Shown here one piece after another: positions 1-63,086 of a stretch of 63,086 nucleotides of DNA; the first letter of the stretch is position 1, and each line of letters starts with the position of its first letter. The translations under genes and the position numbers were made by a program. Below the pieces are notes generated by a model. The model had not been told where the DNA came from. It was given only the letters and a program-made list of their open reading frames with translations, and made no database searches. This stretch comes from an uncultured Gammaproteobacteria bacterium (GTDB lineage: Bacteria; Patescibacteriota; Patescibacteriia; CAZBFB01). The stretch spans positions 1 to 63,086 of the forward strand of contig CAZBFB010000046.1 in assembly GCA_964491085.1 (NCBI GenBank). The letters are read 5' to 3'.

Positions 1-1
1 A

Positions 2-148
2 AGCGCTGTCAACCGTTTGCGTTTGTCCGCCCGCGGCATTCACCGCGTGCTCAAAGTGGCGCGCACGATCGCCGACCTGGCCGCCAGCGAACTGGTGCAG
101 GGTGAACACGTCGCCGAAGCGTTGCAATACCGGAGGATTGAGAACTAG
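2..148 (+). CDS. 3' end of a ComM/YifB-type Mg-chelatase-like AAA+ protein (5' end outside the window)
   Basis: Frame 2 reads ...[41 protein letters not shown]. This is the conserved C-terminal tail of the ComM/YifB family. Confidence 0.7.
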
Positions 149-161
149 ATAAAGCAACCTT

Positions 162-267
162 TTGTCATTGCGAGCCCGACTTCGCCATCTGTGTTAATTT
201 AGCTCGATGGATTCGACCAGCTCACCACAGGGATTGCCACGTCGCTAGACGCTCCTCGCAATGACAA
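162..267. repeat. MITE-like element with terminal inverted repeats ttgtcattgcgag / ctcgcaatgacaa
   Basis: 13-bp perfect inverted termini at 162-174 and 255-267. They are related to the tgtcattcc...ggaatgaca family seen at 46.1, 48.2, 49.5 and 55.2 kb. Confidence 0.6.
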
Positions 268-283
268 GAGATAATTTGTACAC

Positions 284-312
284 TTGTCCGCAGATTTTTC
301 CTTTGCTAATCT
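284..312 (+). promoter_or_regulatory. Putative sigma70-type promoter: TTGTCC, 17-nt spacer, TGc-TAATCT
   Basis: The -35 and extended -10 hexamers have a 17-nt spacer. The -10 ends 9 nt before the ATG at 322 and no SD is visible. Confidence 0.4.
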
Positions 313-321
313 GATTTCATT

Positions 322-1230
322 ATGTCCAAACTATATTTAGTCACCGGCGGAGCCGGGTTTATCGGGTCGCATATCGTTGCGGCGTTGCTTCAGCGCGGCG
401 ACAAGGTGCGCGTGCTGGATAATATTTCAACCGGCAATGAGCAAAATATTCCGGCTGGCGCGGAATTGGTGCGCGCGGATATTCGTGATTTCGCGGCGAT
501 CAAAACGGCGTGCAGTGGGGTGGACGGTATTTTTCATACCGCCGCTTTGCCGCGGGTGCAACTTTCCATTGAACAACCGCTCGAAACCAATGAAATAAAT
601 ATTACCGGCACCTTGAACGTTTGCGTGGCGGCGCGTGACGCGGGTGTTAAGCGGATTATTTACTCGGCATCTTCATCGGCGTATGGTGATCCGGTTAAAT
701 TACCGTTGCGCGAAGACATGAAGCCAAATCCGAAGAGTCCATATGCGTTGCAAAAATATGTTGGTGAGGAATATTTGAAATTAGCAACGTTGTTGTGGCA
801 TGTGGAAACGGTGGCGTTACGTTATTTTAATGTCTATGGTCCGGGTTTGCCTTTGACTGGCGCGTATAAATTGGTCATGGCGGTATTTCTTGAACAGAAA
901 AAATTAGGCCAACCATTAACGATCACCGGCGATGGTACGCAGACGCGCGATTTTACTTTTGTTGATGATGTGGTGCGCGCGAATTTATTAGCCATGGATT
1001 CTCCGCGTGTCGGCCAAGGCGAAGTGATCAATATCGGCAACGGCGATAATCACAGCGTAAATGAAGTGGCAAAAATAATTGGCGGGCCGACTGTCAACAT
1101 TCCGCCGCGCGTTGAGCCGCACGATACTCTAGCGGATAGAACACGCGCCAAAGAATTGCTCGGCTGGGAACCGGAAATTACGTTTGAGAAAGGTATGCAG
1201 AAGACGATTGAATGGTTCGACAAACAGTAA
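322..1230 (+). CDS. NAD-dependent nucleotide-sugar epimerase/dehydratase (extended SDR)
   Basis: N-terminal TGGAGFIGSH Rossmann motif and an SPYALQK (YxxxK) catalytic motif; 302 aa. Confidence 0.85.
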   Translation: MSKLYLVTGGAGFIGSHIVAALLQRGDKVRVLDNISTGNEQNIPAGAELVRADIRDFAAIKTACSGVDGIFHTAALPRVQLSIEQPLETNEINITGTLNVCVAARDAGVKRIIYSASSSAYGDPVKLPLREDMKPNPKSPYALQKYVGEEYLKLATLLWHVETVALRYFNVYGPGLPLTGAYKLVMAVFLEQKKLGQPLTITGDGTQTRDFTFVDDVVRANLLAMDSPRVGQGEVINIGNGDNHSVNEVAKIIGGPTVNIPPRVEPHDTLADRTRAKELLGWEPEITFEKGMQKTIEWFDKQ

Positions 1231-1237
1231 AGTAAGA

Positions 1238-1327
1238 ACTAAGTAAAGTAAGTAAATTAAGCCAAGGGGTGCAAAGATGTATTTAGCTTACTCGCTTAAT
1301 TTACTTAGTCCTTAATTTACTTTTTTT
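1238..1327 (+). terminator. AT-rich inverted repeat followed by T7; possible terminator
   Basis: Perfect 12-bp stem agtaaattaagc (1251-1262) / gcttaatttact (1294-1305), then ttaatttac-ttttttt. The loop is long (31 nt), so this is uncertain. Confidence 0.3.
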
Positions 1328-2347
1328 ATGATTCTTGTTTCCGGATCTTTGGCGTATGATTTGATCATGGATTTCCCGGGGAAGTTTTCGGATCATATTA
1401 TGCCGGATAAAATTCACGCGTTGAACGTGAGTTTTTTTTTGGGCAGTCGTAGCCAAGAATTTGGCGGTACTGCTGGGAATATCGCGTATAATTTGGCGCT
1501 TTTAGGACTACAGCCGACAATTCTGGCATCGGTCGGAAATGATTTTGCCAAATACCGCGCGTGGCTGGAACAACACAACCTAGATTTGTCCCAGATAAAA
1601 ATAGTTGCCGAAGAACCCACCGCCGTAGCGCACATCATGACCGATCAGGCGGACAATCAAATCACCGGCTTTTATCCGGGCGCGATGTTGCAATCAGCCG
1701 CAACAAAACTCATCCCCCACCTTAATCCTCCCCCTTCTGCTGAAGAGGGAGGAAACAGAATTAATTTTCCTCCCTCTTGTACTCAAGGGGGAGGCCAGGT
1801 GGGGGATTTTGCTATCGTCTCTCCCGGTAACTTGGACGACATGCGGGCGTTGCCGAAATGGTATGCTGAAAAAAACATCCCCTATATTTACGATCCGGGG
1901 CAAGCAATTACCGGCTTGTCAGGGGAGGATTTGCAAGCGGGAATCAACGGCGCGAAATTTCTAATTTGCAATGATTACGAAGCCAGTTTGATTACCCACA
2001 AGACCGGATTGAAGCTTGAACATATCTTTGCTAAACTGTCTGCGATTATTATTACTCTAGGCGCTCTAGGTTCACGCTTGATTACCGTCTCGGGTGAAAT
2101 TTTAATCGCCCCGGCAAAGCCGAGTCAACTCGTTGATCCCACCGGCGCGGGTGATGCGTTCCGTGCGGGATTCATCCACGGTGTTTTACAAGGATGGTCA
2201 CTAAGTGATGCCTGTCGGTTAGGCGCAACCGTGGCGGTGTACACGGTAGAAAAACATGGCACACAAACGCACACTTTTACGCTTTCAGAATTACAAACAC
2301 GATATGAATTGAACTACGGTGTGAGAGTGGTGTCGGTGTTACTTTAA
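1328..2347 (+). CDS. PfkB-family carbohydrate/nucleoside kinase (adenosine-kinase-like) carrying an in-frame repeat insertion
   Basis: DPTGAGDAFRAGF signature near the C-terminus and an N-terminal GG motif region. Residues IPHLNPPPSAEEGGNRINFPPSCTQGGGQVGD are encoded by a repeat. Confidence 0.8.
   Translation: MILVSGSLAYDLIMDFPGKFSDHIMPDKIHALNVSFFLGSRSQEFGGTAGNIAYNLALLGLQPTILASVGNDFAKYRAWLEQHNLDLSQIKIVAEEPTAVAHIMTDQADNQITGFYPGAMLQSAATKLIPHLNPPPSAEEGGNRINFPPSCTQGGGQVGDFAIVSPGNLDDMRALPKWYAEKNIPYIYDPGQAITGLSGEDLQAGINGAKFLICNDYEASLITHKTGLKLEHIFAKLSAIIITLGALGSRLITVSGEILIAPAKPSQLVDPTGAGDAFRAGFIHGVLQGWSLSDACRLGATVAVYTVEKHGTQTHTFTLSELQTRYELNYGVRVVSVLL
1712..1807. repeat. Family-B palindromic repeat, head-to-head dimer (96 bp), inside the kinase CDS
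   Basis: atcccccacct..cctccccctt..aagagggaggaaa / spacer / ttttcctccctctt..aagggggagg..aggtgggggat. The length is 32 codons with no stop in the gene frame. Confidence 0.9.
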
Positions 2348-2453
2348 TGGTTCGATGTTTCCAGGAGAATCTTAGTATAATCAAGCTCGTCTGGTTTGCC
2401 GGTTTGTCTGTCGTTTTAATTTTGTTAATGTTGAAGTAACGTAAATAGAAGGC

Positions 2454-3689
2454 ATGACATCTGATGTTGTTATTATCGGCGCCGGCATTTTGGGAACGAG
2501 CGTGGCGGACAGGTTGGCGGCGGCTCGCCCGCATCTCAAGATTGTTGTGATCGAGCAGGCTGGTGCGCCGGCCTTTCATACTTCGGGTCGGAACACGGGC
2601 GTGATTCATCGGCCGTTTTATCTTGATCCGAAAACAAAACAAACCTTGGCGCGTTGTGCCCAAGAGTCATATTTTTTTTGGCAAGATTATGCGGCCAAAA
2701 AAGGATTACCCTGGCAAAAACTGGGCACGATTGAAGTGGCGCTCGCTGATCGACAGCTCGAGCGGTTGCATTGGTATAAGCGCTGGTCGTTGCAGAACGG
2801 GATGGCGGAAGACGAGATTCAAATTCTGTCGGCTGATGAGGTGCGGGAGCTTGAGCCGCAGATACGCTGTCGTGGCGCGCTTTTATGCACTACCGATACA
2901 GCCGTTGATTTTGCCGGTTTTACGCGCGCGCTTAAGGATGACGCTGCAGGCAAAGGAGTTGAATTTATTTTTGATACCATAGTGCGGAACATACGGCAAT
3001 GTACTGACGGCATTGAGATCGTAAGTAGTGATGAGCGAGTGTGGCAAACAAAATTTTTAATCAATTGCGCGGGTGGCAATGCTTTGTCGATCGCTCACCT
3101 GATGGGCGTGGCGCGTGAATATGCGGATATGAATTTTCGGGGCGAGTATTGGCTGGTGACGGGAGACAGCGCACATTTGGCGACGCACAATATTTATTCG
3201 GTGCCGCGGCACAGCGCGTTTCCATTTCTTGATCCGCATTATATTATTCGTAATGACGGTCGTGTGGAAATCGGGCCGAGCGCGGTGCCGGTGTTTAGTC
3301 CGTATAGTTATCGCGGTATCGGTCCCATTATGTCAAAAATAATGACGCGGCCGATGGGGAATAAATTGCGGCTGTTAACTAATCCGGAATTTATCACGCT
3401 ATGCGCGCAGGAATGGAAAAGTTCTTTGTTTAAATCAGTCATGGTGGAACGGGTGCAGGAATTCTTGCCGACCTTTCGTTTAGAGGATTGCACGCAACGG
3501 GGTAATGCCGGCGTACGCGCCGCGCTGATTGATCGCGCCGGTCGGTTTGTGCCGGAAGTGGTGGAAGCGTCTGATCAGCGTTCGTTTCATATTCTCAATT
3601 ATAATTCTCCCGGCGCCACCGGCGCACCGGCCTATGCCCGGCAGGTAGTGCAAAAATTATTGCGCGAAACAACGCTGGCGGTGGTCTGA
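2454..3689 (+). CDS. FAD-dependent oxidoreductase, L-2-hydroxyglutarate oxidase (LhgO)-like
   Basis: DVVIIGAGILGTS dinucleotide-binding motif, HTSGRNTGVIH, and C-terminal NYNSPGATGAP. Confidence 0.65.
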   Translation: MTSDVVIIGAGILGTSVADRLAAARPHLKIVVIEQAGAPAFHTSGRNTGVIHRPFYLDPKTKQTLARCAQESYFFWQDYAAKKGLPWQKLGTIEVALADRQLERLHWYKRWSLQNGMAEDEIQILSADEVRELEPQIRCRGALLCTTDTAVDFAGFTRALKDDAAGKGVEFIFDTIVRNIRQCTDGIEIVSSDERVWQTKFLINCAGGNALSIAHLMGVAREYADMNFRGEYWLVTGDSAHLATHNIYSVPRHSAFPFLDPHYIIRNDGRVEIGPSAVPVFSPYSYRGIGPIMSKIMTRPMGNKLRLLTNPEFITLCAQEWKSSLFKSVMVERVQEFLPTFRLEDCTQRGNAGVRAALIDRAGRFVPEVVEASDQRSFHILNYNSPGATGAPAYARQVVQKLLRETTLAVV

Positions 3690-3764
3690 TTTTATTAGAT
3701 TAAACCCGCAGTGTTTCTTGGTGATTTCTTGGTGATGATGAATGTCTGTGTGGGTATCTTATGA

Positions 3765-3793
3765 TTGACCGTCAGGGTCTGCTTTGCTAAGAT
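3765..3793 (+). promoter_or_regulatory. Putative promoter: TTGACC, 17-nt spacer, TGc-TAAGAT
   Basis: Consensus-like hexamers with an extended -10. It lies inside the long ORF 3765..5153, which argues for the internal ATG at 3825 as the ahcY start. Confidence 0.5.
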
Positions 3794-3824
3794 CGCTGTC
3801 ATTACTAGGTTATTTTTGAATAGT

Positions 3825-5153
3825 ATGAGCAAGGTAAAAGATTCATCGTTGGCTGAACAGGGGAAATTACTGATCGAATTGGCGGAAGGGCGGATGGGAG
3901 CTTTGCTTGAAGTGCAAAAACAATTTGTAGCGGAGAAACCGTTTGCCGGTTTGACGATCGGTTTGGCTTTGCATGTGACCAAAGAGACGGCGGTGTTAGT
4001 GAAAACATTAGTGGCCGGCGGTGCTGAAGTCGCCATTGCCGGGTGCAATCCGTTATCAACCCAAGATGCGGTCGCGGCGGCTTTGGCTGTGGAATCGGGT
4101 GTCGAAGTATTCGCCTGGAAACACCAAACAAACCAAGAATACTATGATAATTTAAAATCAGTGATTTCGGTTTTACAGGCAAACCTAAAACCTACTGCAC
4201 CTACTGCACCTACTGCACCTAAAACCCTAATCACTATTGATGACGGTTGTGATTTGGTGAGTTTGATTCACAAAGAATATCCGGCATTGATCCCGCACAT
4301 CATCGGCGGGTGCGAAGAGACCACGACCGGTATAGTGCGTTTGCAAGCGATGGTGCGTGCTGTGGCGCTTAAATATCCGGTGGTGGCGGTTAATGACAAC
4401 AAAACAAAACACTTGATGGATAATTATTACGGCACCGGGCAGTCAACGCTCGATGGTATTATTCGCGCGACGAATATTTTGTTGGCTGGAAAAATTTTAG
4501 TGGTTGTTGGTTATGGTAGTTGCGGCAAAGGTGTGAGCAAGCGAGCGCAGGGGATGGGATCAAACGTGATCGTAGTGGAGACCGACGCGTTTCGCGCTCT
4601 GCAAGCGGTCATGGACGGCTATCGCGTTATGCCCCTGCTCGAAGCGGCCGTCGTGGGTGATATTTTTGTCACCGTTACCGGCAACAAACATGTTATCCGA
4701 CCCGAGCATATGGCGCGCATGAAATCCGGCGCAATTTTGGCAAACTCCGGACATTTTGATTTGGAAATTGATTTGGTCGGTTTGAAAAAGATGAGCAGTG
4801 GCCAGCGCACCATGCGTCCATTTTTGGATGAGTACATATTGGAAAACAAAAAATTAATATTTGTAGTTGGTGAAGGTCGGTTGGTGAATTTGGCCGCGGC
4901 GGAGGGACACCCGTCGGAAGTGATGTCATTGTCGTTTTGCGGTCAGGCATTAGCGTGTTATTGGTTGGTGAATCAGTTGAATGGTCTTCGACAAGCTCAG
5001 GCAATAACAGGATTGGAAGCAAAACTCTATACGCTGCCGCCGGAGATTGATGACCGAATTTCGCAGTTGCAGTTGATGGCGATGGGTGTTACCAAAGATA
5101 CCATCACCCACGAACAACAAAAGTATTTAACCAGTTGGGAAGAAGGAACATGA
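3825..5153 (+). CDS. ahcY: Adenosylhomocysteinase (S-adenosyl-L-homocysteine hydrolase)
   Basis: LHVTKETAVL, GCNPLSTQD, CEETTTG, NDNKTKHLMDNYYGTGQS and GYGSCGKGV NAD motifs. The start is taken at MSKVKD. Confidence 0.9.
   Translation: MSKVKDSSLAEQGKLLIELAEGRMGALLEVQKQFVAEKPFAGLTIGLALHVTKETAVLVKTLVAGGAEVAIAGCNPLSTQDAVAAALAVESGVEVFAWKHQTNQEYYDNLKSVISVLQANLKPTAPTAPTAPKTLITIDDGCDLVSLIHKEYPALIPHIIGGCEETTTGIVRLQAMVRAVALKYPVVAVNDNKTKHLMDNYYGTGQSTLDGIIRATNILLAGKILVVVGYGSCGKGVSKRAQGMGSNVIVVETDAFRALQAVMDGYRVMPLLEAAVVGDIFVTVTGNKHVIRPEHMARMKSGAILANSGHFDLEIDLVGLKKMSSGQRTMRPFLDEYILENKKLIFVVGEGRLVNLAAAEGHPSEVMSLSFCGQALACYWLVNQLNGLRQAQAITGLEAKLYTLPPEIDDRISQLQLMAMGVTKDTITHEQQKYLTSWEEGT
4191..4220 (+). repeat. 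Tandem 9-bp repeat (cctactgca x3 + cct) encoding PTAPTAPTAP inside ahcY
   Basis: Three perfect 9-bp units, flanked by cctaaaacc on both sides. Confidence 0.9.
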
Positions 5154-5263
5154 AAATCAGTAAATCCGGTAAATTAAGTAAATCCAGTGGCGGAAGGTTT
5201 GAAAAAAAACGATTGAGTATTTTAGAGGCTTGGTGTAAACCCGACTGTCATTTATATTTAATA

Positions 5264-5305
5264 TTTTCCTCCTCTTCAGCAGAAGGGGAGGGTTAGGGAG
5301 GGGAT
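5264..5305 (+). repeat. Family-B palindromic repeat, short form
   Basis: ttttcctcctcttcagcagaaggggagggttagggaggggat. Confidence 0.8.
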
Positions 5306-5318
5306 TGTGTTTGCAAAA

Positions 5319-5446
5319 ATCCCCCACCTAACCGTTCCGGGGCTTCGCGGTCTGCGACATCACCAAGCCCGTCTCGCGGTTCGCAGGCAAAGCAGTTTGC
5401 CTGCTTTCCACCGCTCGACCCCCTTGACTACAAGAGGGAGGAAAAA
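5319..5446 (-). repeat. Family-B repeat, long form, with an 86-nt internal core
   Basis: Its reverse complement matches 62816..62940. The internal core is identical by eye; only the B-type arms differ at a few positions. Confidence 0.9.
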
Positions 5447-5453
5447 TTATAAC
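5424..5453 (+). promoter_or_regulatory. Putative promoter whose -35 (TTGACT) lies in the repeat terminus; -10 TATAAC
   Basis: TTGACT 5424-5429, 18-nt spacer, TATAAC 5448-5453; the ATG at 5471 is downstream. Confidence 0.4.
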
Positions 5454-5470
5454 ACCTTTATTTTTGTGTA

Positions 5471-6757
5471 ATGCCCTCATTTTTTACGCGTCTCTATCAT
5501 TGGTTGCTCGACCGGCCACTGTATAAAAACAGTTTTATTTTTTTTGTCGGAACGATTACGGCAGGACTGGGCGGGTATCTGTATCAGTTGGCCATGAGTC
5601 GAATGTTGTCGTTAGCTGATTTTGGGGCACTGTCGTCACTGGTCAGTGTATTCGGTTTGGTGGGTGTGCCGATTTCGGTAGTAGGAACGTTGACCATTCG
5701 CCAAGTGGCCGCCCTACAAGCGCACGGATCGTTGGGATCGGTTTCTTATTTGGTACGACGATTAACGCAGGCGAGTATCTGGGGAGGCGGCGTATTATTT
5801 TTGTTGTTTTTACTGGCTGGTTCGGCGGTAAAACAATACCTACAACTTGATTCATCGTGGCCGTATTATATTTTAATCGTTGGATTACCCTTATCGTTTA
5901 TCACAGCAATTTGGCAGGGCGTTTTGCCGGGTCTGCAGAGATTTCGGGTTTTTTCAACCAGCCAGATTATTGTGAGCGTGCTCAAATTATTTTTGGCTAT
6001 CGGTTTTGTGTTCCTGTCATGGGGAGTGACGGGGGCGATTGGAGCAACATTGATTGCGTCTGTCGTGGCAACGGTGTTTGTCGGTTGGCATTTGCGTGAT
6101 ATTTTTTCCTTTACTCCCGAACCGGTGACACTAGCACATCTCAAAACGATAGCGGGGGTGATTTTTGTTTGGACGCTGTCTCTGGCGGCGTTACAAAGTT
6201 TAGATGTAATTTTAGTCAAACGTTTTTTTGCACCGGACGAGGCCGGCGTGTATGCCGCATTTTCACTGTTGGGAAAAATAATTTTTTTTGGTGCCACGTC
6301 AGTAGCAGGTGTGCTTCTGCCTATGGCTACGGAATTATATGAGGCAGGTAAGCACGCGGCTCATCGTCGTCTCTTGCGTTTGAGTTTGGGATTGACGGCG
6401 GGTTTGGCGGGATTGGGTGTGACTACCTATTGGTTGGTACCGGCAACGATTATTCGGATTTTTTTAGGAGCGCGGTATCTTCCGTTTGGCGAGTATTTGG
6501 TCTGGTTTGGTTTGCTCGGATTTTGTTTGAGCGTGGTGCAAATTTTAGCGGTGTATTTTCTTTCAATCGGGCGCCGTTGGTTTTTGCTCATGCTGGCGCT
6601 GGCGCCGATTTTGGAAGTTGTGCTAGTGTATACTTTTCATGACTCATTACTCACGGTCTTAAAAATTTTTGTGGCGATTTTAGCGGTGTTGGCCTTGTCT
6701 TTATTCGGTGTTTTCCGGTTTGCCCGATCGGAGCAGACCGTCGGTGCGGATATATAA
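5471..6757 (+). CDS. Polysaccharide/oligosaccharide flippase (Wzx / MOP-superfamily-like), polytopic membrane protein
   Basis: 428 aa, roughly 12-14 hydrophobic segments, and an N-terminal pattern typical of polysaccharide biosynthesis (PST) proteins. It heads the glycan locus. Confidence 0.6.
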   Translation: MPSFFTRLYHWLLDRPLYKNSFIFFVGTITAGLGGYLYQLAMSRMLSLADFGALSSLVSVFGLVGVPISVVGTLTIRQVAALQAHGSLGSVSYLVRRLTQASIWGGGVLFLLFLLAGSAVKQYLQLDSSWPYYILIVGLPLSFITAIWQGVLPGLQRFRVFSTSQIIVSVLKLFLAIGFVFLSWGVTGAIGATLIASVVATVFVGWHLRDIFSFTPEPVTLAHLKTIAGVIFVWTLSLAALQSLDVILVKRFFAPDEAGVYAAFSLLGKIIFFGATSVAGVLLPMATELYEAGKHAAHRRLLRLSLGLTAGLAGLGVTTYWLVPATIIRIFLGARYLPFGEYLVWFGLLGFCLSVVQILAVYFLSIGRRWFLLMLALAPILEVVLVYTFHDSLLTVLKIFVAILAVLALSLFGVFRFARSEQTVGADI

Positions 6758-6772
6758 GTAGTCGTTCGGATT

Positions 6773-7714
6773 ATGAAATCATTGGTATCAATAATTGTTC
6801 CCCTCTATAACGAACAGCGATCGCTCGTTGAGTTGTGTCGTCGGATTGAGGCGGCTATGGCCGGTTTGACGGAGCGCTATGACTACGAATTGATGTTGGT
6901 TGATGACGGCAGTAGTGACGAGAGTGATCGGGCTTTGGCAGAGTTGGCGCAAACGAATAGTCGGGTGAAGCCGATTGTCTTTTCGCGTAACTTTGGCAAA
7001 GAAATGGCCATGTCGGCCGGGTTGATGAACGCTCACGGTCAGGTGGCGATTATCCTGGACGGTGATCTGCAACATCCGCCGGAATTATTACCGGAATTTT
7101 TACAGCGTTGGGAACAAGGCGCGGAGGTAGTGGTCGGGGTGCGTAAAACAAATCAGGGTGAAGGCATGATCAAACGCGTCGGATCGTGGTTGTTTTATCG
7201 CATCATGAAGCACATCGCCGAAATTGATTTGCTGCCGAACGCCACAGATTTTCGGTTGTTGGATCGTGCGGTGATTGACGAGTTTAATCGGTTTACCGAA
7301 CGTAACCGTATGACGCGCGCGTTGATTGATTGGCTCGGATTCAAGCGGGCCCATGTTTATTTTGACGCGCCGCGCCGCGCCGACGGTCAAGCGGGATATT
7401 CAATCAGAAAATTAGTGCGTCTGGCGACGGCGAGCTTTGTTTCCTTGAGTTTGTTTCCGTTGAAATTGGCCGGCTATCTCGGAGTGATCATTATTATCGT
7501 GGCCACCGGTTTCGGCGGATTCATGGTGATTGATAAATATGTTTTGCATGACCCCTGGGGATTTGATTTTTCCGGCACGGGTTTGCTCGCGATCATGATC
7601 CTTTTTTTGGTCGGCGTGGTGTTGGCCTGCCTCGGCTTGATCGCCTTGTACATCGCGCACATCCACAGCGAAGTAATCAATCGGCCGATGTATATTGTGC
7701 GGAAGTCAAAGTGA
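6773..7714 (+). CDS. GT2 polyprenyl-phosphate glycosyltransferase (GtrB/ArnC/DPM1-like)
   Basis: VSIIVPLYNE..., DDGSSD, DGDLQHPP, plus two C-terminal TM helices. This is the classic GtrB/ArnC architecture. Confidence 0.8.
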   Translation: MKSLVSIIVPLYNEQRSLVELCRRIEAAMAGLTERYDYELMLVDDGSSDESDRALAELAQTNSRVKPIVFSRNFGKEMAMSAGLMNAHGQVAIILDGDLQHPPELLPEFLQRWEQGAEVVVGVRKTNQGEGMIKRVGSWLFYRIMKHIAEIDLLPNATDFRLLDRAVIDEFNRFTERNRMTRALIDWLGFKRAHVYFDAPRRADGQAGYSIRKLVRLATASFVSLSLFPLKLAGYLGVIIIIVATGFGGFMVIDKYVLHDPWGFDFSGTGLLAIMILFLVGVVLACLGLIALYIAHIHSEVINRPMYIVRKSK

Positions 7715-8704
7715 TGATTTTTTGCCTTCAGACAAAGATAATCGTGCGATATCCGTTTGTACCATCATTCGTACCAAATCAGGGAAAGCAATCGTGGGAC
7801 TCCAATTGAGTTGGGTACGCGCTTTTGTGGAATCACCGTAATTTGCCCACAGCTCAGCGGGTCTTTTAAATTGACTATCGACACGGACGAACGGTTGCCA
7901 ATTATCTATCCCTACCGATGTAAACGCGATCTCAAGAAAATCTTTTAATGAGTGGGTTTCTCCGGTACATATAATATAATCATCCGGTAGCTTCGCCTGG
8001 AGCATACGCCACATCGCGTCAACATAATCTCCCGCAAATCCCCAGTCCCGTTTTGTGTCGAGATTGCCCAATGTTAGTTCACGGGTCATACCCAGTTTTA
8101 TTTTTGCCACACCGTCTGTAATTTTTCGCGTCACAAATTTTATATTTCTCAACGGACTTTCATGATTAAATGTAATGCCGTTTACGCCGAAGAGTCCATA
8201 ACCTTCTCTGAAATTTTTTACCAACCAATACGCGGCAACTTTTGAAACCGCATAAGGACTCCTTGGGGCAAGGGGTGTTTTTTCCGAGATAGAACCCTCT
8301 TGATTGCCAAACATCTCGCTGCTAGACGCCTGGTAATACTTTGTGTGGGGGGAGAGGTTTTTAATGGCATTTAGCAGGTGAAGGGTTCCCATGGCGTTTA
8401 CTTCCATGGTTAATGCGTTTTGTTCCCACGATGAGGCAACTGAAGACTTAGCTGCCAGATTATAAACTTCAGTGGGCTGTATTTGTGATATGAGTTCGCG
8501 GAGGCCGACACTGTCGGTCATATTGCCAAATACAAATTTGATTCGATCAGTAATGCCGAGGTAATCCGTAGTATAACCGCCATCGGTTTGTTTGCGATGA
8601 GTAAGCCCGTATACGATGTATCCTTTTTCTAAAAGAAATTTTGCCAGGTAAGGGCCATCCTGTCCCTGGATTCCGGTAACGAGCGCAATGTTAGGAGTAG
8701 ACAT
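7706..8704 (-). CDS. gmd: GDP-mannose 4,6-dehydratase (copy 1)
   Basis: ALVTGIQGQDGPYLAKFLLEKGY, YNLAA, SSSEMFG and SPYAVSK. Its 3' end overlaps the convergent GT2 gene by 9 nt. Confidence 0.85.
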   Translation of the reverse strand: MSTPNIALVTGIQGQDGPYLAKFLLEKGYIVYGLTHRKQTDGGYTTDYLGITDRIKFVFGNMTDSVGLRELISQIQPTEVYNLAAKSSVASSWEQNALTMEVNAMGTLHLLNAIKNLSPHTKYYQASSSEMFGNQEGSISEKTPLAPRSPYAVSKVAAYWLVKNFREGYGLFGVNGITFNHESPLRNIKFVTRKITDGVAKIKLGMTRELTLGNLDTKRDWGFAGDYVDAMWRMLQAKLPDDYIICTGETHSLKDFLEIAFTSVGIDNWQPFVRVDSQFKRPAELWANYGDSTKARTQLNWSPTIAFPDLVRMMVQTDIARLSLSEGKKSSL

Positions 8705-8712
8705 AGTAAAAG

Positions 8713-9816
8713 TTAAAAAATAGCCCGCGCTATTGCGGCATATGCCGCTTGGAACGTATACCGGCGGCTATCGTTCCATGCCGCAACACAATAACGCTTG
8801 TATGTTTCATTATCATGGAGAAGCTGAATAACATTGCAAGCAAGTGTTTCCGGATTATTCACTTTGCATACAATACCAGTAACGCCATCTTTGCAAGAAT
8901 CCCGTAAGCCATCAACATTATAGACGATTGCGGGCGTGCCTTGGCTATTAGCTTCGGTTACAATCAGACCCCAACCCTCCTTTACTGAGGTTGCTGCAAT
9001 AATGTGTGCTTTACTCATGAGTTCGAGTTTTTTTGCATGACTTACGCTTCCCCAATACATGATGTCATTTTTGCATGGTAATGATTGCAGTTGATTTAAG
9101 AAGGAATTAGCATATGACCCGCACCCTGATCCTGCAATCCATAACTGTAATTCAGGTATATGTTTTTTTGCAAGTAGGTATGCTTGTAAGACGTGATGGG
9201 GCCTCTTCATTTTTCTCAGTGAGCCAACGTAGAGAAGAACCGGTTTCCCAAATTTTTTTTGCTGGCGCAATGTTTCCACCGAGAGAGGCGGTGTTTCTAG
9301 TCCAATAGGGAATACACAGATATTAGTTGTAACATAGCCGTAGTGTATTAAATCTTGTTTTGTGCTTTCTGATTCAGTAAGCACAAAACGATTTTTGAGG
9401 CTGCGAAGATAGAGAGGTTCAAGGAGATATCCGAGTATATTAAGGGGAAAAGTCATTTGATAAAACCAAATATTATGGCAGAGTTGATAGATAAGCAGGA
9501 TATTTTTTTCTTGCACATACCATTTTAAAAAAAATGGTATAGTATTGACCTCGTCTATCGCTACATCAGCCCAGCCTTGTAAATGCTTTTTGTAGTATTG
9601 GTATGCTCGCAGGTATACGCTCCATTGATTTCCCAGCCGGACGATTTTATATCCATTGACATGCGCCTCGGCTGCTGAGCCGGGAAATCCTGTGACAATA
9701 AAAATTACATTATGACCATGCTGGACCAATTGGCTCGCAATACCCTCATTAACCTTTTCGGCTCCGCCCGCAAGCGGATGTGCGCTGTCTTTCCATGTAA
9801 ACCAGAGAATATTCAT
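8713..9816 (-). CDS. GT4-family (GT-B fold) glycosyltransferase
   Basis: C-terminal SVKEGWGLIVTEANSQGTPAIV (EX7E-type motif); 367 aa. Confidence 0.75.
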   Translation of the reverse strand: MNILWFTWKDSAHPLAGGAEKVNEGIASQLVQHGHNVIFIVTGFPGSAAEAHVNGYKIVRLGNQWSVYLRAYQYYKKHLQGWADVAIDEVNTIPFFLKWYVQEKNILLIYQLCHNIWFYQMTFPLNILGYLLEPLYLRSLKNRFVLTESESTKQDLIHYGYVTTNICVFPIGLETPPLSVETLRQQKKFGKPVLLYVGSLRKMKRPHHVLQAYLLAKKHIPELQLWIAGSGCGSYANSFLNQLQSLPCKNDIMYWGSVSHAKKLELMSKAHIIAATSVKEGWGLIVTEANSQGTPAIVYNVDGLRDSCKDGVTGIVCKVNNPETLACNVIQLLHDNETYKRYCVAAWNDSRRYTFQAAYAAIARAIF

Positions 9817-9891
9817 AGTTTGAAATATATCAAACTATGGCATGCCGATCAAATGGTCAAGGTGTATGCTGTTTTAGGCAACCACAGGTGA

Positions 9892-9920
9892 TTGACAGCT
9901 AAAATGATGTATGCTATAAA
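9892..9920 (+). promoter_or_regulatory. Putative promoter: TTGACA, 17-nt spacer, TGc-TATAAA
   Basis: Consensus -35 with an extended -10, upstream of the GC-rich three-gene island. Confidence 0.5.
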
Positions 9921-9949
9921 GTAACAAAACCAAGTCATAACGATTTGAT

Positions 9950-10540
9950 TTGATAAACCATGGCTCATTGAAAAAAAAGAGGTGCATCTTGGATATTCTA
10001 GCACGCAGTTATACCGAGGACGGCTATCAACCCATTCCGGCGGTACGTCTGTCGGATGACGAATACGGCCAAGGACTCCAGTGTTTCGCGCCGGCGTGTA
10101 GCGATGTGGTGCCGATTGACGTCGAGCGGAAAGTCATTTACCTCGCGCGTCGAGCGGCAAAGCCGATGACGGGGTGGTGGTGGATCGGTGGTCGCATGGC
10201 ACCCGACGATACCAAAGAAGCGGCCGCGGCCAGAAATTTTCAGCGCGAAACGAGATTGGTAATTACTGAAGACCGTCTCAAGTTGGTGGCGGTTTTCGAC
10301 TACCGCTGGAAAGATCGGGCACAGTCGCCGACGGAGATCGGTTGCCACATGGTCGCCTACACTTTCACCGTGGAACTCATGGCGGCAGAGTTGGCGACTC
10401 TTTCCGGCAATCTCGATCAGCAGGAATACGAGGCCGGGACTGGCCTGTCTGCGTTCAATCGCGAGCGACTGGTTGAAGAAAAAGTTTTTCCGGTCATTCT
10501 CGATTTCTACGATCGCGTGTTCCCGGCCGTAGCGGTTTGA
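9950..10540 (+). CDS. Nudix-fold protein, GDP-mannose mannosyl hydrolase (WcaH/NudD)-like, with a degenerate Nudix box
   Basis: KPMTGWWWIGGRMAPDDTKEAAAARNFQRETRL parallels [34 protein letters not shown] of WcaH (recalled from memory). The likelier start is TTG 9989, preceded by AAGAGG at 9977-9982. Confidence 0.45.
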   Translation: MINHGSLKKKRCILDILARSYTEDGYQPIPAVRLSDDEYGQGLQCFAPACSDVVPIDVERKVIYLARRAAKPMTGWWWIGGRMAPDDTKEAAAARNFQRETRLVITEDRLKLVAVFDYRWKDRAQSPTEIGCHMVAYTFTVELMAAELATLSGNLDQQEYEAGTGLSAFNRERLVEEKVFPVILDFYDRVFPAVAV

Positions 10541-10589
10541 TCGGCTAGGTTTTCATCCACCACAACACAAACTGCACAGGAGGAGAGTC

Positions 10590-11240
10590 ATGAAAAGAAT
10601 CGTGGCGTTAGTGGGTGGTCATATCCTCGCGGATACGGCTGGGTTTCGTACCAGCACGTATACTCCGGCCGATCTCGCCAATCCTTACGGGATTTTTGGA
10701 GACAACCTACGGGGAGAAGCTTCGGCAGTGTTGTATCGAGCAGCCCCCGAAAGGACGCAGGTGGTCGTGCTCGGGGGAGTGACACCGCTCCATAAGGAGA
10801 TGCCTGATGCGCCGCATCTTTCGGCCGTTATCAAAGAGGAAATGATCGCGGCGGGAGTGCCGGCATGGGCGATTACCGAAATCGACATGGATCCGGTGTG
10901 CGGGACTTTCAGGCAACTGACGGAGTTGGCCAAGTTTTTGGCACAAACGAGACGTGTTGAAGATGTCCTGATTGTGTCAAACGATTGGCAGCTCCCCCGC
11001 ATAAAGGCCATGATCGTTTTTCGGGATGAGCTCATGCTCTTGAGAAGTCATGAGCCCAGGACGCGGTGTGTGGCGGCGGAAGACGTGCTGGTTGGCACGA
11101 ATCCGGAGCGTTGGTACGACGAAATTTGTGCGGCGTATAACACGCCGGCTGTTCGCGCCACAATTGCCAAGGAACTCAACGGCGCGAAGATGATCGCGGA
11201 CGGGACGTATCAGTTCCCTACGACCCAACCTGCTCGTTAA
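10590..11240 (+). CDS. DUF218 / YdcF-family protein
   Basis: VVVLGG..., AGVPAWAI, and LIVSNDWQLPR (the family's H/Q-x-x-R motif region). A strong AGGAGG lies 6 nt upstream of the ATG. Confidence 0.55.
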   Translation: MKRIVALVGGHILADTAGFRTSTYTPADLANPYGIFGDNLRGEASAVLYRAAPERTQVVVLGGVTPLHKEMPDAPHLSAVIKEEMIAAGVPAWAITEIDMDPVCGTFRQLTELAKFLAQTRRVEDVLIVSNDWQLPRIKAMIVFRDELMLLRSHEPRTRCVAAEDVLVGTNPERWYDEICAAYNTPAVRATIAKELNGAKMIADGTYQFPTTQPAR

Positions 11241-11256
11241 CCAAACGGAGGCGATA

Positions 11257-11745
11257 ATGACCAGAGAAGAATTGGTGGCTTTGCTCCAGGGGATAAATCC
11301 CAGACAGTTCCGGCCGTATGGGACGGTGCTCTTTGAAGCGTTGGCGCGATGGATGCCGCCGGTCGCGTTCGAAATGGTCGCGTTGCGACGCAACGGGGAT
11401 GACGTGGAAGTGTTTATGACCTTGCGCAGACCGGATGAGTCCTATGCCGATCAGTGGCACAGCCCCGGCTCGGTCATGCGCTATGGTGAGCAGGAGGAGG
11501 ATGTGTTCCGGCGATTGGCCGAGAGTGAGTTTGGCACGAATGACTTGGGCCAGCCGGTTCTGGTGGGGGTGTTCAATAACACGACTGAAGAACGCGGACA
11601 CTTCTATTGCCCCGTGTATCTTTGCCAGATCGGCGCCACTTCCATGGGGAGATGGTTCCGAGTGGACGATCTGCCTGCCAACACCGTCAGGCACCATCGC
11701 GAAAAAATTATCCCGATCGCGTTGCGTGCCTTCAACCAGCGCTAG
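11257..11745 (+). CDS. Nudix hydrolase (WcaH-like arrangement)
   Basis: WHSPGSVMRYGEQEEDVFRRLAESEFG approximates the Nudix box GX5EX7REUXEEXGU. GGAGG lies 5 nt upstream of the ATG. Confidence 0.55.
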   Translation: MTREELVALLQGINPRQFRPYGTVLFEALARWMPPVAFEMVALRRNGDDVEVFMTLRRPDESYADQWHSPGSVMRYGEQEEDVFRRLAESEFGTNDLGQPVLVGVFNNTTEERGHFYCPVYLCQIGATSMGRWFRVDDLPANTVRHHREKIIPIALRAFNQR

Positions 11746-11762
11746 TGCTACGCGCTATTTCT

Positions 11763-11800
11763 GAACTCTTTTTTCGCTACGAGCGGAGAAAGAGTTTTTT
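11763..11800. terminator. Rho-independent terminator between convergent genes
   Basis: Stem aactcttt / aaagagtt with an inner cgct/agcg pairing, followed by a T run and attttat. Confidence 0.55.
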
Positions 11801-12380
11801 ATTTTATACCAAAATCATCCGATTCCGGTCGAGTCAGCCAGGCCGCGAGCGATGAGGCGTTGGCGTCTCGGGGAGACAGATTAGGGTTTTCTATCGGCCA
11901 GGTGATGCCGATAGCTGGATCATTCCAGATTATATTTGATTCGCCTAGTGGATTGTAGAGGGCGGTATATTGATACTCAACATCAACCCCGTCGCCTCGA
12001 GTACAAAATCCGCTGGCAAATCCAGGAGGCACAAAAAGCATTTTTTTATTTTTGGAGGAGAGTTCGGTGCTGAACCATTTTTTGCAGGTAGCAGATTTTT
12101 TTCGAATATCAACTGCCACCACAAATGCTTGTCCGGAAATGATTCGGATTAGCTTGCCTAGTGGTTTGTCCCATTGGAAATGTAGTCCTCGTAGTACGCC
12201 CGGTTTAGAAAAGCTGTGATTCGCTTGCACAAAGACGGCATCAATTCCTTGCGCAGCTAGAGCGTCTTGCCGATATATCTCAAGAAAAAATCCGCGCTCA
12301 TCGGCCATGATTTTGGGTTCTATCACGACCAGGCCGTTAAGAGGGGTTGGTGTAATTTGCATCATAGGTAATGAGCGCAA
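11799..12380 (-). CDS. rfbC: dTDP-4-dehydrorhamnose 3,5-epimerase
   Basis: ERGFFLEIYR, GVLRGLHFQ, VAVDIRK and PPGFASGF motifs. The start may instead be the ATG at 12365 or 12362. Confidence 0.85.
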   Translation of the reverse strand: MRSLPMMQITPTPLNGLVVIEPKIMADERGFFLEIYRQDALAAQGIDAVFVQANHSFSKPGVLRGLHFQWDKPLGKLIRIISGQAFVVAVDIRKKSATCKKWFSTELSSKNKKMLFVPPGFASGFCTRGDGVDVEYQYTALYNPLGESNIIWNDPAIGITWPIENPNLSPRDANASSLAAWLTRPESDDFGIK

Positions 12381-12383
12381 GCA

Positions 12384-13457
12384 TTACGAGCTGGGATGCG
12401 CGCGATACCAGTTAATGGTTGCTTCTAGACCTTGAGGCACATCATGCGCCGGCCGCCAGGTAAAATGTGAAAAGGTTTTAGTCATATCTGCTTGCCAAGC
12501 ATCACTATCATAGGCAACCGAATGGAAACTACCCCATTGCATTGGGCTGGTTGATTTTGTTAAATGCAGAGTTGTCTTTACGACTTCCGCCAGCGTTGTT
12601 TTTGTGCCCGTTCCCACCTGGAAAATTTCGCCAGGATAGTGGGCCGCTTTTGTCATTGCTTCCATGTATATATCAACGATATCTTCAACAAAAATAAAAT
12701 CGCGGGCGATGGTTGGTCTGGTTAGTGACACGGCTTCACCCCGGAGCGCATGTACGATCAGTTCATACACCAGCCGTCCGCGTTCCATGGCCGGTCCGTA
12801 GGGACTAAAAATACGGAAAGTAATAATCGGTTTTTTTTCTTGACGCGCCAGCGCTTGTCCATAAAGTGTCGAGGCCAGTTTAGTGATGCTATAGACCTCT
12901 CCCGGCTCACACCGATCCGTTTCTCGAACCGGATGATCTTGTACGCCGTACTCCAGAAAACTACCGGTGTTTATAAAAAATTTATAATCAATTTCCTGTA
13001 GGGCGCGCAACAGATTGGCCGTACCTAAAAAATTTACTCGCATCAGATCATCGTCTGGGGCATTGATCCCGCTTTTGATGTTTGATGCGGCCAAATGAAA
13101 CACGCCGCTAGGTTGTAGATCGCGTACTAATTTTTCAATCCCCAGGATATCAGTGAGGTCGCCATAACAGCACTGCACATGAGGCAGGAGGTCCGTAATC
13201 CGCCATGTATCTGTTGAATGTTTTAACAGGATCGCGACCGGACAGTTAGCACCGACGAGTCGACGGAGTAGAGCCGAGCCCATGAAACCAGCGGCGCCAG
13301 TTATAAAGATAGGTTGTGCGGCTGTAATCACAAAGTATGGCGTAAATGATTTATTATTTATACAGGTAAATATAGGTAGGGTCAAGTTAGGTTGTGCATA
13401 TTTGGTATGTTGCCAATGGTAATAATGGTGTGCTATAGTTTTTTTAATTCTTAACAT
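12384..13457 (-). CDS. NAD-dependent epimerase/dehydratase (extended SDR)
   Basis: FITGAAGFMGSAL and YSITK catalytic motifs. The roughly 45-aa N-terminal extension looks non-native; a GTG at 13331 just before the Rossmann motif is a plausible true start. Confidence 0.75.
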   Translation of the reverse strand: MLRIKKTIAHHYYHWQHTKYAQPNLTLPIFTCINNKSFTPYFVITAAQPIFITGAAGFMGSALLRRLVGANCPVAILLKHSTDTWRITDLLPHVQCCYGDLTDILGIEKLVRDLQPSGVFHLAASNIKSGINAPDDDLMRVNFLGTANLLRALQEIDYKFFINTGSFLEYGVQDHPVRETDRCEPGEVYSITKLASTLYGQALARQEKKPIITFRIFSPYGPAMERGRLVYELIVHALRGEAVSLTRPTIARDFIFVEDIVDIYMEAMTKAAHYPGEIFQVGTGTKTTLAEVVKTTLHLTKSTSPMQWGSFHSVAYDSDAWQADMTKTFSHFTWRPAHDVPQGLEATINWYRAHPSS

Positions 13458-13478
13458 TTAAGTAGAGTTTATAGGGAT

Positions 13479-14531
13479 ATGATTATCAACAGTGATGTAG
13501 AAAAAAAAGAGCAAGAGTATTTTTGGAAGAACAGACGTGTACTTATTACTGGCGCCAATGGTTTTCTGGCTAGTTGGGTGACTAAAGAATTGCTTGGTTA
13601 TGGCGCGCATATTGTTTCTTTGGTATTTGCCAAGAATCCGCTCTCTATTTTTGAGCAGGAACGTTTAGATAAAACCACCGAAACTATTTATGGCGATGTG
13701 CTGGATTTTGCGTTGCTAAAACGTATGATTGAGACCTATAAAATCCAAACCGTGTTTCATCTTGGCGCTCAGCCAATTTGCGCGGCCGCCGAAGCTGATC
13801 CGCTGACAACACTCGATATCAATATTAAAGGGACCTATCATGTACTGGAAGCGGTGCGGCAGGTTTCTCCGACCACGCATGTTTTAGTGGCTTCTTCTGA
13901 TAAGGCCTATGGTATTCACGAACAGTTGCCCTATGAAGAGCACTATCCCTTACACGGAGAGTATCCATATGAAGTGTCAAAAACATGCGCTGATTTAGTC
14001 AGTATGATGTATTGGCATACCTATAAGATTCCGGTTTGTGTAGTGCGTTGCGGTAATTTTTATGGCGGTGGGGATGCGCATTTTTCACGTTTGATACCCA
14101 ACACAATTAAATGTGCCTACTATAATAATCCCCCACTCCTTATTAGAAATGATTTACGGGATTATCTTTATGTTGAAGATGCTGCGCGGGGCTATGTATT
14201 GCTGGCTGAAAAAATGGCACGCGGCGCGGTATTAGGTGAGGCTTTTAATTTTGGCACCGAACAACCGCGCACGGTGGTAGATGTGATGGAAACGATCTTA
14301 CGTTTGATGGGTAAGCCACATTTACGGCCCCAGATTTCAGACAAGCCACGACTGGGAATTCCTAGCCAGTATCTTTCTTATAAGAAAGCCAAGCAGTTTT
14401 TGGGGTGGGAGCCACTAGTTTCATTTGAAGACGGTTTACAAAAAACGATTGCTTGGTATAGCGATTATTTTAATAAAGGAGTGCCAGCATCTTTACCGGT
14501 ATTTAGTATTCATCATCAGGACCTCGTATGA
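13479..14531 (+). CDS. NDP-hexose (CDP-glucose-type) 4,6-dehydratase, module 1
   Basis: FWKNRRVLITGANGF N-terminus typical of RfbG-like enzymes; SSDKAYG, YPYEVSK. It is collinear with the ORF at 17885..18859. Confidence 0.7.
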   Translation: MIINSDVEKKEQEYFWKNRRVLITGANGFLASWVTKELLGYGAHIVSLVFAKNPLSIFEQERLDKTTETIYGDVLDFALLKRMIETYKIQTVFHLGAQPICAAAEADPLTTLDINIKGTYHVLEAVRQVSPTTHVLVASSDKAYGIHEQLPYEEHYPLHGEYPYEVSKTCADLVSMMYWHTYKIPVCVVRCGNFYGGGDAHFSRLIPNTIKCAYYNNPPLLIRNDLRDYLYVEDAARGYVLLAEKMARGAVLGEAFNFGTEQPRTVVDVMETILRLMGKPHLRPQISDKPRLGIPSQYLSYKKAKQFLGWEPLVSFEDGLQKTIAWYSDYFNKGVPASLPVFSIHHQDLV

Positions 14532-15763
14532 AAAATAAAAAAAGCAAAGTCAGTCAGCAAACGATGCGCGTAAGTTATGCTAAGGCGGTGTTTGGTAAAG
14601 AAGAAATTGAGAGTGTAAACAAAGTACTTTCTACGCCGATGATTGTGGCCGGGCCTTATGTGAAAGAGTTTCAACAAAAAGTAGCCGGACTGTTTGCTAA
14701 AAGTTATGGAGTAATGGTGAATTCTGGTTCTTCGGCCAATCTTATTGCCTTCGAATTATTAAGATTACCAGCCGGATCAGAGGTTATTACCCCGGCGCTT
14801 ACCTTTAGCACTACCGTGGCGCCGATTTTACAGAAAGGATTAACTCCGGTACTAGCCGATGTGGACGAAGGTACTTATCAAATAAATATAGATCAGGTCG
14901 AGCAGTTGATTACCAAAAAAACGCGAGCCCTGATGATTCCATCTTTGATTGGAAATATACCAGATTATCCACGGTTGCGCCGAATTGCTAACAAGCATAA
15001 GCTGTATCTCATTGAGGATTCGTGCGATACTTTAGGACCGACCATTGCGGGAAAATCTACCGGGGTATATTCCGATATCTCAACGACCAGTTTTTATGGA
15101 TCGCATATGATTACTGCTGGGGGAAGCGGGGGAGTGATTTCCGTAAATAATAAGGCCTGGTATGAGCGAGCGATGATGTTGGTGGGGTGGGGGCGTTCCT
15201 CGGCAAAAAACGAGACGGAAAATCCGGCCGAGCGTTTCAATGTTTCGCTGTATGGAGTGCCTTACGATCGTAAATTTATTTTTGAAGAGATCGGATATAA
15301 TTTTCAATCAACCGATATTAATGCCGCGTTTGGTCTGGCGCAGTTGAATCGGTTGAAAGAATTTTCCAATCGCCGGAAAAGTAACTTTCGCACCTTGCTG
15401 GCTTTTTTTAAACGTTATGAGCAATTTTTTATTTTACCAAAACAAAATCCTTTGGCCGAAACTCCCTGGTTGGCATTTCCGCTTACTTTAAAAGAGGGAG
15501 CGCCGTTTACGCGCATTGATTTTGTGAAATATCTCGAAGGATGCAACATACAAACCCGGCCAATTTTTACCGGCAATATCCGGCGGCAACCCGCTTATCG
15601 GTCTAGCGCTCTGAAGACCCGGCGGGAAGGTTATCCGGTAGCTGATTATATTATGCGCCATGCTTTGCTGATTGGCTGTCATCAAGGTATGGGTGAACCG
15701 GAAATTAACTATATAAAAGAAGCGTGTCTTAATTTTTTTAAACGACTAAAACGTGCACGATAA
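14528..15763 (+). CDS. DegT/RfbH-family PLP/PMP enzyme with His at the catalytic Lys position (sugar 3-dehydratase-like), module 1
   Basis: SFYGSHMITAGGSGG (His where aminotransferases have Lys). YDRKFIFEEIGYNFQSTDINAAFGLAQLNRL resembles RfbH. There are no Cys residues in the GWGRSSAKNETENPAERF segment. Confidence 0.7.
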   Translation: MKNKKSKVSQQTMRVSYAKAVFGKEEIESVNKVLSTPMIVAGPYVKEFQQKVAGLFAKSYGVMVNSGSSANLIAFELLRLPAGSEVITPALTFSTTVAPILQKGLTPVLADVDEGTYQINIDQVEQLITKKTRALMIPSLIGNIPDYPRLRRIANKHKLYLIEDSCDTLGPTIAGKSTGVYSDISTTSFYGSHMITAGGSGGVISVNNKAWYERAMMLVGWGRSSAKNETENPAERFNVSLYGVPYDRKFIFEEIGYNFQSTDINAAFGLAQLNRLKEFSNRRKSNFRTLLAFFKRYEQFFILPKQNPLAETPWLAFPLTLKEGAPFTRIDFVKYLEGCNIQTRPIFTGNIRRQPAYRSSALKTRREGYPVADYIMRHALLIGCHQGMGEPEINYIKEACLNFFKRLKRAR

Positions 15764-15776
15764 TATCGGGACAGTT

Positions 15777-16342
15777 ATGCGTTCCGTCGACATTTTGATT
15801 ACCGGCATTACCGGGTTTATTGGTCAGCATTTAGCCAATGTTTTGCAGGCCCAAGGCGCCAATGTTACCGGTATTACGAGCCAGTCAGATAAGGCGTCTC
15901 GCGGGGTTGCTTGTATTGATTTACGTGACCATGCCCGTCTTCGTGAACATATTCAAACCATTCGTCCCGCGATTATTTTTCATTTAGGAGCGCATGTGGC
16001 TCTTGATAGGAACTACGAGACCGCGCGTAGTTGTGTGGAAGCCAATATTCAAGGGACGTTTAATTTACTCGATGCCGTTACTTCTTTGTCAGCTACGGTT
16101 AAACGCGTTGTGTTTTTAAGTACGGAAGAAGTGTACGGTAGCAGTCCGATACCGTATCAAGAAGATCAGCCAGTATTTCCGCTATCAAGTATGGTGCGAT
16201 TCCAGAACGGATTGGCGAGGCGGCTGTTTGGCAGTCGGACATTACCAAAGCTAATAAATTATTGCGGTGGACGCCTTTAATCTCTTTGACAGACGGTCTT
16301 ACAAAAACGATTGCCTATTATCGAGAGGCGCTCTTAACATGA
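15777..16342 (+). pseudogene. Decayed SDR epimerase/dehydratase gene with an internal deletion and frameshift
   Basis: The N-terminal roughly 140 aa (ITGITGFIGQHL ... EDQPVFPLS) are in one frame. The C-terminal tail (IPERIGEAAVWQSDITKANKLLRWTPLISLTDGLTKTIAYYREAL*) is in another frame. The roughly 130 aa catalytic middle is missing. Confidence 0.75.
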
Positions 16343-16349
16343 AGATATT

Positions 16350-17162
16350 ATGAGTTTACTGGTGACGGTGGTGGTGCCCACTTGTAATTCAGCCCGATTT
16401 TTGGAACGCTGTCTGGCGAGCATTAAGAATCAGACGTATTCTCATATTGAATTGATTGTGGTTGACGAGTATAGTGTTGATGCTACGCTTGCGATCGCCA
16501 AACGATATGCTAGCGCGATATATTCCGGCGGACCAGAGCGCAGTATTAAAAGAAACATCGGGATTGAACAGGCCAAAGGCGAGCTCGTGTTTATTATTGA
16601 TTCCGACATGGTACTTAGTTCTTTGGCAGTGGCGGAAGGCGTTGCGGCGATGAAGGACGAGTCAGTTGGCGGGGTTGTGATGCCGGAAATTTCTCAAGGC
16701 GAAGGCTTTTGGGCGCGTTGCATTACCCTTGATCGGGCGCTTCGATTTTGTGGTAATACACCTACCATTGGTGAAGCCGCGCGGTGTTTTCGTAAAGCCG
16801 AAGTTAAAAAAATAGGCGGGTATGATCCGGAGATAGTTGGTGCCGAAGATTGGGATTTGCACAACCGCATGGTACGCTTTGGACATTTTGTAAAAATTAA
16901 AGCGCCCATATACCATCAGGAAGGACGGGTATCACTTTACAAACGAATTAAGAAAAAGTATTATTACAGCCGATCGTTTCGTATCTATCTGAAACGATAT
17001 CCTAGGATTGCCGCGCTACAATTTTCTCCATTTAAGTGGGCGTATATTCGCGGCTTCTGTAGGGTTTTTAGACACCCCGCGCTGGGGATTGGCCTGATTA
17101 TTCTTAAGGGTGGAGAAGCGGTTGCTGGATTTGCGGGGTTGGTATTTTATCGTAAAGGATAA
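16350..17162 (+). CDS. GT2-family glycosyltransferase
   Basis: VVVPTCNSARFLERCLASIKNQTY, VVDEYSVD and IIDSDM motifs. Confidence 0.8.
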   Translation: MSLLVTVVVPTCNSARFLERCLASIKNQTYSHIELIVVDEYSVDATLAIAKRYASAIYSGGPERSIKRNIGIEQAKGELVFIIDSDMVLSSLAVAEGVAAMKDESVGGVVMPEISQGEGFWARCITLDRALRFCGNTPTIGEAARCFRKAEVKKIGGYDPEIVGAEDWDLHNRMVRFGHFVKIKAPIYHQEGRVSLYKRIKKKYYYSRSFRIYLKRYPRIAALQFSPFKWAYIRGFCRVFRHPALGIGLIILKGGEAVAGFAGLVFYRKG

Positions 17163-17181
17163 TTGGTATTAACAATTTGGT

Positions 17182-17910
17182 ATGCACGCAGTAATTTTGT
17201 GTGGCGGGAAAGGTACCCGTTTACGGGAATACACGGAAACAATCCCTAAACCACTGGTGGAAATTGGGGGCAAACCAATTATTTGGCATCTCATGAAATA
17301 TTACGCCCATTTTGGTGTGCGTGATTTTATTATTTGTACCGGGTATTTGCCAGACAAGTTTACGGAGTATTTTTCTCAACCCCATGAATTTCATAGTGTT
17401 ACTTGTATCAATACCGGCGTGGATACTTTGAAAAGTCAGCGCATCAAACAAATTCAGCCGCTCATTCCAGCCGGTCAGGATTTTTTTGTGGCCTATGGTG
17501 ATGATCTATCTGATGTGCCACTGCCGGAGTTACTTGATTTTCATAGCCACCATGATACGATAGCAACTTTGGTGGCAGTACAGCCCAAGAGTCAATATGG
17601 TATATTACAATTTTCAGGGCCAAAGGTTGGTAAATTTATAGAAAAACCAGTGCTGGAGCACTGGATGAATGGCGGATTTTTTATATTTAAATACGAAATA
17701 TTTAATCATTTGCACTATGGAGAATTGGAACAGGTAGTTTTGCCGAAATTGGCAGAAACAGGACAGGTGGCGGCTTATCGGCACAGCGGATTTTGGAAAT
17801 CAATGAATACGTTTCAGGACGCTCTTGAATTAAATGAGCTTCATGCTAATAATCAAGCGGCTTGGAAGATATGGGACAATTCCTATGAACATCAATTTTT
17901 GGCAAAATAA
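17182..17910 (+). CDS. rfbF: Glucose-1-phosphate cytidylyltransferase
   Basis: AVILCGGKGTRLREYTETIPKPLVEIGGKPIIWH N-terminus and the GGFFIF motif. Confidence 0.85.
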   Translation: MHAVILCGGKGTRLREYTETIPKPLVEIGGKPIIWHLMKYYAHFGVRDFIICTGYLPDKFTEYFSQPHEFHSVTCINTGVDTLKSQRIKQIQPLIPAGQDFFVAYGDDLSDVPLPELLDFHSHHDTIATLVAVQPKSQYGILQFSGPKVGKFIEKPVLEHWMNGGFFIFKYEIFNHLHYGELEQVVLPKLAETGQVAAYRHSGFWKSMNTFQDALELNELHANNQAAWKIWDNSYEHQFLAK

Positions 17911-18859
17911 AAATGTGCTGGTGACTGGCGGTACCGGATTTGTGGGAGCGGCGGCGGCCGAAGCGCTTGTTAACGCCGGCGCGCACACCGTTATCTTGGA
18001 ACGCGATCAGCCGCAGGCCAATGTGGCTAATGCGCGCGGATTGCGAGAGCGAGCGACATTTGTACGCGGAGATTTGACCGACCCCGGTCTTTTTCCGCGC
18101 ATTATTAATGAGTACTCGATAGATACTGTATTCCATATTGCCGCGCAGGCCATCGTGGGCGTAGCCAATCGTTCACCGCTGGCTACATTCGAATCAAATA
18201 TTCGGGGGACCTGGAACCTGCTTGAAGCGTGTCGTACGTCATCCTCAATAAAAAGAGTGGTAGTGGCTTCCTCTGACAAGGCCTATGGGGAACCAAAGTT
18301 CGTTCCCTATACCGAGGAGCATCCTTTGTTAGGACTGTATCCTTATGATGCTTCTAAGGCGTGTACGGATATTTTGGCTCGTTCCTATGCAACCACCTAC
18401 GGTATGCCGGTGGCTGTGACCCGCTGTTCGAATATTTATGGCGGAGGGGACATGAATTTTAATCGCCTGATTCCGGGTCTTATTTTATCTGTATTAAAAG
18501 GAGAAACGCCGATTATTCGTAGTGATGGTACGCCCCAGCGTGATTATATGTATATTGATGATACGGTCGAGGCCTATCTTATCTTGGCCGAGCAACTAGA
18601 GCGGCCGGAGGTGCGTGGGCAAGCGTTTAATTTTGGGGTCGGGACACCTAAGAGTGTGCTGGAATTGTTTGCAGCCATCATTCGTTTGTGCGGGAAGGAA
18701 GTTCAGCTACATATTTTAAATGAAGCCAAGAATGAAATCCAGGTACAGTATTTGTCTAGTGCTAAGGCAGAACGAGTTTTGGGGTGGAAGCCACGGTATG
18801 AATTGGAGGCAGGACTGCTCAAGACCATTGAGTGGTATAAACAGTATTTGCTTAAGTAA
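17885..18859 (+). CDS. rfbG: CDP-glucose 4,6-dehydratase, module 2
   Basis: MNINFWQNKNVLVTGGTGFVG, SSDKAYG, YPYDASK. The start is taken at ATG 17885, which overlaps the rfbF end by 26 nt. Confidence 0.75.
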   Translation: MNINFWQNKNVLVTGGTGFVGAAAAEALVNAGAHTVILERDQPQANVANARGLRERATFVRGDLTDPGLFPRIINEYSIDTVFHIAAQAIVGVANRSPLATFESNIRGTWNLLEACRTSSSIKRVVVASSDKAYGEPKFVPYTEEHPLLGLYPYDASKACTDILARSYATTYGMPVAVTRCSNIYGGGDMNFNRLIPGLILSVLKGETPIIRSDGTPQRDYMYIDDTVEAYLILAEQLERPEVRGQAFNFGVGTPKSVLELFAAIIRLCGKEVQLHILNEAKNEIQVQYLSSAKAERVLGWKPRYELEAGLLKTIEWYKQYLLK

Positions 18860-18872
18860 TCATTACTACCAT

Positions 18873-20087
18873 ATGCCAACGCGGAAAAAAATTGATCAAC
18901 AAATCGGTGTGGGGTCGGCTCAGATTAGTGATCGCGAAAAACAGTATGTCAATGAAGTATTGAATAGTAATCGTCTTTCGCACGGGAAATTTTTGAGTGC
19001 GTTCGAATCACAATTTAGTGAGCTGCATGGTTGCAAATATGCCATGATGATGAACAGCGGGACCAGCGCGCTGCGTGTGGCCATCGCTTGCTTAAAAGAA
19101 TGCGAAGATTGGCAGGACGGTGATGAGGTGCTGGTTCCGGCTATTACTTTTGTGGCCACTTCTAATGTTGTCATTGACCATGGATTGAGACCGGTTTTTG
19201 TAGACGTTGATTCTCGTACTTATAATATTGACCCGGCAAAAATTGAAGAGAAGATAACGAAGCGTACCCGCGCTATCATGCCGGTGCATCTGTTTGGACA
19301 GCCCTGCGCTATGGATCCGATTATGGAAATTGCCCGTCGCCATAATCTTAAGGTGATTGAGGATTCGTGCGAGACGATGTTTGTTAAGTATAGAGGGAAA
19401 CCGGTTGGCAGTTTTGGCGATATTTCCTGTTTTTCAACTTATGTGGCGCACCTGCTGGTAACTGGTGTTGGTGGACTTGCTCTGACAAACAATGATGAGT
19501 ATGCGGTAGTAATTAAAAGTTTAATGAATCACGGTCGCGATACGATCTATCTGCATATCGATGATGAAAAAAATCTTGATAAACAAGTATTTTTTCAATT
19601 AGTGCAACGGCGTTTCCGCTTTGTGCGTTTGGGGTACAGTTTTCGCGCTACTGAAATGGAAGGCGCCTTGGGTCTGGGACAGCTTGAAATCAAAGATAGC
19701 ATTCTTAAAACTCGGCAAGAAAATGCGCGTTATTTTATTGAGCGACTGAAACCGTATGAACGCTACTTGCAGTTACCTTGGCATCCCGAGGACGTAGAGC
19801 ATGCTTTTATGATGTTTCCGATTGTAGTGCGTGCCGGTGCGCCCTTTACCAAACAAGACCTGATTTTTTTCTTGGAAGAGAACAATATTGAAACTCGAGA
19901 CATGTTGCCACTTTTGAATCAACCCATCTACATCAAACTTTTTGGCGCGCTGGAAGATAAGTATCCGGTTGCCAAATGGATTAATAATAATGGTTTTTAT
20001 ATTGGTTCTCATCAGGGACTGTCTCCAGCAGAGCGTGAGTATATCATCGCCACCTTTATAGAATTTTTACATCATTATGACAGCTAA
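18873..20087 (+). CDS. DegT/DnrJ/EryC1-family enzyme with His at the catalytic Lys position, module 2
   Basis: MMNSGTSAL and EDSCE motifs; [14 protein letters not shown] (His in place of Lys). The start is taken at ATG 18873 (MPTRKK). Confidence 0.7.
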
Positions 20088-21138
20088 CGGAAAAAAAATA
20101 GCGCTCATTACCGGCATCACCGGTCAAGACGGTTCTTATTTGGCTGAATTATTATTGTCGAAAGGTTATCAAGTTAATGGTATTATTAGGCGTTCCAGCT
20201 CATTCAATACGGGTCGGATTGATCATATTTTTCAAGACCCCCACGAACAGGATTATCAATTCCGGCTATGGTATGGAGATTTAGCCGATAGTGGCGCCGT
20301 GATAAAATTATTAGCCAAAACACAACCTGATGAAATTTATAATTTAGCCGCCCAGAGTCATGTGCGGGTTTCGTTTGAAATTCCCGAATATACCGCCAAT
20401 ATTGTGGGACTAGGGACACTTCGTTTACTTGATGCGGTGCATAGTTTGGGTTTGTCAACGAAATTTTACCAAGGATCATCCAGTGAGATGTTTGGCGCAA
20501 CGCCACCCCCGCAAAAAGAGGATTCAATGTTTTTGCCGAGAAGCCCCTACGCGGCGGCGAAGGTGTTTGCTCACCATATGGCTATTAATTATCGTGAAGC
20601 ATACGGCATATTTTCTTGTGCCGGTATTTTATTTAATCACGAAAGTCCGCGGCGAGGTGAAACATTTGTCACAAAAAAAATTACGCGTGCTATTGCGAAA
20701 ATTTTGGCGAAACGGCAGGAGAAACTTTATTTGGGAAATCTTGAGGCGCGCCGTGACTGGGGGTATGCTCCCGAGTATGTGGAAGGAATGTGGCGTATGT
20801 TGCAGCAAGATAAACCAGACGATTATGTGCTTGCAACCGGTGAAGCGCATTCGGTGCAGGAATTTCTGGAGGCGGCCTTTACCGCTGTCGGGCTTGACTG
20901 GAGGATGTATGTAGAAGTTGATCAACGCTATTTCCGTCCGACGGAAGTAGAACATTTAATTGGTAATCCGCGGAAGGCAAAGGAGGTACTCGGGTGGTCG
21001 GCTAAGGTAACATTTAAAGATCTTGTGCAAATCATGTTGATTGATGATCTTAAAAAAGAGGGACTGGATCCCACGATCTACGAACTTCCCGGGCAACACC
21101 CCTTGGCTTCGCGGTTGCACGAGTTAGTGATTTCTTAG
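20077..21138 (+). CDS. gmd: GDP-mannose 4,6-dehydratase (copy 2)
   Basis: [54 protein letters not shown]. Confidence 0.9.
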
Positions 21139-21158
21139 TGCGCGGTTAGTATATAGGT

Positions 21159-22145
21159 ATGTCTACATTTTGGAATAATAAACGAGTATTGGTAACCGGC
21201 GGCGCGGGTTTTATTGGTAGTCATTTAGTGGAACTACTGCTGGCACAGGGTGCACGGGTGCGCGTGCCGGTGCGCACCAGCAATAAGCTCCATTCTTTTC
21301 TTGACGGTGTACATAATCAAGTTGAGTTCATGGCGGCTGATTTGTTGCGGTCTGAAGATTGCGTTCGGGTGTGTCAAGATCAAGACATCGTCATGCAACT
21401 GGCGGCTAAAGTGGGGGGGATAGAATATAATATTGCTCATCCCGGTTCAATTTTTCGAGATAATTTGTTGTTGTATATGAATGTGCTTGAAGCGGCGCGA
21501 GCGGCGGCTGTGGAGCGGTTTCTGGTTGTTAGTTCGGCTTGCGTGTATCCTCGTTTTTGTACGATCCCCACCCCGGAAGAAGAAGGATTTAACGAGCGTC
21601 CGGAACCCACCAACGAAGGATATGGCTGGGCAAAACGCATGGAAGAATTTCTGGCGGAAGCTTATCATCGTGAATATGGAATGAAGCTGGCGATTGCGCG
21701 TCCTTATAATGCCTATGGTCCGCGGGATAATTTTGACCCGGCTTCCTCGCACGTTATTCCAGCGCTTATCCGCCGTATTGTGGCGGGGGAAAATCCACTT
21801 CAGGTGTGGGGTTCAGGCAAGCAAAGCCGTTCGTTTTTATATGTGGAAGATTTTGCGCGCGGTCTTATGGAGATTGCTGAAAAGTATGCCATCGCTGATC
21901 CAATCAATCTCGGCGCCGATGAGGAAATCACCATAGCGGAAACCGTCAAGCTGATTTCCGAGATTTCCGGTATTCGTCCGGCGGTTCATTTTGACACTTC
22001 AAAACCAGAAGGTCAGCCGCGGCGGAAGTGTAACACGAGAAAAGCCAAGGAAAAAATTGGATTTGAAGCCCAGGTATCTTTGCGTGATGGTCTTAAAAAA
22101 ACAATTAATTGGTATATTAATGAACAGCGAATCTCTAAAAGCTAA
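21159..22145 (+). CDS. NAD-dependent epimerase/reductase (extended SDR), possibly a GDP-4-keto-6-deoxyhexose reductase/epimerase
   Basis: VLVTGGAGFIGSHL and YGWAKRMEE (YxxxK). It lies immediately downstream of gmd. Confidence 0.65.
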   Translation: MSTFWNNKRVLVTGGAGFIGSHLVELLLAQGARVRVPVRTSNKLHSFLDGVHNQVEFMAADLLRSEDCVRVCQDQDIVMQLAAKVGGIEYNIAHPGSIFRDNLLLYMNVLEAARAAAVERFLVVSSACVYPRFCTIPTPEEEGFNERPEPTNEGYGWAKRMEEFLAEAYHREYGMKLAIARPYNAYGPRDNFDPASSHVIPALIRRIVAGENPLQVWGSGKQSRSFLYVEDFARGLMEIAEKYAIADPINLGADEEITIAETVKLISEISGIRPAVHFDTSKPEGQPRRKCNTRKAKEKIGFEAQVSLRDGLKKTINWYINEQRISKS

Positions 22146-23280
22146 GCGCATAGTGATAGCCAGTCGCTTTCGTACAACGGTACCAGTGATGAATCTATGT
22201 GATTTTGTTAAAGACAGATCCATCGAGTGTATTCTCATTTTGCACCCTTTTTCATTTAACACTGCAGTAGGATCTCGCTACAAACATTACCGACAAGGAG
22301 TGATGGTTGATAATAAGACGATCATGTACTCACGGCAGAGCCATGAATTGCTGTTGTACCTAAAAACTTTATGGCAAACATGGCAATGGTTATTTAAAAA
22401 GAAAGCAGACATTTTTATTGGTTTGGGAGTGCTTGATGCGTTTAGTGGTATTGTGTTAAAAAAAATAGGACGGGTTGATCAAGTAATTTTTTATTCGCTT
22501 GATTTTTCGCCTCGACGTTTTCGCGGGCGTGGGCTTAATACCATATATAATTGGCTTGAGCGATGGGTTGTTATCCAGACGGATTTTGTCTGGAACCTTT
22601 CTCCGCTAATGGTTTCCGCGCGCGAGCAATTTCGCGGTGTTCCTCCGTCGTATCGCGCGAAGCAAATTATCGTGCCGATTGGCGTTGATACCGGCGCAGT
22701 ACATTATGGCATCGACGGTATTGAACGCTATCAGCTTTGTTATGCTGGGCATTTGCGCGCTGGTCAGGGGGTAGATTTTTTATTGCGTCTACTCCCACGA
22801 ATTATTGAACGGGTTCCAGAGACTACGTTACTTCTTATCGGAGGAGGAGATAAGGAAGAATCACTGCGTACATTTGCACAAGAACTAGGTATCGCCGAGC
22901 AGGTTCGTTTTACTGGATTTATGGAGAATCAAAAAGAAATGGAAGAATGTATTGCCCGGAGTGTCATTGCACTTGCTCCGTATGTCGACGATCCATTAAA
23001 TTTGACACGCTATACCGATCCCGGAAAACCAAAAGCATACTTGGCGGCCGGTGTTCCGGTAATAATGACCGACATAGTCGCCATCGCTGGGATTATTGAA
23101 ACACGACGCTGTGGCTTCTCCGTTCCTTATCAGGAAACTGCCTTTGTGGAGAAGATTGTACAACTGTTGATGGATGAACAATTATTGCGGGAGTATAAGG
23201 ACAATGCCCGTTGTTTGGCAGAAGAATTTGATTGGGAGCGTATATTTAAACAAGGGTTCATGGCGGCCGGTTTTTATTAA
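22120..23280 (+). CDS. GT4-like glycosyltransferase (paralog of 32952..34121)
   Basis: LLLIGGGDKEESLR..., RFTGFM, DPGKPKAYLAAGVPVIMTD. The start is taken at ATG 22120 (MNSESL). Confidence 0.65.
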   Translation: MNSESLKAKRIVIASRFRTTVPVMNLCDFVKDRSIECILILHPFSFNTAVGSRYKHYRQGVMVDNKTIMYSRQSHELLLYLKTLWQTWQWLFKKKADIFIGLGVLDAFSGIVLKKIGRVDQVIFYSLDFSPRRFRGRGLNTIYNWLERWVVIQTDFVWNLSPLMVSAREQFRGVPPSYRAKQIIVPIGVDTGAVHYGIDGIERYQLCYAGHLRAGQGVDFLLRLLPRIIERVPETTLLLIGGGDKEESLRTFAQELGIAEQVRFTGFMENQKEMEECIARSVIALAPYVDDPLNLTRYTDPGKPKAYLAAGVPVIMTDIVAIAGIIETRRCGFSVPYQETAFVEKIVQLLMDEQLLREYKDNARCLAEEFDWERIFKQGFMAAGFY

Positions 23281-23384
23281 ATGACACCAGGCGTCATTGT
23301 TTATATAAAAATATCCTTAGTATATCCACTTGCCAGGTAGGATTACTTGGGATAGGATTTAATTCAACTTAAAGAAAAAATTAT

Positions 23385-24005
23385 ATGAAAAAACTGATTA
23401 TTTCTCCCCATGTAGATGATGAAGTTTTGGCTTGTGGTGGCATTCTTGATAAGGAGTCATTTGTCTATTATTGCAGTATTGATGAAAGTAAGGTGGCACC
23501 TGATCCGGGGCATCGTCTAGCGGTTCCCGATCGAGAGAAAGAGTTGCGGGATTGCGCTAGTTATCTTCAATTTGATGTGGAAATTAACTATGCCAGCAAG
23601 GTTAATTTTTTAGTGGAGCAGGAAGTGTTGACCAATCTTGAGCGATTGATTAATAGCGTTCGTCCGGAGGCAATTTTTATACCGCATCCCGGATACAATC
23701 AGGATCACCGCACGGTATTTAGTGCGGCGCAAATTGCCTTACGGCCGCATGATAAGAATTTTTTTGTAAAAAAAGTACTGATCTATGAGGGCGTGCACGA
23801 TTTTTTTTGGTCGTATGATATATTTCGGCCTAATTATTTTGTACCGATTGATATTGAGCGTAAATTAAAAGCGTACGCACTTCAACCATCACAAGTTCGG
23901 GGGATGCGCAGTCCTGAGATGTTGCGTGATTTGGCGCGTTTACGCGGCGCCATGAGTAATACGGAATACGCGGAAGCTTTTTCAGTTTTACGCTGGGTAG
24001 AATAA
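23385..24005 (+). CDS. PIG-L / LmbE-family N-acetylglucosaminyl deacetylase
   Basis: LIISPHVDDEVLACGG zinc-binding signature and a later HPGYNQDH. Confidence 0.8.
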   Translation: MKKLIISPHVDDEVLACGGILDKESFVYYCSIDESKVAPDPGHRLAVPDREKELRDCASYLQFDVEINYASKVNFLVEQEVLTNLERLINSVRPEAIFIPHPGYNQDHRTVFSAAQIALRPHDKNFFVKKVLIYEGVHDFFWSYDIFRPNYFVPIDIERKLKAYALQPSQVRGMRSPEMLRDLARLRGAMSNTEYAEAFSVLRWVE

Positions 24006-24035
24006 TCTTGAGAAACCATACAGCAAATAAAATAT

Positions 24036-24986
24036 ATGAAACATATCTTAGTGGTGGGCGGAGCGGGGTATTTGGGCGGGGGGGTAACTGATTTATTAAT
24101 GCATCGTCCGGATTGTGATTTCCGGGTGTATGATAATTTGTTGTATGAAGATTCCTATCGCAAGGATGTTCATTTTATTTATGGCGATGTGCGGGATGAG
24201 AATAAATTATTACCGCATCTGCAGTGGGCTGACTGTGTCATTTGGCTCGCGGCGATCGTAGGCGACGGCGCCTGCACACTTGATCCTGACTTAACGGTGC
24301 AGATAAATCAAAATACAGTCAAGTGGCTGACGGAACATTTTGCTGGTCGGATTATTTTTACTTCTACTTGTAGCGTTTATGGCGCGCAAGCGGGCGAGCT
24401 TGAAGAACAGTCAGTGGTAAATCCTCTCTCGCTTTATGCCGGTACCAAACTAAAAGCCGAAGAATATTTGGCAGACAAAAATGCCTTGACCTTTCGGTTG
24501 GGTACGCTGTTTGGTGTGAGCGACCTGTTTTCGCGTATACGCATGGATTTGGTGGTGAATCTTATGACCGTACGGGCGCATAAGCTGGGAAAAATTAGTG
24601 TATTCGGCGGAGAACAATTCCGGCCGGTACTGAATGTTAAAGACGCGGCGCGAGCCATTGTTGATGCAATTGAATCGCCGCACATCGGGGTCTACAACTT
24701 GCTCAAACAGAATATACGGATGATTGATTTGGCGTATCAAATTCGCATGCATTATCCCGATATTGAGATTGAACGAACCGAAACACCGTTTCAAGATACG
24801 CGTAATTATCGTGTATCATGGGAAAAAGCTAAGAATGTGTTGGGGTTTGTACCGAAACATCCCATTGACAGCGGGATTGAGGATTTGAAGAATTTATTGG
24901 ATAATTCACGCGTAAAAAATCTTGACCATTTACGACACTCTAATCATCTTTTTTTAAAGGAATTATTGACAAAAAAGAGCGAATAA
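24036..24986 (+). CDS. NAD-dependent epimerase/dehydratase (extended SDR)
   Basis: ILVVGGAGYLGG, STCSVYG, SLYAGTK. Confidence 0.75.
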   Translation: MKHILVVGGAGYLGGGVTDLLMHRPDCDFRVYDNLLYEDSYRKDVHFIYGDVRDENKLLPHLQWADCVIWLAAIVGDGACTLDPDLTVQINQNTVKWLTEHFAGRIIFTSTCSVYGAQAGELEEQSVVNPLSLYAGTKLKAEEYLADKNALTFRLGTLFGVSDLFSRIRMDLVVNLMTVRAHKLGKISVFGGEQFRPVLNVKDAARAIVDAIESPHIGVYNLLKQNIRMIDLAYQIRMHYPDIEIERTETPFQDTRNYRVSWEKAKNVLGFVPKHPIDSGIEDLKNLLDNSRVKNLDHLRHSNHLFLKELLTKKSE

Positions 24987-24998
24987 ATTAACTGATAA

Positions 24999-25451
24999 AT
25001 GGAATATAAAATGCCGTTCATTATTCAGGGAGCAGTGGCGGTTGACGATCGTGGCACGGTGCGCTTCGTCAATGATTTTGATTTAAGCCAGGTGAAACGT
25101 TGTTATTTGGTTGATAATTTTTCGGTTGATATGATACGCGCTTTTCATGGTCATCAGCGCGAGGCAAAATATGTGTATGTGGTTTCCGGATCGGCAATTG
25201 TGGCGGCCGTTGAGATGGATGATGTGCACACCCCCAGCAAAACGAATACAGTGCAACGCTTTGTTTTATCAGCCCAAAAACCAACCGTACTATGCATACC
25301 ACCCGGCTACGCCAACGGATTTAAGCCCCTGGAGTCAGGCACAAAAATTATGTTTTTTTCTTCGGCCGGACTTAAGGAATCAGAAGGAGATGATTATCGT
25401 TTTCCCGCTGACTATTGGGGAAGCGAGGTGTGGGCAGTTGAAAATCGTTAA
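24999..25451 (+). CDS. RmlC-like cupin (sugar epimerase / ketoisomerase-like)
   Basis: 150 aa. DDRGTVRFVN, RAFHGHQREAKYVYVVSG and PPGYANGF form a cupin pattern. Confidence 0.5.
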   Translation: MEYKMPFIIQGAVAVDDRGTVRFVNDFDLSQVKRCYLVDNFSVDMIRAFHGHQREAKYVYVVSGSAIVAAVEMDDVHTPSKTNTVQRFVLSAQKPTVLCIPPGYANGFKPLESGTKIMFFSSAGLKESEGDDYRFPADYWGSEVWAVENR

Positions 25452-25454
25452 GAT

Positions 25455-26381
25455 ATGAAAAAAGTTCTTGTACTCGGAGCCAGCGGCATGCTTGGATCTA
25501 TGGTAGTTGATTATTGTGTTCACTCTGGCCGTTACGAGCTCGGTGGTACTTTACGCACACCGGAGCCAGCGCTTGCGGCCAAGTACGGTTCGGTGAATTG
25601 GCAAATATTAGATGCAGAACAAACTAGTGTTAATGAGCTTACCGGAATATTGTCGCCATACCGGCCGCATTACATTATCAACTGTATCGGAGTCATTAAG
25701 CCCTATTGTAAGGACAATGATCCGGTTGGTGTAGCCCGAGCAATTGTGGTAAATGCTCATTTTCCACAAGTACTAGCGAATGCCGCACAGGCAATCGGAG
25801 CTCGCGTTATTCAAATTGCTACGGACTGCGTTTACAGTGGTAAAGAAGGAAACTACACAGAAAGTGCTGCGCATGATGCGCTTGATGTGTACGGAAAAAC
25901 GAAAAGTTTGGGAGAGGTGAGAGCCCCGCATGTTTTACATTTACGAACATCCATCATTGGTCCGGAGCGAAAAGGGAAAGTGAGTTTGTTGGAATGGTTC
26001 CTACAGCAAAAAGACGGAGCCGCGCTCCAAGGATTTATGCATCACGAATGGAATGGAATGACCACCTGGCAATTTGCTCAAGTGTGCAATGACATAATCG
26101 ATAAAGGAGATGCGTATTTTGACCAGCTGACGGCGCTCTCATCCGTACATCATGTCATACTGAATACAACCGTTACAAAATATGAATTGCTCGTTGCCAT
26201 GAAAGAGATATTTGGTATTCCAATTACTATTACGCCGGTCGATGCGGTAGGCGCAAAAGTGTTGCGGACACTGGCCAGCGATTATTATGCGATTACTGCT
26301 AGAGATCAAAGATTGCTGTCCTTAACGCAGGCGCTTCATGAATTACGGAACTATATGTCCATGCGAAATTTTTATGAATGA
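25455..26381 (+). CDS. RmlD-like NDP-4-keto-sugar reductase (SDR)
   Basis: VLVLGASGMLGS, IQIATDCVYSG, YGKTKSLGE. Confidence 0.6.
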   Translation: MKKVLVLGASGMLGSMVVDYCVHSGRYELGGTLRTPEPALAAKYGSVNWQILDAEQTSVNELTGILSPYRPHYIINCIGVIKPYCKDNDPVGVARAIVVNAHFPQVLANAAQAIGARVIQIATDCVYSGKEGNYTESAAHDALDVYGKTKSLGEVRAPHVLHLRTSIIGPERKGKVSLLEWFLQQKDGAALQGFMHHEWNGMTTWQFAQVCNDIIDKGDAYFDQLTALSSVHHVILNTTVTKYELLVAMKEIFGIPITITPVDAVGAKVLRTLASDYYAITARDQRLLSLTQALHELRNYMSMRNFYE

Positions 26382-27357
26382 TATGATCTCGGTAATAGTC
26401 GTCAATTATAACGGAAAGCGTTTTTTGGAAAAACTGTTTACTTCTTTGCGCGCGCAAACATACGCAGCCAAAGAAATTATTTGCGTTGACAATGCGTCCA
26501 AAGACGATTCCGTGGATTTTATCAAAACAAGGTTTCCCGAAGTCCGGGTTATACAGGCGGAAAACAAAGGATACGGCACGGCGTGCAACTACGGCGCGCG
26601 CGAGGCGCAAGGGCAGTACGTTGTATTCTTGAACGAGGACATGCATTTTCACCCCGATTTTTTAGCTGATATGGTAACGCGATATCAAGAGATGAAAAAA
26701 AAGGATCCGGCCATAGGGGCGCTTGCGTGTACCGAGTCAAAATATGACACAACTGCTAATTCGGAGGTATTTCCCGGGACGATTGACATGTTCGGGTTTA
26801 TGGCACCCAATCACGGGCACAATATACAAGGCGCTTTTATTCCGGGTTGCCCTTTTTTCATTGCACGCGATCTATTTTTAACAAGCGGTGGATTTTGCGA
26901 GCACATTTTCTTGTATGGCGATGATACTGACCTGTCATGGCGACTCACGATTATGGGAAAGCACAACTATTCTGCGCCGGATATTCATTTATATCATTAC
27001 GAAGGAGGATCAATGGAAGGGTTTCCTCCGCGTAAAATTTTCTACCTTATTTTTGGAACCCTTGTTCCGATATTTAATAACTATTCAACTGCGTTTTTAC
27101 TGTTCTTCCTTCCGCTCAATTTGGTGTTTACGGTAGGCATCATTGCTCCGGCGCTTTTGGTGCTTACCCGGGGGAATATTCGTTATCCGTATGCGGTACT
27201 TAGTGCGGTAGTGGCATTTTTTCGAAAAGTTCCGCGCATGTACTCATTTCGATCTCGCGTGCAGAATCTTAGGAAGATAGGGGACGCGGAATTTTTGCAT
27301 CGCCATTTCTCGTGGATACCGGCGTTAATAGTAAGTAAAGGATATAAACGTTTATGA
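26374..27357 (+). CDS. GT2-family glycosyltransferase with a C-terminal membrane segment
   Basis: ISVIVVNYNGKRFLEKL, VDNASKDDS, FLNEDM, GDDTDLSWR. The start is taken at ATG 26374. Confidence 0.8.
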   Translation: MNDMISVIVVNYNGKRFLEKLFTSLRAQTYAAKEIICVDNASKDDSVDFIKTRFPEVRVIQAENKGYGTACNYGAREAQGQYVVFLNEDMHFHPDFLADMVTRYQEMKKKDPAIGALACTESKYDTTANSEVFPGTIDMFGFMAPNHGHNIQGAFIPGCPFFIARDLFLTSGGFCEHIFLYGDDTDLSWRLTIMGKHNYSAPDIHLYHYEGGSMEGFPPRKIFYLIFGTLVPIFNNYSTAFLLFFLPLNLVFTVGIIAPALLVLTRGNIRYPYAVLSAVVAFFRKVPRMYSFRSRVQNLRKIGDAEFLHRHFSWIPALIVSKGYKRL

Positions 27358-28208
27358 GAATTGGTTATTTTGGCTATCGCGGATGGGCGTTTAAGTTTCT
27401 TGACCGATTGCTCGCGGGAATAGATGTACAAAAAAGCACTATTCCATTGATCGGTACGGTAGAATATCGCGAAGAAAAAATAGAGTACACTCGTTATCCT
27501 CGGTTGCGTTTTTTTGATCCTAAGAAAAAAGCGGAACTTGTCGCGCTCATAGATGAGTACAAAATTGATGTAGCCCTGTTTTACGGCTGGTCGTGGATTG
27601 TTCCGAAAGAATTAACCGAGCGCATGGATTGCTTATGCCTTCACCCTTCGCTTCTTCCAAAGTATCGGGGAGGAACTCCGTTCCAGCATCAGATTTTAAA
27701 TAACGAACAAGAGGGGGGGCTGACAATTTTTCGCATGAACGATATACTTGATGGCGGTGATATTCTCGGCCAAAGGTCATTTCCTCTTACTGGAACGCTG
27801 GAGGATATTTTGGGCCGGGTGGTAGAGCAGGGGGCTTCGGCGACACTCGACATTGTCAGGGCCTACGAGCAGGGTACGGTACGCTATATCGTACAGCAGA
27901 ATTTAGAAGCATTCCCGCCCTATCCCCGAAGGAAGCCGGAACAGAGCGAAGTGAAATTTGAGCAGTTGTCAACCATCACTTGCAACGATTTTTACAATTT
28001 TGTTCGCGCGTTGGATGACCCATTTCCCAATTGTCGTATTACCTTTCACGACAATCGCATTATACTGCTGAAGCAAGTGGAAGCGTGCCTTCCCTCGTCC
28101 GGTGGTATAATATTTGACGGTTCCATTCATTCTTTCGAGGCAGGTAGACCTACCTACATTAAACTACAAGATGGATACATGGAAGTGATCCGTTACGAAA
28201 TTAAGTAA
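27354..28208 (+). CDS. Formyltransferase-family protein (sugar N-formyltransferase-like)
   Basis: CLHPSLLPKYRGGTPFQHQILN and MNDILDGGDIL motifs of the Fmt/PurN/ArnA formyltransferase domain. Confidence 0.75.
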   Translation: MRIGYFGYRGWAFKFLDRLLAGIDVQKSTIPLIGTVEYREEKIEYTRYPRLRFFDPKKKAELVALIDEYKIDVALFYGWSWIVPKELTERMDCLCLHPSLLPKYRGGTPFQHQILNNEQEGGLTIFRMNDILDGGDILGQRSFPLTGTLEDILGRVVEQGASATLDIVRAYEQGTVRYIVQQNLEAFPPYPRRKPEQSEVKFEQLSTITCNDFYNFVRALDDPFPNCRITFHDNRIILLKQVEACLPSSGGIIFDGSIHSFEAGRPTYIKLQDGYMEVIRYEIK

Positions 28209-28215
28209 AACGCAT

Positions 28216-29067
28216 ATGCATACACACGAAAAAGCGTGCCATAATTATTTTCAAGGACTTTTTTCAAAATGCAGGACTATTATTGAGGTAGTGAAACTCA
28301 TGAAAAATTTCCCCCTCTTTTTCTATGATTATGCCTTAACCGGTAGGAGACAGGGCGATACCCATTTTATCTATAGATTACGCGATGGCACCTCGTTTGC
28401 GGTCCGTCCTTTTACCGATGATAAATGGGTGTTGACTGACATTTGGATGAAAAATTATTATTGGCATCCCGATTTTTTACCGTTTCATGCTCATCCTGTT
28501 ATTCTAGATATAGGAGCGCACATAGGCGGATGGGCCATCAATACGATGCGTGCCTATCCCACAGGGACGATCTACGCGTTTGAGCCAGTGTTAGAAACAT
28601 TTAATATTTTAAAAAAGAACATAAAGCTCAATCATTTTGAACGGAATATCATACCCATACATGCCGCCATTGCACCGGAGTCCGGTACTATGGAGCTGTT
28701 TTATGATCCGCAAAAATCCGCGTTTACTTCCCTCAGTCAGCGGAGTACAAACGAAAAAGGCGTAAAACAACAAGTGAAGACCGTTACGTTGCCAGATATT
28801 ATACAAGAGTATGAACTAAATTATATAGATCTTGTGAAGAGTGATATAGAGGGTGGTGAGTTTGAATTTTTACCCAAACTGGATAAGTCGATTACGGACA
28901 TAATCGGAAATTTTTCCGTTGAATACCACTTGTTTGAAAAACACTATCATTTGGAAGATCTCATTGGCTTTTTTAAGGCACGAAATTTTTCATTGCTCGA
29001 GCACGATGCCACATTGCCAGATTCGGGATATATTAAATTGAAAAATAATAGGCCACCTCTTAATTAA
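28216..29067 (+). CDS. FkbM-family SAM-dependent methyltransferase
   Basis: ILDIGAHIGGWA, YAFEPVLETFNILKKN, SDIEGGE. Confidence 0.75.
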   Translation: MHTHEKACHNYFQGLFSKCRTIIEVVKLMKNFPLFFYDYALTGRRQGDTHFIYRLRDGTSFAVRPFTDDKWVLTDIWMKNYYWHPDFLPFHAHPVILDIGAHIGGWAINTMRAYPTGTIYAFEPVLETFNILKKNIKLNHFERNIIPIHAAIAPESGTMELFYDPQKSAFTSLSQRSTNEKGVKQQVKTVTLPDIIQEYELNYIDLVKSDIEGGEFEFLPKLDKSITDIIGNFSVEYHLFEKHYHLEDLIGFFKARNFSLLEHDATLPDSGYIKLKNNRPPLN

Positions 29068-29130
29068 TATGTGGAGAAAACGGCGACCCGCCGAAACGTT
29101 TTTTGGTGGCAGTCTCTGTAGCTACAGCAT

Positions 29131-29961
29131 ATGAAAAAATTACCCATCTCTGTGCTCCTTGTAATACATAATGAGGAACAATATATTGAGCGCTGTGTAA
29201 AATCATTTGCGGATATTGCGGATGAAATTTTAGTCGTGCATGATGGACCTTGTAGTGACCGGTCATTGGAATTATGCGGAAAGTATACGGACAAGATTTT
29301 TGTGAAGGAGCATGTGGGAATTGCCGAACCGCACATTGCCTGGCTCTGCTCATTTGCAAAAAATGATTGGCTTTTGGAAATGTGCCCGGACGAATTTCTC
29401 TCCGACGCCCTGCGCACGCATTTGCCCGAACTTATTACGGGGGATTCTCCTTATCAGGGGTATGATCTTCTTTTTCCTATTCTCTATAAAAGCAAGGAGT
29501 ATCGCGCTTATCATAAGCTGGCATTGGTGAATAAAAAATTCTTTTATTTTGTAGGATGTCCCAGCGAATATTTTCAACCGCTTAACCCCTCCGTGCAAAC
29601 CAAAATGTTAGATTACGGATTGGAGCACCGTCCCACGTATAACAACTTCACGTTGGCGATGTTTCGGAAAAAGTGGATACCGTGGGCAAAGTTAACCGCG
29701 CGATATTATGCAAAACCATTTTCAGATCTTATTACATTCAATTGTTCGCGCAAAGATTGGTATCCGCGTTTGCAGATCCGCATCGAACACCCTTTGGTAT
29801 TAGGCGTATTTGGTTCGGCGGTGTATCATATTGGATCAGGGTTTCGTTATTACATTATAAAACGAAATTTTATTTTTTTTAAGGCCGGAGCATTGATGGC
29901 ACTCTATCATATTTTTACCTTTTTTTATCTATGGAGATTGCAAAAGAAAGGAATGCGCTAA
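29131..29961 (+). CDS. GT2-family glycosyltransferase
   Basis: ISVLLVIHNEEQYIERCV, VVHDGPCSD, and hydrophobic C-terminal segments. Confidence 0.65.
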   Translation: MKKLPISVLLVIHNEEQYIERCVKSFADIADEILVVHDGPCSDRSLELCGKYTDKIFVKEHVGIAEPHIAWLCSFAKNDWLLEMCPDEFLSDALRTHLPELITGDSPYQGYDLLFPILYKSKEYRAYHKLALVNKKFFYFVGCPSEYFQPLNPSVQTKMLDYGLEHRPTYNNFTLAMFRKKWIPWAKLTARYYAKPFSDLITFNCSRKDWYPRLQIRIEHPLVLGVFGSAVYHIGSGFRYYIIKRNFIFFKAGALMALYHIFTFFYLWRLQKKGMR

Positions 29962-29979
29962 CCACTAACCATATCCGCT

Positions 29980-31023
29980 ATGAAAAAAGTTTCCATTATT
30001 ATTGTTACCTATAACGGGCGTAAATGGCTGGAAGGTTGTTTTGGCGCGCTGGCAAACCAAACCTATAAGAATTTCGAAGTTGTTTTTGTTGATAATAATT
30101 CTCGCGATGATAGCGCTGATTTTGTGGAAGCCACTTACCCGGGCACCATTGTTGTGAGGAATAAAGCCAATAGTGGGTTTGCCGGCGGCAATAATGTTGG
30201 TCTCCCCTATGCAACGGGGGAGTATATACTTTTGTTAAGCGATGATACTATTGCCGAGCCGACTTTTTTAGAAAATCTTCTCCGTGCCTTTGATGAAATT
30301 CCGCGTCTGGGGTGTGTGCAATCAAAACTTATTTTCATGTATGATCCCACGAAATTGGATTCCTGCGGGTCATATTTTACTTGGACCGGATTCATGAAAC
30401 ATATCGGTAATCAAAAGAGCGCGGCCGTCGCCGAATATAATAAACCTCGTCCGGTATTTAGTGTGAAGGGCGCCTGCATGATGTTTAAAAAAGAAATCTT
30501 GGAAAAAACCGGCGGGTTGTTTGATAATGATTATTGGTGCTATTTTGAAGAAACCGATTTTTGTATGCGCGTATGGCTGGCGGGGTATGAGTGTTGGTAT
30601 TATCCCGCTGCGGCTATTCAGCACGCGATGGGTGGCACCACGGGACGATTTTTTTCCAATGCTTTTATTCAATATTATTCTTTTAGAAATCGATTGATGA
30701 CATACCTAAAAGTATTGTCCAGCGCGACCCTACTGAGAATGCTTCCCGCGTATCTTTTGATGAACGTGCTTGTCAGTATTGGATTTTTGGCGGTGTTACA
30801 ATTTAAAAATTGTTTCGCGATTTATCGCGCGCTATGGTACAACATTATTAATTTTTCGCGAATCATGCGCCAGCGATCAGTGGTGCAGAAAATGGTGCGC
30901 ATTCGTCCCGACAGTGAGTATTTGCCCGCGCTTACAAAAAAACTTGAGCTTATGAAAGGAATATATGGCTTTGTGGTATATCTTTTCACCTATGAAAAAA
31001 GAGAGCGTAACAGCATACCTTAA
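29980..31023 (+). CDS. GT2-family glycosyltransferase (rhamnosyltransferase-like)
   Basis: VSIIIVTYNGRKWLEGC, VDNNSRDDS, LLSDDT, YFEETDFCMR. Confidence 0.8.
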   Translation: MKKVSIIIVTYNGRKWLEGCFGALANQTYKNFEVVFVDNNSRDDSADFVEATYPGTIVVRNKANSGFAGGNNVGLPYATGEYILLLSDDTIAEPTFLENLLRAFDEIPRLGCVQSKLIFMYDPTKLDSCGSYFTWTGFMKHIGNQKSAAVAEYNKPRPVFSVKGACMMFKKEILEKTGGLFDNDYWCYFEETDFCMRVWLAGYECWYYPAAAIQHAMGGTTGRFFSNAFIQYYSFRNRLMTYLKVLSSATLLRMLPAYLLMNVLVSIGFLAVLQFKNCFAIYRALWYNIINFSRIMRQRSVVQKMVRIRPDSEYLPALTKKLELMKGIYGFVVYLFTYEKRERNSIP

Positions 31024-31062
31024 TGGTAGGGTAGCGCATAATTAAATAGCACATGATTTAGT

Positions 31063-32136
31063 ATGGAGCGTAATTATCCGCTGGTCAATTACATTGTGGT
31101 AACTTACAATGAATACGCCTATACCGAAAAATGTTTGGTATCATTATTAAATGACGGGTATCCTAACAAAAAAATTATTTTTGTAGATAACGCCTCAAAA
31201 CCAGAAGCCAATCGATTTTTTCATGAGCGCCACAAAAATGATCAGGATATCGTATTTGTGGAGTCGAAACAAAATTTGGGATTTGGCGGGGGATGCAATC
31301 TTGGTCTAAAAGCAGTCACCTCCGGATATGTTGCTTTTTTAAATAATGACATTGAATTTGCACATGGGTGGCTTGATCCTATAATTACGTATATGGAGGA
31401 GCATCCGGAGGTGGGAGCCTGTCAGCCGAAGATTAGAAATATGCGGCAACCGGGATATTTTGAATATGCGGGAGCGGCCGGCGGATTTATGGATGTGTAT
31501 GGGTATCCATTTGCGCGGGGACGAATCTTTTATGATTTGGAAAAGGATGATGGGCAATATGATACTATCATAGACTTGGTGTGGTGTTCCGGTACGGCAA
31601 TGATCACAAAAAAGGAAGTGCTTGACAAGGTGGGATTGTTTGATGAGATTTATTTTATGTACGGCGAGGAGGCGGATTTATGTTGGCGAATCAATCATGC
31701 GGGGTATCGCTTGGTAAGCATTCCGGCCGCGGTGGTGTATCATTACGGCGCGGCCACCATGAGCAAAAATTCTTCACACCAGAAGGTTTTTTTACTCCAT
31801 CGCAATGGTCTTATCCTGTTGTTTAAAAATTATACGGTTAGAGAATGGTGGCGTTATGTGTCGATTCGTTTTTTACTCGATGGTGTAACCTTTTTTTATT
31901 ATCTGGTAACACGCTTTCATTCGCTGAACTGGTTTGCGCTACTTCGTGCTTACGCCTCTTTTCTCCGGGTGCTTCCGAAGATTTTGCGGCGGCATGTTCA
32001 AATCAGAAAATTCCGTATTCATTCTTCAGTTGTACCGGCGCCGCTTTACCAGAAGAGTATTGTGTTTGATTATTTTGTTTTAAGAAAAAAGAAATTTTCT
32101 GATTTGCGCGGCAGTAATTTTATCGGGCGGATATGA
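31063..32136 (+). CDS. GT2-family glycosyltransferase
   Basis: VNYIVVTYNEYAYTEKC, VDNASKPE, FLNNDI, YGEEADLCWR. Confidence 0.8.
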   Translation: MERNYPLVNYIVVTYNEYAYTEKCLVSLLNDGYPNKKIIFVDNASKPEANRFFHERHKNDQDIVFVESKQNLGFGGGCNLGLKAVTSGYVAFLNNDIEFAHGWLDPIITYMEEHPEVGACQPKIRNMRQPGYFEYAGAAGGFMDVYGYPFARGRIFYDLEKDDGQYDTIIDLVWCSGTAMITKKEVLDKVGLFDEIYFMYGEEADLCWRINHAGYRLVSIPAAVVYHYGAATMSKNSSHQKVFLLHRNGLILLFKNYTVREWWRYVSIRFLLDGVTFFYYLVTRFHSLNWFALLRAYASFLRVLPKILRRHVQIRKFRIHSSVVPAPLYQKSIVFDYFVLRKKKFSDLRGSNFIGRI

Positions 32137-32924
32137 ATATCATCAATCTAAATAAATTTAACGAGAGGCAAGAAATATTACAAAAAGATTTTTTTGCTGC
32201 CCAACCCTATCGTCATATTATTGTGGATAACTTTTTTTTATCAGAACATGCCACCGCCATGGCCACATCATTTCCTTCTGTTCAAGGCATGGCTATGAGT
32301 AGCGCTTTTAGCGGTATAGCTGAATCAAAACAGCAGTTATCATCTTTGGCATTATTGCCGACCATTTTCAAAAATGCCTTTGCCAGCATGATGGATCCTA
32401 GTTTTTTGACATTGCTCGCCAAGATGACAGGCATTAATCCATTATTACCCGATCCGGATCTGTCGGGCGGAGGACTTCATCAAGGTGGCCACGGCAGTTT
32501 TTTGGATATTCACGCAGATTTTAATAAGCATCCCAAAACTGGACAGTACCGCCGGTTAAATATTTTAGTGTATCTCAATAAAGATTGGCCGGAAGAATAT
32601 GGCGGACATTTAGAAATGTGGAACAGTAACATGACACGGTGTATAAAAAAAGTGGCGCCGATTTTTAATCGTTGTGTTATTTTTGCAACGGATCGAAGGA
32701 GTTTTCATGGATATAGAAAAATGACGCTCCCGGTCGGTGTTACCCGTAAATCTATTGCCGCTTATTATTATCATATGCAGCCGGCGCCGGGCGAGGATAC
32801 TCATTTTCACAATACTCTGTTCCAAGCTCGCCCCGGGGAAGTGCGCAATGCAATTCTTTACCCTTTATTGCGGTTGCCGTTGATTCAAATGTTGGGTAAG
32901 ATACTCGGGAGAATGGTTGGGTAA
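32133..32924 (+). CDS. 2OG-Fe(II) oxygenase-superfamily protein
   Basis: The FLDIHADFN (HxD) ... RRSFHGY pattern and YLNKDWPEEYGGHLEMW are typical of the P4H-like 2OG-FeII_Oxy family. Confidence 0.65.
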   Translation: MNIINLNKFNERQEILQKDFFAAQPYRHIIVDNFFLSEHATAMATSFPSVQGMAMSSAFSGIAESKQQLSSLALLPTIFKNAFASMMDPSFLTLLAKMTGINPLLPDPDLSGGGLHQGGHGSFLDIHADFNKHPKTGQYRRLNILVYLNKDWPEEYGGHLEMWNSNMTRCIKKVAPIFNRCVIFATDRRSFHGYRKMTLPVGVTRKSIAAYYYHMQPAPGEDTHFHNTLFQARPGEVRNAILYPLLRLPLIQMLGKILGRMVG

Positions 32925-32951
32925 GCGGTTTATTTGAAGTGTATTTAAACT

Positions 32952-34121
32952 ATGGAGAGAATATTTCAGAAGGTCGCTATTGTGCATCATAGTTACACGG
33001 TGACTAGTTTAGTCGAGGATGAACTTTTGCAGTATGTAAAGGGCAAGGCAGAAATGATTTTTTATATCACGCATCCTGTAAAAAATGCCCGAGATGGTCT
33101 TCCGCTCAATACGAAGGTTGAGGTGTATGAGCAGGGACAACTTGTCAAGACTATCAAGAGTATAAAAGTCTTTGGTCCAGAGGTGCTCTTTTTTATTAAA
33201 GACCTGCTTTTCACTCTGGGTTATTTTCTTTTACAAAAACAGAGAATCGATGTATTTTTTGGGATCGACAATCTCAACTCATTCGCCGGTATTCTCTTGA
33301 GGAAGTTGGGGAGAGTGCGTAAGGTGGTGTACTATGTGATTGACTATGTGCCAAAAAGGTTTGAGAACAGACTGTTGAATTCTATCTATCATTGGGTTGA
33401 TTTGTATTGTGTAAAAAATGCAGATCAAACATGGAATTTGTCGGATGCCATGGTGACTGCGCGTGAAGAGACGGGATTATCGCGACAGTATAGAACAAAA
33501 CAAATTACCGTTCCGGTGGGATGCCATCCCGTCGACCCCCTTGTTGGCGAAACGGAGACCGGTACCAAGAGAGTTGTGTTTCTTGGGATCCTGAACCATG
33601 AGCAGGGGATTGATACGTTTGTAGAGACACTGCCTTCTCTTATTCGGGTCGTCCCTGAAATGCGACTTGTTATCATCGGTTCCGGACCATTGGATGCGCA
33701 GTTACGACAACGAGTGCAGAAATTAGGACTTGCGTATGCGGTGGATTTTAAAGGATTTGTGAAGGAAAATAAAGATGTCGATGCGATGTTACGCACTTGT
33801 CATGTCGGTATCGCACCATACGAGGTGACGCCAACAAGTTTTAAGCATTTTACGGACCCGGGAAAGATAAAAACCTATCTTGGTGCCGGACTGCCCGTCG
33901 TGATGACAAATATATCGCATGTTGCTGACATGATTGATAAACGCAGAGCGGGGATTATTGTTGCGTCGAATAAAGATATTGCTGGGGCGGTTGTGTCGAT
34001 TTTTTTCGATAAAGATCGTCTTGTGCGGATGCGTCAGAGCGCCACGACTCTGGCACGCGAGTATGATTGGGCGTCTATATTTCAACGCGCATTTACGATG
34101 CTTTTCCAAGAGATAGTATGA
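32952..34121 (+). CDS. GT4-like glycosyltransferase (paralog of 22120..23280)
   Basis: VIIGSGPLDAQLR, DFKGFV, DPGKIKTYLGAGLPVVMTN. The N-terminal half is collinear with the 22120 ORF (WNLS, ...AREE...). Confidence 0.65.
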   Translation: MERIFQKVAIVHHSYTVTSLVEDELLQYVKGKAEMIFYITHPVKNARDGLPLNTKVEVYEQGQLVKTIKSIKVFGPEVLFFIKDLLFTLGYFLLQKQRIDVFFGIDNLNSFAGILLRKLGRVRKVVYYVIDYVPKRFENRLLNSIYHWVDLYCVKNADQTWNLSDAMVTAREETGLSRQYRTKQITVPVGCHPVDPLVGETETGTKRVVFLGILNHEQGIDTFVETLPSLIRVVPEMRLVIIGSGPLDAQLRQRVQKLGLAYAVDFKGFVKENKDVDAMLRTCHVGIAPYEVTPTSFKHFTDPGKIKTYLGAGLPVVMTNISHVADMIDKRRAGIIVASNKDIAGAVVSIFFDKDRLVRMRQSATTLAREYDWASIFQRAFTMLFQEIV

Positions 34122-34906
34122 GAAAATTTCGATCGCCATGGAAAAATGTTGGATATCTGTTCTACCGCTGGTTCGTACCACCCGCCAGCGAGATGCGATA
34201 TATTCCGCAAATTGTAATCCGATATAGTCGGTATGTTATGGATTGGTACCGGTACTCAAGGTTGCCCGGTGCAGAGAGGATGCGTGTAATAGATTCATGT
34301 CCGTGTGTACACGAGCGTGATGCGGCCACTGATGTCGATAGCCACTACTTTTATCAGGATGTATGGGCATTCCGAAAGATAGTGCTGTCTGGTGCGACAG
34401 AGCATGTAGATGTTGGGTCGCTTCTTGATTTCGTTGGCTGCCTCACCGCAGTGTGCTCTGTGGTCTATGTGGATATTCGTGTTCCCCGCGTTAAATTGGA
34501 TAATCTGAAGGTCAGAAAGGGGAGTATTCTCGCACTACCCTATGCCGATGCATCGGTACGTTCTTTATCATCACTGCATGTTGCCGAACATATCGGACTT
34601 GGTCGTTACGGTGATCCATTGGACTCGGCGGGAACACAAAAAGCATGTAGGGAGCTTACGCGCGTTTTGGCGCCAGGTGGAAATCTCTACTTCTCTCTTC
34701 CTGTCGGTAAGTCCCGTCTCTGCTTTAATGCGCATCGTATTCATATTCCACAAACCATTTTGCGGTATTTCGATGAGCTACAATTGGTTGAATTTTCGGG
34801 AGTGGATGATGAGGGACACTTTATGGGTAGTATCGATCCTGACGCACTGGCGCAGTCAGACTATGCATGCGGTATGTTCCATTTTAGGAAGAAAGAAACA
34901 GCATGA
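34118..34906 (+). CDS. Class I SAM-dependent methyltransferase (DUF268-like)
   Basis: LPYADASVRSLSSLHVAEHIGLGRYGDPLD and LAPGGNLYFSLPVG. The ATG overlaps the upstream stop (ATGA). Confidence 0.6.
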   Translation: MRKFRSPWKNVGYLFYRWFVPPASEMRYIPQIVIRYSRYVMDWYRYSRLPGAERMRVIDSCPCVHERDAATDVDSHYFYQDVWAFRKIVLSGATEHVDVGSLLDFVGCLTAVCSVVYVDIRVPRVKLDNLKVRKGSILALPYADASVRSLSSLHVAEHIGLGRYGDPLDSAGTQKACRELTRVLAPGGNLYFSLPVGKSRLCFNAHRIHIPQTILRYFDELQLVEFSGVDDEGHFMGSIDPDALAQSDYACGMFHFRKKETA

Positions 34907-35796
34907 GTATGCTCAATTGCGAGTTCTTATTTACTATTCGCGATCAGTATGGTAAACGTAGGGTTTACCGGATGCAACCGAGCGGGATTCTTAATGTGGA
35001 GTCACCATTTGGGAGTGATACATATAAAGAATCTTACGATCGTTTCGTAGAGGCATTCAAAGAGATGGGGTATTTTCGGAAATGGCTCAATGCCCGTCAA
35101 GGATCTTTGTACGTGTTGCAGAGAAGCTTTCTTCAAAAGATTATCGCTCGCCTCCTTACCCCGGTGCCGAAGATTTTTTCCTATGGAAATTTCCTTGATG
35201 TGGGTTGTAATACAGGAAATTTTCTCCATGCTCTTCCCGACCCATGGAACCGCTATGGTGTTGAGGTGAATCGAGAGGCATGTCAAGTTGTCAAGCGATA
35301 TCCCAATATTCGCGTTTTCAACACCTCCCTAGAGAAGTTCACTACTCCGCTGAGATTTGATTTTGTACGAGCATCTCATGTTATCGAACATGTGGAAGAC
35401 TACGAGAGGTTTCTGGAAAAAATGTATCACCTTATGGCGCCGAAAAGCTATGCACTCCTTTATACTCCTAATACACAGAGTTTTTCGTATGTTCTCTTTA
35501 AACGGTATTGGAGCGGGTTCGACGAGAGGACACATGTCAATCTTTTCAATCTAAAGAATCTTCAGGCGCTTTGTGAACGCTACGGTTTTATCGTAATTGC
35601 GACAGGTACCTATGATATGGGCATGACTGCACATTCTCTCTTGAAGTTGCTGCACATCAATGTCGCAAACACAGTCGGGTATGTCTTTTTTTGGTTTCTT
35701 TTTCTTGCATTGTATCCTTTTTGTTTCATTGCAAATGCATTTAAGCGTGATGGAGCACTGTACATCTATCTCATGAAGGATGAGAAAAAATCCTGA
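34903..35796 (+). CDS. Class I SAM-dependent methyltransferase with a C-terminal hydrophobic tail
   Basis: FLDVGCNTGNFL motif I and VRASHVIEHVED. Confidence 0.7.
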   Translation: MSMLNCEFLFTIRDQYGKRRVYRMQPSGILNVESPFGSDTYKESYDRFVEAFKEMGYFRKWLNARQGSLYVLQRSFLQKIIARLLTPVPKIFSYGNFLDVGCNTGNFLHALPDPWNRYGVEVNREACQVVKRYPNIRVFNTSLEKFTTPLRFDFVRASHVIEHVEDYERFLEKMYHLMAPKSYALLYTPNTQSFSYVLFKRYWSGFDERTHVNLFNLKNLQALCERYGFIVIATGTYDMGMTAHSLLKLLHINVANTVGYVFFWFLFLALYPFCFIANAFKRDGALYIYLMKDEKKS

Positions 35797-35801
35797 AATG
35801 T

Positions 35802-36824
35802 ATGTATCCAAAAATTTCAGTCGTGATTCCCGCCCATAATGAAGAGCAAAATTTTAAACGCTTGCTCCCTTCGCTTGAGAAGCAACAATATCCCAAAGGG
35901 TGTCTCGAATACATTGTAGTGAATGATGATTCCAATGATGGTACCAATGAGCTCGCGGAGACATTTGGGGCGCGAGTGATTTCAGTTAAAACCCATGACA
36001 TCGAGCTCAATAAAGGTATCGGTATGCACGTAGCAAGCGGAGAGTTCGTCTATTGGCTGGATGCTGACATGGAAATCTTTGGCAATAATTTTTTTGAACT
36101 TTTAGTACAACCACTTCAGGATAATCCAGCACTCCTGGGAAGTTTTACTAAGGAATTTGCACTTGATGGTTGTGATGCAAATGTTTTGCCTGCTCTGTTG
36201 CGGTTTATTTCTTATAATCCACTGCAACAAGATCCTCTTTATCAATTTTTTTCTCCATCGATTGATGAAACAATTGTTGAGCAAAAGAGTGACTTTTGTG
36301 TTTGTCGATTTTTTCCAGGGAGAATACCAGCGGTAGGGCGTATTATGTATCGAAGGGCAGAACTTATAAAAACCGCGGTTGGTAACAATAAATCTTTTGT
36401 GGATTTGGAAAGTGTAGAAATAGTCGCCCGCGCGGGGTATGAATTTTTTGCGTATGTGCCACAGGCAAAGATTCGACATTATCATGCCACTACACTGACC
36501 CAGCTTGTGCACAAAAGATTGAGAAATTTAGAGAATGATTATCTTCCCAACGTGGGTAATAAATATTATCTCTGGTTTAACCCTAATGATCCCAAGGATA
36601 TTTTGAAGATTGGAGGGTGGGTTTTGTACGCAAATCTTTTTATCCCGGAGTTTATTCGCGGTCTGGTAAAAGCAATTAAATTTAGAGATTATGCATTTTT
36701 TTGGCAACCCATTGTTTCAATTGCTACGACGGATGCTATTGTGTTTGGTTTTTTAAAAAAGTCCAGCGGAAGAAAATTTATCTTGCAATTACTGAAACAG
36801 TTACTGATGGCACTATTTCGGTAG
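35802..36824 (+). CDS. GT2-family glycosyltransferase
   Basis: ISVVIPAHNEEQNFKRLL, VNDDSNDGT, WLDADM. Confidence 0.8.
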   Translation: MYPKISVVIPAHNEEQNFKRLLPSLEKQQYPKGCLEYIVVNDDSNDGTNELAETFGARVISVKTHDIELNKGIGMHVASGEFVYWLDADMEIFGNNFFELLVQPLQDNPALLGSFTKEFALDGCDANVLPALLRFISYNPLQQDPLYQFFSPSIDETIVEQKSDFCVCRFFPGRIPAVGRIMYRRAELIKTAVGNNKSFVDLESVEIVARAGYEFFAYVPQAKIRHYHATTLTQLVHKRLRNLENDYLPNVGNKYYLWFNPNDPKDILKIGGWVLYANLFIPEFIRGLVKAIKFRDYAFFWQPIVSIATTDAIVFGFLKKSSGRKFILQLLKQLLMALFR

Positions 36825-36896
36825 GCAGCAGATGACTTGCAAATTGTGGCTGAATCCTGTAGTTTAGGTAATTATTGAGTAACTAGATAATGGTGT

Positions 36897-39518
36897 ATGC
36901 GATTTCCCAATAAACTTTTTCGATCAGAATGGATGGTGCTGTGTATAGCGGTGGCGCTATTTGTGGTACCATTTTTTTGGTTCAAGAATGGAGAGGCCGA
37001 TTTCGGCGGGGATGCGAGCCGCTTATATTTTTATGATGCACTAAATTCATTGCGCAATGTTGGCGCGCACACAGTCGCGACCTTTGATGTGCCGAGTATC
37101 CACATGTTACCGTTTTTTGCGCTACTGGCATTATTGCAAGTGGTGTTCAGGAACCCCTCCGTGTTGCTATCTCTCGTGAATGGGTGGCTCTTCTCTTTTT
37201 CTTTTTTATCTGTGTATTTGGTGCTTCGGGTATTACAAGAAGAAGACGATTGTTCAGAAGGTGATGCGGGTTCTATTTTAGGTGGCTTATTTTACGCCTT
37301 ATCAGGAATTTTTGTATATAGCTGGCAACGCTATCTGCAAAGTTTTCATGCGATTGTGGTATATCCTTTTGTCATTTGGCTCTTTCTTTTGTTTTTGAAA
37401 TCGGGCAGGAAACGATATCTGCTTTATGCGATTCTTTTGACGGTTCCTTTTGCGCACCTTTTTTCATGGTCTAACTCTCCCGGATTTTTTTCGTTTTTTC
37501 CACTCGCGAGCATTGTCCTTGTTTGGTACGCGTGGCGTAGAAGTAAAGTAGTATTGTTGCTTAAGGGCATGGCGTTCCTGATGATACTAACATCACTGAT
37601 TCAAGCATTTCATTTGCTGCCGCAGGTCGCGAATATTATGCAACCATCAAGTGGAGTACGACAGCTAATATTTAGTGATGCTGGGAAATTAGAGCGCGGA
37701 TTAAATTATTTTACCGCAAACGCACCCTATGTGCGCCTGGTATACAACTTGCTCGGATTCCCTCAATATTATTTGTATCAAACAATAGGAGCACCTCCTG
37801 CGATTGTGGACGCTATTGAGCATTACAGTATTCGTTACATTGGCTTATTTTTTATGATTCCTTTGACCGTATGCCTGGCCAGTATGGTTGTCTTTATACG
37901 GAGGCGTCAAGGGATCAAGGATAGTCGGCACGCTGTGTTTATAGGTTGGTTATCTATTTTTTTGATAATGACGTTTTTTATGACAGCCAATTTATTTGGC
38001 AGCTGGGGACCATCCTTCTATCGTAGTTTATTCTGGATTCCCGGTTTTTCCATGTTCAGAAGTTTTTATGGCGCGTTTTCTAATGCGTTTATATTTTTTT
38101 ACGCGCTCTTGTTTGGATTTAGCTGTGCTATTGTATTTCGCGAACTACGGAGCCGCGTGATTCTGTACGGATATATCTTACTTTTGGTGGTTCCTTTATT
38201 TTATGGAGCGTTCCCTTTGTTTGCCGGAAAAGTGGCCAATATAGAATTAGACGGGGCAGTGCATATGAAAGCTTCCCTCAAACTTAAGCCGGCGTATGGC
38301 CAAGTATTACAGTGGCTACGCGAGACCCCACTAGATACCACGCTTCTGCTGTTGCCGTTGGTTAATTTTGATTATCAGGTAATTGAAGGAGAACGGGGTG
38401 GAGCGTATGTGGGAGCGCCATCTATTCCGTTTTTAACGGGAAGATCAACCTATGCCGGGCTTGGTACATTTGAATTTAATAAGAGTAAAGTGGCTTCGTA
38501 TAATGCCATTGCGCAGAAAATAGAACAGCGGGACTATCGTTCGTTGCAGAGGTTGTTTTCTTTTCTTCATATCGGGTTTATTTTTCATAATGCCAGTCCG
38601 GAGGTGTATGATAATTTTTTTGGATTTCCTTATTCACCAGTTCTGAAAAAATTGTTTCCCACGGCCGCGGATGTGCAGACCTTTGTGAATGCCCTAGGAT
38701 ATACTAAAGTGTTTTCTGCAGGACCGTATTCAATTTTTTATGATGCAGAATTGTTTGTTCCCCAGTTGTTTATTCCTCGCACTATCATAAAAGTTAGTGC
38801 ACCGGAAGAAATCGCGACGGTCATTAGTTCCCAGGATTCGTATGATCCGGCCACCGCATTTTATCAAACCGGCGGTAGTCCGGCCAAGCAAATTGATGTT
38901 ATACCCGGCGGCGTTTTTAATGGACCAGCGCTTGAGTTCAAGAAAATAACTAGCACAAAATATAGAATTAGGGCACACAAAATGACATCTAGTTTTCCTT
39001 TGGTATTCGGCGATTATTTTAATGATGGCTGGCGGCTTTATCCGCAGACAGTAAAGCGGCCATCATGTCAGCTATTTAATAAAAATGACATTACTTTTTT
39101 TGGCGTCTCCAATGAAGAGGAGAATATCTGGTGTCACGAAGGAATTATCAGTACTAGCGGCCAAGCATTCATTTCACAGCCATACGCTGGCTCGATTCAA
39201 AACCAAAACTTGCCGGCCGGAACGATTTTTGAAACTTGGTTCCAACGTCCGCTGTCCGCTTCAGCACACCTTAAGGTAAATGACTACGCCAACTCTTGGT
39301 GGGTTGATCTGGAACAATTGAGGAGAGATTTTCCTGACCGGGTGTGGCAAAATATCAATGGGAGTTATGAGGTTGAGTTTATTTTAGAATTTATTCCGCA
39401 ACGATATTTTTATATAGGAACCGCTGTTTCCCTGCTGACATTTTTTGGGATTGTCGGATATAGCATTAGTGTGTGGGTGAGAAGGAAACGCTTACCGTAT
39501 GAAACGAATCACAAATAA
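36897..39518 (+). CDS. Large polytopic membrane protein, putative GT-C-fold glycosyltransferase (AftD/DUF3367-like), paralog A
   Basis: 873 aa. A roughly 470-aa multi-TM N-domain carries FFWFKNGEADFGGDASRLYFYD and PGFSMFRSFYG motifs. A roughly 370-aa non-hydrophobic domain and a C-terminal TM anchor follow. The family call is from memory and needs an HMM search. Confidence 0.5.
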   Translation: MRFPNKLFRSEWMVLCIAVALFVVPFFWFKNGEADFGGDASRLYFYDALNSLRNVGAHTVATFDVPSIHMLPFFALLALLQVVFRNPSVLLSLVNGWLFSFSFLSVYLVLRVLQEEDDCSEGDAGSILGGLFYALSGIFVYSWQRYLQSFHAIVVYPFVIWLFLLFLKSGRKRYLLYAILLTVPFAHLFSWSNSPGFFSFFPLASIVLVWYAWRRSKVVLLLKGMAFLMILTSLIQAFHLLPQVANIMQPSSGVRQLIFSDAGKLERGLNYFTANAPYVRLVYNLLGFPQYYLYQTIGAPPAIVDAIEHYSIRYIGLFFMIPLTVCLASMVVFIRRRQGIKDSRHAVFIGWLSIFLIMTFFMTANLFGSWGPSFYRSLFWIPGFSMFRSFYGAFSNAFIFFYALLFGFSCAIVFRELRSRVILYGYILLLVVPLFYGAFPLFAGKVANIELDGAVHMKASLKLKPAYGQVLQWLRETPLDTTLLLLPLVNFDYQVIEGERGGAYVGAPSIPFLTGRSTYAGLGTFEFNKSKVASYNAIAQKIEQRDYRSLQRLFSFLHIGFIFHNASPEVYDNFFGFPYSPVLKKLFPTAADVQTFVNALGYTKVFSAGPYSIFYDAELFVPQLFIPRTIIKVSAPEEIATVISSQDSYDPATAFYQTGGSPAKQIDVIPGGVFNGPALEFKKITSTKYRIRAHKMTSSFPLVFGDYFNDGWRLYPQTVKRPSCQLFNKNDITFFGVSNEEENIWCHEGIISTSGQAFISQPYAGSIQNQNLPAGTIFETWFQRPLSASAHLKVNDYANSWWVDLEQLRRDFPDRVWQNINGSYEVEFILEFIPQRYFYIGTAVSLLTFFGIVGYSISVWVRRKRLPYETNHK

Positions 39519-42447
39519 AATTTTACAGGCAAGCGGAATAATTCGCGTTTTTTTCGCTAATTATATCGGTCGTCTTTTAGTACTCGTGGCAGCCGTACTT
39601 ATTGGTAGGCACATTTTTTTGTTTGACATTTACGAAACGACTCTTTTGTTATTGTTAATGGGGAGTACGTTGGCGATAGTGCATCCTGCCCTGATCGCTT
39701 TTTGCGCAATAGTGATGTTTATCAGCGCGCCATTTTATCATTTGCAAGGAAATATTAATGCGGCCGAGCACGCGGTGGTGTATGGCTATTATTTATTATG
39801 GTTGCTGGTGGCACATCAGGCCGGTTTCTGGCTTTGGGAGCGTAGTATAATGATTCGTCGGATGGGAGCAGTGATGCGCAGTCGCGAGCAATCGATCTAT
39901 TATTTTTTTAGGCGACTCGGTCGGCGGGCTGCGGAAATTACGGTTAAATTTAGCGTCGCCGCGCTACGCCGGGTAGTGCATTTTATATGGCGCAATAAGG
40001 CAGAGCTCGCACTGGCGATTGTATTATTTTTTATTCCGTTTTTTTGGTTTCAAAATGGAGAAGCTGATTTTGGCGGCGACTCGTCGCGGTTATATTTTTA
40101 TGACCCGTTGAATTGGTTGAAATCAATGGGGCTGTATGAAATCAACGCCAGCGGTTTTGACAATCCGAATTTTTTTATTATCCCGTTTCTGCTGTTGTTG
40201 CAAGGCCTGAAGTGGCTTTTTAGGAACAACGCATCAACCATGCTGGCGGTGTTTAATGGCATGTTGTTAAGCGGAGCGTTCTTGTCAGTCTATGGCACCG
40301 TACGGGTGTTTCTTTCCCATCGTGAAGATAAGCGTTATGTTCGCGCGGCCGCGATCATGGGCGCGCTCTTTTTTGTTTTGTCACAGAGCATAATGTATGG
40401 TTGGCAAAAATCTCTTTATACATTCCACCAGATAGCGGTCTATCCCTTGGTGGTGTTGCTGTGGTTAGCGTATATTCGTTCTCGCCGGTTTTTTTATATC
40501 TTAGTATCTCTTTTAGTAACCTTCGTATTTTCGGTTAATTTTAGTCTTTACTCGGCACCTTCTTTTTTTAGTTTTTTTATGTTTGCGTTTCCGTTGGTTT
40601 CTTTGTATGCCGTTTTTGTAAAACGGAAGAAGGTATGGACGCAAGGGTTTGTATTGTTCCTTGTTTTGTTTCTGTTACTGCACGCCTTCCAGCTTTTTCC
40701 TCAACTCGTGTCAATCTCGAATCCCGCAAGTAACATTTACGAAAATTTATTTACCAAACACGGCCAACTTGATCGGGGTTTGAATTATTTTCACGGAGTG
40801 CGCTCCATGGTACGGCTTATTTATAATATAGTTGGGTTTACGCAGTATTATCTGTATACGCAAACCGTATCTTCTCTGCCGTTATTGAAAATGTTGTTTA
40901 CCTTCGGCGTGCAGGTATTATATCTATTTCTTATATTCCCGATCATAATCGTCGGTGGATTTATGATAAGTTTAAAAGAACGCGTCCGGGTAATGCGGCT
41001 CGTTTTACTCACCTTGATGTCCCTCCTTTTGATAAGCCTATTCTTCATGACGGCTAATATATTCGGGATTTGGGGACCAAAAATGTATGCAGCGCTTTTT
41101 TCTGTCCCTGGATTTTCTATGTTTAGGAGTTTTTATGGTGTCTTTGCTATTGTCTCCGTCTATATACTAGCTCTGACTTTTGGTGTGGCCAGTCACTATG
41201 TTTTGGTCTTTTTGCCGCACCGTGTTATGCGCGCCATTTTTATCGGCGGGCTTCTCGTACTGCTTGGTTATAATGGCATTCCTTTTTTTCAGGGAAGTAT
41301 TGTGAATGTTGTTATGTCCGATACCAAAGGAGTGAAACTTTCCAATCATTTTAGGTCATCACTGGATGAGATGCTGATCCATGTCAGAAATGATACGCTT
41401 GATGCTCGAATAGTAACGTTACCCCTAACAAATTTTGGTTATCAGATCATTGATGGTGAATTTGGAGGTGCCTATGTCGGCCCTTCTCCTTTGGGAATGC
41501 TCGCCGGGCGGCAGGTTTTTAGCGGATTGGCCTCATTTGATTATCCGCCAAGCTCTGTATTTTCTCAAGAATTTATTCTAGATCGCCTGCGAGTGAAGGA
41601 TTATCGTACCCTTAATCGTTTGTTTTCGCTCCTCAACGTGGGCTATATATTTTATAATTCAAATCCCGATATATACCTTGATAAATTCATCGGCTGGCCC
41701 TACTCAAAAGCAGTGTGGGATGCCTTTCCTCTGTTTGCTGATTTCGATGGCTTTATAAAGCGTTTGGGCTACACCCCTATTTACAGTGCGGATACCTATA
41801 TATTGTACAATAACCAGGCCTATTTTTTGCCGCATATTTATATTCCTCTCCGCATAAAAAAAGTTGACAACGAAGGTCAAATGAAAGATAACTTGATCAA
41901 TGATTCGGGCTATGAATTACAAACAGTGTTTTATGTAACGGGTACCGCCGCTGACTCATTGATCGCAAAATTTTCCGATGGGCTGGCGCATCCTCCGATA
42001 CTTGAGATAAAAAAAATTAACACCACAAAATATCGTTTACTGATTAGTAATATTACTGCGAATTTTCCGCTCATTTTCAGTGAGCCGTTCCACCCTGGTT
42101 GGCGGCTGGCTTTGGAGTCGGTAGCCGGCGCGTCAGGGACTGATGGTATAACTGCTTCTAGACAAATAGGGCTCCTCGATGAAAAAAATCACACGCGGGC
42201 AAACCAATACGCCAATGGTTGGTGGATTGATCTCAATTATATACGCGATCATTACGGGCAAGCGCTTAAACAAAACGTAGATGGTAGTTATACTATGAAC
42301 GCAACCCTTATTTTTGCTCCCCAAGAAAATTTTTATACCGGAGCCGCGATTTCTTTACTAGCTCTTATTATTATCGTGCTTCTTACTATTGTGCTCGGCG
42401 TCGTGTATGGTATCCAGGCGCGGGGTAGAGTAGCGCAGGGAAAATAA
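39499..42447 (+). CDS. Large polytopic membrane protein, putative GT-C-fold glycosyltransferase, paralog B, with an extra roughly 165-aa N-terminal membrane module
   Basis: 982 aa, collinear with paralog A: FFWFQNGEADFGGDSSRLYFYD, PGFSMFRSFYG, LPLTNFGYQIIDGEFGGAYVG, NQYANGWWIDL. Confidence 0.5.
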   Translation: MKRITNKILQASGIIRVFFANYIGRLLVLVAAVLIGRHIFLFDIYETTLLLLLMGSTLAIVHPALIAFCAIVMFISAPFYHLQGNINAAEHAVVYGYYLLWLLVAHQAGFWLWERSIMIRRMGAVMRSREQSIYYFFRRLGRRAAEITVKFSVAALRRVVHFIWRNKAELALAIVLFFIPFFWFQNGEADFGGDSSRLYFYDPLNWLKSMGLYEINASGFDNPNFFIIPFLLLLQGLKWLFRNNASTMLAVFNGMLLSGAFLSVYGTVRVFLSHREDKRYVRAAAIMGALFFVLSQSIMYGWQKSLYTFHQIAVYPLVVLLWLAYIRSRRFFYILVSLLVTFVFSVNFSLYSAPSFFSFFMFAFPLVSLYAVFVKRKKVWTQGFVLFLVLFLLLHAFQLFPQLVSISNPASNIYENLFTKHGQLDRGLNYFHGVRSMVRLIYNIVGFTQYYLYTQTVSSLPLLKMLFTFGVQVLYLFLIFPIIIVGGFMISLKERVRVMRLVLLTLMSLLLISLFFMTANIFGIWGPKMYAALFSVPGFSMFRSFYGVFAIVSVYILALTFGVASHYVLVFLPHRVMRAIFIGGLLVLLGYNGIPFFQGSIVNVVMSDTKGVKLSNHFRSSLDEMLIHVRNDTLDARIVTLPLTNFGYQIIDGEFGGAYVGPSPLGMLAGRQVFSGLASFDYPPSSVFSQEFILDRLRVKDYRTLNRLFSLLNVGYIFYNSNPDIYLDKFIGWPYSKAVWDAFPLFADFDGFIKRLGYTPIYSADTYILYNNQAYFLPHIYIPLRIKKVDNEGQMKDNLINDSGYELQTVFYVTGTAADSLIAKFSDGLAHPPILEIKKINTTKYRLLISNITANFPLIFSEPFHPGWRLALESVAGASGTDGITASRQIGLLDEKNHTRANQYANGWWIDLNYIRDHYGQALKQNVDGSYTMNATLIFAPQENFYTGAAISLLALIIIVLLTIVLGVVYGIQARGRVAQGK

Positions 42448-42458
42448 CCAATATTTAT

Positions 42459-43409
42459 ATGGGACAAGGGCAAGACAGATTCAATAAAATTTTTTTGATC
42501 GTTATTGCCGTGGGGATTGCCTACACGGTGCTTCACGTTACGATACTTGAAGCATTTTTAATTATTTATATTGCCACAGCAGTACTTTTTGACTGGAATG
42601 GGTCAGTGCCATTATTGGGTGGGATTGTTTTGTACGCCTTTACCAGGATACTAGTCAAGAGCCGTCCCGATTTTAATGCGGGGCAGCTTGAATTGTATAG
42701 CTGGTATCTGATAGGAACAGGACTCCTGCTGATGGTATGGAAACGTGTCTTAAATACTCGAGAGCGTATTTTCTTTTGGTTGAAGTCAGTTGTACCCAAG
42801 TTGAAGTCAGTTGTACAAATACGGCCACAGATTCATATGCCGAGGATAGTGGTACCGATACCTCGTTTGCGCTGGCATGATTTTTTTTCCAGCTTTAGAT
42901 TGGCTCGACTGTGGCTGACTCAATTTGTCGCTTCCACCATGCCGTATCTTCGCAATGTATTTAAGCAGGGCGTGGTTTTTACTGGGCGAGTACTAGTGAT
43001 GGGCAGTCGTTATTGTGTGTTGGAATTTATTAATTTATTTAAGGTGACATGTCAGTATGGCCGGCGAGTGTATCATATCGTTTTTGGTCATTTTTCTCGA
43101 CGAATGAAGGGCAACATAATTAGCATGGTCGCGGCGTTGTTTATATTGTTTTTCTTTACCAAATTTAATGCCGGTAGTGTGTTGCTTTTACTTTTTGCCT
43201 TAGCGATTTTTTTATTCAATCTTGACCGCCGTCTTCCCTTGGCGGCCAGCATCGGATTTTTTTTGGCAACCGCCGGAGCGCTTATTGCTGGCGTTAAAGA
43301 AACTATTATCGAAACATTGGTACTATACGCCTATTACTGTATGCTAATAGGAGTCCTGGGAGCTTTGTATACCGGCAGAAAAAAAATAATCCATGATTCG
43401 GTTTATTAA
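42459..43409 (+). CDS. Hypothetical polytopic membrane protein
   Basis: 316 aa with several hydrophobic helices and no recognisable catalytic motif. The ORF is open and tightly packed between the GT-C-like genes. Confidence 0.55.
   Translation: MGQGQDRFNKIFLIVIAVGIAYTVLHVTILEAFLIIYIATAVLFDWNGSVPLLGGIVLYAFTRILVKSRPDFNAGQLELYSWYLIGTGLLLMVWKRVLNTRERIFFWLKSVVPKLKSVVQIRPQIHMPRIVVPIPRLRWHDFFSSFRLARLWLTQFVASTMPYLRNVFKQGVVFTGRVLVMGSRYCVLEFINLFKVTCQYGRRVYHIVFGHFSRRMKGNIISMVAALFILFFFTKFNAGSVLLLLFALAIFLFNLDRRLPLAASIGFFLATAGALIAGVKETIIETLVLYAYYCMLIGVLGALYTGRKKIIHDSVY
42780..42816 (+). repeat. Tandem duplication, 21-bp period (ttgaagtcagttgtac x2) encoding LKSVVPK-LKSVVQ
   Basis: A 16-nt identical core repeated 21 nt apart inside the 42459 ORF. 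Confidence 0.85.
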
Positions 43410-45189
43410 ACATATTGCGTCAGCTGGTTTACAGCGGATGTCCAAACTATTAGGGAGATGGACAAATCCATTTTTTGTATTTCTGGGACTTACCTTGAGC
43501 GTTGTATTGCCGCTTTTTTTCAAGCCGGGCTTTTTGTTTTTGCTTGATTTTGCACCGGTACCCCAGTCATTGTTTCCCGAGGTGATCACGCGCAGCGATT
43601 TTTTGTTTCGGGCTAGCTGGTGGTTGTTAGATCTGTTTTTGCCGGGTGGTTTTTTGCAGAAACTTTTTTTGGGAGTAACTTTTTTTATGGCCGGGTTTGG
43701 TATGTTTCGTTTTTTGGCCTGGCGCGGAACAGCCGAGAGTAGCTCGTGGGCGCACTATTTTGGAGCATTTCTTTATTTGTTTAATCCCTTTGTATATTCA
43801 CGAATTCTCGTTGGACAATGGATTTTGATTGCCGCCTATGCCTTGTTGCCTTGGTTTGTCCAGGCGTTTATGGAATTTATCGAACGCCCATCATATCGCG
43901 GGGCATGGTTGACTGCTGTGTGGTGGACGGCCATATTTAATATAAATCTTCATTTAGGCGTAATAAGTATTATTTTTCCGATTATTTATGTAATAAGTAT
44001 CTTTTTCAAAATTCCCACAAAATTTTTTACGCTACCGCGCCTTAGATGCTATCTGGTTTTTATTGTTTTAATGGTTATCGGTAATGGCTATTGGATGGGG
44101 CCATTAGTCACCGGCCGTTCCCCAGTTGGTACTTTTGTGTTGACTACCATTAGCGACGTTGATATTTTTTCTTTTTTTACGCGAGCTGATCCAGTCCATG
44201 GCGTCATCTGGAATACAGCTGCCATGTATGGATTTTGGGCTGATGATGATGTGCGTTATTTTTCGCAGAAATTTTTTGCGCCATACTGGTTTTATGTTTT
44301 CTTTGTTATTTTTGGATTGGTACTATGGGGAATAATTAGTAGCCGTTTGCGGCGGGGGCAGGACAAGGTGGCGGCAATCGCTCTTAGTTTTTCTTTATGG
44401 ATTACCTTACTTGGTACAGGTATCCTGGCATTTTATGTAGCCGTGGGGGTGGCGCACCCTTTTTTTAAATCGTCGGTTCTTTGGTTATATAATCACGCTG
44501 TCTTTTTAAAAGGGTTTAGGGAGCCGCATAAATTTATTGCCCTTTTAGTATTTGTATACTGCGTCTTTAGTGCGGCTGGGGTAGCTGATATTCTGGGTCG
44601 TCTCGAGCAGTGGCAGGGACGATCTTGGTGGTGGTTAAAAATGATTACGCCAGGACTGCTTATAGTCATTCCTCTGATGTATTCTCCGGGAATGCTTTGG
44701 GGATTTTATGGCCAACTCCGCCCCGCCGATTATCCTAAGAGCTGGTTTGAGGTTGATCGTTTATTGGTTAATGATCAGGCAGAGTTTAAGGCGTTATTTT
44801 TGCCCTGGCACCAGTATATTTATCTGGCGTTTGCTAAAACAGTAATTGTTAATCCGGCCGATCAGTTTTTTCACAAGCCAATTATAGCCGGTGATAATAT
44901 TGAATTTGGTTCTATTTATACGCAAAGCACCCGATCAGAGTCAAAATATATTGAGGCGGATATTCTTGGTAGTCAAGGGAAGTTTGTTAAAATTAAGGGA
45001 AAGCCGCCCGAGTTGAGTTTAGGAGAAAAACTAAATCATCTCAATATCAAATACATAATTATGGCCAAGGAATCGGATGCGTTTAATTATACGTTTGTCC
45101 AGAATTCTCCCGATATAAAATTGGTGTATGATTCGCCGGAGTTGGCGGTATATCAAAATTTGTTATTCGCGACTGAAACAGTAAATTAG
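43393..45189 (+). CDS. Polytopic membrane protein, putative GT-C-like glycosyltransferase, paralog C (shorter)
   Basis: 598 aa, roughly 440 aa multi-TM plus a soluble C-terminus. FLKGFREPHKF aligns with FSMFRSFYGAF of paralogs A and B. Confidence 0.4.
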   Translation: MIRFIKHIASAGLQRMSKLLGRWTNPFFVFLGLTLSVVLPLFFKPGFLFLLDFAPVPQSLFPEVITRSDFLFRASWWLLDLFLPGGFLQKLFLGVTFFMAGFGMFRFLAWRGTAESSSWAHYFGAFLYLFNPFVYSRILVGQWILIAAYALLPWFVQAFMEFIERPSYRGAWLTAVWWTAIFNINLHLGVISIIFPIIYVISIFFKIPTKFFTLPRLRCYLVFIVLMVIGNGYWMGPLVTGRSPVGTFVLTTISDVDIFSFFTRADPVHGVIWNTAAMYGFWADDDVRYFSQKFFAPYWFYVFFVIFGLVLWGIISSRLRRGQDKVAAIALSFSLWITLLGTGILAFYVAVGVAHPFFKSSVLWLYNHAVFLKGFREPHKFIALLVFVYCVFSAAGVADILGRLEQWQGRSWWWLKMITPGLLIVIPLMYSPGMLWGFYGQLRPADYPKSWFEVDRLLVNDQAEFKALFLPWHQYIYLAFAKTVIVNPADQFFHKPIIAGDNIEFGSIYTQSTRSESKYIEADILGSQGKFVKIKGKPPELSLGEKLNHLNIKYIIMAKESDAFNYTFVQNSPDIKLVYDSPELAVYQNLLFATETVN

Positions 45190-45211
45190 TCAGGTTGATA
45201 ATAGATTACGC

Positions 45212-45964
45212 ATGACATCTTCCTTTCTTACTATTGATAAGCTTGAAGTCGTGGCCGGCGAGCAAGTGATTTTGCGCAATCTTAATTTGGTAATTGCGCC
45301 CGGTGAGATCCATGTTTTAATGGGCCCGAATGGTTCTGGTAAGTCAACGCTGTGTCATGCGCTGCTGGGGCATCCGAGCTATGTGGTGCGTGGGGGCACG
45401 ATTAAGTGGCAAGACCAAGATTTGTTAACCCTCTCAATCGACGCGCGAGCGCGAGCAGGATTGTTTTTGGCCTGGCAACATCCGTATGAAATTCCTGGTG
45501 TGAGTTTACCGCAGTTAGTGCGAGCGGCTCTTAATGCGCGGGCAGATAAAGACAGCCCGTTGACATCACCGGTTGCCTTGGTAAAAACATTAAAAGGATA
45601 TCTCAAGGATCTCGGGTTGTCGGAAGAGTTTTTAGCGCGTTCTCTGCATGAGAACGCTTCGGGCGGAGAAAAAAAGCGACTCGAGCTGGTGCAACTGTTA
45701 ATGCTCAACCCGCGGTTGGCCATGCTTGATGAAATTGATTCCGGCGTGGATATCGATGCCCTGCAGATGATGGCAAAAATAATCATGCAGCAGGCGCAAT
45801 CAGCCAACACGGCGTTTTTGATTATCACGCATTATCCGCGCCTGACAAAGTTTGTCACGCCGCACCAAGTTCATATTTTAAAAGAGGGGGCTATCGTAGC
45901 CAGCGGCGGGCCGGAATTGGCCGAACGAGTGGAACGAGATGGGTATGGAGCGTTTGGTATCTAA
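45212..45964 (+). CDS. sufC: Fe-S cluster assembly ATPase SufC
   Basis: GPNGSGKST Walker A, the SGGEKKR signature, LAMLDEIDSG Walker B, and ITHY. Confidence 0.92.
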   Translation: MTSSFLTIDKLEVVAGEQVILRNLNLVIAPGEIHVLMGPNGSGKSTLCHALLGHPSYVVRGGTIKWQDQDLLTLSIDARARAGLFLAWQHPYEIPGVSLPQLVRAALNARADKDSPLTSPVALVKTLKGYLKDLGLSEEFLARSLHENASGGEKKRLELVQLLMLNPRLAMLDEIDSGVDIDALQMMAKIIMQQAQSANTAFLIITHYPRLTKFVTPHQVHILKEGAIVASGGPELAERVERDGYGAFGI

Positions 45965-45975
45965 AACCAGTAAAA

Positions 45976-46098
45976 ATTCGAAATCCTAAGCCCGAAATCA
46001 GAAACGGGTTATAACCCCACCCCACCTCCCCTTAGATTAAGGGGAGGAGAGGAGGGGTTACGAATTTGTTTCTAGTTTCGGATTTCGTGCTGCGGATT
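45976..46098. repeat. Composite repeat: family-D arms (cgaaatc.../...gatttcg) with a family-B-like palindrome nested at 46014..46059
   Basis: ccgaaatcagaaac / gtttctagtttcgg inverted arms. The centre is aaccccaccccacctccccttagattaaggggaggagaggaggggtt. Confidence 0.7.
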
Positions 46099-46111
46099 TT
46101 TATTTAGAATG

Positions 46112-46142
46112 CTGGATTCCGGATCAAGTCCGGAATGACAAA
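46112..46142 (-). repeat. Family-A hairpin repeat (tgtcattcc-stem-loop-stem-ggaatccag)
   Basis: ctggattccggatcaagtccggaatgacaa, 10 nt before the sufB start. Confidence 0.85.
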
Positions 46143-46151
46143 ATAATCTCT

Positions 46152-47549
46152 ATGAAAATCATGGCGCATCCTCAAGATAACAATGACACTAGTTTTTTCA
46201 TGCCGGAGCAGTTTGTGTTTAAGGCGAAAAAGGGCTTGACTGAAGACACGGTGCGGGAAATTTCCGCGCACAAGCACGAACCGGCCTGGATGTTGGAATT
46301 TCGTCTCCAGGCGTATCAAATATTTTTGCAAAAACCGCTGCCGCTGTGGGGTGGCGATTTGTCAAAAATTAATTTTGACGACATTTATTATTATCTCAAA
46401 CCAACCGATCAATCCGAAAAAAGTTGGGACGATGTGCCGCGAGATATCAAAACCACGTTTGATCGTTTGGGTATTCCCGAGGCGGAGAAAAAATTTCTCG
46501 CTGGTGTCGGCGCGCAATACGATTCGGGCACTATCTATCACAGCTTGCAGGAGCATTTGCAAAAACAGGGCGTGATTTTTTTAGACACGGACGCGGCTCT
46601 GCAACAATATCCGGAATTATTCAAGCAATATTTCGGCACCATCGTCCCCGCGGCGGACAATAAATTCGCCGCGCTCAATTCGGCGGTCTGGTCGGGCGGC
46701 AGTTTTTTGTATGTGCCCGCTGGTGTGCACATTGAGTTGCCGCTGCAAGCATACTTCCGTATCAACGCCGAAAAAATGGGGCAGTTCGAGCGCACGCTGA
46801 TCATCGCCGAAGAGGGTAGTTCGGTGCATTATTCCGAGGGATGCACGGCGCCGAAATATAGTGCCAGTTCACTGCACAGCGCGGTGGTTGAAATTATTGT
46901 CAAACGCGGCGCGCGGGTGCAGTACACTACCATTCAAAATTGGGCGAAGAATGTTTATAATTTAGTAACCAAACGAGCACGCGCGTATCAAGATGCCACT
47001 ATGCTTTGGCTGGACGGAAATTTAGGGAGTTGTGTGACGATGAAATACCCGAGCGTGTATTTAATGGAGCCGGGGGCGCGGGCGGAAATTTTGTCATTGG
47101 CGTTCGCGGGATCTGATCAACATCAAGATGCCGGTGGCAAAGTGATTCATGTGGCGCGCGACACCAGCTCGCGGATTATTTCCAAATCATTGAGCAAAGG
47201 CAACGGCCGCACGAGTTATCGCGGTTTGGTGCAGGTGCATCCGGGTGCGACGGGAGTGAAGTCGCATGTGGTTTGCGATGCTTTGTTGCTTGATGAAACA
47301 TCGCGTTCCGATACCTATCCCACCATGAAAATTTATGAACCGGACACCGCGATCGCACACGAAGCCAATGTGAGTAAGTTGAGCGCGGAGAAATTATTAT
47401 ATCTCAAGAGCCGCGGCTTGTCCGAGGCGGATGCGCGCGGATTACTCATCAATGGTTTTTTTGAACCGATCGTGAAAGAGTTACCCATGGAATACGCCGT
47501 CGAATTGAATCGCTTGATTGATATGGAAATGGAAGGAGCGGTGGGGTAA
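46152..47549 (+). CDS. sufB: Fe-S cluster assembly scaffold SufB
   Basis: [36 protein letters not shown] and the C-terminal EMEGAVG. Confidence 0.92.
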
Positions 47550-47558
47550 GGTAATAAT

Positions 47559-48202
47559 ATGCTCATCTCGGCTCACGAACACAAAATAATTATCCAACCC
47601 CAAGCCCTTGATGGTGAAATTGTGCTTGAAGCGGAGGCGGATCTCATGTATCTTTTTTTATCGGTGAAAATACGCCGGCTGACGCTTCACTGATTTGTCG
47701 GTTGAACGGTCGGGGTGCGCGGGCAAATATTTTTGGATTTGATTTGCGTGCCCAGGGAAGCCATCGTTTGAGTCTGCGCTTAGAGTATGGTGCGGAACAA
47801 ACCTGGGGTCATGTATGGCTCACGTCAGTGTTGAGCGGTTCGGCAAAAAGCAAAGTTGATGCCATGCTTAAGATGGAGCAAACCGCCACCGGCGCGGATG
47901 GTTATTTTGCGCATCATACCTTATTGATTCCGACAAATGAACAAGCTAAACCATCGAGTCATACCCGTCCGGCGTTGGAAATTTTAGCGCACGACATTCG
48001 CGCCGGGCATGCCGCCACTACCAGCTCCCTTGATCCGGCTATGCTACTCTATCTGGGCACGCGCGGCATTGCTTCGGTCAGCGCGCGCCGGTTGTTGGTG
48101 GAAGGATTTGTGGCTCGTGCCATCACCCGTATTCCCGATCCGACCGCCCGCCAAGCGTGTGAAAAAATAGTCGGTGAGACATTAATGTCATTCTGGACTT
48201 GA
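47559..48202 (+). CDS. sufD: SufD-like protein, reading frame interrupted (apparent -1 shift at a T7 run, 47653-47659)
   Basis: The ATG 47559 frame stops at 47691-47693. The frame carrying the SufD C-terminal homology (ALEILAHDIRAGHAATTSSLDPAMLLYLGTRGI) is open from 47630. The two overlap around ttttttt. Confidence 0.65.
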
Positions 48203-48265
48203 TCCAGAATCCAGTAAGTACGTTTAATTTAAAAAATTGGATTCCAGCTTTCGCTGGAATGACAA
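48186..48265. repeat. Pair of inverted family-A hairpin repeats forming an 80-bp MITE-like unit
   Basis: tgtcattctggacttgatccagaatccag ... ttggattccagctttcgctggaatgacaa. The left copy contains the sufD stop codon. Confidence 0.85.
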
Positions 48266-48285
48266 TTAAGTGAGTCGTAGTTATT

Positions 48286-49488
48286 ATGTCTGATTTCAAA
48301 TCCCACTTCCCCATCTTCACGCATCACCCTGATCTCGTGTATCTCGACAGCGCCGCCACCACGCAAAAACCAGCGAGCGTGTTGGCCGCGATGCAGGATT
48401 TTTATGAGCACACGAATGCCAACATTTATCGTGGCCGGTATGATTTAAGTGAGATGGCCACAGCCCAGTATGAGGCCGGGCGCGATCAAGTTAAAAATTT
48501 TATCAACGCGCAGTGGCGTGAAGAAATTATTTTTACTCATGGTACGACCGAGGGGATTAATGCGGTGGCCTACACCTGGGGCGAACAGAATATAAAAACT
48601 GGCGATGAAATCGCGCTGACATACTTGGAGCACCATGCCAACATTGTGCCGTGGCTGGAGCTGGCCCGGCGGAAAGGCGCGGTGGTGAAAGCGATTGACA
48701 TTACGGATGATGGAAATATTGATCTGGTAAGTTTGACGCAGACAATCTCGGCCAAAACCAAACTGGTAGCCGTAACCCATGTGTCTAATGTGCTTGGAAC
48801 CATCGTGCCGTTGGAGCAAGTTATTGCCCAAGCCAAAGCGGTTGGGGCGCGCGTCTTGGTTGATGCGGCGCAGAGTATTGCTCACTTGCCGGTTGATGTG
48901 CAAAACATGGATTGTGACTGGTTGGTTTTTTCCGGACACAAAATGTATGGGCCCACCGGCGTGGGGGTGTTGTATGGTAAGCGTGAGGTGTTGGAGACGA
49001 TGTCGCCATTTTTGTTTGGCGGCGGTATGATTGATGAGGTTGATTTCCAGCGTGCGACCTGGGCGCCCATTCCGGAACGATTTGAGAGCGGCACGCCGCC
49101 GATTGCGGAAGTGATCGGTTTGAGTGCGGCGATTACCTGGCTGCAAACAATCGGCTGGCCGACGATTCAAGCGCATGAGCAAGTACTGTCAACCCGGGCG
49201 CGATCAGCGCTGCGCGCACTAGCGGGTGTAGAAATACAAGGCAACAATGATGCGAACGCCAGCGGAGTAATTTCGTTTATTATGCCGGGGATTCATCCGC
49301 ATGATATTGCCAGTATTGCCAACGAATTCGGGGTGGCCGTGCGGGCTGATCATCATTGTGCTCAACCATTATTGAAACGGCTTGGTGTCTCGGCCATCAC
49401 CCGCGCCAGTATTGGAATCTATAATGAGTCAAATGATATCGATCGGCTCATTGCGGCGCTGGCGCACGCGCGTAAAATTTTTCATTAA
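48286..49488 (+). CDS. sufS: Cysteine desulfurase SufS (class II aminotransferase V)
   Basis: YLDSAATTQKP, FSGHKMYGPTGVG (PLP Lys), RADHHCAQP (active-site Cys). Confidence 0.92.
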   Translation: MSDFKSHFPIFTHHPDLVYLDSAATTQKPASVLAAMQDFYEHTNANIYRGRYDLSEMATAQYEAGRDQVKNFINAQWREEIIFTHGTTEGINAVAYTWGEQNIKTGDEIALTYLEHHANIVPWLELARRKGAVVKAIDITDDGNIDLVSLTQTISAKTKLVAVTHVSNVLGTIVPLEQVIAQAKAVGARVLVDAAQSIAHLPVDVQNMDCDWLVFSGHKMYGPTGVGVLYGKREVLETMSPFLFGGGMIDEVDFQRATWAPIPERFESGTPPIAEVIGLSAAITWLQTIGWPTIQAHEQVLSTRARSALRALAGVEIQGNNDANASGVISFIMPGIHPHDIASIANEFGVAVRADHHCAQPLLKRLGVSAITRASIGIYNESNDIDRLIAALAHARKIFH

Positions 49489-49498
49489 AAACAATTTA

Positions 49499-49715
49499 TG
49501 TCATTCCGGACTCGATCCGGAATCCAGACCCCCCAGCTTAATAATTTCCACTACCCAATTTCCAACAAAATGTCCAATGCTTAATGCCAAATTTCATTTT
49601 GTAATTATCTGCCTGAGGCGGATCCGCCGCGGGCGGAGAAATTTCATTGGAAATTGGATATTGGAAATTAAACCCGTGGATTAATCTGGATCCCAAATCT
49701 AGTTTGGGATGACAA
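49499..49715. repeat. Nested composite: inverted family-A hairpins (49499-49527, 49686-49715) enclosing a family-C element (49543-49669)
   Basis: tgtcattccggactcgatccggaatccag ... [aatttcca...ccaatttcc... gcctgaggcggatccgccgcgggcggag ...ggaaattgg...ggaaatt] ... ctggatcccaaatctagtttgggatgacaa. Confidence 0.8.
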
Positions 49716-49723
49716 CACTATCT

Positions 49724-50080
49724 ATGGACCCCTATCGTGAATTGATTTTGGATCATTATAAGCACCCCCGTAATTTTGGTCGGTTGAAAAATCCGCAGTT
49801 GAGCGTGGATCATCGTAATTTTAGTTGTGGTGATGTTATTCATCTGGAACTAGTTTTGGACCATGATCAGCGGATTACCGCGGTGGCATTTTCCAGCGAT
49901 GGTTGCGCGCTTAGTCGGGCTGGCGCTTCGTTACTAACCGAGCACATTAAAGGTAAACCATTGGCTGAAGCGCAACAGCTTACTGTGCAAGATATTATGG
50001 ATTTTGGTGGCAGCACATTAAATCACAGTCGCTGGCGTTGCGCGGTGCTGGCTCTGGAAGCATTACAAAAAATTTATTAA
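49724..50080 (+). CDS. sufU: SufU/IscU-type Fe-S scaffold / sulfur acceptor
   Basis: ILDHYKHPRNFG, FSCGD, DGCALSRA and RWRCAVLA give three conserved Cys. The ATG at 49709 lies inside the repeat (gggATGACAa), so MDPYREL at 49724 is preferred. Confidence 0.85.
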   Translation: MDPYRELILDHYKHPRNFGRLKNPQLSVDHRNFSCGDVIHLELVLDHDQRITAVAFSSDGCALSRAGASLLTEHIKGKPLAEAQQLTVQDIMDFGGSTLNHSRWRCAVLALEALQKIY

Positions 50081-50084
50081 CAGC

Positions 50085-50387
50085 ATGCTTACGTTAGCGA
50101 GCATCATCAAGGCCTTGCGTCAGGTGTGTGATCCAGAATTGGGGATCAATATTATTGATTTAGGTTTAGTGTATGATGTGGTGATAACAGACAATGGATC
50201 AGTCACGATTCGATTGACGTTAACCAGTATCAACTGTCCACTGGGGTCGCAAATAATAACCGATATCAAGCAGGTGGTTGGCGTGTTACCGGATTCTCCG
50301 GAAATTATCTGCGCGTTGGTATGGGAGCCGGCCTGGAGCAAGTTGATGCTGAGTGAAGTAGCCAAAGCAGAGTTGGGTGTTTATTGA
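50085..50387 (+). CDS. DUF59 / SufT-like Fe-S assembly protein
   Basis: ALRQVCDPELGINIIDLGLVYDV and the LTSINCPLG motif. Confidence 0.85.
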   Translation: MLTLASIIKALRQVCDPELGINIIDLGLVYDVVITDNGSVTIRLTLTSINCPLGSQIITDIKQVVGVLPDSPEIICALVWEPAWSKLMLSEVAKAELGVY

Positions 50388-50389
50388 TA

Positions 50390-50407
50390 TGTGGACAATT
50401 ATCCACA
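50390..50407. promoter_or_regulatory. Two abutting, inverted DnaA-box-like 9-mers (TGTGGACAA | TTATCCACA)
   Basis: The second 9-mer equals the TTATCCACA consensus. The first is the reverse complement with one mismatch. The pair ends 7 nt before a -35 hexamer. Confidence 0.45.
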
Positions 50408-50414
50408 GGGGGCT

Positions 50415-50443
50415 TTGACCATGATTTAATAAATCGTTATAAT
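50415..50443 (+). promoter_or_regulatory. Putative promoter: TTGACC, 17-nt spacer, TATAAT
   Basis: Near-consensus hexamers with a 17-nt spacer, 60 nt upstream of the ATG at 50505. Confidence 0.6.
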
Positions 50444-50504
50444 GGATATATCAACTTGTGTATAAGTCAATTAGTAGAACTTTATTTATTTTAACGAGCC
50501 GTAT

Positions 50505-51608
50505 ATGAGTGAGAAAATAAAACAATATATAAATGGTCAGGTGGATAGTTTGATGGCGAGTGAAGCCAAGAAGCGTCGTTTTCAAGCCATGGTGGGTGTG
50601 GCAGTTATTGTTTTATTTATAGTTAGCTCAATTGTGGTTAACAATGGCGTGCAGGCCTTAAACCAAGCCAATGGTACTTATGGGTATTATGAGAATAACT
50701 TTGGTTATAAAGTTACTAGAACTTCTGATGCCTTGCCACGTGCGGTTACTAACTTTACTTGTACTGCTAATGCTAGCACCAGAGTGGTTTGTTCTTGGAC
50801 GCCACCCAGTCAAACTTTGCAAAGCACCAGTTTTGATAACTTTAGGAAGTATAATATTTACTATTCCACTTCAGACACTACTCCGGATAACGATGATACG
50901 CTTTGGACCTCGACAAATGATTCTACCTTGGCTACATTGGCCACCGGCACAACGAGCATTACCGGTTTGACCGCCAGCACCGCCTATTACTTCGCTTTGT
51001 ACTCAAATGATACTAACTTCAACGATTCAGCTACTTCCAACGTGCAAAGCGCCACCACCCAGGCGACCAGTACTAGCAGTGGTGTAGTTGGCGCTTCGCC
51101 TTCTTCTGGCAGTAGCGGTGGTAGTACTAGCACTCCGACGACTACAACCACAACTACTACTACAACGACCACGACTCCTTCTACCACAACCACAACCACG
51201 ACTCCTTCGAGCACCACCCCCGGCGCCAGTTTGGGAGTTACCACCCAAACTCCGTCCGCGACTGAAGCCCAAGGCGTAGTAGTGCCGACAGAAACATTGC
51301 GCGCCGGTAACTTCGCTTACAATGCCGCTCGGGTTGCCAACTTCCAAGTAGAAGCCAAGAGCGCAGTCGTAGTGAAGAATGGTATTGATACCGCGCTGGG
51401 TGCTAAAGTGTTCAATACCTTGTTCGTCAAGAATATTGCCAAGGGCAAGCAGTGGTGGGCAACCTATGTCAATGCTTATGTATATGGCGGGTATCCTATC
51501 AAAGCCATCAAGCAATCCATCAAGTTTGGCGGCAAGACTGTTCACCCCACACGACCGTGGACTGACTGGAAGAACTCGGCTGACTACAAGGCCTATATCA
51601 ACCGCTAA
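50505..51608 (+). CDS. Membrane-anchored/secreted surface protein with an Fn3-like domain, a Ser/Thr-rich linker and a C-terminal domain of unknown function
   Basis: N-terminal TM (AMVGVAVIVLFIVSSIVV). Fn3-like pattern (VTNFTC..VVCSWTPP..YNIYYS..TGLTASTAYYFALYS). The linker is STPTTTTTTTTTTTTTPSTTTTTTTPSSTTPG. Confidence 0.7.
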   Translation: MSEKIKQYINGQVDSLMASEAKKRRFQAMVGVAVIVLFIVSSIVVNNGVQALNQANGTYGYYENNFGYKVTRTSDALPRAVTNFTCTANASTRVVCSWTPPSQTLQSTSFDNFRKYNIYYSTSDTTPDNDDTLWTSTNDSTLATLATGTTSITGLTASTAYYFALYSNDTNFNDSATSNVQSATTQATSTSSGVVGASPSSGSSGGSTSTPTTTTTTTTTTTTTPSTTTTTTTPSSTTPGASLGVTTQTPSATEAQGVVVPTETLRAGNFAYNAARVANFQVEAKSAVVVKNGIDTALGAKVFNTLFVKNIAKGKQWWATYVNAYVYGGYPIKAIKQSIKFGGKTVHPTRPWTDWKNSADYKAYINR

Positions 51609-51627
51609 GCTCTCTCCTGAAGTAATT

Positions 51628-51658
51628 AAACCGCTCCGACTCACGTCGGAGCGGTTTT
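51628..51658 (+). terminator. Rho-independent terminator
   Basis: 13-bp stem aaaccgctccgac / gtcggagcggttt with loop tcac and a short T tail, 20 nt after the stop. Confidence 0.6.
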
Positions 51659-51673
51659 ACATTATGGTATTCT

Positions 51674-51711
51674 GTCTGCGATCGTCAGCGTCAAGTCCGC
51701 GTTAGTCCGCG
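51674..51711 (+). repeat. Family-E repeat (gtcagcg/gtccgcg units with roughly 11-nt periodicity)
   Basis: tctgcgatcgtcagcgtcaagtccgcgttagtccgcg, related to 53917-54000, 60601-60636 and 62699-62736. Confidence 0.65.
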
Positions 51712-51732
51712 GCGGCGTTCTCGCCGCACGTT

Positions 51733-51761
51733 TTGACCGGCTTCGTTAAACGCGATAGAAT
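51733..51761 (+). promoter_or_regulatory. Putative promoter: TTGACC, 17-nt spacer, TAGAAT, positioned for a leaderless transcript
   Basis: The -10 ends 6 nt before the ATG at 51768 and there is no SD. Confidence 0.5.
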
Positions 51762-51767
51762 GTAATT

Positions 51768-53141
51768 ATGCCGCGCTACCGCGACTGGCGACGGAATGAT
51801 AAAGACAGAACGAGCCGAAGTGAACAGATCGGTATTGCCGTTGCCACTAAACTTGTTCTGGGAATGTTTCAGGCATTGCGTTTTTTTAAGTGGTTCATCG
51901 CCGCTCTTTTTTTGTTGATGCTGTCACTGCTTAAATCGATTGCCCAGTGGACATTTAGTCACTTGTTGTTTCCGCTGTATCGTCAGGCGCGTGCCATGCA
52001 ACATTGGTTCACCAACCATATGGGCGGCCACCATCATTTGATTATTCGGTTGGTATCGCATCGTTGGTTTTTGCGTATCATGGCTGTTACGGCGGTGATT
52101 GCACTAGTAGGTTGGAATCAATTTGATCGCGCCATCCGCGCTGATGCGTATGGGGAGGATATGCCGGTAGATTTGTTGGTCCAAGCCGAGGAGGATGTCT
52201 TGATTGAAGAAATACAAACAGCCACCAGGACTACACTTACTACTGGCACCTTACTTGATGATTCATTGTCAGCCCAGTTCGGTGCGGAAGGGACAGATGA
52301 TTTAGCCCCAGAGCCGAGTACGGCTACCATTACCGCGGATTCAACCGCGCTTTTGAAACCAGAAGTGAGTAACCTGGGCGCACCCGCCACCCGCACCGAA
52401 CCAATTACCTACGTGATTGAAGCTGGTGACACGATCGGTTCCATTGCGGAGAAATATGGTATTTCCGTTAACACCATTATGTGGGCCAATAAGTTGACGG
52501 CACGCAATGTTCTACGGCCCGGCGCCTCACTAAAAATTTTGCCCACATCTGGCATCGGGCACAAAATTGTCCGCGGCGACACCCTGCAATCCGTGGCAAA
52601 AAAATATAATGTCGCCATCAATCAGATCCAAGAATTCAACGGTCTCGCGGCTGGCGCCAAACTCACTTTGGGACAAGAATTGGTTATACCGGGCGCTAGG
52701 CCGTTACCACCGCCGGCGCCGCCACGCCGTCCGATTGAGCCGGGTATTCTTGATCAAGTGATTATTCCTAGTGGCAAAGGCATGATGTGGCCTCTTGCTT
52801 CACGACGCGTAACGCAGTATTATAATTTTCGACATCATGCCATTGATATCGGCGCACCCACCGGCTCACCAGTTTACGCCGCTGATGATGGTATAGTAGA
52901 AATTGCTCGGCCTATCGGTTGGAATGGCGGCTACGGCAAAATGCTGGTCATTAATCATGGCGGCGGGTTGAGCACTCTGTACGCGCACAACTCACAATTA
53001 TTAGTTAAGCTGGGGGAGCGAGTGAGCAAAGGTCAGGCCTTGGCGTTTTCCGGTAATACTGGCCGTTCCACCGGACCGCATCTGCACTTTGAGGTTTGGA
53101 TTAATCGTATTCGTCAGAACCCCTTGTCGTATGTCCGTTAG
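51768..53141 (+). CDS. LysM-domain M23-family peptidoglycan endopeptidase
   Basis: Two LysM repeats (YVIEAGDTIGSIAEKYGISVNTIMWANKL; HKIVRGDTLQSVAKKYNV) and the M23 motifs HHAIDIG ... GNTGRSTGPHLHFEV. Confidence 0.9.
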   Translation: MPRYRDWRRNDKDRTSRSEQIGIAVATKLVLGMFQALRFFKWFIAALFLLMLSLLKSIAQWTFSHLLFPLYRQARAMQHWFTNHMGGHHHLIIRLVSHRWFLRIMAVTAVIALVGWNQFDRAIRADAYGEDMPVDLLVQAEEDVLIEEIQTATRTTLTTGTLLDDSLSAQFGAEGTDDLAPEPSTATITADSTALLKPEVSNLGAPATRTEPITYVIEAGDTIGSIAEKYGISVNTIMWANKLTARNVLRPGASLKILPTSGIGHKIVRGDTLQSVAKKYNVAINQIQEFNGLAAGAKLTLGQELVIPGARPLPPPAPPRRPIEPGILDQVIIPSGKGMMWPLASRRVTQYYNFRHHAIDIGAPTGSPVYAADDGIVEIARPIGWNGGYGKMLVINHGGGLSTLYAHNSQLLVKLGERVSKGQALAFSGNTGRSTGPHLHFEVWINRIRQNPLSYVR

Positions 53142-53151
53142 GTTTATTTAT

Positions 53152-53194
53152 TTTTTCTCCCTCTTGTAATCAAGGGCGAGGTGAGATGGGGGAT
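53152..53194 (+). repeat. Family-B palindromic repeat, short form
   Basis: tttttctccctcttgtaatcaagggcgaggtgagatgggggat, directly upstream of leuS. Confidence 0.8.
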
Positions 53195-53208
53195 AGTTAA
53201 AGTTGAGT

Positions 53209-55644
53209 ATGAAATCATATAACCACAAAACAATCGAACCAAAATGGCAAAAACGCTGGGACGAAGCGCAGATTTTTGCCGCTAAAAATTTTGATTCACG
53301 GCCTAAATTTTATGGCTTGATCGAATTTCCGTATCCGTCCGGCGAAGGACTGCATGTGGGGCATCCGCGTTCCTATACAGCCATGGATATTATCGCACGC
53401 CAGCGCCGTATGGCCGGAAATAATGTTTTATATCCAATCGGTTTTGACTCATTCGGCTTGCCCACCGAAAACTATGCCATAAAAACCGGTCGTCCGCCGG
53501 CCGAGATTACGCGAGAGAATATTGCTAACTTTACGCGCCAGTTGAAAAGTATCGGATTTAGTTTTGATTGGTCGCGGGTAGTAATTACGAGTGAGCCAGA
53601 ATATTACCAGTGGACCCAATGGATTTTTTTGCAGTTGTTCAAGCATGGTTTGGCGTATAAAAAGAAACAACCGATTAACTGGTGCTCGTCTTGTAAGATT
53701 GGCTTGGCGAACGAAGAGGTGGTTGATGGTAAATGCGAGCGTTGCGGTACACCGGTGGAACAACGCAATAAAGAACAATGGATGTTGGCAATTACCAAAT
53801 ATGCTGATAAATTATTGGCTGGTTTGGATACGGTTGATTATATTGAGCGCGCCAAAGTCCAGCAACAGAATTGGATCGGCCGAAGCGAAGGCGCGGAAAT
53901 TGAATTTTTGCTTATCGCTCGCGGACCAACGCGGACTGGTACGCGGACCAACGCAGACCAATTTCTGCGTAAGTCAGCGTCAAGTCAGCGTGAGTCTGCG
54001 ACTTTGACTTCAGTCAAAGTATTCACGACGCGACCGGATACATTGTTTGGCGTGACGTATTTGGTATTGGCGCCGGAACATGAATTGATTGCACAACTAC
54101 AAGCGCAAATTTCAAACTGGCCGGAAGTTCAAAACTATATTGAGCAAGTAACAAAGAAATCCGAGCAAGAACGCATGGCCGAAGATCGGCAAAAAACCGG
54201 TATGGAATTAAAAGGAATTATGGCTATCAATCCGGCCAATAACGAAGAAATTCCGGTGTGGGTCGCTGATTATGTATTGGCCAGTTATGGGACCGGCGCG
54301 ATTATGGCCGTACCGCAACATGATGCCCGCGATCGCGAATTCGCGGAAAAATTTAATTTACCGATTGTTGACCGACCGTTAGTTTCGAGTGATGAGATTA
54401 TTCATAAAGTCGGCGGCACAAAAACCGTTAAGTATAAACTTCGCGACTGGGTTTTTTCGCGCCAGCGCTATTGGGGCGAGCCGATTCCGCTGGTTTTTTG
54501 TGAGAGCTGTAAAGATTGGATTCCTTTGCCGGAGGATCAATTGCCGTTGGTATTGCCGGCGGTGGAAAAATATCAGCCCACGGATACGGGTGAATCACCG
54601 TTGGCGGCTATGACGGATTGGGTGAACACAACCTGTCCTCGTTGTAACGGGCCAGCCCGACGCGAAACCGACACCATGCCTAACTGGGCGGGTTCAAGTT
54701 GGTATTACCTTGCATACACCATGCAAGGAATTTCCAATTTCCCCGCTTCGACTCGTCGAAGGCGAGGCGAGCAATTTCCAATTTCTAACTATAAGGAAAT
54801 ATTTAAGTATTGGCTGCCCGTTGATTGGTACAACGGTGGTATGGAGCACACGACGTTGCATTTACTGTATTCTCGTTTTTGGAATGAGTTTTTGTTTGAC
54901 ATCGGCGTAGTGCCGGTATTCGAGCCGTACGCCAAGCGTACTTCGCACGGTATGATTTTGGCGGAGAATGGTGAAAAAATGTCCAAGTCGCGAGGCAATG
55001 TGGTAAATCCTGACACGGTGGTCAAAGAGTTGGGTGCGGACACTTTGCGCGTCTATGAAATGTTTATGGGTCCGTTTGCCGATGCCGTTCCGTGGAGCAC
55101 CAAAGGCATAATTGGCTTGCGCCGCTTTTTGGAACGCGTCTGGCGATTGGGTGCTGTTGTCATTCCCGCGGAGGCGGGAATCCAGGCGGATGATTTTTTG
55201 TTGCATCAAACCATAAAAAAAGTCAGCGCGGATATCGAGGCCATGAAATTCAACACAGCGATTTCCCAGATGATGATTTTGGTGAATGCCTGGACGAAAG
55301 ACGGCGTGTCGTCACGCCCTGCCTGGCTTGATTTTTTAAAATTATTAGCCCCGTTCGCGCCGCACCTGGCGGAAGAATTATGGGAACAAGCCGGTGAGAC
55401 GGGATTTATTTCGCTGGCCGCATGGCCAAAGTATGATCCGGCCAGAATTATCACGGAAACGGTTACGCTCGTGGTGCAGGTGAACGGTAAAGTCAGAGCC
55501 ACCATCATCGTACCGACCGATGTCCCGGAAACGGAATTGATCGCCCGCGCCCGCGCCGAAAAAAATGTTCAGCAGTGGTTGGCAGAACTTGAGCCAAAGA
55601 AAACCGTCGTGATCAAAGGCCGCCTGATAAATTTTGTCGTTTAA
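53209..55644 (+). CDS. leuS: Leucyl-tRNA synthetase (with three in-frame repeat-derived segments)
   Basis: KWQKRW, PYPSGEGLHVGH (HIGH), VFTTRPDTLFGVTY, and KMSKSRGN (KMSKS). The start is taken at ATG 53209. Confidence 0.95.
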   Translation: MKSYNHKTIEPKWQKRWDEAQIFAAKNFDSRPKFYGLIEFPYPSGEGLHVGHPRSYTAMDIIARQRRMAGNNVLYPIGFDSFGLPTENYAIKTGRPPAEITRENIANFTRQLKSIGFSFDWSRVVITSEPEYYQWTQWIFLQLFKHGLAYKKKQPINWCSSCKIGLANEEVVDGKCERCGTPVEQRNKEQWMLAITKYADKLLAGLDTVDYIERAKVQQQNWIGRSEGAEIEFLLIARGPTRTGTRTNADQFLRKSASSQRESATLTSVKVFTTRPDTLFGVTYLVLAPEHELIAQLQAQISNWPEVQNYIEQVTKKSEQERMAEDRQKTGMELKGIMAINPANNEEIPVWVADYVLASYGTGAIMAVPQHDARDREFAEKFNLPIVDRPLVSSDEIIHKVGGTKTVKYKLRDWVFSRQRYWGEPIPLVFCESCKDWIPLPEDQLPLVLPAVEKYQPTDTGESPLAAMTDWVNTTCPRCNGPARRETDTMPNWAGSSWYYLAYTMQGISNFPASTRRRRGEQFPISNYKEIFKYWLPVDWYNGGMEHTTLHLLYSRFWNEFLFDIGVVPVFEPYAKRTSHGMILAENGEKMSKSRGNVVNPDTVVKELGADTLRVYEMFMGPFADAVPWSTKGIIGLRRFLERVWRLGAVVIPAEAGIQADDFLLHQTIKKVSADIEAMKFNTAISQMMILVNAWTKDGVSSRPAWLDFLKLLAPFAPHLAEELWEQAGETGFISLAAWPKYDPARIITETVTLVVQVNGKVRATIIVPTDVPETELIARARAEKNVQQWLAELEPKKTVVIKGRLINFVV
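53917..54000. repeat. Family-E palindromic dimer (84 bp, 28 codons) inside leuS
   Basis: It encodes ARGPTRTGTRTNADQFLRKSASSQRESA between GAEIEF and VFTTRPDT. The same units occur in intergenic DNA. Confidence 0.75.
54729..54785. repeat. Family-C-related element (57 bp, 19 codons) inside leuS
   Basis: aatttccaatttc direct termini flank the palindrome cgcttcgactcgtcgaaggcg. It shares aatttcca/ccaatttcc with 49543-49669. Confidence 0.65.
55158..55185 (+). repeat. Family-A hairpin repeat inside leuS (encodes VIPAEAGIQ)
   Basis: tgtcattcccgcggaggcgggaatccag. It has the same termini as the intergenic copies at 46.1, 48.2 and 49.5 kb. Confidence 0.85.
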
Positions 55645-55683
55645 GTTTTCCACTCTTAAGGTAAGAGGGGATTAAGGGGAGTT

Positions 55684-56571
55684 ATGAATTTACGAAACGA
55701 TATCCAATCGCGTGCCCGAATTGCCGGCTTGACCCCTAATAAACTAAAAGGTCAGCATTTTTTGGTTGACGAACGAATACGAGACCGGGTATTAGCGGCC
55801 GCCATCCCCCACCTAACCTCCCCCTTGAGTACAAGAGGGAGGAAAGAATTAATTTTTCCTCCCTCTTCTCGAGAAGGGGGAGGCCAGGTGGGGGATGTCC
55901 TCGAAATCGGTCCCGGGCTTGGCGTTTTGACGGATGAATTAGTAAAACACGCTCGGCAGGTTGACGCCGTCGATATTGACGAGCAGGAAGTCATGTTTTT
56001 GCGCAAGCGTTATGTTGATAACAAAAATATCACCATTCATCATCAAGACGCCCTCGACTATGCGCCACTCGCCACCGGCTATTCGCTCATATCCAATTTG
56101 CCATACGAAATCACCACGCCGTTTTTGTGGCGCTATCTTTTGGAACTGCCGCTCAATCAGCGCCCGCAACAATTAGTGCTTCTGATTCAAAAAGAAGTGG
56201 CTGATCGCATACTGCAGAACAAGCCGCCGTTTAATCCGTTGGCGTTATTGGTACAATGGTTCGGCGAGGCCAAGCGCGTAATGAATGTTTCGCGTCACGC
56301 CTTTTGGCCCGAGCCGCGCGTTGAGGGAGCGGTGATAAAAATTACTCGTCAGGCCGATCTGGCGGATCCGGGCAAACTATTTGCATTAATCCGCGCCGGT
56401 TTTTCTCACCCCCGCCGTCAACTGGCAGTCAACCTCCGCGCCGCCGGCTACGCTCCCGCTGATATTACCCCTGCCCTCACCAACATCAACCTTCCCACTC
56501 TCGTCCGCGCCGAAGCGCTCGATCTGCCCGCCTGGCAGGCGTTTTCCCACAGTTTACCCGGACGCTCTTGA
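55684..56571 (+). CDS. rsmA: 16S rRNA (adenine1518/1519-N6)-dimethyltransferase RsmA/KsgA carrying an in-frame repeat insertion
   Basis: KGQHFLVD, VLEIGPGLGVLT (SAM motif I), ISNLPYEITTP. 31 extra residues lie between the first two motifs. Confidence 0.88.
   Translation: MNLRNDIQSRARIAGLTPNKLKGQHFLVDERIRDRVLAAAIPHLTSPLSTRGRKELIFPPSSREGGGQVGDVLEIGPGLGVLTDELVKHARQVDAVDIDEQEVMFLRKRYVDNKNITIHHQDALDYAPLATGYSLISNLPYEITTPFLWRYLLELPLNQRPQQLVLLIQKEVADRILQNKPPFNPLALLVQWFGEAKRVMNVSRHAFWPEPRVEGAVIKITRQADLADPGKLFALIRAGFSHPRRQLAVNLRAAGYAPADITPALTNINLPTLVRAEALDLPAWQAFSHSLPGRS
55804..55896. repeat. Family-B palindromic repeat, head-to-head dimer (93 bp) inside rsmA
   Basis: atcccccacctaacctcccccttgagtacaagagggaggaaa / gaattaa / tttttcctccctcttctcgagaagggggaggccaggtgggggat. 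The length is 31 codons. Confidence 0.9.
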
Positions 56572-56596
56572 TAGTGTGTAAACTCTGTGCTAGAGT
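56568..56596 (+). promoter_or_regulatory. Putative promoter: TTGATA, 17-nt spacer, TGc-TAGAGT, at the rsmA stop codon and positioned for a leaderless uvrA transcript
   Basis: Extended -10 ending 7 nt before the ATG at 56604; no SD. Confidence 0.5.
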
Positions 56597-56603
56597 GGAC
56601 GGC

Positions 56604-59420
56604 ATGACTTTGCGTAAAGAGGCCACCACCCTTTCCGTGCGCGGGGCGCGGGTGCATAATTTAAAAAATATTTCGCTTGACCTGCCTAAGGGCAAGTTAA
56701 TCGTGTTCACCGGTTTGTCCGGTTCGGGAAAATCCAGTTTGGCGTTTGATACGATTTATGCCGAAGGTCAGCGGCGTTATGTTGAATCACTGTCGGCGTA
56801 CGCGCGGCAGTTTTTAGGTTTGGCGGACAAACCCGATGTTGATCAAATTGACGGCCTGTCGCCTACGATTGCCATTAACCAAAAAGCCCTATCCGCCAAT
56901 CCGCGTTCCACCGTCGGCACCATTACGGAAATTTACGATTATTTGCGTTTGCTCTATGCGCGGATTGGCCAACCGCACTGTCCCCAGTGCGGCCAGCCGG
57001 TCGTTAAGCAAACCATTGATCAAATCGTTAAGCGAGTATTCGCTGGCGCGAGCGGTAAAGAAGTAATTATTTTGGCGCCGATGGTCCGTAGTCAAAAAGG
57101 CGAACATAAAAAAGTGCTGGAAGTAACCCAGCGCGTCGGTTATGTGCGGGTGCGCATTGATGGCGACATCATGACGCTGGAAGAAGCGCGCGGCCTAACG
57201 CTTGATAAGCAAAAAAAACATTCCGTTGATATTGTGGTGGATCGATTAGAAGCGAGTGCGGGCGAACGCACGCGCCTCACCGAATCATTGGAAGCGGCGC
57301 TGGATTTGGGTAATGGTTTGGTCATGGTGGCGCGCGCTGGCGCGGATGATATGATTTTTTCTCAACACTTTGCTTGTCCCGAGTGCCAAGTGGATTTACC
57401 AGAGCTGTCACCGCGCAGTTTTTCATTCAACTCACCCTATGGCGCTTGTCCGGTTTGTACTGGCTTGGGCACTAAACTCGAAGTTGATCCGGCGCTGATC
57501 GTGCCCAATCGGCGTTTAACCTTGGCCGAGGGCGCTGTTCGTCCTTGGAGTCGTTCGCTGGCGACCGCTGGTTGGCAAATGGACGCGCTGGAGCGCATGG
57601 CGCGAGCGGAGCACATTCCGCTCGATGTGCCCTGGCAAAAATTAACCAAGGCCCAACAAGACGCCGTCCTGTCGGGCACTGGTATCACGGCGGGTATCGA
57701 GTTTGAAGGCGTGATCCCAAATCTTGCCCGGCGCTGGAAAGAAACTGAATCAGATTACACCCGTTCGGAAATTGAAAAGTACATGCGTATTCAAGAGTGT
57801 CCGAGTTGTCGCGGTAAGCGTTTACAGCCAGTGGTGTTGGGCGTTATGGTGGGCGGAAAAAATATTACCGCGGTAACCGCGCTCACGGTGCGCGACAGTC
57901 GCCAGTTTTTTAATGACTTGGCCAAACCAACCTCCACCCTCACTAAACGCGAGCGGGAAATAGCGCGACAAATTTTAAAAGAAATTTCTGCTCGTTTAAC
58001 ATTTTTAGAAAATGTCGGCTTGGCCTATTTGACCGTTGATCGTTCGGCCGCCACGTTATCCGGCGGCGAAGCGCAACGCATCCGCTTAGCCACGCAGATC
58101 GGCTCGGCCTTGACCGGCGTGTTGTATGTGCTGGACGAACCGACGATTGGCTTGCACCAACGGGATAACGCCAAACTGATTGTTACGCTGAAAGAATTGC
58201 GCGACCTTGGCAATACGGTGATCGTAGTAGAGCACGACGAAGAAATGATCGGGACAGCGGATCATGTAGTAGATATTGGTCCGGGCGCAGGCGAGCACGG
58301 CGGAGCTATTGTGGCACAGGGCACGCCAGCCGAAATCAAGCGCAATCCCAAATCTATTACCGGCCGTTATTTGTCCGGCAAAGATTCTGTGCCCATACCC
58401 GAGAGTCGCCGTTTGGGCAGTGGTAAAAATTTAGTGGTCAAGGGCGCCAGCGAACATAATTTGCGTAATTTGGAGGTCGCCATTCCGCTCGGTACATTTA
58501 CCTGTTTGACCGGTGTGTCCGGGTCTGGCAAATCAACCTTAATGATAGATATTATTGCCAAGGCCTTAACGCATACATTTTATCAATCGCGCGCTTTACC
58601 GGGCAAACATAAATCCATTAATGGTATTGAACACATCAACAAAGTAATTCACATTGATCAATCACCAATCGGTCGTACTCCGCGTTCCAATCCGGCGACG
58701 TATACGGGAATTTTTACCGGTATTCGTGATTTGTTCACGCAAGTGCCCGAAGCAAAAATTCGCGGCTATAAAGCCGGGCGGTTTTCTTTCAATGTTAAAG
58801 GCGGGCGGTGTGAGGCCTGCGCCGGTGATGGTTTGGTGCGCATTGAAATGCAATTTTTGCCAGATGTGTACGTTGAATGTGAAGTGTGCCGGGGTCAACG
58901 TTATAACAAAGAGGCGCTCGAAATTCATTATCGCGGTAAAAATATTGCGGAAGTGTTGAACCTGACCGTGGAAGACGGTTGTGATTTTTTTGCCAAGATT
59001 CCGGCGCTCTACGATAAGCTGGCCGTGTTGGCCGAGGTTGGTTTGGGTTATATGAAACTTGGGCAATCTGCCACTACCTTATCCGGCGGTGAAGCTCAAC
59101 GCATAAAGTTGGCGACGGAATTATCGCGCCGAGCGACTGGTCGGACGATGTATTTGCTTGATGAACCAACCACTGGTTTGCATTTTGCCGATGTGCGGCG
59201 CTTGCTGGGTGTTTTGCAAAAATTAGTGGACAAGGGCAACACGGTGCTCGTGATTGAGCATAATCTGGATGTGATTAAGTGCGCTGATTGGTTGATTGAT
59301 TTGGGTCCAGAGGGAGGAGAGGATGGCGGTCAAATTATGGCCGAAGGCACACCCGAACAAGTGGCGCGCGTTACAAAAAGTTACACCGGGCAGTATCTCA
59401 AAGCGATTCTGAAAAAATAA
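56604..59420 (+). CDS. uvrA: Excinuclease ABC subunit A
   Basis: RGARVHNLKNISLDLPKGKLIVFTGLSGSGKSSLAFDTIYAEGQRRY, zinc-finger Cys pairs, and two ABC signatures (LSGGEAQR x2). Confidence 0.95.
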   Translation: MTLRKEATTLSVRGARVHNLKNISLDLPKGKLIVFTGLSGSGKSSLAFDTIYAEGQRRYVESLSAYARQFLGLADKPDVDQIDGLSPTIAINQKALSANPRSTVGTITEIYDYLRLLYARIGQPHCPQCGQPVVKQTIDQIVKRVFAGASGKEVIILAPMVRSQKGEHKKVLEVTQRVGYVRVRIDGDIMTLEEARGLTLDKQKKHSVDIVVDRLEASAGERTRLTESLEAALDLGNGLVMVARAGADDMIFSQHFACPECQVDLPELSPRSFSFNSPYGACPVCTGLGTKLEVDPALIVPNRRLTLAEGAVRPWSRSLATAGWQMDALERMARAEHIPLDVPWQKLTKAQQDAVLSGTGITAGIEFEGVIPNLARRWKETESDYTRSEIEKYMRIQECPSCRGKRLQPVVLGVMVGGKNITAVTALTVRDSRQFFNDLAKPTSTLTKREREIARQILKEISARLTFLENVGLAYLTVDRSAATLSGGEAQRIRLATQIGSALTGVLYVLDEPTIGLHQRDNAKLIVTLKELRDLGNTVIVVEHDEEMIGTADHVVDIGPGAGEHGGAIVAQGTPAEIKRNPKSITGRYLSGKDSVPIPESRRLGSGKNLVVKGASEHNLRNLEVAIPLGTFTCLTGVSGSGKSTLMIDIIAKALTHTFYQSRALPGKHKSINGIEHINKVIHIDQSPIGRTPRSNPATYTGIFTGIRDLFTQVPEAKIRGYKAGRFSFNVKGGRCEACAGDGLVRIEMQFLPDVYVECEVCRGQRYNKEALEIHYRGKNIAEVLNLTVEDGCDFFAKIPALYDKLAVLAEVGLGYMKLGQSATTLSGGEAQRIKLATELSRRATGRTMYLLDEPTTGLHFADVRRLLGVLQKLVDKGNTVLVIEHNLDVIKCADWLIDLGPEGGEDGGQIMAEGTPEQVARVTKSYTGQYLKAILKK

Positions 59421-59508
59421 GCGGAGCGTTGTATCCAGCTATCTGTCCGCCGGTCGGCTTGGCCGTTTTTTGTTTGGCAGGGGTGTCGGCGCGTGCTATG
59501 CTATAATC

Positions 59509-60465
59509 ATGAAACACCCGGTTGATCAGGCCATAATTCGCACGATTGTGTGGTTTGATTTGTTTGATTTCCCGCTTTTGCCGCTGGAAGTCGGCCGATT
59601 GTTATATGGCGGCCCGGCGCATGTTACCAGCGAACAGGTGTTTACACGGCTGGAGCAGAGTCCCTATCTCCAGCGCCATTTGGAAACGACAGACGGATTT
59701 TATCATCGGCGCGGTCGGGGGAGCATTGTGGCCATCCGTAATCAGCGTTACGCCACCACCAAGCGGCATCGCGAGCAGTGGCGTTTTCGGTTAGCGCTTA
59801 ATCTGTTGCGTTGCGCGCCATTTGTGCGATTTGTGGCTCTAGGTAATTCCGCGGCCTATGGCAACGCGCGCGCTTCGAGCGATCTTGATTTATTTATTGT
59901 TGTGCAAGACGGCTCGCTCTACACCGCGCGTTGGTTTATTACCGCGCTCTTTCAGGCGATCGGTATTCGTCGTCATGATCGGCGAGTGGCTGGTCGCGCG
60001 TGCTTGTCATTTTATGTCACTGAAACCGGTGCGGCTTTGTCGCCGTTATTATTGCCCGGCCAAGATCCATATTTTACCTTTTGGGCTGGTTTGCTGTGGC
60101 CATTATTTGACGCTGGCGGTCAAGCCCAGGTCAAGCGTTTAAACAATTGGCTGGGTGCGATTTTTCCGACCGAGCTGTTTGTGTGGTCATGGTCACCTGA
60201 TTTATTGACGGACTCGCGCGTTTCGCGTTTTATTCGTACTAGTTTGGAATATATTTTATCAGCTCCGCGCGCGCATACCTGGCTCGAGCGAATCAGCGAA
60301 CGCGTTCAGCAGTGGAAAATGAAACGTCATCCGTGCGCGCGGGCGCGCCAGCCGAATGCGTCGGTGGTGATATCATCAACCGTGTTGAAATTTCACGAAG
60401 ACGACCGCCGCCATGAACTCCGCCGTCGTTTTTTCTCCCAACTCCGCCGCTACGGCGCGGTGTGA
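59509..60465 (+). CDS. Hypothetical protein with a nucleotidyltransferase-fold-like motif
   Basis: GNSAAYGNARASSDLDLFIV resembles the G[SG]-x9-13-DxD NTase signature. The start is uncertain: TTG 59470, ATG 59509 or a downstream GTG. A TGcTATAAT extended -10 sits at 59499-59507. Confidence 0.5.
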   Translation: MKHPVDQAIIRTIVWFDLFDFPLLPLEVGRLLYGGPAHVTSEQVFTRLEQSPYLQRHLETTDGFYHRRGRGSIVAIRNQRYATTKRHREQWRFRLALNLLRCAPFVRFVALGNSAAYGNARASSDLDLFIVVQDGSLYTARWFITALFQAIGIRRHDRRVAGRACLSFYVTETGAALSPLLLPGQDPYFTFWAGLLWPLFDAGGQAQVKRLNNWLGAIFPTELFVWSWSPDLLTDSRVSRFIRTSLEYILSAPRAHTWLERISERVQQWKMKRHPCARARQPNASVVISSTVLKFHEDDRRHELRRRFFSQLRRYGAV

Positions 60466-60478
60466 TCAAATAGTAACA

Positions 60479-60533
60479 CGTAATCCGTCCGCCTCGGATC
60501 GACCGAGTCGAGACGGGTAACTCGTAACTGGTA
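60479..60533 (+). repeat. Family-F repeat, copy 1
   Basis: cgtaatccgtccgcctcggatcgaccgagtcgagacgggtaa (42 nt) is the perfect reverse complement of 62964..63005. Confidence 0.9.
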
Positions 60534-60550
60534 CAATAGCAACATTCATT

Positions 60551-60596
60551 TTTTCCTCCCTCTTCACCAGAAGGGGGAGGATTTAAGGTGGGGGAT
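60551..60596 (+). repeat. Family-B palindromic repeat, short form
   Basis: ttttcctccctcttcaccagaagggggaggatttaaggtgggggat. Confidence 0.85.
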
Positions 60597-60600
60597 TTTT

Positions 60601-60636
60601 CTGCGACAGTCGGCGTTAAGTCGGCATCAGTCCGCG
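60601..60636 (+). repeat. Family-E repeat, followed by the small hairpin cccacccca-gt-ggggtggg (60637-60655)
   Basis: ctgcgacagtcggcgttaagtcggcatcagtccgcg. It is roughly 80% similar to the reverse complement of 62699-62736. Confidence 0.6.
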
Positions 60637-60657
60637 CCCACCCCAGTGGGGTGGGAC

Positions 60658-60686
60658 TTGACAGGGAGTTTTTTATCGCTTAAACT
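60658..60686 (+). promoter_or_regulatory. groESL promoter: TTGACA, 17-nt spacer, TAAACT
   Basis: Consensus -35, 17-nt spacer, and the CIRCE operator immediately downstream. Confidence 0.6.
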
Positions 60687-60699
60687 GATTTTGATAGAG

Positions 60700-60726
60700 C
60701 TAGCACTCGACTGTCGCGAGTGCTAA
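60700..60726. promoter_or_regulatory. CIRCE operator (HrcA binding site)
   Basis: CTAGCACTC-gactgtcgc-GAGTGCTAA versus the consensus TTAGCACTC-N9-GAGTGCTAA, upstream of groES. Confidence 0.88.
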
Positions 60727-60765
60727 AAGTGGCTATTTAGTATTAGTTTTAATGTATTTAGGGCT

Positions 60766-62683
<1,918 letters not shown>

Positions 62684-62698
62684 TGCGCGAAGCGCATT

Positions 62699-62736
62699 CG
62701 CTGACTAACGCTGACTTTACGCAGACGGTCGCGGAC
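62699..62736 (-). repeat. Family-E repeat, preceded by the hairpin aatgcgc-gaa-gcgcatt at the groEL stop
   Basis: cgctgactaacgctgactttacgcagacggtcgcggac. Confidence 0.6.
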
Positions 62737-62754
62737 AAATATTCCGAACCAAAC

Positions 62755-62786
62755 AAAAAAAGAGCCCGGGGTCGGGCTCTTTTTTG
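62755..62786. terminator. Rho-independent (bidirectional-type) terminator of groESL
   Basis: aaaaaa-agagcccg-gggt-cgggctct-tttttg. The 8-bp GC-rich stem is flanked by A and T runs. Confidence 0.8.
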
Positions 62787-62815
62787 TTATTCTTCGAGTA
62801 GTGTTGAGAAATTTG

Positions 62816-62940
62816 TTTCCTCCCTCTTGTAATCAGGGGGTCGAGCGGTGGAAAGCAGGCAAACTGCTTTGCCTGCGAACCGCGAGACGGGCTTGGTGAT
62901 GTCGCAGACCGCGAAGCCCCGGGACGGTGAGGTGGGGGAC
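62816..62940 (+). repeat. Family-B repeat, long form, with an 86-nt core (mate of 5319..5446)
   Basis: tttcctccctcttgtaatcaggggg-[core]-gtgaggtgggggac. The core is the reverse complement of 5334-5419. Confidence 0.9.
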
Positions 62941-62943
62941 AAT

Positions 62944-63005
62944 TACGAGTTACCAGTTACAGTTTACCCGTCTCGACTCGGTCGATCCGAGGCGGACGGA
63001 TTACG
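62944..63005 (-). repeat. Family-F repeat, copy 2 (inverted relative to 60479..60533)
   Basis: The last 42 nt (62964-63005) are the perfect reverse complement of 60479-60520. Confidence 0.9.
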
Positions 63006-63018
63006 CCCCAAGCATAGC

Positions 63019-63047
63019 TTGACTTTTCCACACCCGTCTGCTATAGT
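63019..63047 (+). promoter_or_regulatory. Putative promoter: TTGACT, 17-nt spacer, TGc-TATAGT, firing toward the window edge
   Basis: Near-consensus hexamers with an extended -10. The downstream gene lies outside the window. Confidence 0.5.
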
Positions 63048-63086
63048 GTTTTATAAGTTTGTACTTCGAAAACTAACCTACAAAAA

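Follow-up and report, generated by a model that had tools for sequence, protein, structure and literature searches.

A surface-sugar gene cluster within a 63 kb stretch of DNA from an uncultured Patescibacteria (CPR) bacterium (the whole stretch analyzed here is called the window) contains two distinct DegT-family genes (Table 1), raising the question of whether their products are aminotransferases or sugar 3-dehydratases, which sugars they act upon, and whether they depend on the [2Fe-2S] cluster and E3 reductase of E1 (AscC/DdhC/RfbH; CDP-6-deoxy-L-threo-D-glycero-4-hexulose 3-dehydrase of Yersinia and Salmonella). The answer we favor as probable, judging from sequence and gene neighborhood, is that both are 3-dehydratases in the style of ColD which regenerate PMP from glutamate, one in a CDP-glucose branch and the other in a GDP-mannose, colitose-like branch. 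From the observed gene content, catalytic His, missing loop cysteines, neighbors, and clade membership we infer the activity, cofactor cycle, nucleotide specificity, and final sugars.

Table 1. Genes of the sugar cluster in the window, with strand and principal matches.
Feature	Position	Strand	Match
RmlC-like sugar 3,5-epimerase	11799..12380	-	PF00908, E 6.8e-59
Extended SDR	12384..13457	-	PF01370, E 4e-38, match from residue 50
SDR1, NDP-hexose 4,6-dehydratase, CDP-glucose type	13479..14531	+	TIGR02622 205 bits; best PDB match 1wvg
DegT1, E1/RfbH-like sugar 3-dehydratase (predicted), Ser192-His193 dyad	14528..15763	+	PF01041, E 2.7e-77
SDR pseudogene	15753..16342	+	Pfam match: profile positions 1-135 of 240 only
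Family-2 glycosyltransferase	16350..17162	+	PF00535, E 1.7e-22
RfbF-like glucose-1-phosphate cytidylyltransferase	17182..17910	+	TIGR02623 216 bits, cut-off 300 not reached
SDR2, 4,6-dehydratase-type SDR, RfbG-like SDR1 paralogue	17885..18859	+	TIGR02622 200 bits, TIGR01181 192 bits
DegT2, His-type, 'STYVAH...GVGG' clade; predicted GDP-4-keto-6-deoxymannose 3-dehydratase	18873..20087	+	PF01041, E 2.3e-94
GDP-mannose 4,6-dehydratase (Gmd)	20077..21138	+	TIGR01472 510 bits, above cut-off 415
Fcl/ColC-like GDP-sugar epimerase/reductase	21159..22145	+	NF047922 229 bits, below cut-off 500

As the initial annotation had claimed, His replaces the Schiff-base Lys in both DegT proteins. Specifically, i) in gap-free HMMER alignments DegT1 His193 (SFYGSHM) faces E1 His220, or Lys in the H220K mutant of E1 (3bb8), and DegT2 His193 (STYVAHL) faces Lys186 in GDP-perosamine synthase, or Ala in the K186A mutant of that enzyme; ii) MAFFT places both His residues in the column of ColD residue 188; and iii) for each protein, all of its 120 nearest relatives in the database have His at this site. 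In a neighbor-joining tree, the only method used, 133 His-type sequences (E1, ColD, and 131 others) form a single clade (bootstrap 49/50) that takes in none of the 15 Lys-type aminotransferases; the His-type clade of a smaller tree is supported at 99/100. DegT1 and DegT2 occupy two deep branches of this His-only clade, whose deep nodes are weak, and the DegT1 group is separated from the Cys-type E1 sequences at 100/100. Since both proteins lie inside a clade comprising all sampled His-type and no Lys-type sequences, a C-3 dehydratase role is better supported by the sequences than an aminotransferase role. Alignment and phylogeny against E1, ColD, and Lys-type aminotransferases, which find no Lys at the site and neither protein among the aminotransferases, thus agree with the earlier assignment of both as C-3 deoxygenases.

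The locus had also been described as two duplicated modules, each a dehydratase followed by a DegT protein. The open reading frames are there, and the SSDKAYG motif reported for both dehydratases is found in SDR1 and SDR2, but identities of 31.5% between DegT1 and DegT2 and 42.5% between SDR1 and SDR2 speak against recent duplication, and only SDR1 and DegT1 form a conserved pair; related loci give SDR2 and DegT2 no such standing. The SSDKAY of SDR1 aligns with TSDKCY of the CDP-glucose 4,6-dehydratase 1wvg (155 bits), and SDR2 matches 2hun (148 bits) and 1wvg (132 bits) in the PDB. None of the four proteins reaches its NCBIfam equivalog cut-off (RfbH, 339 and 252 against 423 for the DegT proteins; CDP-glucose 4,6-dehydratase, 205 and 200 against 278 bits for SDR1 and SDR2). 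The SDR1 stop overlaps the DegT1 start, and 4 of the 5 related CPR loci have orthologues of both in a single cassette, SDR1 orthologues (55-58% identity) adjoining DegT1 orthologues in L012, L177, L179, and L180; small family-2 glycosyltransferase genes flank the cassette in L012, L178, L179, and L180 as well. Because no nucleotidyltransferase lies next to SDR1-DegT1 in the CPR cassettes, the "CDP" of the DegT1 branch is not secure.

RfbF and SDR2 are instead a separate CDP-glucose sub-module, which elsewhere accompanies a canonical, Cys-containing E1: in L053 and L060, SDR2 orthologues (45%) stand in the row RfbF-SDR2-SDR-ThDP enzyme-E1(Cys). The conserved partner of DegT2 is the downstream Gmd, often with an Fcl/ColC-like reductase, rather than SDR2. 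Among 50 DegT2-family loci, 41 have a Gmd orthologue (directly adjacent in 29) and 23 have Gmd together with an Fcl-like gene, whereas only 5 have an SDR1/2-like gene; in the window the last 11 bases of DegT2 are also the first 11 of Gmd (the true DegT2 start at 18873 gives a product of 404 aa, P0121). The nearest solved relative of DegT2 is the GDP-perosamine synthase Per of Caulobacter crescentus (PDB 3bn1, 3dr4; 222 bits, 35% identity, TM 0.87/0.95), which uses the Gmd product GDP-4-keto-6-deoxymannose but is an aminotransferase with Asn-Lys where DegT2 has Ala-His. DegT2 shares with ColD (the GDP-4-keto-6-deoxy-D-mannose 3-dehydratase of the E. coli O55 colitose pathway) the company of Gmd and an Fcl-type epimerase/reductase and a Glu after the conserved Cys. 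It is not nearer ColD (28% identity) than E1 (30%), however, and differs from ColD in its Ala-His dyad (Ser-His in ColD), in reading GVGG where most of its relatives have GEGG, and in its place on the other main branch within the His clade. In some proteins an SDR is fused to a DegT2-like domain.

Because SDR2 ends 14 bases ahead of DegT2, in the order RfbF-SDR2-DegT2, CDP-4-keto-6-deoxyglucose could also reach DegT2, with Gmd and the Fcl-like enzyme making GDP-fucose only. RfbF-like, SDR2-like, DegT2, Gmd, and Fcl-like genes do co-occur in L053, L060, L066, L074, and L081, and similarly in L079, where the RfbF partner matches SDR1 best; but these five-gene loci run Gmd-DegT2-Fcl and then RfbF-SDR2, with a Cys-type E1 following RfbF-SDR2 in L053 and L060, and L083 also has a Cys-type E1 on a short contig lacking RfbF-SDR2. 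The preference of the family for Gmd, the GDP sugar taken by the nearest solved relative, and the score of the Fcl-like protein, far under the GDP-fucose synthase cut-off, all count against this arrangement, which we regard as unlikely. The best PDB matches of the Fcl-like protein are GDP-L-fucose synthases (180 and 167 bits). We prefer a GDP-mannose route in which Gmd would supply GDP-4-keto-6-deoxymannose, DegT2 would take off the 3-OH, and the Fcl-like enzyme would epimerize and reduce the product to a colitose-like GDP-3,6-dideoxyhexose. The substrates of both DegT proteins are predicted from gene neighbors only.

DegT1 is E1-like. Among solved structures E1 comes closest to it (246 bits, 34-35% identity, TM 0.88). 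Both have an Asp after the EDxC Cys and, three positions ahead of the His, a Tyr; their WGR...RF loops are similar in length, and both have a gene neighbor resembling CDP-glucose 4,6-dehydratase. DegT1 departs from E1 in a one-residue insertion, in AGSGG for GEGG, in its Ser-His dyad (Ala-His in E1), which is that of ColD (S187-H188), and in the loop from which three of the four E1 cluster ligands come: the alignment shows no Cys in DegT1 (WGRSSAKNETENPAERF) where E1 has WGRDCYCAPGCDNTC, and no His either. Neither Cys nor His occurs there in 119 of the 120 closest relatives or in 75 of 80 viral-contig relatives. The initial annotation, which saw an RfbH-like protein devoid of the Cys-rich motif, was right on both counts. 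ColD has no Fe-S cluster, but it stands apart from DegT1 and DegT2 in a clade of 8 sequences (bootstrap 43/50; 27-28% identity), and DegT1 has as its conserved partner a CDP-type 4,6-dehydratase rather than Gmd. For this comparison the heptose 3-dehydratases of C. jejuni (PMC10440746) were grouped with ColD.

We were unable to find a reductase partner in the window, in accord with the earlier remark that no E3-type gene is visible: a Pfam search of nearly all listed ORFs of at least 150 aa detected no ferredoxin-NADP-reductase or 2Fe-2S ferredoxin domain, and no ORF of at least 60 aa has an FNR or ferredoxin motif. As the 63 kb cover part of a genome, genes for a ferredoxin or reductase may lie outside them; and since loci with a Cys-type E1 (L053, L060) lack E3 as well, its absence from a locus is not diagnostic, nor need a reductase be nearby. 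The window also encodes a Suf Fe-S assembly system. DegT1 might therefore still work like E1 or SpnQ, using other residues to hold a redox cofactor or taking electrons straight from a general ferredoxin/flavodoxin system outside the window. The closeness of E1 in sequence and fold would fit, as would the Suf genes, the Cys-type E1 loci without E3, and three Cys (166, 205, 384) conserved among DegT1 relatives, including the equivalent of the first E1 ligand (EDSCD). Yet that Cys is conserved to the same degree in DegT2, and the cluster-free ColD has it too; with the ligand-free loop of nearly all relatives and the ColD-type dyad we judge a redox mechanism quite unlikely. SpnQ and UrdQ-type TDP-hexose 3-dehydratases of antibiotic pathways resemble DegT1 and DegT2 in being His-type, PMP-dependent, and without a dedicated E3 gene (PMC8987622), but have a four-Cys [2Fe-2S] motif and use general ferredoxin/flavodoxin reductases (SpnQ was compared by its description in that review). 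According to the same review, E1 and SpnQ require the four-Cys site, whereas ColD is cluster-free and proceeds via hydrolysis and glutamate.

Where the initial annotation had left the mechanism as ColD-like or new, the economical choice is a cycle of the ColD kind that needs no reductase, given that DegT1 has no cluster ligands and the window no E3. In both dehydratases PMP would condense with the 4-keto group to a Schiff base and His193 would abstract the C4' proton, whereupon the 3-OH would leave; as both lack the E1 cluster ligands, the enamine would be released and hydrolyzed to the 3-deoxy-4-keto sugar and ammonia; and PLP would be returned to PMP by glutamate transamination, as in ColD, in place of reduction by the [2Fe-2S] cluster and E3 of E1.

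That either protein, or both, is something other than a dehydratase, the His serving a PMP-dependent aminotransferase or another catalyst (of epimerization, for example), is very improbable in view of their place in the His-only clade and of the Gmd-DegT2-Fcl-like trio, which parallels Gmd-ColD-ColC, the established colitose pathway. Characterized His-type members are, moreover, all 3-dehydratases (PMC8987622). Still, SpnQ shows aminotransferase activity without reductase (PMC8987622), a bioRxiv analysis notes that conservation is not strict at the sites that tell dehydratases and aminotransferases apart, and DegT2 is nearest to an aminotransferase.

We thus envisage, between about 11.8 and 22.1 kb, two separate 3,6-dideoxy sugar routes, each with its own His-type, PMP-dependent C-3 dehydratase. 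In the route of DegT1, from CDP- or other NDP-glucose, the RfbF-like cytidylyltransferase would provide the nucleotide sugar, SDR1, perhaps aided by SDR2, would turn it into the 4-keto-6-deoxy sugar, and DegT1 would take off the 3-OH. The SDR gene immediately after DegT1 is dead: its N-terminal Rossmann half (15753-16280) and its C-terminal ~45 aa are read in different frames, and the central part with the YxxxK motif has been lost (frame translation ...WQSDITKANKLLRWTPLISLTDGLTKTIAYYREALLT*). Candidates for finishing the sugar are two divergent genes whose placement in this branch is inferred: the RmlC-like epimerase as 5-epimerase, and the SDR at 12384-13457 as C-4 ketoreductase. Weak counterparts of this SDR (27-28% identity) stand between or next to the orthologues of SDR1 and DegT1 in L012, L177, and L180. 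The epimerase gene ends a short minus-strand operon divergent from SDR1, by a terminator hairpin with a 16-bp stem (11763-11797). The N-terminal 48 aa of the SDR as annotated are probably not translated; SDR1 has its best promoter-like site (13410-13439) within the annotated 5' end of this SDR gene. The pseudogene, called with identical truncation in two other samples, does mean that this route could be a decaying remnant yielding no finished sugar now, but with SDR1 and DegT1 intact, translationally overlapping, and retaining all family-invariant residues, and with other SDRs and an epimerase next door, we give this the least credence.

Neither the DegT1 nor the DegT2 type is rare or peculiar to this genome, since both families are very large and already sequenced, with thousands of database members each, all carrying the His and under generic annotations, in CPR bacteria, DPANN archaea, and viral contigs. 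The view that two such enzymes in one locus are unusual was overstated: an E1-type enzyme is also present in 3 of 82 DegT2-family loci (L053, L060, and L083).

The two DegT-family proteins of this glycan gene cluster, DegT1 and DegT2, match Pfam PF01041 over their full length (E = 2.7e-77 and 2.3e-94), and their AlphaFold models (pLDDT 93.6 and 91.9) superimpose on solved family members with TM-scores of 0.82-0.88. Comparison with characterized enzymes places a histidine where aminotransferases carry the Schiff-base lysine. Specifically, i) DegT1 SFYGSH193M falls on SFYPAH220H of E1, the RfbH/AscC 3-dehydrase, as well as on the substituted Lys in the crystal form of E1 H220K; ii) DegT2 STYVAH193L falls on FFGNK186I of the GDP-perosamine synthase Per, and on the Ala of its K186A form, both alignments (HMMER) being gap-free in the region; iii) MAFFT L-INS-i places both His193 residues in the column of residue 188 of ColD, the 3-dehydratase of the colitose pathway (the ColD structure aligned is an H188N mutant according to its PDB title), and was used together with the gap-free E1 and Per alignments because the HMMER pairwise alignment to ColD is off by one residue near the His; and iv) the His is invariant in all 120 of the closest database clusters of DegT1, and likewise for DegT2. 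These alignments, the invariance of the His, and the difference between DegT1 and E1 in the cluster loop described below vindicate the manual alignment of the initial annotation.

Nor do the two proteins group with ordinary aminotransferases, a point on which the initial annotation had looked to phylogeny. In a neighbor-joining tree of 151 sequences, the 133 His-type enzymes, DegT1 and DegT2 among them, form one clade (bootstrap 49/50) that includes none of the 15 Lys-type sequences. One group within it shares the motif G[VI]GG and comprises about 90 sequences including DegT2, none of them solved or characterized; the other holds E1 and several Cys-rich lineages together with the ColD and DegT1 clades. 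ColD itself groups with 7 other representatives (43/50); neither protein belongs to this ColD clade, DegT1 being placed in the E1-like branch and DegT2 in the one marked by G[VI]GG. In a smaller tree, a cluster-free E1-like clade containing DegT1 was supported at 100% and the clade of Cys-type E1 at 89%; both are distance trees with a limited set of outgroups and weak support for the deep nodes of the His clade. We infer from these sequence comparisons that DegT1 and DegT2 would catalyze C-3 deoxygenation of an NDP-4-keto-6-deoxyhexose. Such chemistry is no surprise in kind, since both the His-type PMP-dependent 3-dehydratase and its reductase-free, ColD-like variant are already known.

DegT1 scores best against E1 (246 bits, vs 170 bits for ColD) and has an E1-like predicted fold (TM 0.88 to 3bcx). 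The ligands of the E1 iron-sulfur cluster were reportedly identified by Agnihotri et al. (2004) as C193, C251, C253, and C261. The DegT1 loop WGRSSAKNETENPAERF, whose E1 counterpart is WGRDCYCAPGCDNTC (E1 reads WGRDCYCAPGCDNTCKKRF at the position of WGRSSAKNETENPAERF), contains no Cys, so that while E1 has a four-cysteine [2Fe-2S] site (PMC8987622), DegT1 keeps only the Cys of EDSCD. The loop segment is also without Cys in 119/120 relatives, which bears out the suspicion that DegT1 lacks the E1 motif; these relatives conserve three other cysteines (166, 205, and 384). DegT2 likewise has no Cys in the loop; the Fe-S ligands, absent from ColD, are lacking in both proteins. Both fall below the 423-bit cut-off of the RfbH equivalog NF011936 (DegT1 338.9, DegT2 252.3). 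The residue preceding the catalytic His separates the two proteins: DegT1 has Ser192-His193 like the S187-H188 dyad of ColD, and Ser occurs in 108/120 of its relatives, whereas DegT2 has Ala192-His193. DegT1 belongs to a distinct, cluster-free E1-like clade marked by the lack of loop Cys, Ser-His instead of Ala-His, a one-residue insertion, and AGxGG in place of GEGG. Parsimony in the small tree made the Fe-S site a late gain in E1, a reading that the larger tree did not uphold: there, Cys-rich lineages are scattered over the E1/ColD half, whose deep nodes are weak.

The initial annotation saw no gene for E3, the AscD-type 2Fe-2S flavoprotein reductase that partners E1, and we were likewise unable to find one in the 63 kb of genome available, either by Pfam searches of nearly all ORFs of at least 150 aa or by a regular-expression screen of every ORF of at least 60 aa for ferredoxin/FNR motifs. 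This absence is weak evidence, because the same screen also found nothing beside Cys-type E1 genes in other loci, where the neighbors recognized by Pfam are a ThDP enzyme and glycosyltransferases; the screen thus has no positive control. In all characterized His-type enzymes, a PMP-sugar Schiff base forms and the 3-OH is expelled via the catalytic His; in E1 and SpnQ the intermediate is then reduced through the four-Cys [2Fe-2S] cluster, fed by E3 or general reductases, while ColD releases an enamine that is hydrolyzed, and glutamate regenerates PMP (PMC8987622). The heptose 3-dehydratases of C. jejuni, for which 2-oxoglutarate was assayed by coupling to glutamate dehydrogenase, also behave like ColD (PMC10440746). 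Since neither DegT1 nor DegT2 has the E1 loop ligands, we propose a ColD-type cycle for both, in which L-glutamate would regenerate PMP from PLP, with release of ammonia and 2-oxoglutarate, as in ColD.

Positions of genes and other features in the window
Feature	Coordinates	Strand	Remarks
Second Gmd-type gene	7706-8704	-	PF16363, 377 bits
Nudix-domain ORF	9950-10540		
DUF218 ORF	10590-11240		
Nudix-domain ORF	11257-11745		
Hairpin	11763-11797		16-bp stem
RmlC-like epimerase	11799-12380	-	divergent from SDR1
Further SDR	12384-13457	-	divergent from SDR1
SDR1	13479-14531	+	
DegT1	14528-15763	+	
Truncated SDR (pseudogene)	15753-16342	+	first frame stops at 16280
GT2 glycosyltransferase	16350-17162	+	
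RfbF-like glucose-1-phosphate cytidylyltransferase	17182-17910	+	
SDR2	17885-18859	+	
DegT2	18873-20087	+	
GDP-mannose 4,6-dehydratase (Gmd), bona fide	20077-21138	+	510 bits vs cut-off 415
Fcl-like epimerase/reductase	21159-22145	+	
Sugar-tailoring genes	23385-36824		operon continues
Four large ORFs	36897-45189		873, 982, 316, and 598 aa
Suf cluster	45212-49488		SufC-like ABC ATPase, SufB, SufS
SufD-like pieces	47559-47693; 47702-48202		44 aa; 166 aa

The pairing of DegT1 with the 4,6-dehydratase-type SDR1, proposed in the initial annotation, is borne out. Among 5 loci that encode close relatives of DegT1 (61-65% identity), 4 have both an SDR1 orthologue (55-58%) and a second SDR immediately 5′ of the DegT1 orthologue, and a small GT2 usually accompanies the cassette. 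SDR1 and SDR2 both score below the 278-bit cut-off of the CDP-glucose 4,6-dehydratase model TIGR02622 (205 and 200 bits), an archaeal dTDP-glucose 4,6-dehydratase gives a slightly better score with SDR2, and both contain SSDKAYG, the SDR1 copy of which falls on TSDKCY of 1wvg. SDR1, the conserved partner of DegT1, is closest to CDP-glucose 4,6-dehydratase and carries the Asp-Lys pair that follows the catalytic Ser/Thr in that enzyme; this, the RfbF-like gene in the window, and the likeness of DegT1 to E1 suggest that the DegT1 substrate is a 4-keto-6-deoxyglucose nucleotide, probably the CDP form. Which enzymes finish this route, in which SDR1 and DegT1 would process CDP- or another NDP-glucose, is uncertain because the next SDR gene after DegT1 is a pseudogene: a Rossmann half lies in one frame and a canonical C-terminal end (...WQSDITKANKLLRWTPLISLTDGLTKTIAYYREALLT, then stop) in another, the central ~130 aa including the YxxxK motif are missing, and two further metagenome samples carry the same truncated call.

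The cluster-free E1-like clade is very large, with at least 8000 matches in a word-indexed search, and at least 592 confirmed DegT1-type relatives lie on viral contigs; the loop Cys is missing in 75 of the best 80. General GDP specificity of the clade finds no support, as a Gmd-like gene is present in only 10/63 viral loci and adjacent in 1. A scan of genome contigs with the single DegT1 protein returned distant relatives only (24-33% identity) and no genomic context for the family. E1-like His-type genes are common on IMG/VR viral contigs (loci L097-L176), some of them on giant-virus bins, and 82 deposited phage records carry such genes at 27-35% identity, mostly Synechococcus cyanophages (for example S-H68, S-B05, and S-CAM7); some of these genes are annotated as CDP-4-keto-6-deoxyglucose 3-dehydrase. 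In one CPR genome (locus L180, 549-3407), the SDR1-DegT1 cassette is preceded on its 5′ side by genes for an NTP-transferase, a GHMP kinase, a SIS isomerase, and a HAD phosphatase, which is the gene set of nucleotide-heptose synthesis, and some members of the clade could possibly act on heptoses.

DegT2 keeps different company. Its nearest solved relative is Per (222 bits; TM 0.87/0.95; 35% identity), where Lys186 stands in place of His193, and it is less similar to E1 (30%) and ColD (28%). HMMER, run exhaustively with DegT2 against 1.84 billion representatives, gave 5011 matches at E≤1e-30; by motif, the best 150 of these comprise 111 His, 11 Lys, and 28 outside the motif, the family signature being STYxAH...GVGG. 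We collected 80 metagenome loci that encode DegT2 relatives (56-69% identity) and two from assemblies, classified their ORFs by BLAST against the window proteins, and restricted the counts to the 50 in which the DegT2 relative is flanked by at least 1.2 kb on either side. A Gmd orthologue (≥45% identity to the window Gmd) is present in 41/50, immediately adjacent in 29 (24 of these directly upstream), and joined by an Fcl-like gene in 23; an SDR1/2-like gene (≥40%) occurs in only 5/50. These counts, and the overlap of the DegT2 stop with the Gmd start in the window, identify Gmd and the Fcl-like gene as the functional company of DegT2, matching the trio known from colitose synthesis as Gmd-ColD-ColC; DegT1 has no such company. 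The SDR2-DegT2 module of the initial annotation is therefore not supported, nor are the two modules duplicates, given the identities (31.5% for DegT1/DegT2, 42.5% for SDR1/SDR2). From synteny and the nearest structural relative, we infer that DegT2 would act on GDP-4-keto-6-deoxymannose. An earlier DegT2 start at 18720, giving a longer ORF, was rejected; the database protein P0121 begins MPTRKK.

RfbF and SDR2 form instead a sub-module of their own. In two related loci (L053 and L060), the row runs Gmd-DegT2-Fcl and then RfbF-SDR2 (45%)-SDR-ThDP enzyme-E1, the E1 having a complete WGRDCWCEPGCDNTC motif; a GT10 fucosyltransferase-like gene also belongs to the part that follows Fcl, which spans ~12100-19000. 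The 585-aa ThDP enzyme presumably resembles YerE of the yersiniose pathway, in which case uncultured bacteria would have a branched-chain 3,6-dideoxyhexose. DegT2-type His domains also occur in fusion proteins (database proteins P0254, P0258, P0260, and P0263; P0243; and P0248), with an N-terminal SDR (~690-720 aa), with GT2 and a methyltransferase (808 aa), or with a C-terminal GT4 (799 aa); further relatives of ~635 aa are extended at the C-terminus by ~240 aa that Pfam does not recognize.

The sugar 3-dehydratases characterized so far are of only three kinds, E1, ColD, and SpnQ (PMC8987622). Thousands of sequenced relatives of both DegT proteins bear names that are generic or taken over from other enzymes ('RfbH', 'NDP-hexose 3,4-dehydratase', 'perosamine synthetase', 'aminotransferase'), and our data indicate that most sequenced His-type relatives lie outside the E1 and ColD clades under the labels 'aminotransferase' or 'RfbH'. 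We found no description of the cluster-free E1-like family in the literature searched, against which two points appear new: the dominance of this clade within the E1-like branch, and the association of the GVGG clade, rather than the ColD clade, with Gmd in CPR and DPANN genomes. Tentatively, and with somewhat less than even confidence, we suggest that there are two large 3-dehydratase lineages, one E1-like and free of both cluster and reductase, acting on CDP-/NDP-glucose-derived sugars, the other (STYxAH...GVGG) a non-orthologous replacement of ColD that provides the main colitose-like route in CPR and DPANN, organisms with minimal redox metabolism. If so, E1/E3 electron-transfer chemistry would be dispensable for the CDP-/NDP-glucose-derived class; and should the cluster-free clade use CDP sugars with glutamate as reductant, enzymatic synthesis of 3,6-dideoxyhexoses would become simpler, as neither an oxygen-sensitive Fe-S protein nor E3 would be required, and the relationship between the E1/E3 system and ColD-type chemistry would also be illuminated. 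The finding further suggests that ultra-small CPR/DPANN cells, and many viral contigs, use 3,6-dideoxy sugars as surface decoration; elsewhere such sugars are known mainly from the O-antigens of Gram-negatives, for example Yersinia, Salmonella, and E. coli (PMC8987622).

The window is chromosomal, with genes for LeuRS, KsgA, UvrA, GroEL, and SufBCS; GroEL is 72-76% identical to those of Uhrbacteria, Buchananbacteria, Magasanikbacteria, Falkowbacteria, and other Patescibacteria, and the contig region recurs in two other public metagenome runs. From 13479 onward, the plus strand carries a long, tightly packed glycan-biosynthesis operon. A promoter/terminator scan of the window was overall not above chance (28 vs 22.4±4 and 15 vs 14.6±4), and only its strongest single sites, such as the hairpin, are considered here. 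The operon goes on with a PIG-L deacetylase, two additional SDRs, a small RmlC-like cupin, an RmlD-like reductase, a formyltransferase, an FkbM methyltransferase, a 2OG-Fe(II) oxygenase, more methyltransferases, and at least 7 glycosyltransferases, a sugar-tailoring repertoire unusually rich for a CPR bacterium. The four consecutive large ORFs that follow match nothing in Pfam, even at E 0.01, and lie in a stretch of strongly negative AT skew (-0.14 to -0.28); their products may belong to the glycan machinery as large membrane or surface proteins. The second Gmd-type gene, 45% identical to the Gmd next to DegT2, adjoins a GT4 glycosyltransferase and may either belong to a second GDP-sugar branch or encode a heptose 4,6-dehydratase. 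In the Suf Fe-S assembly cluster, the SufD-like frame is short and appears split, the 166-aa piece matching the C-terminal half of the SufBD core only. A GC-rich island at ~10000-12000 (GC 0.557 vs 0.42-0.46 in adjoining stretches) contains the Nudix-domain and DUF218 ORFs, is followed by the hairpin, and may be a foreign insertion within the sugar cluster.

Follow-up and report, generated by a model that had tools for sequence, protein, structure and literature searches.

The block described here occupies positions 36897 to 45189 on the forward strand of the window (the whole 63,086-nucleotide stretch of DNA analyzed), and in the ORF listing of the window it is filled by four ORFs of 873, 982, 316 and 598 aa. 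ORF1 and ORF2 overlap by 20 nt, an 11-nt gap separates ORF2 from ORF3, and ORF3 and ORF4 overlap by 17 nt; the run of four overlapping or near-abutting frames given in the preliminary description was reproduced, in lengths and in outer coordinates.

36897-39518, + strand: ORF1, 873 aa, predicted AftD-like GT-C, A1fam (no Pfam match)
39499-42447, + strand: ORF2, 982 aa, second predicted A1fam GT-C, conserved loops as in ORF1
42459-43409, + strand: ORF3, 316 aa, polytopic accessory protein
43393-45189, + strand: ORF4, 598 aa, predicted compact GT-C of AftD N-terminal domain/MmpA type, A2fam

All four proteins are polytopic by hydropathy and AlphaFold secondary structure, as had been proposed. 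They had also been called uncharacterized, and no Pfam model matched any of the four, no NCBIfam model matched any of them at cutoff (the sole match, that of ORF4 to MmpA, was sub-cutoff), and a PDB sequence search gave no match for the block proteins. The block is an unannotated new family and gene arrangement inside a known enzyme superfamily.

Structural comparison identified that superfamily. AlphaFold models of ORF1 (pLDDT 91.5, pTM 0.91) and ORF4 (pLDDT 93.4, pTM 0.92) were searched against the PDB with Foldseek, and mycobacterial AftD (6w98_A) was the best match to both (ORF1: E = 2.4e-7, 705 columns; ORF4: E = 6e-10, TM-score 0.63), followed by matches that were all GT-C enzymes (STT3, PglB, AglB, ArnT, DPY19, AftA, Pmt4 and ALG12), in keeping with the GT-C layout first suggested from sequence. 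On these models the block is made up of three predicted GT-C-fold glycosyltransferases (ORF1, ORF2 and ORF4) and a small partner (ORF3). Being large and polytopic and lying where a glycan locus ends, the proteins could instead serve in transport, as permeases or, for instance, as exporters of the locus glycan, an outcome that the preliminary description had named as refuting its reading, and MFS and LeuT folds do occur in the weak tail of the Foldseek lists; however, their probability was ≤0.23 with TM-scores of ~0.1, against a probability of 1.00 for the GT-C matches, and no transporter Pfam family was matched. The fold comparison of both models effectively refutes a transporter identity, which we regard as extremely improbable. 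The link to PF11847 (GT-C_AftD) foreseen in the preliminary description was obtained only indirectly: no GT-C model matches the four proteins themselves, and PF11847 was reached via 14 of 52 ORF4 relatives and via one weak match of ORF1 to a PF11847 protein, with the C-terminal motif KINPTKY...VNGYANAW common to both. Other ORF4 relatives matched DUF6541, PTPS_related and GtrII, which we take to be GT-C clan members. For ORF1, 105 homologs without Pfam domains were found.

Positive-inside charge counts and model helices indicate a cytoplasmic N-terminus (basic N-termini, basic short loops RRQGIKDSRH, RELRSR and RLRRGQDK, and a basic C-terminal tail). In this orientation the extracytoplasmic side is predicted to hold the soluble domain and two loops, the acidic first one and the one with PGFSMFR/GFREPHKF, which supports the earlier placement of the first loop and soluble domain outside the membrane. 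ORF1 has ~11-13 TM helices and a ~390-aa outside domain followed by a C-terminal TM anchor; ORF4 has a ~160-aa outside domain that includes LPWHQY, and no C-terminal anchor. In ORF1, D39 of the first outside loop and R388 of the PGFSMFR loop are invariant (invariant A1fam columns: D39, G37, G38 and R388), and D35 and D47 of the first loop are near-invariant (at least 90%). In ORF4, D52 of the first outside loop and R376 and K380 of the GFREPHKF loop are invariant, and K90 and W472-H473 complete the invariant A2fam columns. The translations keep the invariant residues of A1fam in ORF1 and ORF2 and those of A2fam in ORF4. In AftD itself, first-loop K39 and D41, plus E251, K361 and D474, are essential (bioRxiv 10.1101/2019.12.22.885152), and D39 of ORF1 and D52 of ORF4 are comparable to D41 by position after TM1 and by conservation, not by superposition.

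ORF1 and ORF2 are clear paralogs at the sequence level (37% identity over 833 aa, E = 5e-164), and the motifs quoted for them previously were all found in the translations (PFFWF[KQ]NGEADFGGD[AS]SRLYFYD, FFMTAN[LI]FG.WGP, PGFSMFRSFYG, LPL.NF.YQ.I.GE.GGAYVG and N.YAN.WW.DL), as was the C-terminal TM anchor. ORF2 pairs with the second gene of related locus L002 and with locus L003 (47% identity), not with ORF1 (41%). The paralogs must be old, because ORF1 and ORF2 are each partnered by a different L002 gene, and the best explanation is that they are non-redundant members of the AftD-like A1fam. The third proposed paralog, ORF4, fared differently: BLASTP found no similarity of ORF4 to ORF1 or ORF2, and homology emerged only between profiles (A1fam versus A2fam, hhalign probability 98.1%, E = 1.1e-13, 443 columns). 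In that alignment PGFSMFR lies opposite GFREPHKF, the equivalence that the preliminary description had proposed, and FLKGFREPHKF is present in the 598-aa protein. ORF4 is only remotely related to the other two and does not count as a close paralog.

The only named database match of ORF4, to the NCBIfam MmpA model (NF053599, E = 5.4e-39, 134 bits, cutoff 210 bits), raises the possibility that one or more of the proteins, with ORF4 as main candidate, are non-catalytic GT-C-fold scaffolds or lipid-handling adaptors that organize a membrane complex. Acetylation and export of trehalose corynomycolate depend on MmpA, for which a scaffold role, anchoring a complex in the membrane, was the first proposal and no transferase activity has been demonstrated (PMC8698533); AftD itself partners TmaT in a non-enzymatic capacity (bioRxiv 10.64898/2026.07.31.741767). 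The small membrane partners described below, which are tightly linked and in one case fused, would also fit complex formation. Against this, 52 diverse members per family show no variation in the first-loop Asp or the basic motif loop, the pattern of active GT-Cs, Foldseek suggests that MmpA may itself be a glycosyltransferase (2026 preprint, bioRxiv 10.64898/2026.07.31.741767), and the locus has sugar-nucleotide and glycosyltransferase genes only, with no mycolate or trehalose-lipid chemistry. A purely structural role is thus distinctly unlikely.

ORF3 is built of two to three N-terminal TM helices, a ~150-aa basic loop (23 K/R versus 5 D/E) and four C-terminal TM helices, and it matched nothing in Pfam or the PDB. 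Its codon usage (−3.97 log-likelihood per codon in its own frame versus ~−4.3 in other frames) supports it as a coding frame, its GC1/2/3 pattern is that of the neighboring genes, and gene calling on a contig from another sequencing run also gave 316 aa, with the C-terminal end of ORF3 called on a second contig as well. A word-indexed search with ORF3 found ORF3 alone. An HMM built from three positional counterparts (L002:17339-18139, L003:5985-6923 and L045:9131-9997) detected ORF3 at E = 2.4e-10, and its standing as an orphan was rejected on this result. ORF3 was also rejected as a GT-C, being unrelated to A1fam and A2fam and belonging to a separate partner family. The family HMM matched the N-terminus of a 771-aa ORF4-type protein of another organism, P0114 (E = 4.3e-15), a fusion. 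The family is small and fast-evolving, always adjoining an ORF4-type gene, and ORF3 is best explained as a small polytopic partner of ORF4. A further copy may be fused to ORF2, whose N-terminal extension (~165 aa, 39499-39993, two to three TM helices and a basic stretch) appears in the alignment to ORF1 as a 152-aa insertion after ORF1 residue 8. This extension matched the L002 ORF2-like protein (E = 6e-7), of which the N-extension in turn matched the small-protein HMM (6e-4); the direct comparison of the small-partner set (A5) with the ORF2 N-terminus was not significant.

Gene order is conserved across Patescibacteria: one to four ORF1-type genes with a single ORF4-type gene after them is the arrangement found again in the 42 related loci, all of whose informative record titles name Patescibacteria. 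Two or more A1fam genes occur in 34/43 loci, the A2fam gene lies ≤3 kb from the last A1fam gene in 22 of the 28 loci with downstream room, and the A1fam/A2fam junction is often a 4-nt overlap. In the window, the block closes a ~45-kb glycan locus that contains a GtrB/PgfS/ArnC-type synthase; locus genes named individually below, and one gene beyond the block, are as follows.

5471-6757, + strand: Wzx/MOP-type flippase candidate, 428 aa, ~10 TM helices
6773-7714, + strand: GtrB/PgfS/ArnC-type GT2, 313 aa, two C-terminal TM helices (Pfam GT2)
32952-34121, + strand: GT4 glycosyltransferase (Pfam, NCBIfam)
34067-34906, + strand: SAM-dependent methyltransferase (Pfam, NCBIfam), relative in one locus only
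34903-35796, + strand: SAM-dependent methyltransferase (Pfam, NCBIfam)
35802-36824, + strand: GT2 glycosyltransferase, 340 aa, 72 nt upstream of ORF1 (Pfam Glycos_transf_2, E = 1.2e-18)
50505-51608, + strand: membrane-anchored fn3 protein, 367 aa (Pfam fn3), Ser/Thr run of 33/40 residues

The locus encodes dehydratases/epimerases, two DegT aminotransferases, a formyltransferase, four methyltransferases (one FkbM-type), and eight GT2 and four GT4 glycosyltransferases; neither a priming phosphoglycosyltransferase nor a GtrA-family protein was found among the ~50 larger window ORFs scanned. Relatives of the GT4 at 32952-34121 and the methyltransferase at 34903-35796 recur beside or inside GT-C arrays elsewhere, relatives of the GT2 at 35802-36824 lie near the module in ~20 loci, and some related loci have methyltransferases inserted between GT-C genes. 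The GtrB-like gene of the preliminary description could be placed at 6773-7714, 30 kb upstream of the block; hydropathy shows no TM segment in the GT2 nearest ORF1, whose NCBIfam matches are weak and partial only. The product of 6773-7714 (TM peaks at 235-253 and 272-290) matched PgfS (2.5e-64) and ArnC (8.4e-46) over its full length, both under the equivalog cutoffs, and is likely a polyprenyl-phosphate sugar synthase making the lipid-linked donor. A homolog (1e-64) lies inside the L045 GT-C cluster, and a GtrB-type gene was found within ±10 kb in only 2 of the 42 related loci, both weak matches. The flippase candidate directly upstream of 6773-7714 matched Polysacc_synt (2.7e-8) and Polysacc_synt_3 (5.7e-6). 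Homologs of the fn3 protein, a candidate acceptor or partner, are encoded 0.2-1.5 kb downstream of ORF4-type genes in L002, L003, L045/L046 and L048, and here the suf operon lies between ORF4 and the fn3 gene.

Such a gene set could also serve GT-Cs that act like an oligosaccharyltransferase or ligase. The many GT2 and GT4 enzymes of the cytoplasm would then assemble a complete oligosaccharide on polyprenyl diphosphate and the Wzx-like protein would flip it, for en bloc transfer by the GT-Cs to a wall polymer or surface protein, to the exclusion of single-sugar addition from polyprenyl monophosphate donors. STT3, PglB and AglB are the next-best structural matches behind AftD, a Wzx-type flippase and twelve cytoplasmic glycosyltransferases are encoded in the locus, the scanned ORFs include no recognizable Wzy polymerase or O-antigen ligase, and a Ser/Thr-rich membrane protein is a conserved neighbor of ORF4-type genes. 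Nevertheless, for each model the top match is AftD, Pfam gave no STT3/PglB match, and A1fam departs from the WWDYG-type motif (W801 is invariant within the consensus AWxIxP, which lacks the second Trp). It is difficult to see why one en bloc transfer would need three different enzymes side by side. The larger window ORFs scanned include no priming phosphoglycosyltransferase, and a GtrB/ArnC-type monophosphate-sugar synthase is present. En bloc transfer is therefore unlikely.

We consider it probable that in this block a large Patescibacteria (CPR) surface-glycan locus ends with its membrane-embedded, outward-facing part, the GT-Cs most likely acting outside the membrane to add sugars to a glycan or glycoprotein of the cell surface. 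Cytoplasmic locus enzymes would supply nucleotide sugars of unusual kinds (amino, formylated, methylated or deoxy), the GtrB-type GT2 would load the sugar onto polyprenyl phosphate, and the small partner or the Wzx-like protein might flip it. In each GT-C, the base would be the first-loop Asp (D39 in ORF1, D52 in ORF4), the phosphate would be held by Arg/Lys in the PGFSMFR/GFREPHKF loop, and the sugar would pass with inversion to an acceptor that the soluble domain holds outside the membrane. The presence of several different GT-Cs side by side suggests successive or branching additions, and these enzymes possibly act as a hetero-complex, comparable to mycobacterial EmbA/EmbB/EmbC and the Aft enzymes. 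Candidate acceptors are glycans of the wall or surface, or else Ser/Thr-rich surface proteins, for instance the fn3 protein (50505-51608); in streptococci, GtrB/PgfS and GT-C enzymes glycosylate Ser/Thr-rich regions outside the membrane (bioRxiv 10.1101/2024.05.05.592596). The original reading of the block as a surface-glycosylation machine is supported by fold, topology, conserved residues, synteny and the GtrB/PgfS/ArnC-type GT2 in the locus, and offers a first handle on surface building in uncultivated CPR bacteria.

ORF calling returned four open reading frames, all on the forward strand, that fill 36897-45189 exactly where the preliminary description had placed them:

36897-39518, + strand, ORF1, 873 aa
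39499-42447, + strand, ORF2, 982 aa
42459-43409, + strand, ORF3, 316 aa
43393-45189, + strand, ORF4, 598 aa

Successive genes are joined by a 20-nt overlap (ORF1/2), an 11-nt gap (ORF2/3) and a 17-nt overlap (ORF3/4), and the block is bordered by a GT2 glycosyltransferase gene 72 nt upstream of ORF1 and by sufC 22 nt downstream of ORF4. A promoter and terminator scan for the operon limits gave counts at chance level. The sequence motifs quoted in the preliminary description were all found in the translations. ORF1 and ORF2 are paralogs that align collinearly, at 37% identity over 833 aa (E = 5e-164), with ORF2 carrying an additional N-terminal segment of ~165 aa relative to ORF1. The view that three of the proteins are paralogs held closely for this pair, but ORF4 showed no BLASTP similarity to ORF1 or ORF2 and is related to them at profile level only: alignment of 52 ORF1 relatives (A1) against 52 ORF4 relatives (A2) with hhalign scored 98.1% (E = 1.1e-13) over 443 columns, and reproduced the proposed pairing of PGFSMFR with GFREPHKF. 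ORF3 had no BLASTP similarity to ORF2.

None of the four proteins reached a Pfam model at E 0.1, and ORF1 to ORF3 had no match in NCBIfam. ORF4 matched MmpA (NF053599, NCBIfam; E = 5.4e-39) at 134.2 bits, below the 210-bit equivalog cutoff, over ORF4 residues 31-511 and profile positions 6-440 of 543; judged by this match, ORF4 is an MmpA homolog and not an equivalog. The suggested AftD-like model (PF11847, GT-C_AftD) was matched by 14 of the 52 ORF4 relatives (best E = 6.8e-14) but by none of the 52 members of the ORF1-type family, nor by ORF1, ORF2 or ORF4 themselves even at E 0.1. Further ORF4 relatives match DUF6541, PTPS_related, GtrII and PMT_2, which we take to be families of the GT-C clan. 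Among 105 word-index homologs of ORF1, a Pfam domain in the GT-C part was absent except in the last, weak match, which carries PF11847 and has a C-terminal KINPTKY...VNGYANAW region in common with ORF1. YfhO (PF09586), another suggested candidate, was unmatched at E ≤0.1 by all four proteins and by the 104 family members scanned. Sequence searches of the PDB with single sequences and with profiles (A1, A2, A3 and the ORF3-family profile A4) gave no meaningful match; A3, built from PF11847-positive ORF4 relatives only, thus failed as a bridge to AftD.

AlphaFold2 models of ORF1 (from the A1 alignment; pLDDT 91.5, pTM 0.91) and ORF4 (from the A2 alignment; pLDDT 93.4, pTM 0.92) were compared with the PDB using Foldseek, and in both cases Mycobacterium abscessus AftD (6w98_A) ranked first (ORF1: E = 2.4e-7, 705 columns; ORF4: E = 6e-10, TM-score 0.63, rmsd 5.3 A). 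The matches that followed were GT-C enzymes only (STT3, PglB, AglB, ArnT, DPY19, AftA, Pmt4 and ALG12), such that the top 15 for ORF1 and the top 18 for ORF4 were all GT-C enzymes with probability 0.98-1.00. The preliminary description had conceded that these polytopic proteins might turn out to have a transporter fold. The first matches outside GT-C, to MFS and LeuT transporters, had a probability of 0.23 or less, which makes the reading of the proteins as transporters highly improbable. The models thus place ORF1 and ORF4 in the GT-C superfamily at the level of fold, with a predicted polytopic GT-C helix domain followed by an extracytoplasmic domain.

The N-termini of ORF1 and ORF4 are basic, as are short loops in both proteins (RRQGIKDSRH and RELRSR in ORF1; RLRRGQDK in ORF4). 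Applying the positive-inside rule places three segments of ORF1 and ORF4 outside: residues 28-64 and about 43-69, respectively (first loop), 364-394 and about 369-381 (a second conserved loop, here called the motif loop), and 443-834 and 440-598 (soluble domain). The conserved acidic first loop follows TM1 of an N-in protein and is predicted to be extracytoplasmic, as had been anticipated. ORF1 has one C-terminal TM helix after its ~390-aa domain and ends with RRKRLPYETNHK, and ORF4 has no such helix. Across the 52 sequences of the ORF1-type family, P25, W28, G37, G38, D39, L43, Y375, F379, P382, G383 and R388 are invariant, and D35, R42 and D47 are conserved in 90% or more; across the 52 of the ORF4-type family, D52, K90, N131, P132, R376, K380 and P471-W472-H473 are invariant. 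In AftD, the essential residues are K39 and D41 in the first loop plus E251, K361 and D474 (10.1101/2019.12.22.885152). From their position after TM1 and their conservation, D39 of ORF1 and D52 of ORF4 would be the equivalents of AftD D41.

Like ORF1 and ORF4, whose best structural match it is, AftD has a GT-C membrane domain with a periplasmic domain behind it and an Asp directly after TM1, which in AftD is essential (10.1101/2019.12.22.885152). However, AftD has ~1,400 aa, 16 TM helices, three carbohydrate-binding modules and an ACP-binding C-terminal bundle (10.1101/2019.12.22.885152), whereas ORF1, ORF2 and ORF4 have 598-982 aa and at most one C-terminal TM helix. Structure-based identity is 12%, and with PF11847 reached by none of the three, both sequence match and modeled architecture would place the proteins outside the AftD family. 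The host, a CPR bacterium, is not known to make an arabinan.

STT3, PglB and AglB form a second tier of Foldseek matches (probability 1.00) with a shared GT-C architecture, and transfer of an oligosaccharide en bloc is one alternative to the transfer of single sugars. Compared with AftD, TM-scores to these enzymes were lower and rmsd much larger; the conserved WWDYG-type motif is lacking and there was no Pfam STT3 match. The sole WW of ORF1 and of ORF2 (WWV at 801 and WWI at 908, respectively) is located in the C-terminal sandwich, where W801 is invariant but the family consensus, AWxIxP, lacks the second Trp. By sequence, the proteins would belong neither to the STT3/PglB/AglB group nor to the YfhO family, and we regard en bloc transfer as unlikely.

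MmpA (NCgl2761 / Rv0226c), the sole named sequence match of ORF4, spans the membrane ~10-11 times and has a single outside domain towards its C-terminus, is homologous to the N-terminal part of AftD, and has a phenotype in acetyl-trehalose monocorynomycolate (PMC8698533). ORF4 is similar in size and layout, and both loci hold an AftD-type gene and methyltransferases. Acetyl-trehalose monocorynomycolate itself is, as far as we know, absent from this kind of organism. A non-catalytic scaffold role, as first proposed for MmpA (PMC8698533), could be extended to the proteins studied here; however, the conserved family residues are retained in ORF1, ORF2 and ORF4, and therefore none of them looks like a decayed enzyme. 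We consider scaffolds a slightly poorer explanation than en bloc transfer, itself an unlikely one.

To establish how widely the arrangement occurs, 185,579 species genomes were scanned for the sequence pattern, yielding 42 related loci. Where the record title is informative, it names Falkowbacteria, Levybacteria, Gottesmanbacteria, Woesebacteria, Parcubacteria, Saccharibacteria or "Patescibacteria group". Some twenty records go under the title "uncultured Gammaproteobacteria" or "Gammaproteobacteria bacterium" (L005, L009, L012, L015-L018, L020, L024, L026, L027, L029, L031, L034, L036, L038, L041 and L035); many of these share the gene order of named CPR (Levybacteria, Gottesmanbacteria), so the title looks unreliable and is probably a placeholder or misassignment. 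One homologous protein (P0009) is labelled Nanoarchaeota. With the window included and using HMMs built here, at least two ORF1-type genes were found in 34 of 43 loci, usually as one or two ~800-aa genes followed by one or two of ~1,250 aa. An ORF4-type gene lies within 3 kb of the last ORF1-type gene, frequently with a 4-nt overlap, in 22 of the 28 loci that have at least 3 kb of downstream sequence. Methyltransferase, GT4 and GT2 genes occur beside or between the GT-C genes of related loci. ORF1 and ORF2 pair with different genes of the related locus L002 (46-47% identity, versus 41% to each other), and therefore their duplication predates these lineages. When 1.84 billion representatives (clusters at 50% identity) were searched exhaustively with the profile, 4,597 proteins scored E 1e-10 or better and 1,654 scored E 1e-30 or better; taking the latter as a minimum, the family is large and has no curated Pfam or NCBIfam model.

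Some variants of the arrangement were also observed. The ~1,250-aa forms (e.g., P0035, 1243 aa) have ~400 extra residues in the outside domain, inserted between positions corresponding to ORF1 residues 638 and 673, which by analogy with AftD might form extra carbohydrate-binding modules. The closest relative of ORF4 is encoded in L045, where a 748-aa polytopic protein (L045:2667-4913) adjoins the ORF1-like gene; its "FDENHY" loop after TM1 resembles, by eye, that of PMT/ArnT-type GT-C enzymes, it has no Pfam match on record and matches neither A1 nor A2, and it could represent a fourth type of GT-C within the cluster. Locus L048 holds ORF4-type and fn3 genes with no ORF1-type gene nearby, and two AbiEii-type toxin genes (L048:1552-4635) directly upstream of a fused gene (P0114).

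ORF3 is a real gene by codon statistics; a different sequencing run yielded a contig on which it was again called at 316 aa, and on a second contig its C-terminal end was called. In a word-indexed search ORF3 matched only itself, but its apparent orphan status was overturned by positional homologs and HMMs. In each of the loci nearest to the window, a membrane protein of 266-312 aa adjoins the ORF4-type gene:

L002:17339-18139, beside the ORF4-type gene
L003:5985-6923, beside the ORF4-type gene
L045:9131-9997, beside the ORF4-type gene

An HMM from these three counterparts recovered ORF3 from among 1,075 ORFs (E = 2.4e-10), and the resulting four-member HMM matched residues 16-166 of P0114 (E = 4.3e-15), a 771-aa ORF4-type protein with an ORF3-type module fused to it, which argues for physical cooperation between ORF3 and ORF4. 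ORF3 as a decayed GT-C fragment was rejected (hhalign probability of 0.3% against A1 and A2). The family had no Pfam match at E ≤1 and no PDB match.

A second group of small membrane proteins, of ~115 aa with four hydrophobic segments, occurs between the GT-C genes of Microgenomates loci (e.g., L047:7660-8013 and L047:12039-12374, in a Levybacteria locus; the family is found in the L004-L041 range and has no Pfam annotation). We found 43 such ORFs in 29 loci, every one within 129 nt of a GT-C gene, with invariant Asp, Glu and Trp residues. Sequence comparison tentatively suggests that they are akin to the C-terminal half of ORF3 and to the N-terminal extension of ORF2. The A4 HMM matched two of them (E = 4e-5 and 4e-4), with jackhmmer converging on 43; hhalign of their profile (A5) against A4 scored 46%; the N-terminal extension of the ORF2-like protein in L002 matched the small-protein HMM at 6e-4; and the order of ORF1-type, small and ORF1-type genes mirrors that of ORF1 and the extended ORF2. 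The reciprocal ~115-aa HMM missed ORF3, and A5 gave no significant match to the ORF2 N-terminus. Both the four C-terminal helices of ORF3 and the ~115-aa partners are GtrA-like in size and helix count, without detectable homology, and no window ORF scanned had a Pfam match to GtrA.

The block lies at the end of a single sugar-oriented locus (322-45189). The locus encodes eight GT2 and four GT4 glycosyltransferases, about a dozen NAD-dependent dehydratases/epimerases, two 3,5-epimerase-type proteins, one nucleotidyltransferase, a formyltransferase, two DegT aminotransferases, one FkbM-type and three other methyltransferases, an SAH hydrolase, a 2OG oxygenase and a PIG-L deacetylase. Genes discussed individually are the following:

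2454-3689, DAO-family FAD oxidoreductase
5471-6757, + strand, Wzx-type flippase, adjoining the GtrB-type GT2
6773-7714, + strand, GtrB-type GT2, 313 aa
15753-16280, + strand, 175-aa ORF
35802-36824, GT2 just upstream of ORF1
47702-48202, + strand, ORF after sufC and sufB
48286-49488, class V aminotransferase (SufS-like)
50505-51608, + strand, fn3 protein

The GtrB-type GT2 has two C-terminal TM helices, as a Gtr-type system calls for, and matches PgfS (2.5e-64) and ArnC (8.4e-46) over their full length, both below the equivalog cutoffs; it is probably a polyprenyl-phosphate sugar synthase. It sits 30 kb from the GT-C genes of the window, and a GtrB-type gene within 10 kb either side of the module is rare (two weak matches in 42 loci, plus L045, where a homolog at 1e-64 lies between the ORF1-like and ORF4-like genes). 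Its presence in the locus, and inside the cluster in L045, gives indirect support to a polyprenyl-phosphate donor. The GT2 directly upstream of ORF1 was rejected as a GtrB-like synthase, having no TM segment and only partial, weak family matches, and the methyltransferases were rejected as MtrP equivalents for want of a specific NCBIfam match. No priming phosphoglycosyltransferase was seen among the ORFs scanned, and no decaprenyl-phospho-arabinose synthesis genes were seen in the window. The DAO-family oxidoreductase lies just upstream of the flippase and synthase genes with a PfkB kinase and the SAH hydrolase, and might be a putative modifier of a lipid-linked sugar; L045 also has a DAO oxidoreductase close to a GtrB-like GT2. 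The 175-aa ORF matches only the N-terminal half of the NAD-dependent epimerase/dehydratase domain (profile 1-135 of 240) and may be a split or truncated gene.

Directly 3' of ORF4 are suf genes, among which the ORF at 47702-48202, before the SufS-like aminotransferase, encodes a short SufD or else is truncated. The fn3 protein that follows is membrane anchored and contains a run in which 33 of 40 residues are Ser/Thr (TTTTTTTTTTTTTPSTTTTTTTPSS). In L002, L003, L045/L046 and L048, a homolog is encoded 0.2-1.5 kb downstream of the ORF4-type gene, and the protein is a possible O-glycosylation target or partner.

Taken together, we think it probable that the block is an extracytoplasmic glycosylation module. 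Cytoplasmic nucleotide sugars would be loaded onto polyprenyl phosphate by the GtrB-type GT2, and the lipid-linked sugar would be flipped across the membrane and taken as donor by ORF1, ORF2 and ORF4. The first-loop Asp may serve as base, with the Arg/Lys motif loop holding the phosphate and the outside domains the acceptor, which could be a wall glycan or Ser/Thr-rich surface proteins. That three different enzymes follow one another in a set order suggests that they act in succession or at branch points, and the small partners may join them in a complex. The analysis establishes the fold, the residue conservation, the predicted topology, the gene order, the ORF3-ORF4-type fusion and the presence of the putative synthase; the donor class, the catalytic roles and the acceptor are inferred. 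The Gtr/Pgf systems (GtrA/GtrB/GtrC; CsbB-YfhO; PgfS-PgfM1/M2) resemble the proposed pathway in their logic, in which a GT2 with two C-terminal TM helices loads polyprenyl phosphate with a sugar and at least one GT-C transfers the sugar outside. Streptococcal acceptors are Ser/Thr-rich membrane proteins (10.1101/2024.05.05.592596), and a comparable Ser/Thr-rich protein is a conserved neighbor here. In contrast to those systems, the GT-Cs are not of the YfhO family, no GtrA-family flippase was found among the window ORFs scanned, the synthase is distant, and the conserved unit consists of three GT-Cs together with partner proteins. In mycobacterial arabinan assembly, EmbC-EmbA-EmbB and the Aft enzymes, tandem GT-C paralogs whose outside domains are large, work one after another on a single polymer, in part as hetero-oligomers; the donor is a lipid-linked monosaccharide, and the small GtrA-like Rv3789 is encoded alongside. 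The tandem paralogs with large outside domains, the small four-TM protein alongside and, in the proposed model, successive transfer from a lipid-linked monosaccharide are candidate parallels, but no sequence relation to Emb is detectable and AftA is a weaker structural match only.

We found no description of GT-C or AftD-like arrays in CPR in the literature searched. CPR bacteria account for a large share of bacterial diversity and are almost all uncultivated, and to our knowledge the cell-surface chemistry that they use in host attachment is essentially unknown. GT-C enzymes in CPR per se will not surprise a specialist, and we rate the finding as a new family, with a new arrangement of its genes, within a superfamily that is well known. 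A more speculative reading, which we hold only tentatively, is that many CPR, above all Microgenomates, use a line of two to five different AftD-like GT-Cs to build a surface polymer, or to glycosylate surface proteins heavily, on the outer side of the membrane, each GT-C being paired or fused with a dedicated small four-TM partner and fed lipid-linked (possibly methylated or formylated) sugars. If true, an arabinogalactan-style stepwise lipid-monosaccharide pathway would exist far outside Actinobacteria, and its small partners would represent a novel class of flippases or of subunits that deliver the donor. Independently of that reading, a fold and a probable reaction type are assigned to a family without a Pfam or NCBIfam model; ORF1-type genes, an ORF4-type enzyme, small membrane partners and methyltransferases form a conserved unit; and putative catalytic residues (D39 and R388; D52, R376 and K380) and a candidate acceptor protein are named. 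Discussion of the AftD/MmpA lineage has until now been confined to Mycobacteriales; the present results extend the lineage to a distant phylum, which may help the interpretation of MmpA and be useful for CPR surface biology.

Follow-up and report, generated by a model that had tools for sequence, protein, structure and literature searches.

An in-frame insert built of two phased heptamer arrays in the leucyl-tRNA synthetase gene of a Patescibacteria bacterium, probably a nuclease-less derivative of an array-ended GxxExxY element

Main finding

The leucyl-tRNA synthetase (LeuRS) gene, leuS, of an uncultured Patescibacteria (CPR) bacterium carries a repeat-built insert of 81 bp. It is considered probable (about 0.7) that this insert is a nuclease-less derivative of an array-ended GxxExxY element, comparable to the Rickettsia palindromic elements (RPEs), and that it is tolerated in a permissive loop. 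The 81 bp would represent a head-to-head doublet of a 38-nt “phased heptamer array” that lacks the nuclease, each array having four KTCHGCG heptamers placed one DNA helical turn apart (10-11-10 nt). The array in turn would be the inverted terminal repeat of a small and widespread element of ~0.5 kb, whose full form carries a gene for a predicted PD-(D/E)XK nuclease of the GxxExxY family (PF13366/TIGR04256). The leuS copy is predicted to lie at the tip of a surface beta-hairpin leading to the CP1 editing domain, with the reading frame kept and the insert translated, and it may persist because the loop tolerates insertions, as with RPEs.

The leuS gene and its insert

The window, i.e., the whole stretch of DNA analysed, is 63,086 nt long, and leuS is at positions 53203–55644 of the plus strand. 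The assignment comes from the open reading frame (ORF) list, protein and PDB matches, and intact motifs. The best protein matches are Patescibacteria LeuRS with ~60% identity, a PDB LeuRS is matched at E 1e-193, and the HIGH-like HVGH, the KMSKS and the TTRPDT editing motif are all intact in the translation. Counting from the TTG at 53203 there are 813 codons; the gene call of the protein collection (P0001) has 811 aa and starts two codons downstream of this TTG.

The insert spans positions 53920–54000 and residues 240–266. It amounts to 27 codons, since position 53920 opens a codon and position 54000 closes one. The initial annotation, which had recognized that the insert begins at a codon boundary and that the frame runs through it, gave it 84 bp and 28 codons; the GCT at 53917–53919 lies outside both arrays and is to be left out. 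In the leuS frame positions 53917–54000 translate as ...IARGPTRTGTRTNADQFLRKSASSQRESA. The segment had also been described as a palindrome. Its arms are indeed inverted, but it is not a generic palindrome; it is a head-to-head pair of arrays of 38/39 nt, each with four KTCHGCG heptamers at a spacing of 10-11(12)-10 nt.

The left arm (53920–53958) is an array in reverse orientation with four CGCNGAC heptamers, a spacing of 10-12-10 and a core match of 24/24. On the minus strand it reads GTCTGCG ttg GTCCGCG tacca GTCCGCG ttg GTCCGCG, and it codes for RGPTRTGTRTNAD. A 4-nt spacer, CAAT (53959–53962), separates the arms and forms part of the hairpin loop; head-to-head doublets in other contigs have spacers of 3–14 nt. 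The right arm (53963–54000, forward) has a spacing of 10-11-10 and a core match of 23/24, and reads TTCTGCG taa GTCAGCG tcaa GTCAGCG tga GTCTGCG. Together with the spacer it codes for QFLRKSASSQRESA. Immediately adjoining its last heptamer is a junction hairpin (54001–54020, plus strand), ACTTTGACT-tc-AGTCAAAGT, with a 9-nt stem that is 100% complementary. This hairpin codes for TLTSVKV, and its outer arm falls in the host codons of the conserved ..KVFTTRPDT strand. Folding predictions for the insert region give −47 kcal/mol for RNA (z −4.4) and −32 kcal/mol for DNA (z −5.9). No target-site duplication is seen at the leuS copy, as the flanks TTATCGCT and ACTTTGAC are not repeated.

Arrays in the window and in metagenomes

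A scan of the window for four heptamers at 10/10–12/10 spacing revealed exactly five arrays at four loci, and shuffled sequences gave none at the same thresholds. The initial annotation had seen the ~11-nt units of the insert in non-coding DNA at 51674, 60601 and 62699, and solo arrays are present at these three loci. The first (51674–51711, plus strand) is intergenic, between an fn3-domain gene with its terminator and a LysM/M23 peptidase gene, and is followed by the hairpin gcggcg-ttct-cgccgc (51712–51727). The second (60599–60636, plus strand) is upstream of groES and is followed by cccacccc-agt-ggggtggg (60637–60655); a half copy of another palindrome family precedes this array. The third (62699–62736, minus strand) lies between the groEL stop codon (62683) and the groEL terminator (62756–62785), and on its own strand is followed by aatgcgc-ttc-gcgcatt (62682–62698). 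All five arrays are inside 11 kb and the other 51 kb have none. All are intact and no decayed copies are found, which is compatible with selective maintenance as well as with mobility.

After two of the intergenic arrays a promoter-like −35 hexamer follows at a distance of exactly 21 nt (51733 and 60658). As a general property, a role as promoter upstream elements was rejected, as TTGAC is not enriched after 100 arrays. No Rfam family covers the arrays at the gathering threshold over the whole window or at E≤5 over 51–63 kb, and a tRNA scan of the window found none. Weak Rfam matches were only microRNA-like, and to a different palindrome in rsmA.

More than 80 metagenome contigs of low GC content carry the same array, alone or paired head to head. 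The scan returned at least 120 loci, and the figures that follow are those among the matches listed; the search pattern demanded three exact heptamers, so that conservation of the core is partly built in. Low-GC contigs have 88 arrays of exactly four units, of which 69 show the 10-11-10 spacing, and their doublets comprise 20 that are head-to-head and none that are tail-to-tail. Taken singly, an array consists of four heptamers in direct repeat and is not palindromic. At their outer end 23–33% of arrays adjoin a local hairpin, vs ~3.4% of random positions. The arrays follow a motif grammar and their occurrence is non-random.

The array family is also often found in frame in other housekeeping genes. 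Among the matches listed, 39 of 86 elements continue the reading frame of an ORF that stays open for 50 codons or more on each side, and none of the 86 has ORFs on both sides and is out of frame or stopped. Hosts confirmed by Pfam are UvrB, DnaG, a class-V aminotransferase, ThrRS, GatB, UvrC, GAPDH, the GyrA C-terminal domain, MurB and RsmA/KsgA. The array-encoded peptides are stereotyped (TRTNADxTQTNAE and LRKSALSPRESA); arrays in other genes are translated in other frames and orientations, and arrays are also found after stop codons.

Similarity at the 14 variable positions is 0.455 within a contig and 0.433 between contigs, with 0.441 expected from composition. Copies in the same contig are therefore no more alike than copies in different contigs, and there is no signature of a recent copy-and-paste burst. 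A selected hairpin between the arms was rejected as well. In four canonical doublets the arms are just 25% identical at variable positions, so that covariation gives no support for arm pairing. A phage vector was likewise considered and left no sign; 27 pattern matches in viral contigs are essentially all high-GC chance matches without T..A spacers.

Association of arrays with GxxExxY genes

In a RecG-like gene (L182) and in lepA (L141) a reverse and a forward array enclose, in frame, a 123-aa domain that matches PF13366 at E 3e-33 and TIGR04256 at E 1e-35 and has the PD..ExK residues intact. The heptamer variant that brackets the nuclease in both genes is GTCHGCG. The RecG insertion site is between helicase motifs II and III, the LepA site is before LNLIDTPGH, and three lineages carry an insert at this same lepA site. 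Two other lepA copies (L215 and L216) have an in-frame stop within the nuclease part, with the downstream lepA still in frame. Nuclease-bearing elements make up only 2 of the 86 in the array-pattern sample, among the matches listed.

Free-standing GxxExxY genes show a similar arrangement. At 9 of 11 loci the ORF lies between the two arms of the top inverted-repeat pair; the arms are 17–55 nt long, 75–94% complementary and 350–490 nt apart, and consist of lineage-specific heptamers, e.g., TTCCGCG, ATCCGTG, GTCCGTG, ATCCGCG and AATCCTG. Inverted arrays of 3–4 heptamers at 10–11-nt spacing on both sides of a GxxExxY ORF were found in the array scan for L141 too. Many GxxExxY proteins have array-encoded C-terminal tails, e.g., ..QRKSAK and ..PRSSA. 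Arrays therefore flank GxxExxY genes in inverted orientation. In the leuS copy the two arms are present with no ORF between them, and a tblastn search of this 63-kb contig found no GxxExxY gene.

The structural model of the nuclease has a pLDDT of 91.8 and is closest to Cas4, lambda-exonuclease-like and restriction/homing endonuclease folds. All neighbours in the fold search were generic PD-(D/E)XK ones (E>1e-3), and a PDB sequence search gave nothing significant (best E 0.2–0.3, T7 endonuclease I included). We infer that the heptamers are bound by the nuclease, or by another factor, and that this protein moves or copies the element, and the leuS doublet would have derived from the full element through loss of the nuclease.

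It may also be asked whether the arrays serve the host, as sites for a regulatory or nucleoid-organising DNA-binding protein that are under selection, with four sites on one helix face, a secondary link to the nuclease, and a leuS copy that just happens to sit in a gene. The helical phasing, the intact cores with variable positions saturated even within one contig, the window without decayed copies and the two arrays placed 21 nt ahead of −35-like hexamers would all suit such sites, and arms that are not complementary at variable positions (n = 4) suggest protein recognition rather than a selected hairpin. However, the unenriched TTGAC, the copies within many unrelated ORFs and after stop codons in both orientations, the clustering of the window copies, and the inverted arrays, which regularly enclose GxxExxY ORFs as terminal repeats would, argue against it, and we regard host-serving sites as unlikely.

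That the element is removed after transcription like an intron, or bypassed, and is never in LeuRS, appears very unlikely. Among the matches listed, ORF-flanked elements are in frame and stop-free 39 times and frame-breaking 0 times, and removal before translation would not need the frame to be kept; nor was any Rfam family or intron signature found in the Rfam scans of the window. In favour of removal, pairing of the arms can bring the junctions together, L215 and L216 keep lepA in frame downstream of a stop, and RNA-splicing endonucleases, which have the PD-(D/E)XK fold, are among the weak structural matches to the nuclease.

The LeuRS loop

As judged by protein alignment, the segment is an insertion in LeuRS. 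The extra residues reported by the initial annotation are borne out, with 37 residues between GAEIEF and VFTTRPDT vs ~10 in typical LeuRS. The WIGRSEG..TTRPDT stretch has 57 residues here. In the genome collection 52 other loci were parsed, and 51 of them have 29–30; many of the 120 closest proteins have 30. The alignment with Thermus thermophilus LeuRS (1H3N) breaks exactly at the insert, query residues 236–271 standing opposite chain residues 235–243. The genome-collection scan with LeuRS returned relatives of ≤56% identity, none close enough for a comparison of sequences with and without the insert.

In the AlphaFold model, which is otherwise confident (mean pLDDT 85.9), the extra residues form a loop of low confidence where the beta-hairpin that enters the CP1 editing domain has its tip, with pLDDT <50 at residues 244–253 and 256–265, between strands 227–239 and 269–275. 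The insert is presumed to be translated, as a hydrophilic, probably disordered surface loop of 27 residues, and to be neutral for LeuRS; the 39:0 frame statistic, among the matches listed, offers indirect support for its presence in the protein.

A lineage-specific functional insertion in LeuRS, selected at the protein level and only incidentally like the non-coding repeats, is highly improbable. In its favour, the same hairpin tip holds varied insertions in many CPR LeuRS, whole domains included, but the peptide is not conserved. The closest homologues (~60% identical) have no insert or have unrelated ones at that loop, a phmmer search with a 33-aa segment of the window against 1.8 billion representatives gave 0 matches, and a word-indexed search with a 41-aa synthetic doublet peptide gave none. 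In addition, the core heptamer positions of both arms fit the DNA family consensus, other genes read this DNA in different frames and orientations, and the model gives the insert no structure. An assembly artefact is scarcely credible. In its favour, the window is an entire metagenome contig, its LeuRS stands as a singleton in the protein collection, and repeats can mislead assemblers. Against it, the insert keeps the frame exactly and falls in a loop, and equivalent in-frame copies are present in dozens of independent assemblies and samples.

Comparison with known systems

RPEs are short palindromic repeats with non-coding copies and in-frame copies in housekeeping genes (Ogata et al. 2000, as presented in PMC10969869). 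RPEs are read through as an extra peptide at fold-compatible sites, as is predicted for the arrays, and as a functional class the array family resembles RPEs in being multi-copy in coding and non-coding DNA, in frame and stop-free, and in a fold-compatible surface loop. RPEs are ~100–150 bp long, fall into families by overall sequence similarity and are found in Rickettsia only. To our knowledge no gene is linked to them. The arrays differ in having a 38-nt unit of four heptamers set by a motif grammar, in forming the ends of a nuclease gene, and in being spread over metagenomic lineages of widely differing GC content. Membership in the RPE sequence families is not claimed, because the host is a Patescibacterium and the unit structure is different, and no sequence relationship to RPEs is expected.

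As in MITE and REPIN/RAYT systems (PMC3733652, PMC3184786), non-autonomous inverted-repeat doublets far outnumber the protein-coding version with the same flanks, and as in REPINs the doublets form hairpins. With respect to MITEs, the leuS copy has terminal inverted repeats and no target-site duplication, and the same ends bracket a predicted GxxExxY PD-(D/E)XK nuclease, not a known transposase. A single REP unit is itself an imperfect palindrome of 20–40 nt with a GTAG or CGTC tag, whereas a single heptamer array is not palindromic. RAYTs are Y1 HUH proteins of the IS200/IS605 type and the array-flanked gene is PF13366 PDDEXK_3/TIGR04256; the linked protein is thus a predicted PD-(D/E)XK nuclease rather than the DDE or HUH/Y1 transposase of these systems. 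The arrays differ further in that copies in the same genome are not close copies and nearly half are inside genes.

Like inteins and homing endonuclease genes, the element is a selfish insert that codes for a predicted nuclease and lies in frame at conserved sites of essential genes. Unlike these, it has neither Hint blocks nor an intron, it is apparently retained in the host protein, repeat arrays are present at both ends, and nuclease-less derivatives are abundant. A Pfam search of the inserted RecG and LepA segments found PF13366 only and no Hint, with array-encoded peptides as flanks. PARCELs share translatable coding dyad symmetry, a wide and patchy distribution and an association with the mobilome. 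However, they are 25-residue amphipathic units in tandem tracts of membrane proteins or proteins of unknown function, not single loop insertions in housekeeping enzymes, and have no link to a GxxExxY gene.

The ends of Tn7 and Mu have several directly repeated protein-binding sites, inverted between the ends, and Tn7 TnsA is a PD-(D/E)XK nuclease with a restriction-enzyme fold that takes part in cutting. The array element is similar in having multiple phased repeats per end that are inverted between the ends. Elements of the Tn7/Mu type run to kilobases and have DDE transposases and target duplications; the array element differs in being ~0.5 kb as a whole with a single protein of 125 aa.

A wider interpretation is put forward tentatively, as it falls somewhat short of even odds: that arrays and candidate GxxExxY nuclease constitute an undescribed type of selfish element, with the leuS doublet as its minimal non-autonomous form. 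Such an element would sit in frame in surface loops of essential genes and be translated with them, its hosts would be Patescibacteria and, with other heptamers, other phyla, and its ends would be putative phased protein-binding arrays that are still intact after insertion. Its junction hairpins would be templated on the host flank, which would imply a mechanism of integration or copying unlike that of DDE, HUH or serine/tyrosine recombinases; the junction hairpins together with the lack of copy-to-copy similarity suggest a new kind of mechanism.

Significance

A search of the open-access literature found no description of the arrays, of in-frame palindromes in CPR or of GxxExxY gene mobility, and the array family is apparently undescribed so far. 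PF13366 is classed as “unknown” in PMC3424549. The flanking arrays and the nuclease-less derivatives give this large nuclease family a role that can be tested. In enzymes such as LeuRS the inserts show which loops are permissive. They would also explain many odd low-complexity loops (TNAD..., RKSA...) in CPR proteins, and gene calling, alignment and structure prediction can be misled by them. So far, selfish DNA lying in frame within essential genes has been seen as largely a peculiarity of Rickettsia. The same phenomenon now appears in an unrelated and very large radiation of uncultured bacteria, together with a candidate protein partner.

The repeat in leuS

The initial annotation described an in-frame palindrome of 84 bp (28 codons) in leuS that starts on a codon boundary. 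The sequence at positions 53917-54000 is as reported there and is translated as ..IARGPTRTGTRTNADQFLRKSASSQRESA; the palindrome and its codon-boundary start stand, but the repeat is 81 bp, or 27 codons. It consists of two head-to-head arrays, an array being a 38/39-nt run of four KTCHGCG heptamers phased at about 10-11-10 nt. The left array (53920-53958, minus strand) has four CGCNGAC heptamers with a spacing of 10-12-10, and after a spacer of 4 nt the right array (53963-54000, plus strand) displays TTCTGCG, GTCAGCG, GTCAGCG and GTCTGCG with a spacing of 10-11-10. Both ends of the repeat fall on codon boundaries, and its 27 codons represent residues 240-266 of the leuS product (53203-55644, residues counted from the TTG at 53203). 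The region folds much more stably than shuffled sequence, at -47 kcal/mol as RNA (z -4.4) and at -32 kcal/mol as DNA (z -5.9).

Scanned for four phased heptamers, the window contains five arrays and no more: besides the leuS pair there are three solo arrays, at 51674-51711 (+), 60599-60636 (+) and 62699-62736 (-). Shuffled versions of the window yield about 0.1 at a score threshold of 19 and none at 20-22; in the same scan, degenerate copies did not rise above noise. The genes near leuS are ordinary (suf/nifU, an fn3 protein, a LysM/M23 peptidase, rsmA, uvrA and groES-groEL). No gene for a GxxExxY protein, a PD-(D/E)XK nuclease family, is present in the window, which is one entire metagenomic contig of 63,086 bp.

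Status of the repeat in LeuRS

The window LeuRS is a singleton in the protein collection. Its best relatives, at about 60% identity, are from Patescibacteria (Magasanikbacteria, Uhrbacteria and similar), and none above 56% identity was found in the genome collection. From WIGRSEG to TTRPDT the window protein has 57 residues. Of the 52 other loci that could be parsed in the genome collection, 51 have 29-30 here, and many of the best 120 proteins have 30 (at times 24). The HMMER alignment with Thermus thermophilus LeuRS breaks exactly at the insert. In an alignment of 53 sequences, the baseline EF-x-I-K-N-S-E-x-K-I-K-VFTT forms a beta-hairpin, with 27 extra residues at its tip in the window protein; an AlphaFold model (mean pLDDT 85.9) places the insert, at pLDDT below 50, between strands 227-239 and 269-275. 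The 81-bp repeat is an insertion relative to other LeuRS. The extra length over typical LeuRS proposed in the initial annotation is borne out by the residue counts, the alignment break and the hairpin-tip position, and the homologues do not display the segment as ancestral and conserved at the protein level.

In CPR LeuRS, inserts have repeatedly landed at this same hairpin tip (window 53911-54020), and varied ones are found there in homologues P0004/L217, P0052/L218, P0025, P0049 and P0053 (P, protein collection; L, nucleotide loci). Some are palindromes of another kind, which start with GTCATT, end with ATGAC, encode VIASEAKQS..APRND and fold with z of about -3.4 to -3.5; other homologues have whole extra domains of 207-249 residues. 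A second extra segment of the window LeuRS (54729-54775, residues about 510-525, NFPASTRRRRGE...) is about 12 residues longer than in T. thermophilus, has pLDDT below 50, and is a small hairpin flanked by the 13-nt direct repeat AATTTCCAATTTC.

The array family in metagenomes

A search of the metagenome collection with an exact three-heptamer pattern found at least 120 loci. High-GC matches resemble chance, as do all 27 matches on viral contigs. On low-GC contigs the matches take a single stereotyped form, with an A/T-rich lead followed by an array with the consensus K-TCHGCG, T-n-a, GTCHGCG, T-n-a-a, GTCHGCG, T-n-a, GTCHGCG. The search pattern itself accounts for part of the conservation in units 2-4; it did not ask for unit 4, for the spacing of 10 nt before that unit, for a T following the heptamers or for the near-absence of G at position 4. 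Later array calling did demand at least 5/6 core matches and 9-12-nt spacing of every unit, including the fourth. Among the low-GC matches listed there are 88 arrays of exactly four units, 69 of them with 10-11-10 spacing, and 20 head-to-head doublets, leuS included, with spacers of 3-14 nt; tail-to-tail doublets are absent from these matches, and the other arrays are solo.

Arrays that enclose a nuclease

Three reverse/forward array pairs about 375-420 nt apart are present among the matches listed. In two of these pairs, the DNA between the arrays encodes a 123-aa domain in the reading frame of the host gene. One is in a RecG-like helicase (contig L182), between DEQHRWG and SATPIPRT, and the other in LepA (L141), just before LNLIDTPGH. 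The third, in a MurD-like gene (L195), was rejected as a nuclease-bearing pair: it consists of two unconnected solo insertions, and no nuclease lies between these. The domain inside the other two pairs belongs to PF13366 PDDEXK_3 (E 3e-33) and TIGR04256 "GxxExxY protein" (E 1e-35), with the PD..ExK residues intact. When its fold was modeled (pLDDT 91.8), all structural neighbors were of a generic PD-(D/E)XK type: Cas4, lambda-exonuclease-like proteins, restriction and homing endonucleases, and a splicing endonuclease.

Array and nuclease are also found at the same LepA site in two further LepA fragments from other samples. In-frame stops occur within the lepA-inserted domain in L215 (159-1028) and L216 (1632-2768), a TAA at a conserved Tyr and a TGA at a conserved Trp, and lepA stays in frame downstream. 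The nuclease may be decaying or the gene may be split, and the TGA could also reflect an alternative genetic code.

The DNA of nine further loci with free-standing GxxExxY genes, including an Omnitrophota MAG and a Chitinophaga genome, was also inspected. Overall, the best inverted repeat brackets the GxxExxY ORF in 9 of 11 loci, with arms of 17-55 nt that are 75-94% complementary and separated by 350-490 nt. Each arm is made up of three or four heptamers spaced by 10-11 nt, and the heptamer sequence varies by lineage (TTCCGCG, TTCTGCG/TTCTGCT, ATCCGTG, GTCCGTG, ATCCGCG, AATCCTG), and many GxxExxY proteins have array-encoded C-terminal tails. In the Omnitrophota element (L201, 1437-1499) the upstream array is broken between heptamers 2 and 3 by the small GC hairpin gccccgacttcgtcgggg.

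The simplest reading is that the full unit, of about 0.5 kb, would be an array, a nuclease and an inverted array, with nuclease-less doublets and solo arrays as its abundant derivatives; the leuS insert would be one such doublet. It is possible, however, that the arrays are binding sites that serve the host, as suggested by the helical phasing of the heptamers, by cores that have stayed intact, and by the position of two arrays, each 21 nt upstream of a -35-like hexamer. Yet arrays show no general association with promoters, and the bracketed nuclease ORFs and the scatter over unrelated ORFs fit a selfish element better.

In-frame copies in protein genes

Among the matches listed, 39 of 86 elements are read through in a frame that stays open for 50 codons or more to either side. 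In none of the 86 is the element flanked on one strand by two long ORFs that lie in different frames or are separated by a stop. Translation gives stereotyped peptides, TRTNADxTQTNAE in one orientation and LRKSALSPRESA in the other, with further frames also used. Host genes confirmed by Pfam include UvrB, DnaG, ThrRS, GatB, UvrC, GAPDH, the GyrA C-terminal domain, MurB, RsmA and a class-V aminotransferase with two insertions; by inspection, an IleRS-like gene with three insertions, MurD, P-type ATPases, FtsQ and the CCA-adding enzyme are added. The IleRS-like (class-I tRNA synthetase) ORF, in metagenome contig L085, has about 1250 codons, and one of its three separate insertions (..ADKRGLNADQRGKSQRKSALSPRESA-LDKWILARLNETI) is at the same site as an insertion in contig L184.

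The 39:0 ratio speaks for a requirement that copies within genes be translatable, and intron-like removal at the RNA level is therefore disfavored. Also disfavored is a protein-level adaptation of LeuRS, since the homologues have no peptide in common and the DNA heptamers are perfect. An assembly artefact is made unlikely by equivalent in-frame copies across many independent assemblies.

Junction hairpins and divergence of copies

A short perfect hairpin (stem of at least 7 bp) is found 0-3 nt beyond the outer, unit-4 end in 15 of 46 in-ORF arrays and in 13 of 56 arrays outside this set; the corresponding figures are 3.4% for random positions and 1% for the unit-1 side. In leuS it is present on the right side only (54001-54020, 9-bp stem). 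In lepA the outer arm consists of host-conserved codons in three lineages (VQM/TMI/RME on the left, ILNL/VLNL on the right), and the inner arm varies together with it. Insertion-free Saccharibacteria lepA has 9 residues at the site, about the count of non-array residues in occupied genes; judging by this near equality, host codons seem to have been replaced by the inner arms, not supplemented. The hairpins may be made from the target flank at insertion, be kept by compensatory change, or mark a preferred target.

Over 14 variable positions, similarity among the matches listed is 0.455 for arrays of the same contig and 0.433 for those of different contigs, with 0.441 expected from composition; the two arms of canonical doublets reach only 0.25 (n=4). 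Arrays of one contig thus resemble each other no more closely than those of different contigs, which is compatible with long-lived copies that have constrained heptamers, or with unusual copying.

Other features of the contig

A second palindrome family, CCTCCC...GGGAGG, is unrelated to the arrays and has 43-nt arms with 84% complementarity. One copy (55803-55897) lies within the rRNA dimethylase gene rsmA/ksgA (55684-56571) and is read through in frame as ..PHLTSPLSTRGRKELIFPPSSREGGGQVGD...; copies or half copies are also at 1727-1794, 46012-46060 and 60556-60598, the last intergenic and directly adjoining a heptamer array. A near-consensus CIRCE operator (60700-60726, CTAGCACTC-N9-GAGTGCTAA) is situated between a promoter-like site (TTGACA 60658 / TAAACT 60686) and groES, and by its sequence implies a putative HrcA-type heat-shock control. 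A full SufB/D-type gene (46152-47549) is followed by a 166-aa ORF (47702-48202) whose match to the SUFBD core profile is confined to the final 130 profile positions; this ORF may be a truncated or misstarted sufD.

Relation to known elements

The arrays resemble MITEs and REPINs in their non-autonomous inverted doublets and repeat-flanked gene, but differ in having no target duplication, no DDE/HUH enzyme and a single unit that is not a palindrome; the divergence of copies is also unlike recent MITE or REPIN bursts. The nuclease-bearing insert is similar to homing endonucleases and inteins in placing a nuclease at conserved sites of essential genes, but has no splicing domains. In PARCELs (PMC2996958), too, dyad symmetry goes together with coding capacity. 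A PD-(D/E)XK survey (PMC3424549) lists the function of PF13366 as unknown, and no description of GxxExxY mobility was found in open-access full text. The odds that arrays and nuclease together make up a new class of element are put at slightly less than even, about 0.45. Rickettsia palindromic elements are found in frame in housekeeping genes, at fold-compatible sites (summarized in PMC10969869); the leuS insert is functionally similar to these, but in another phylum and with another kind of repeat.
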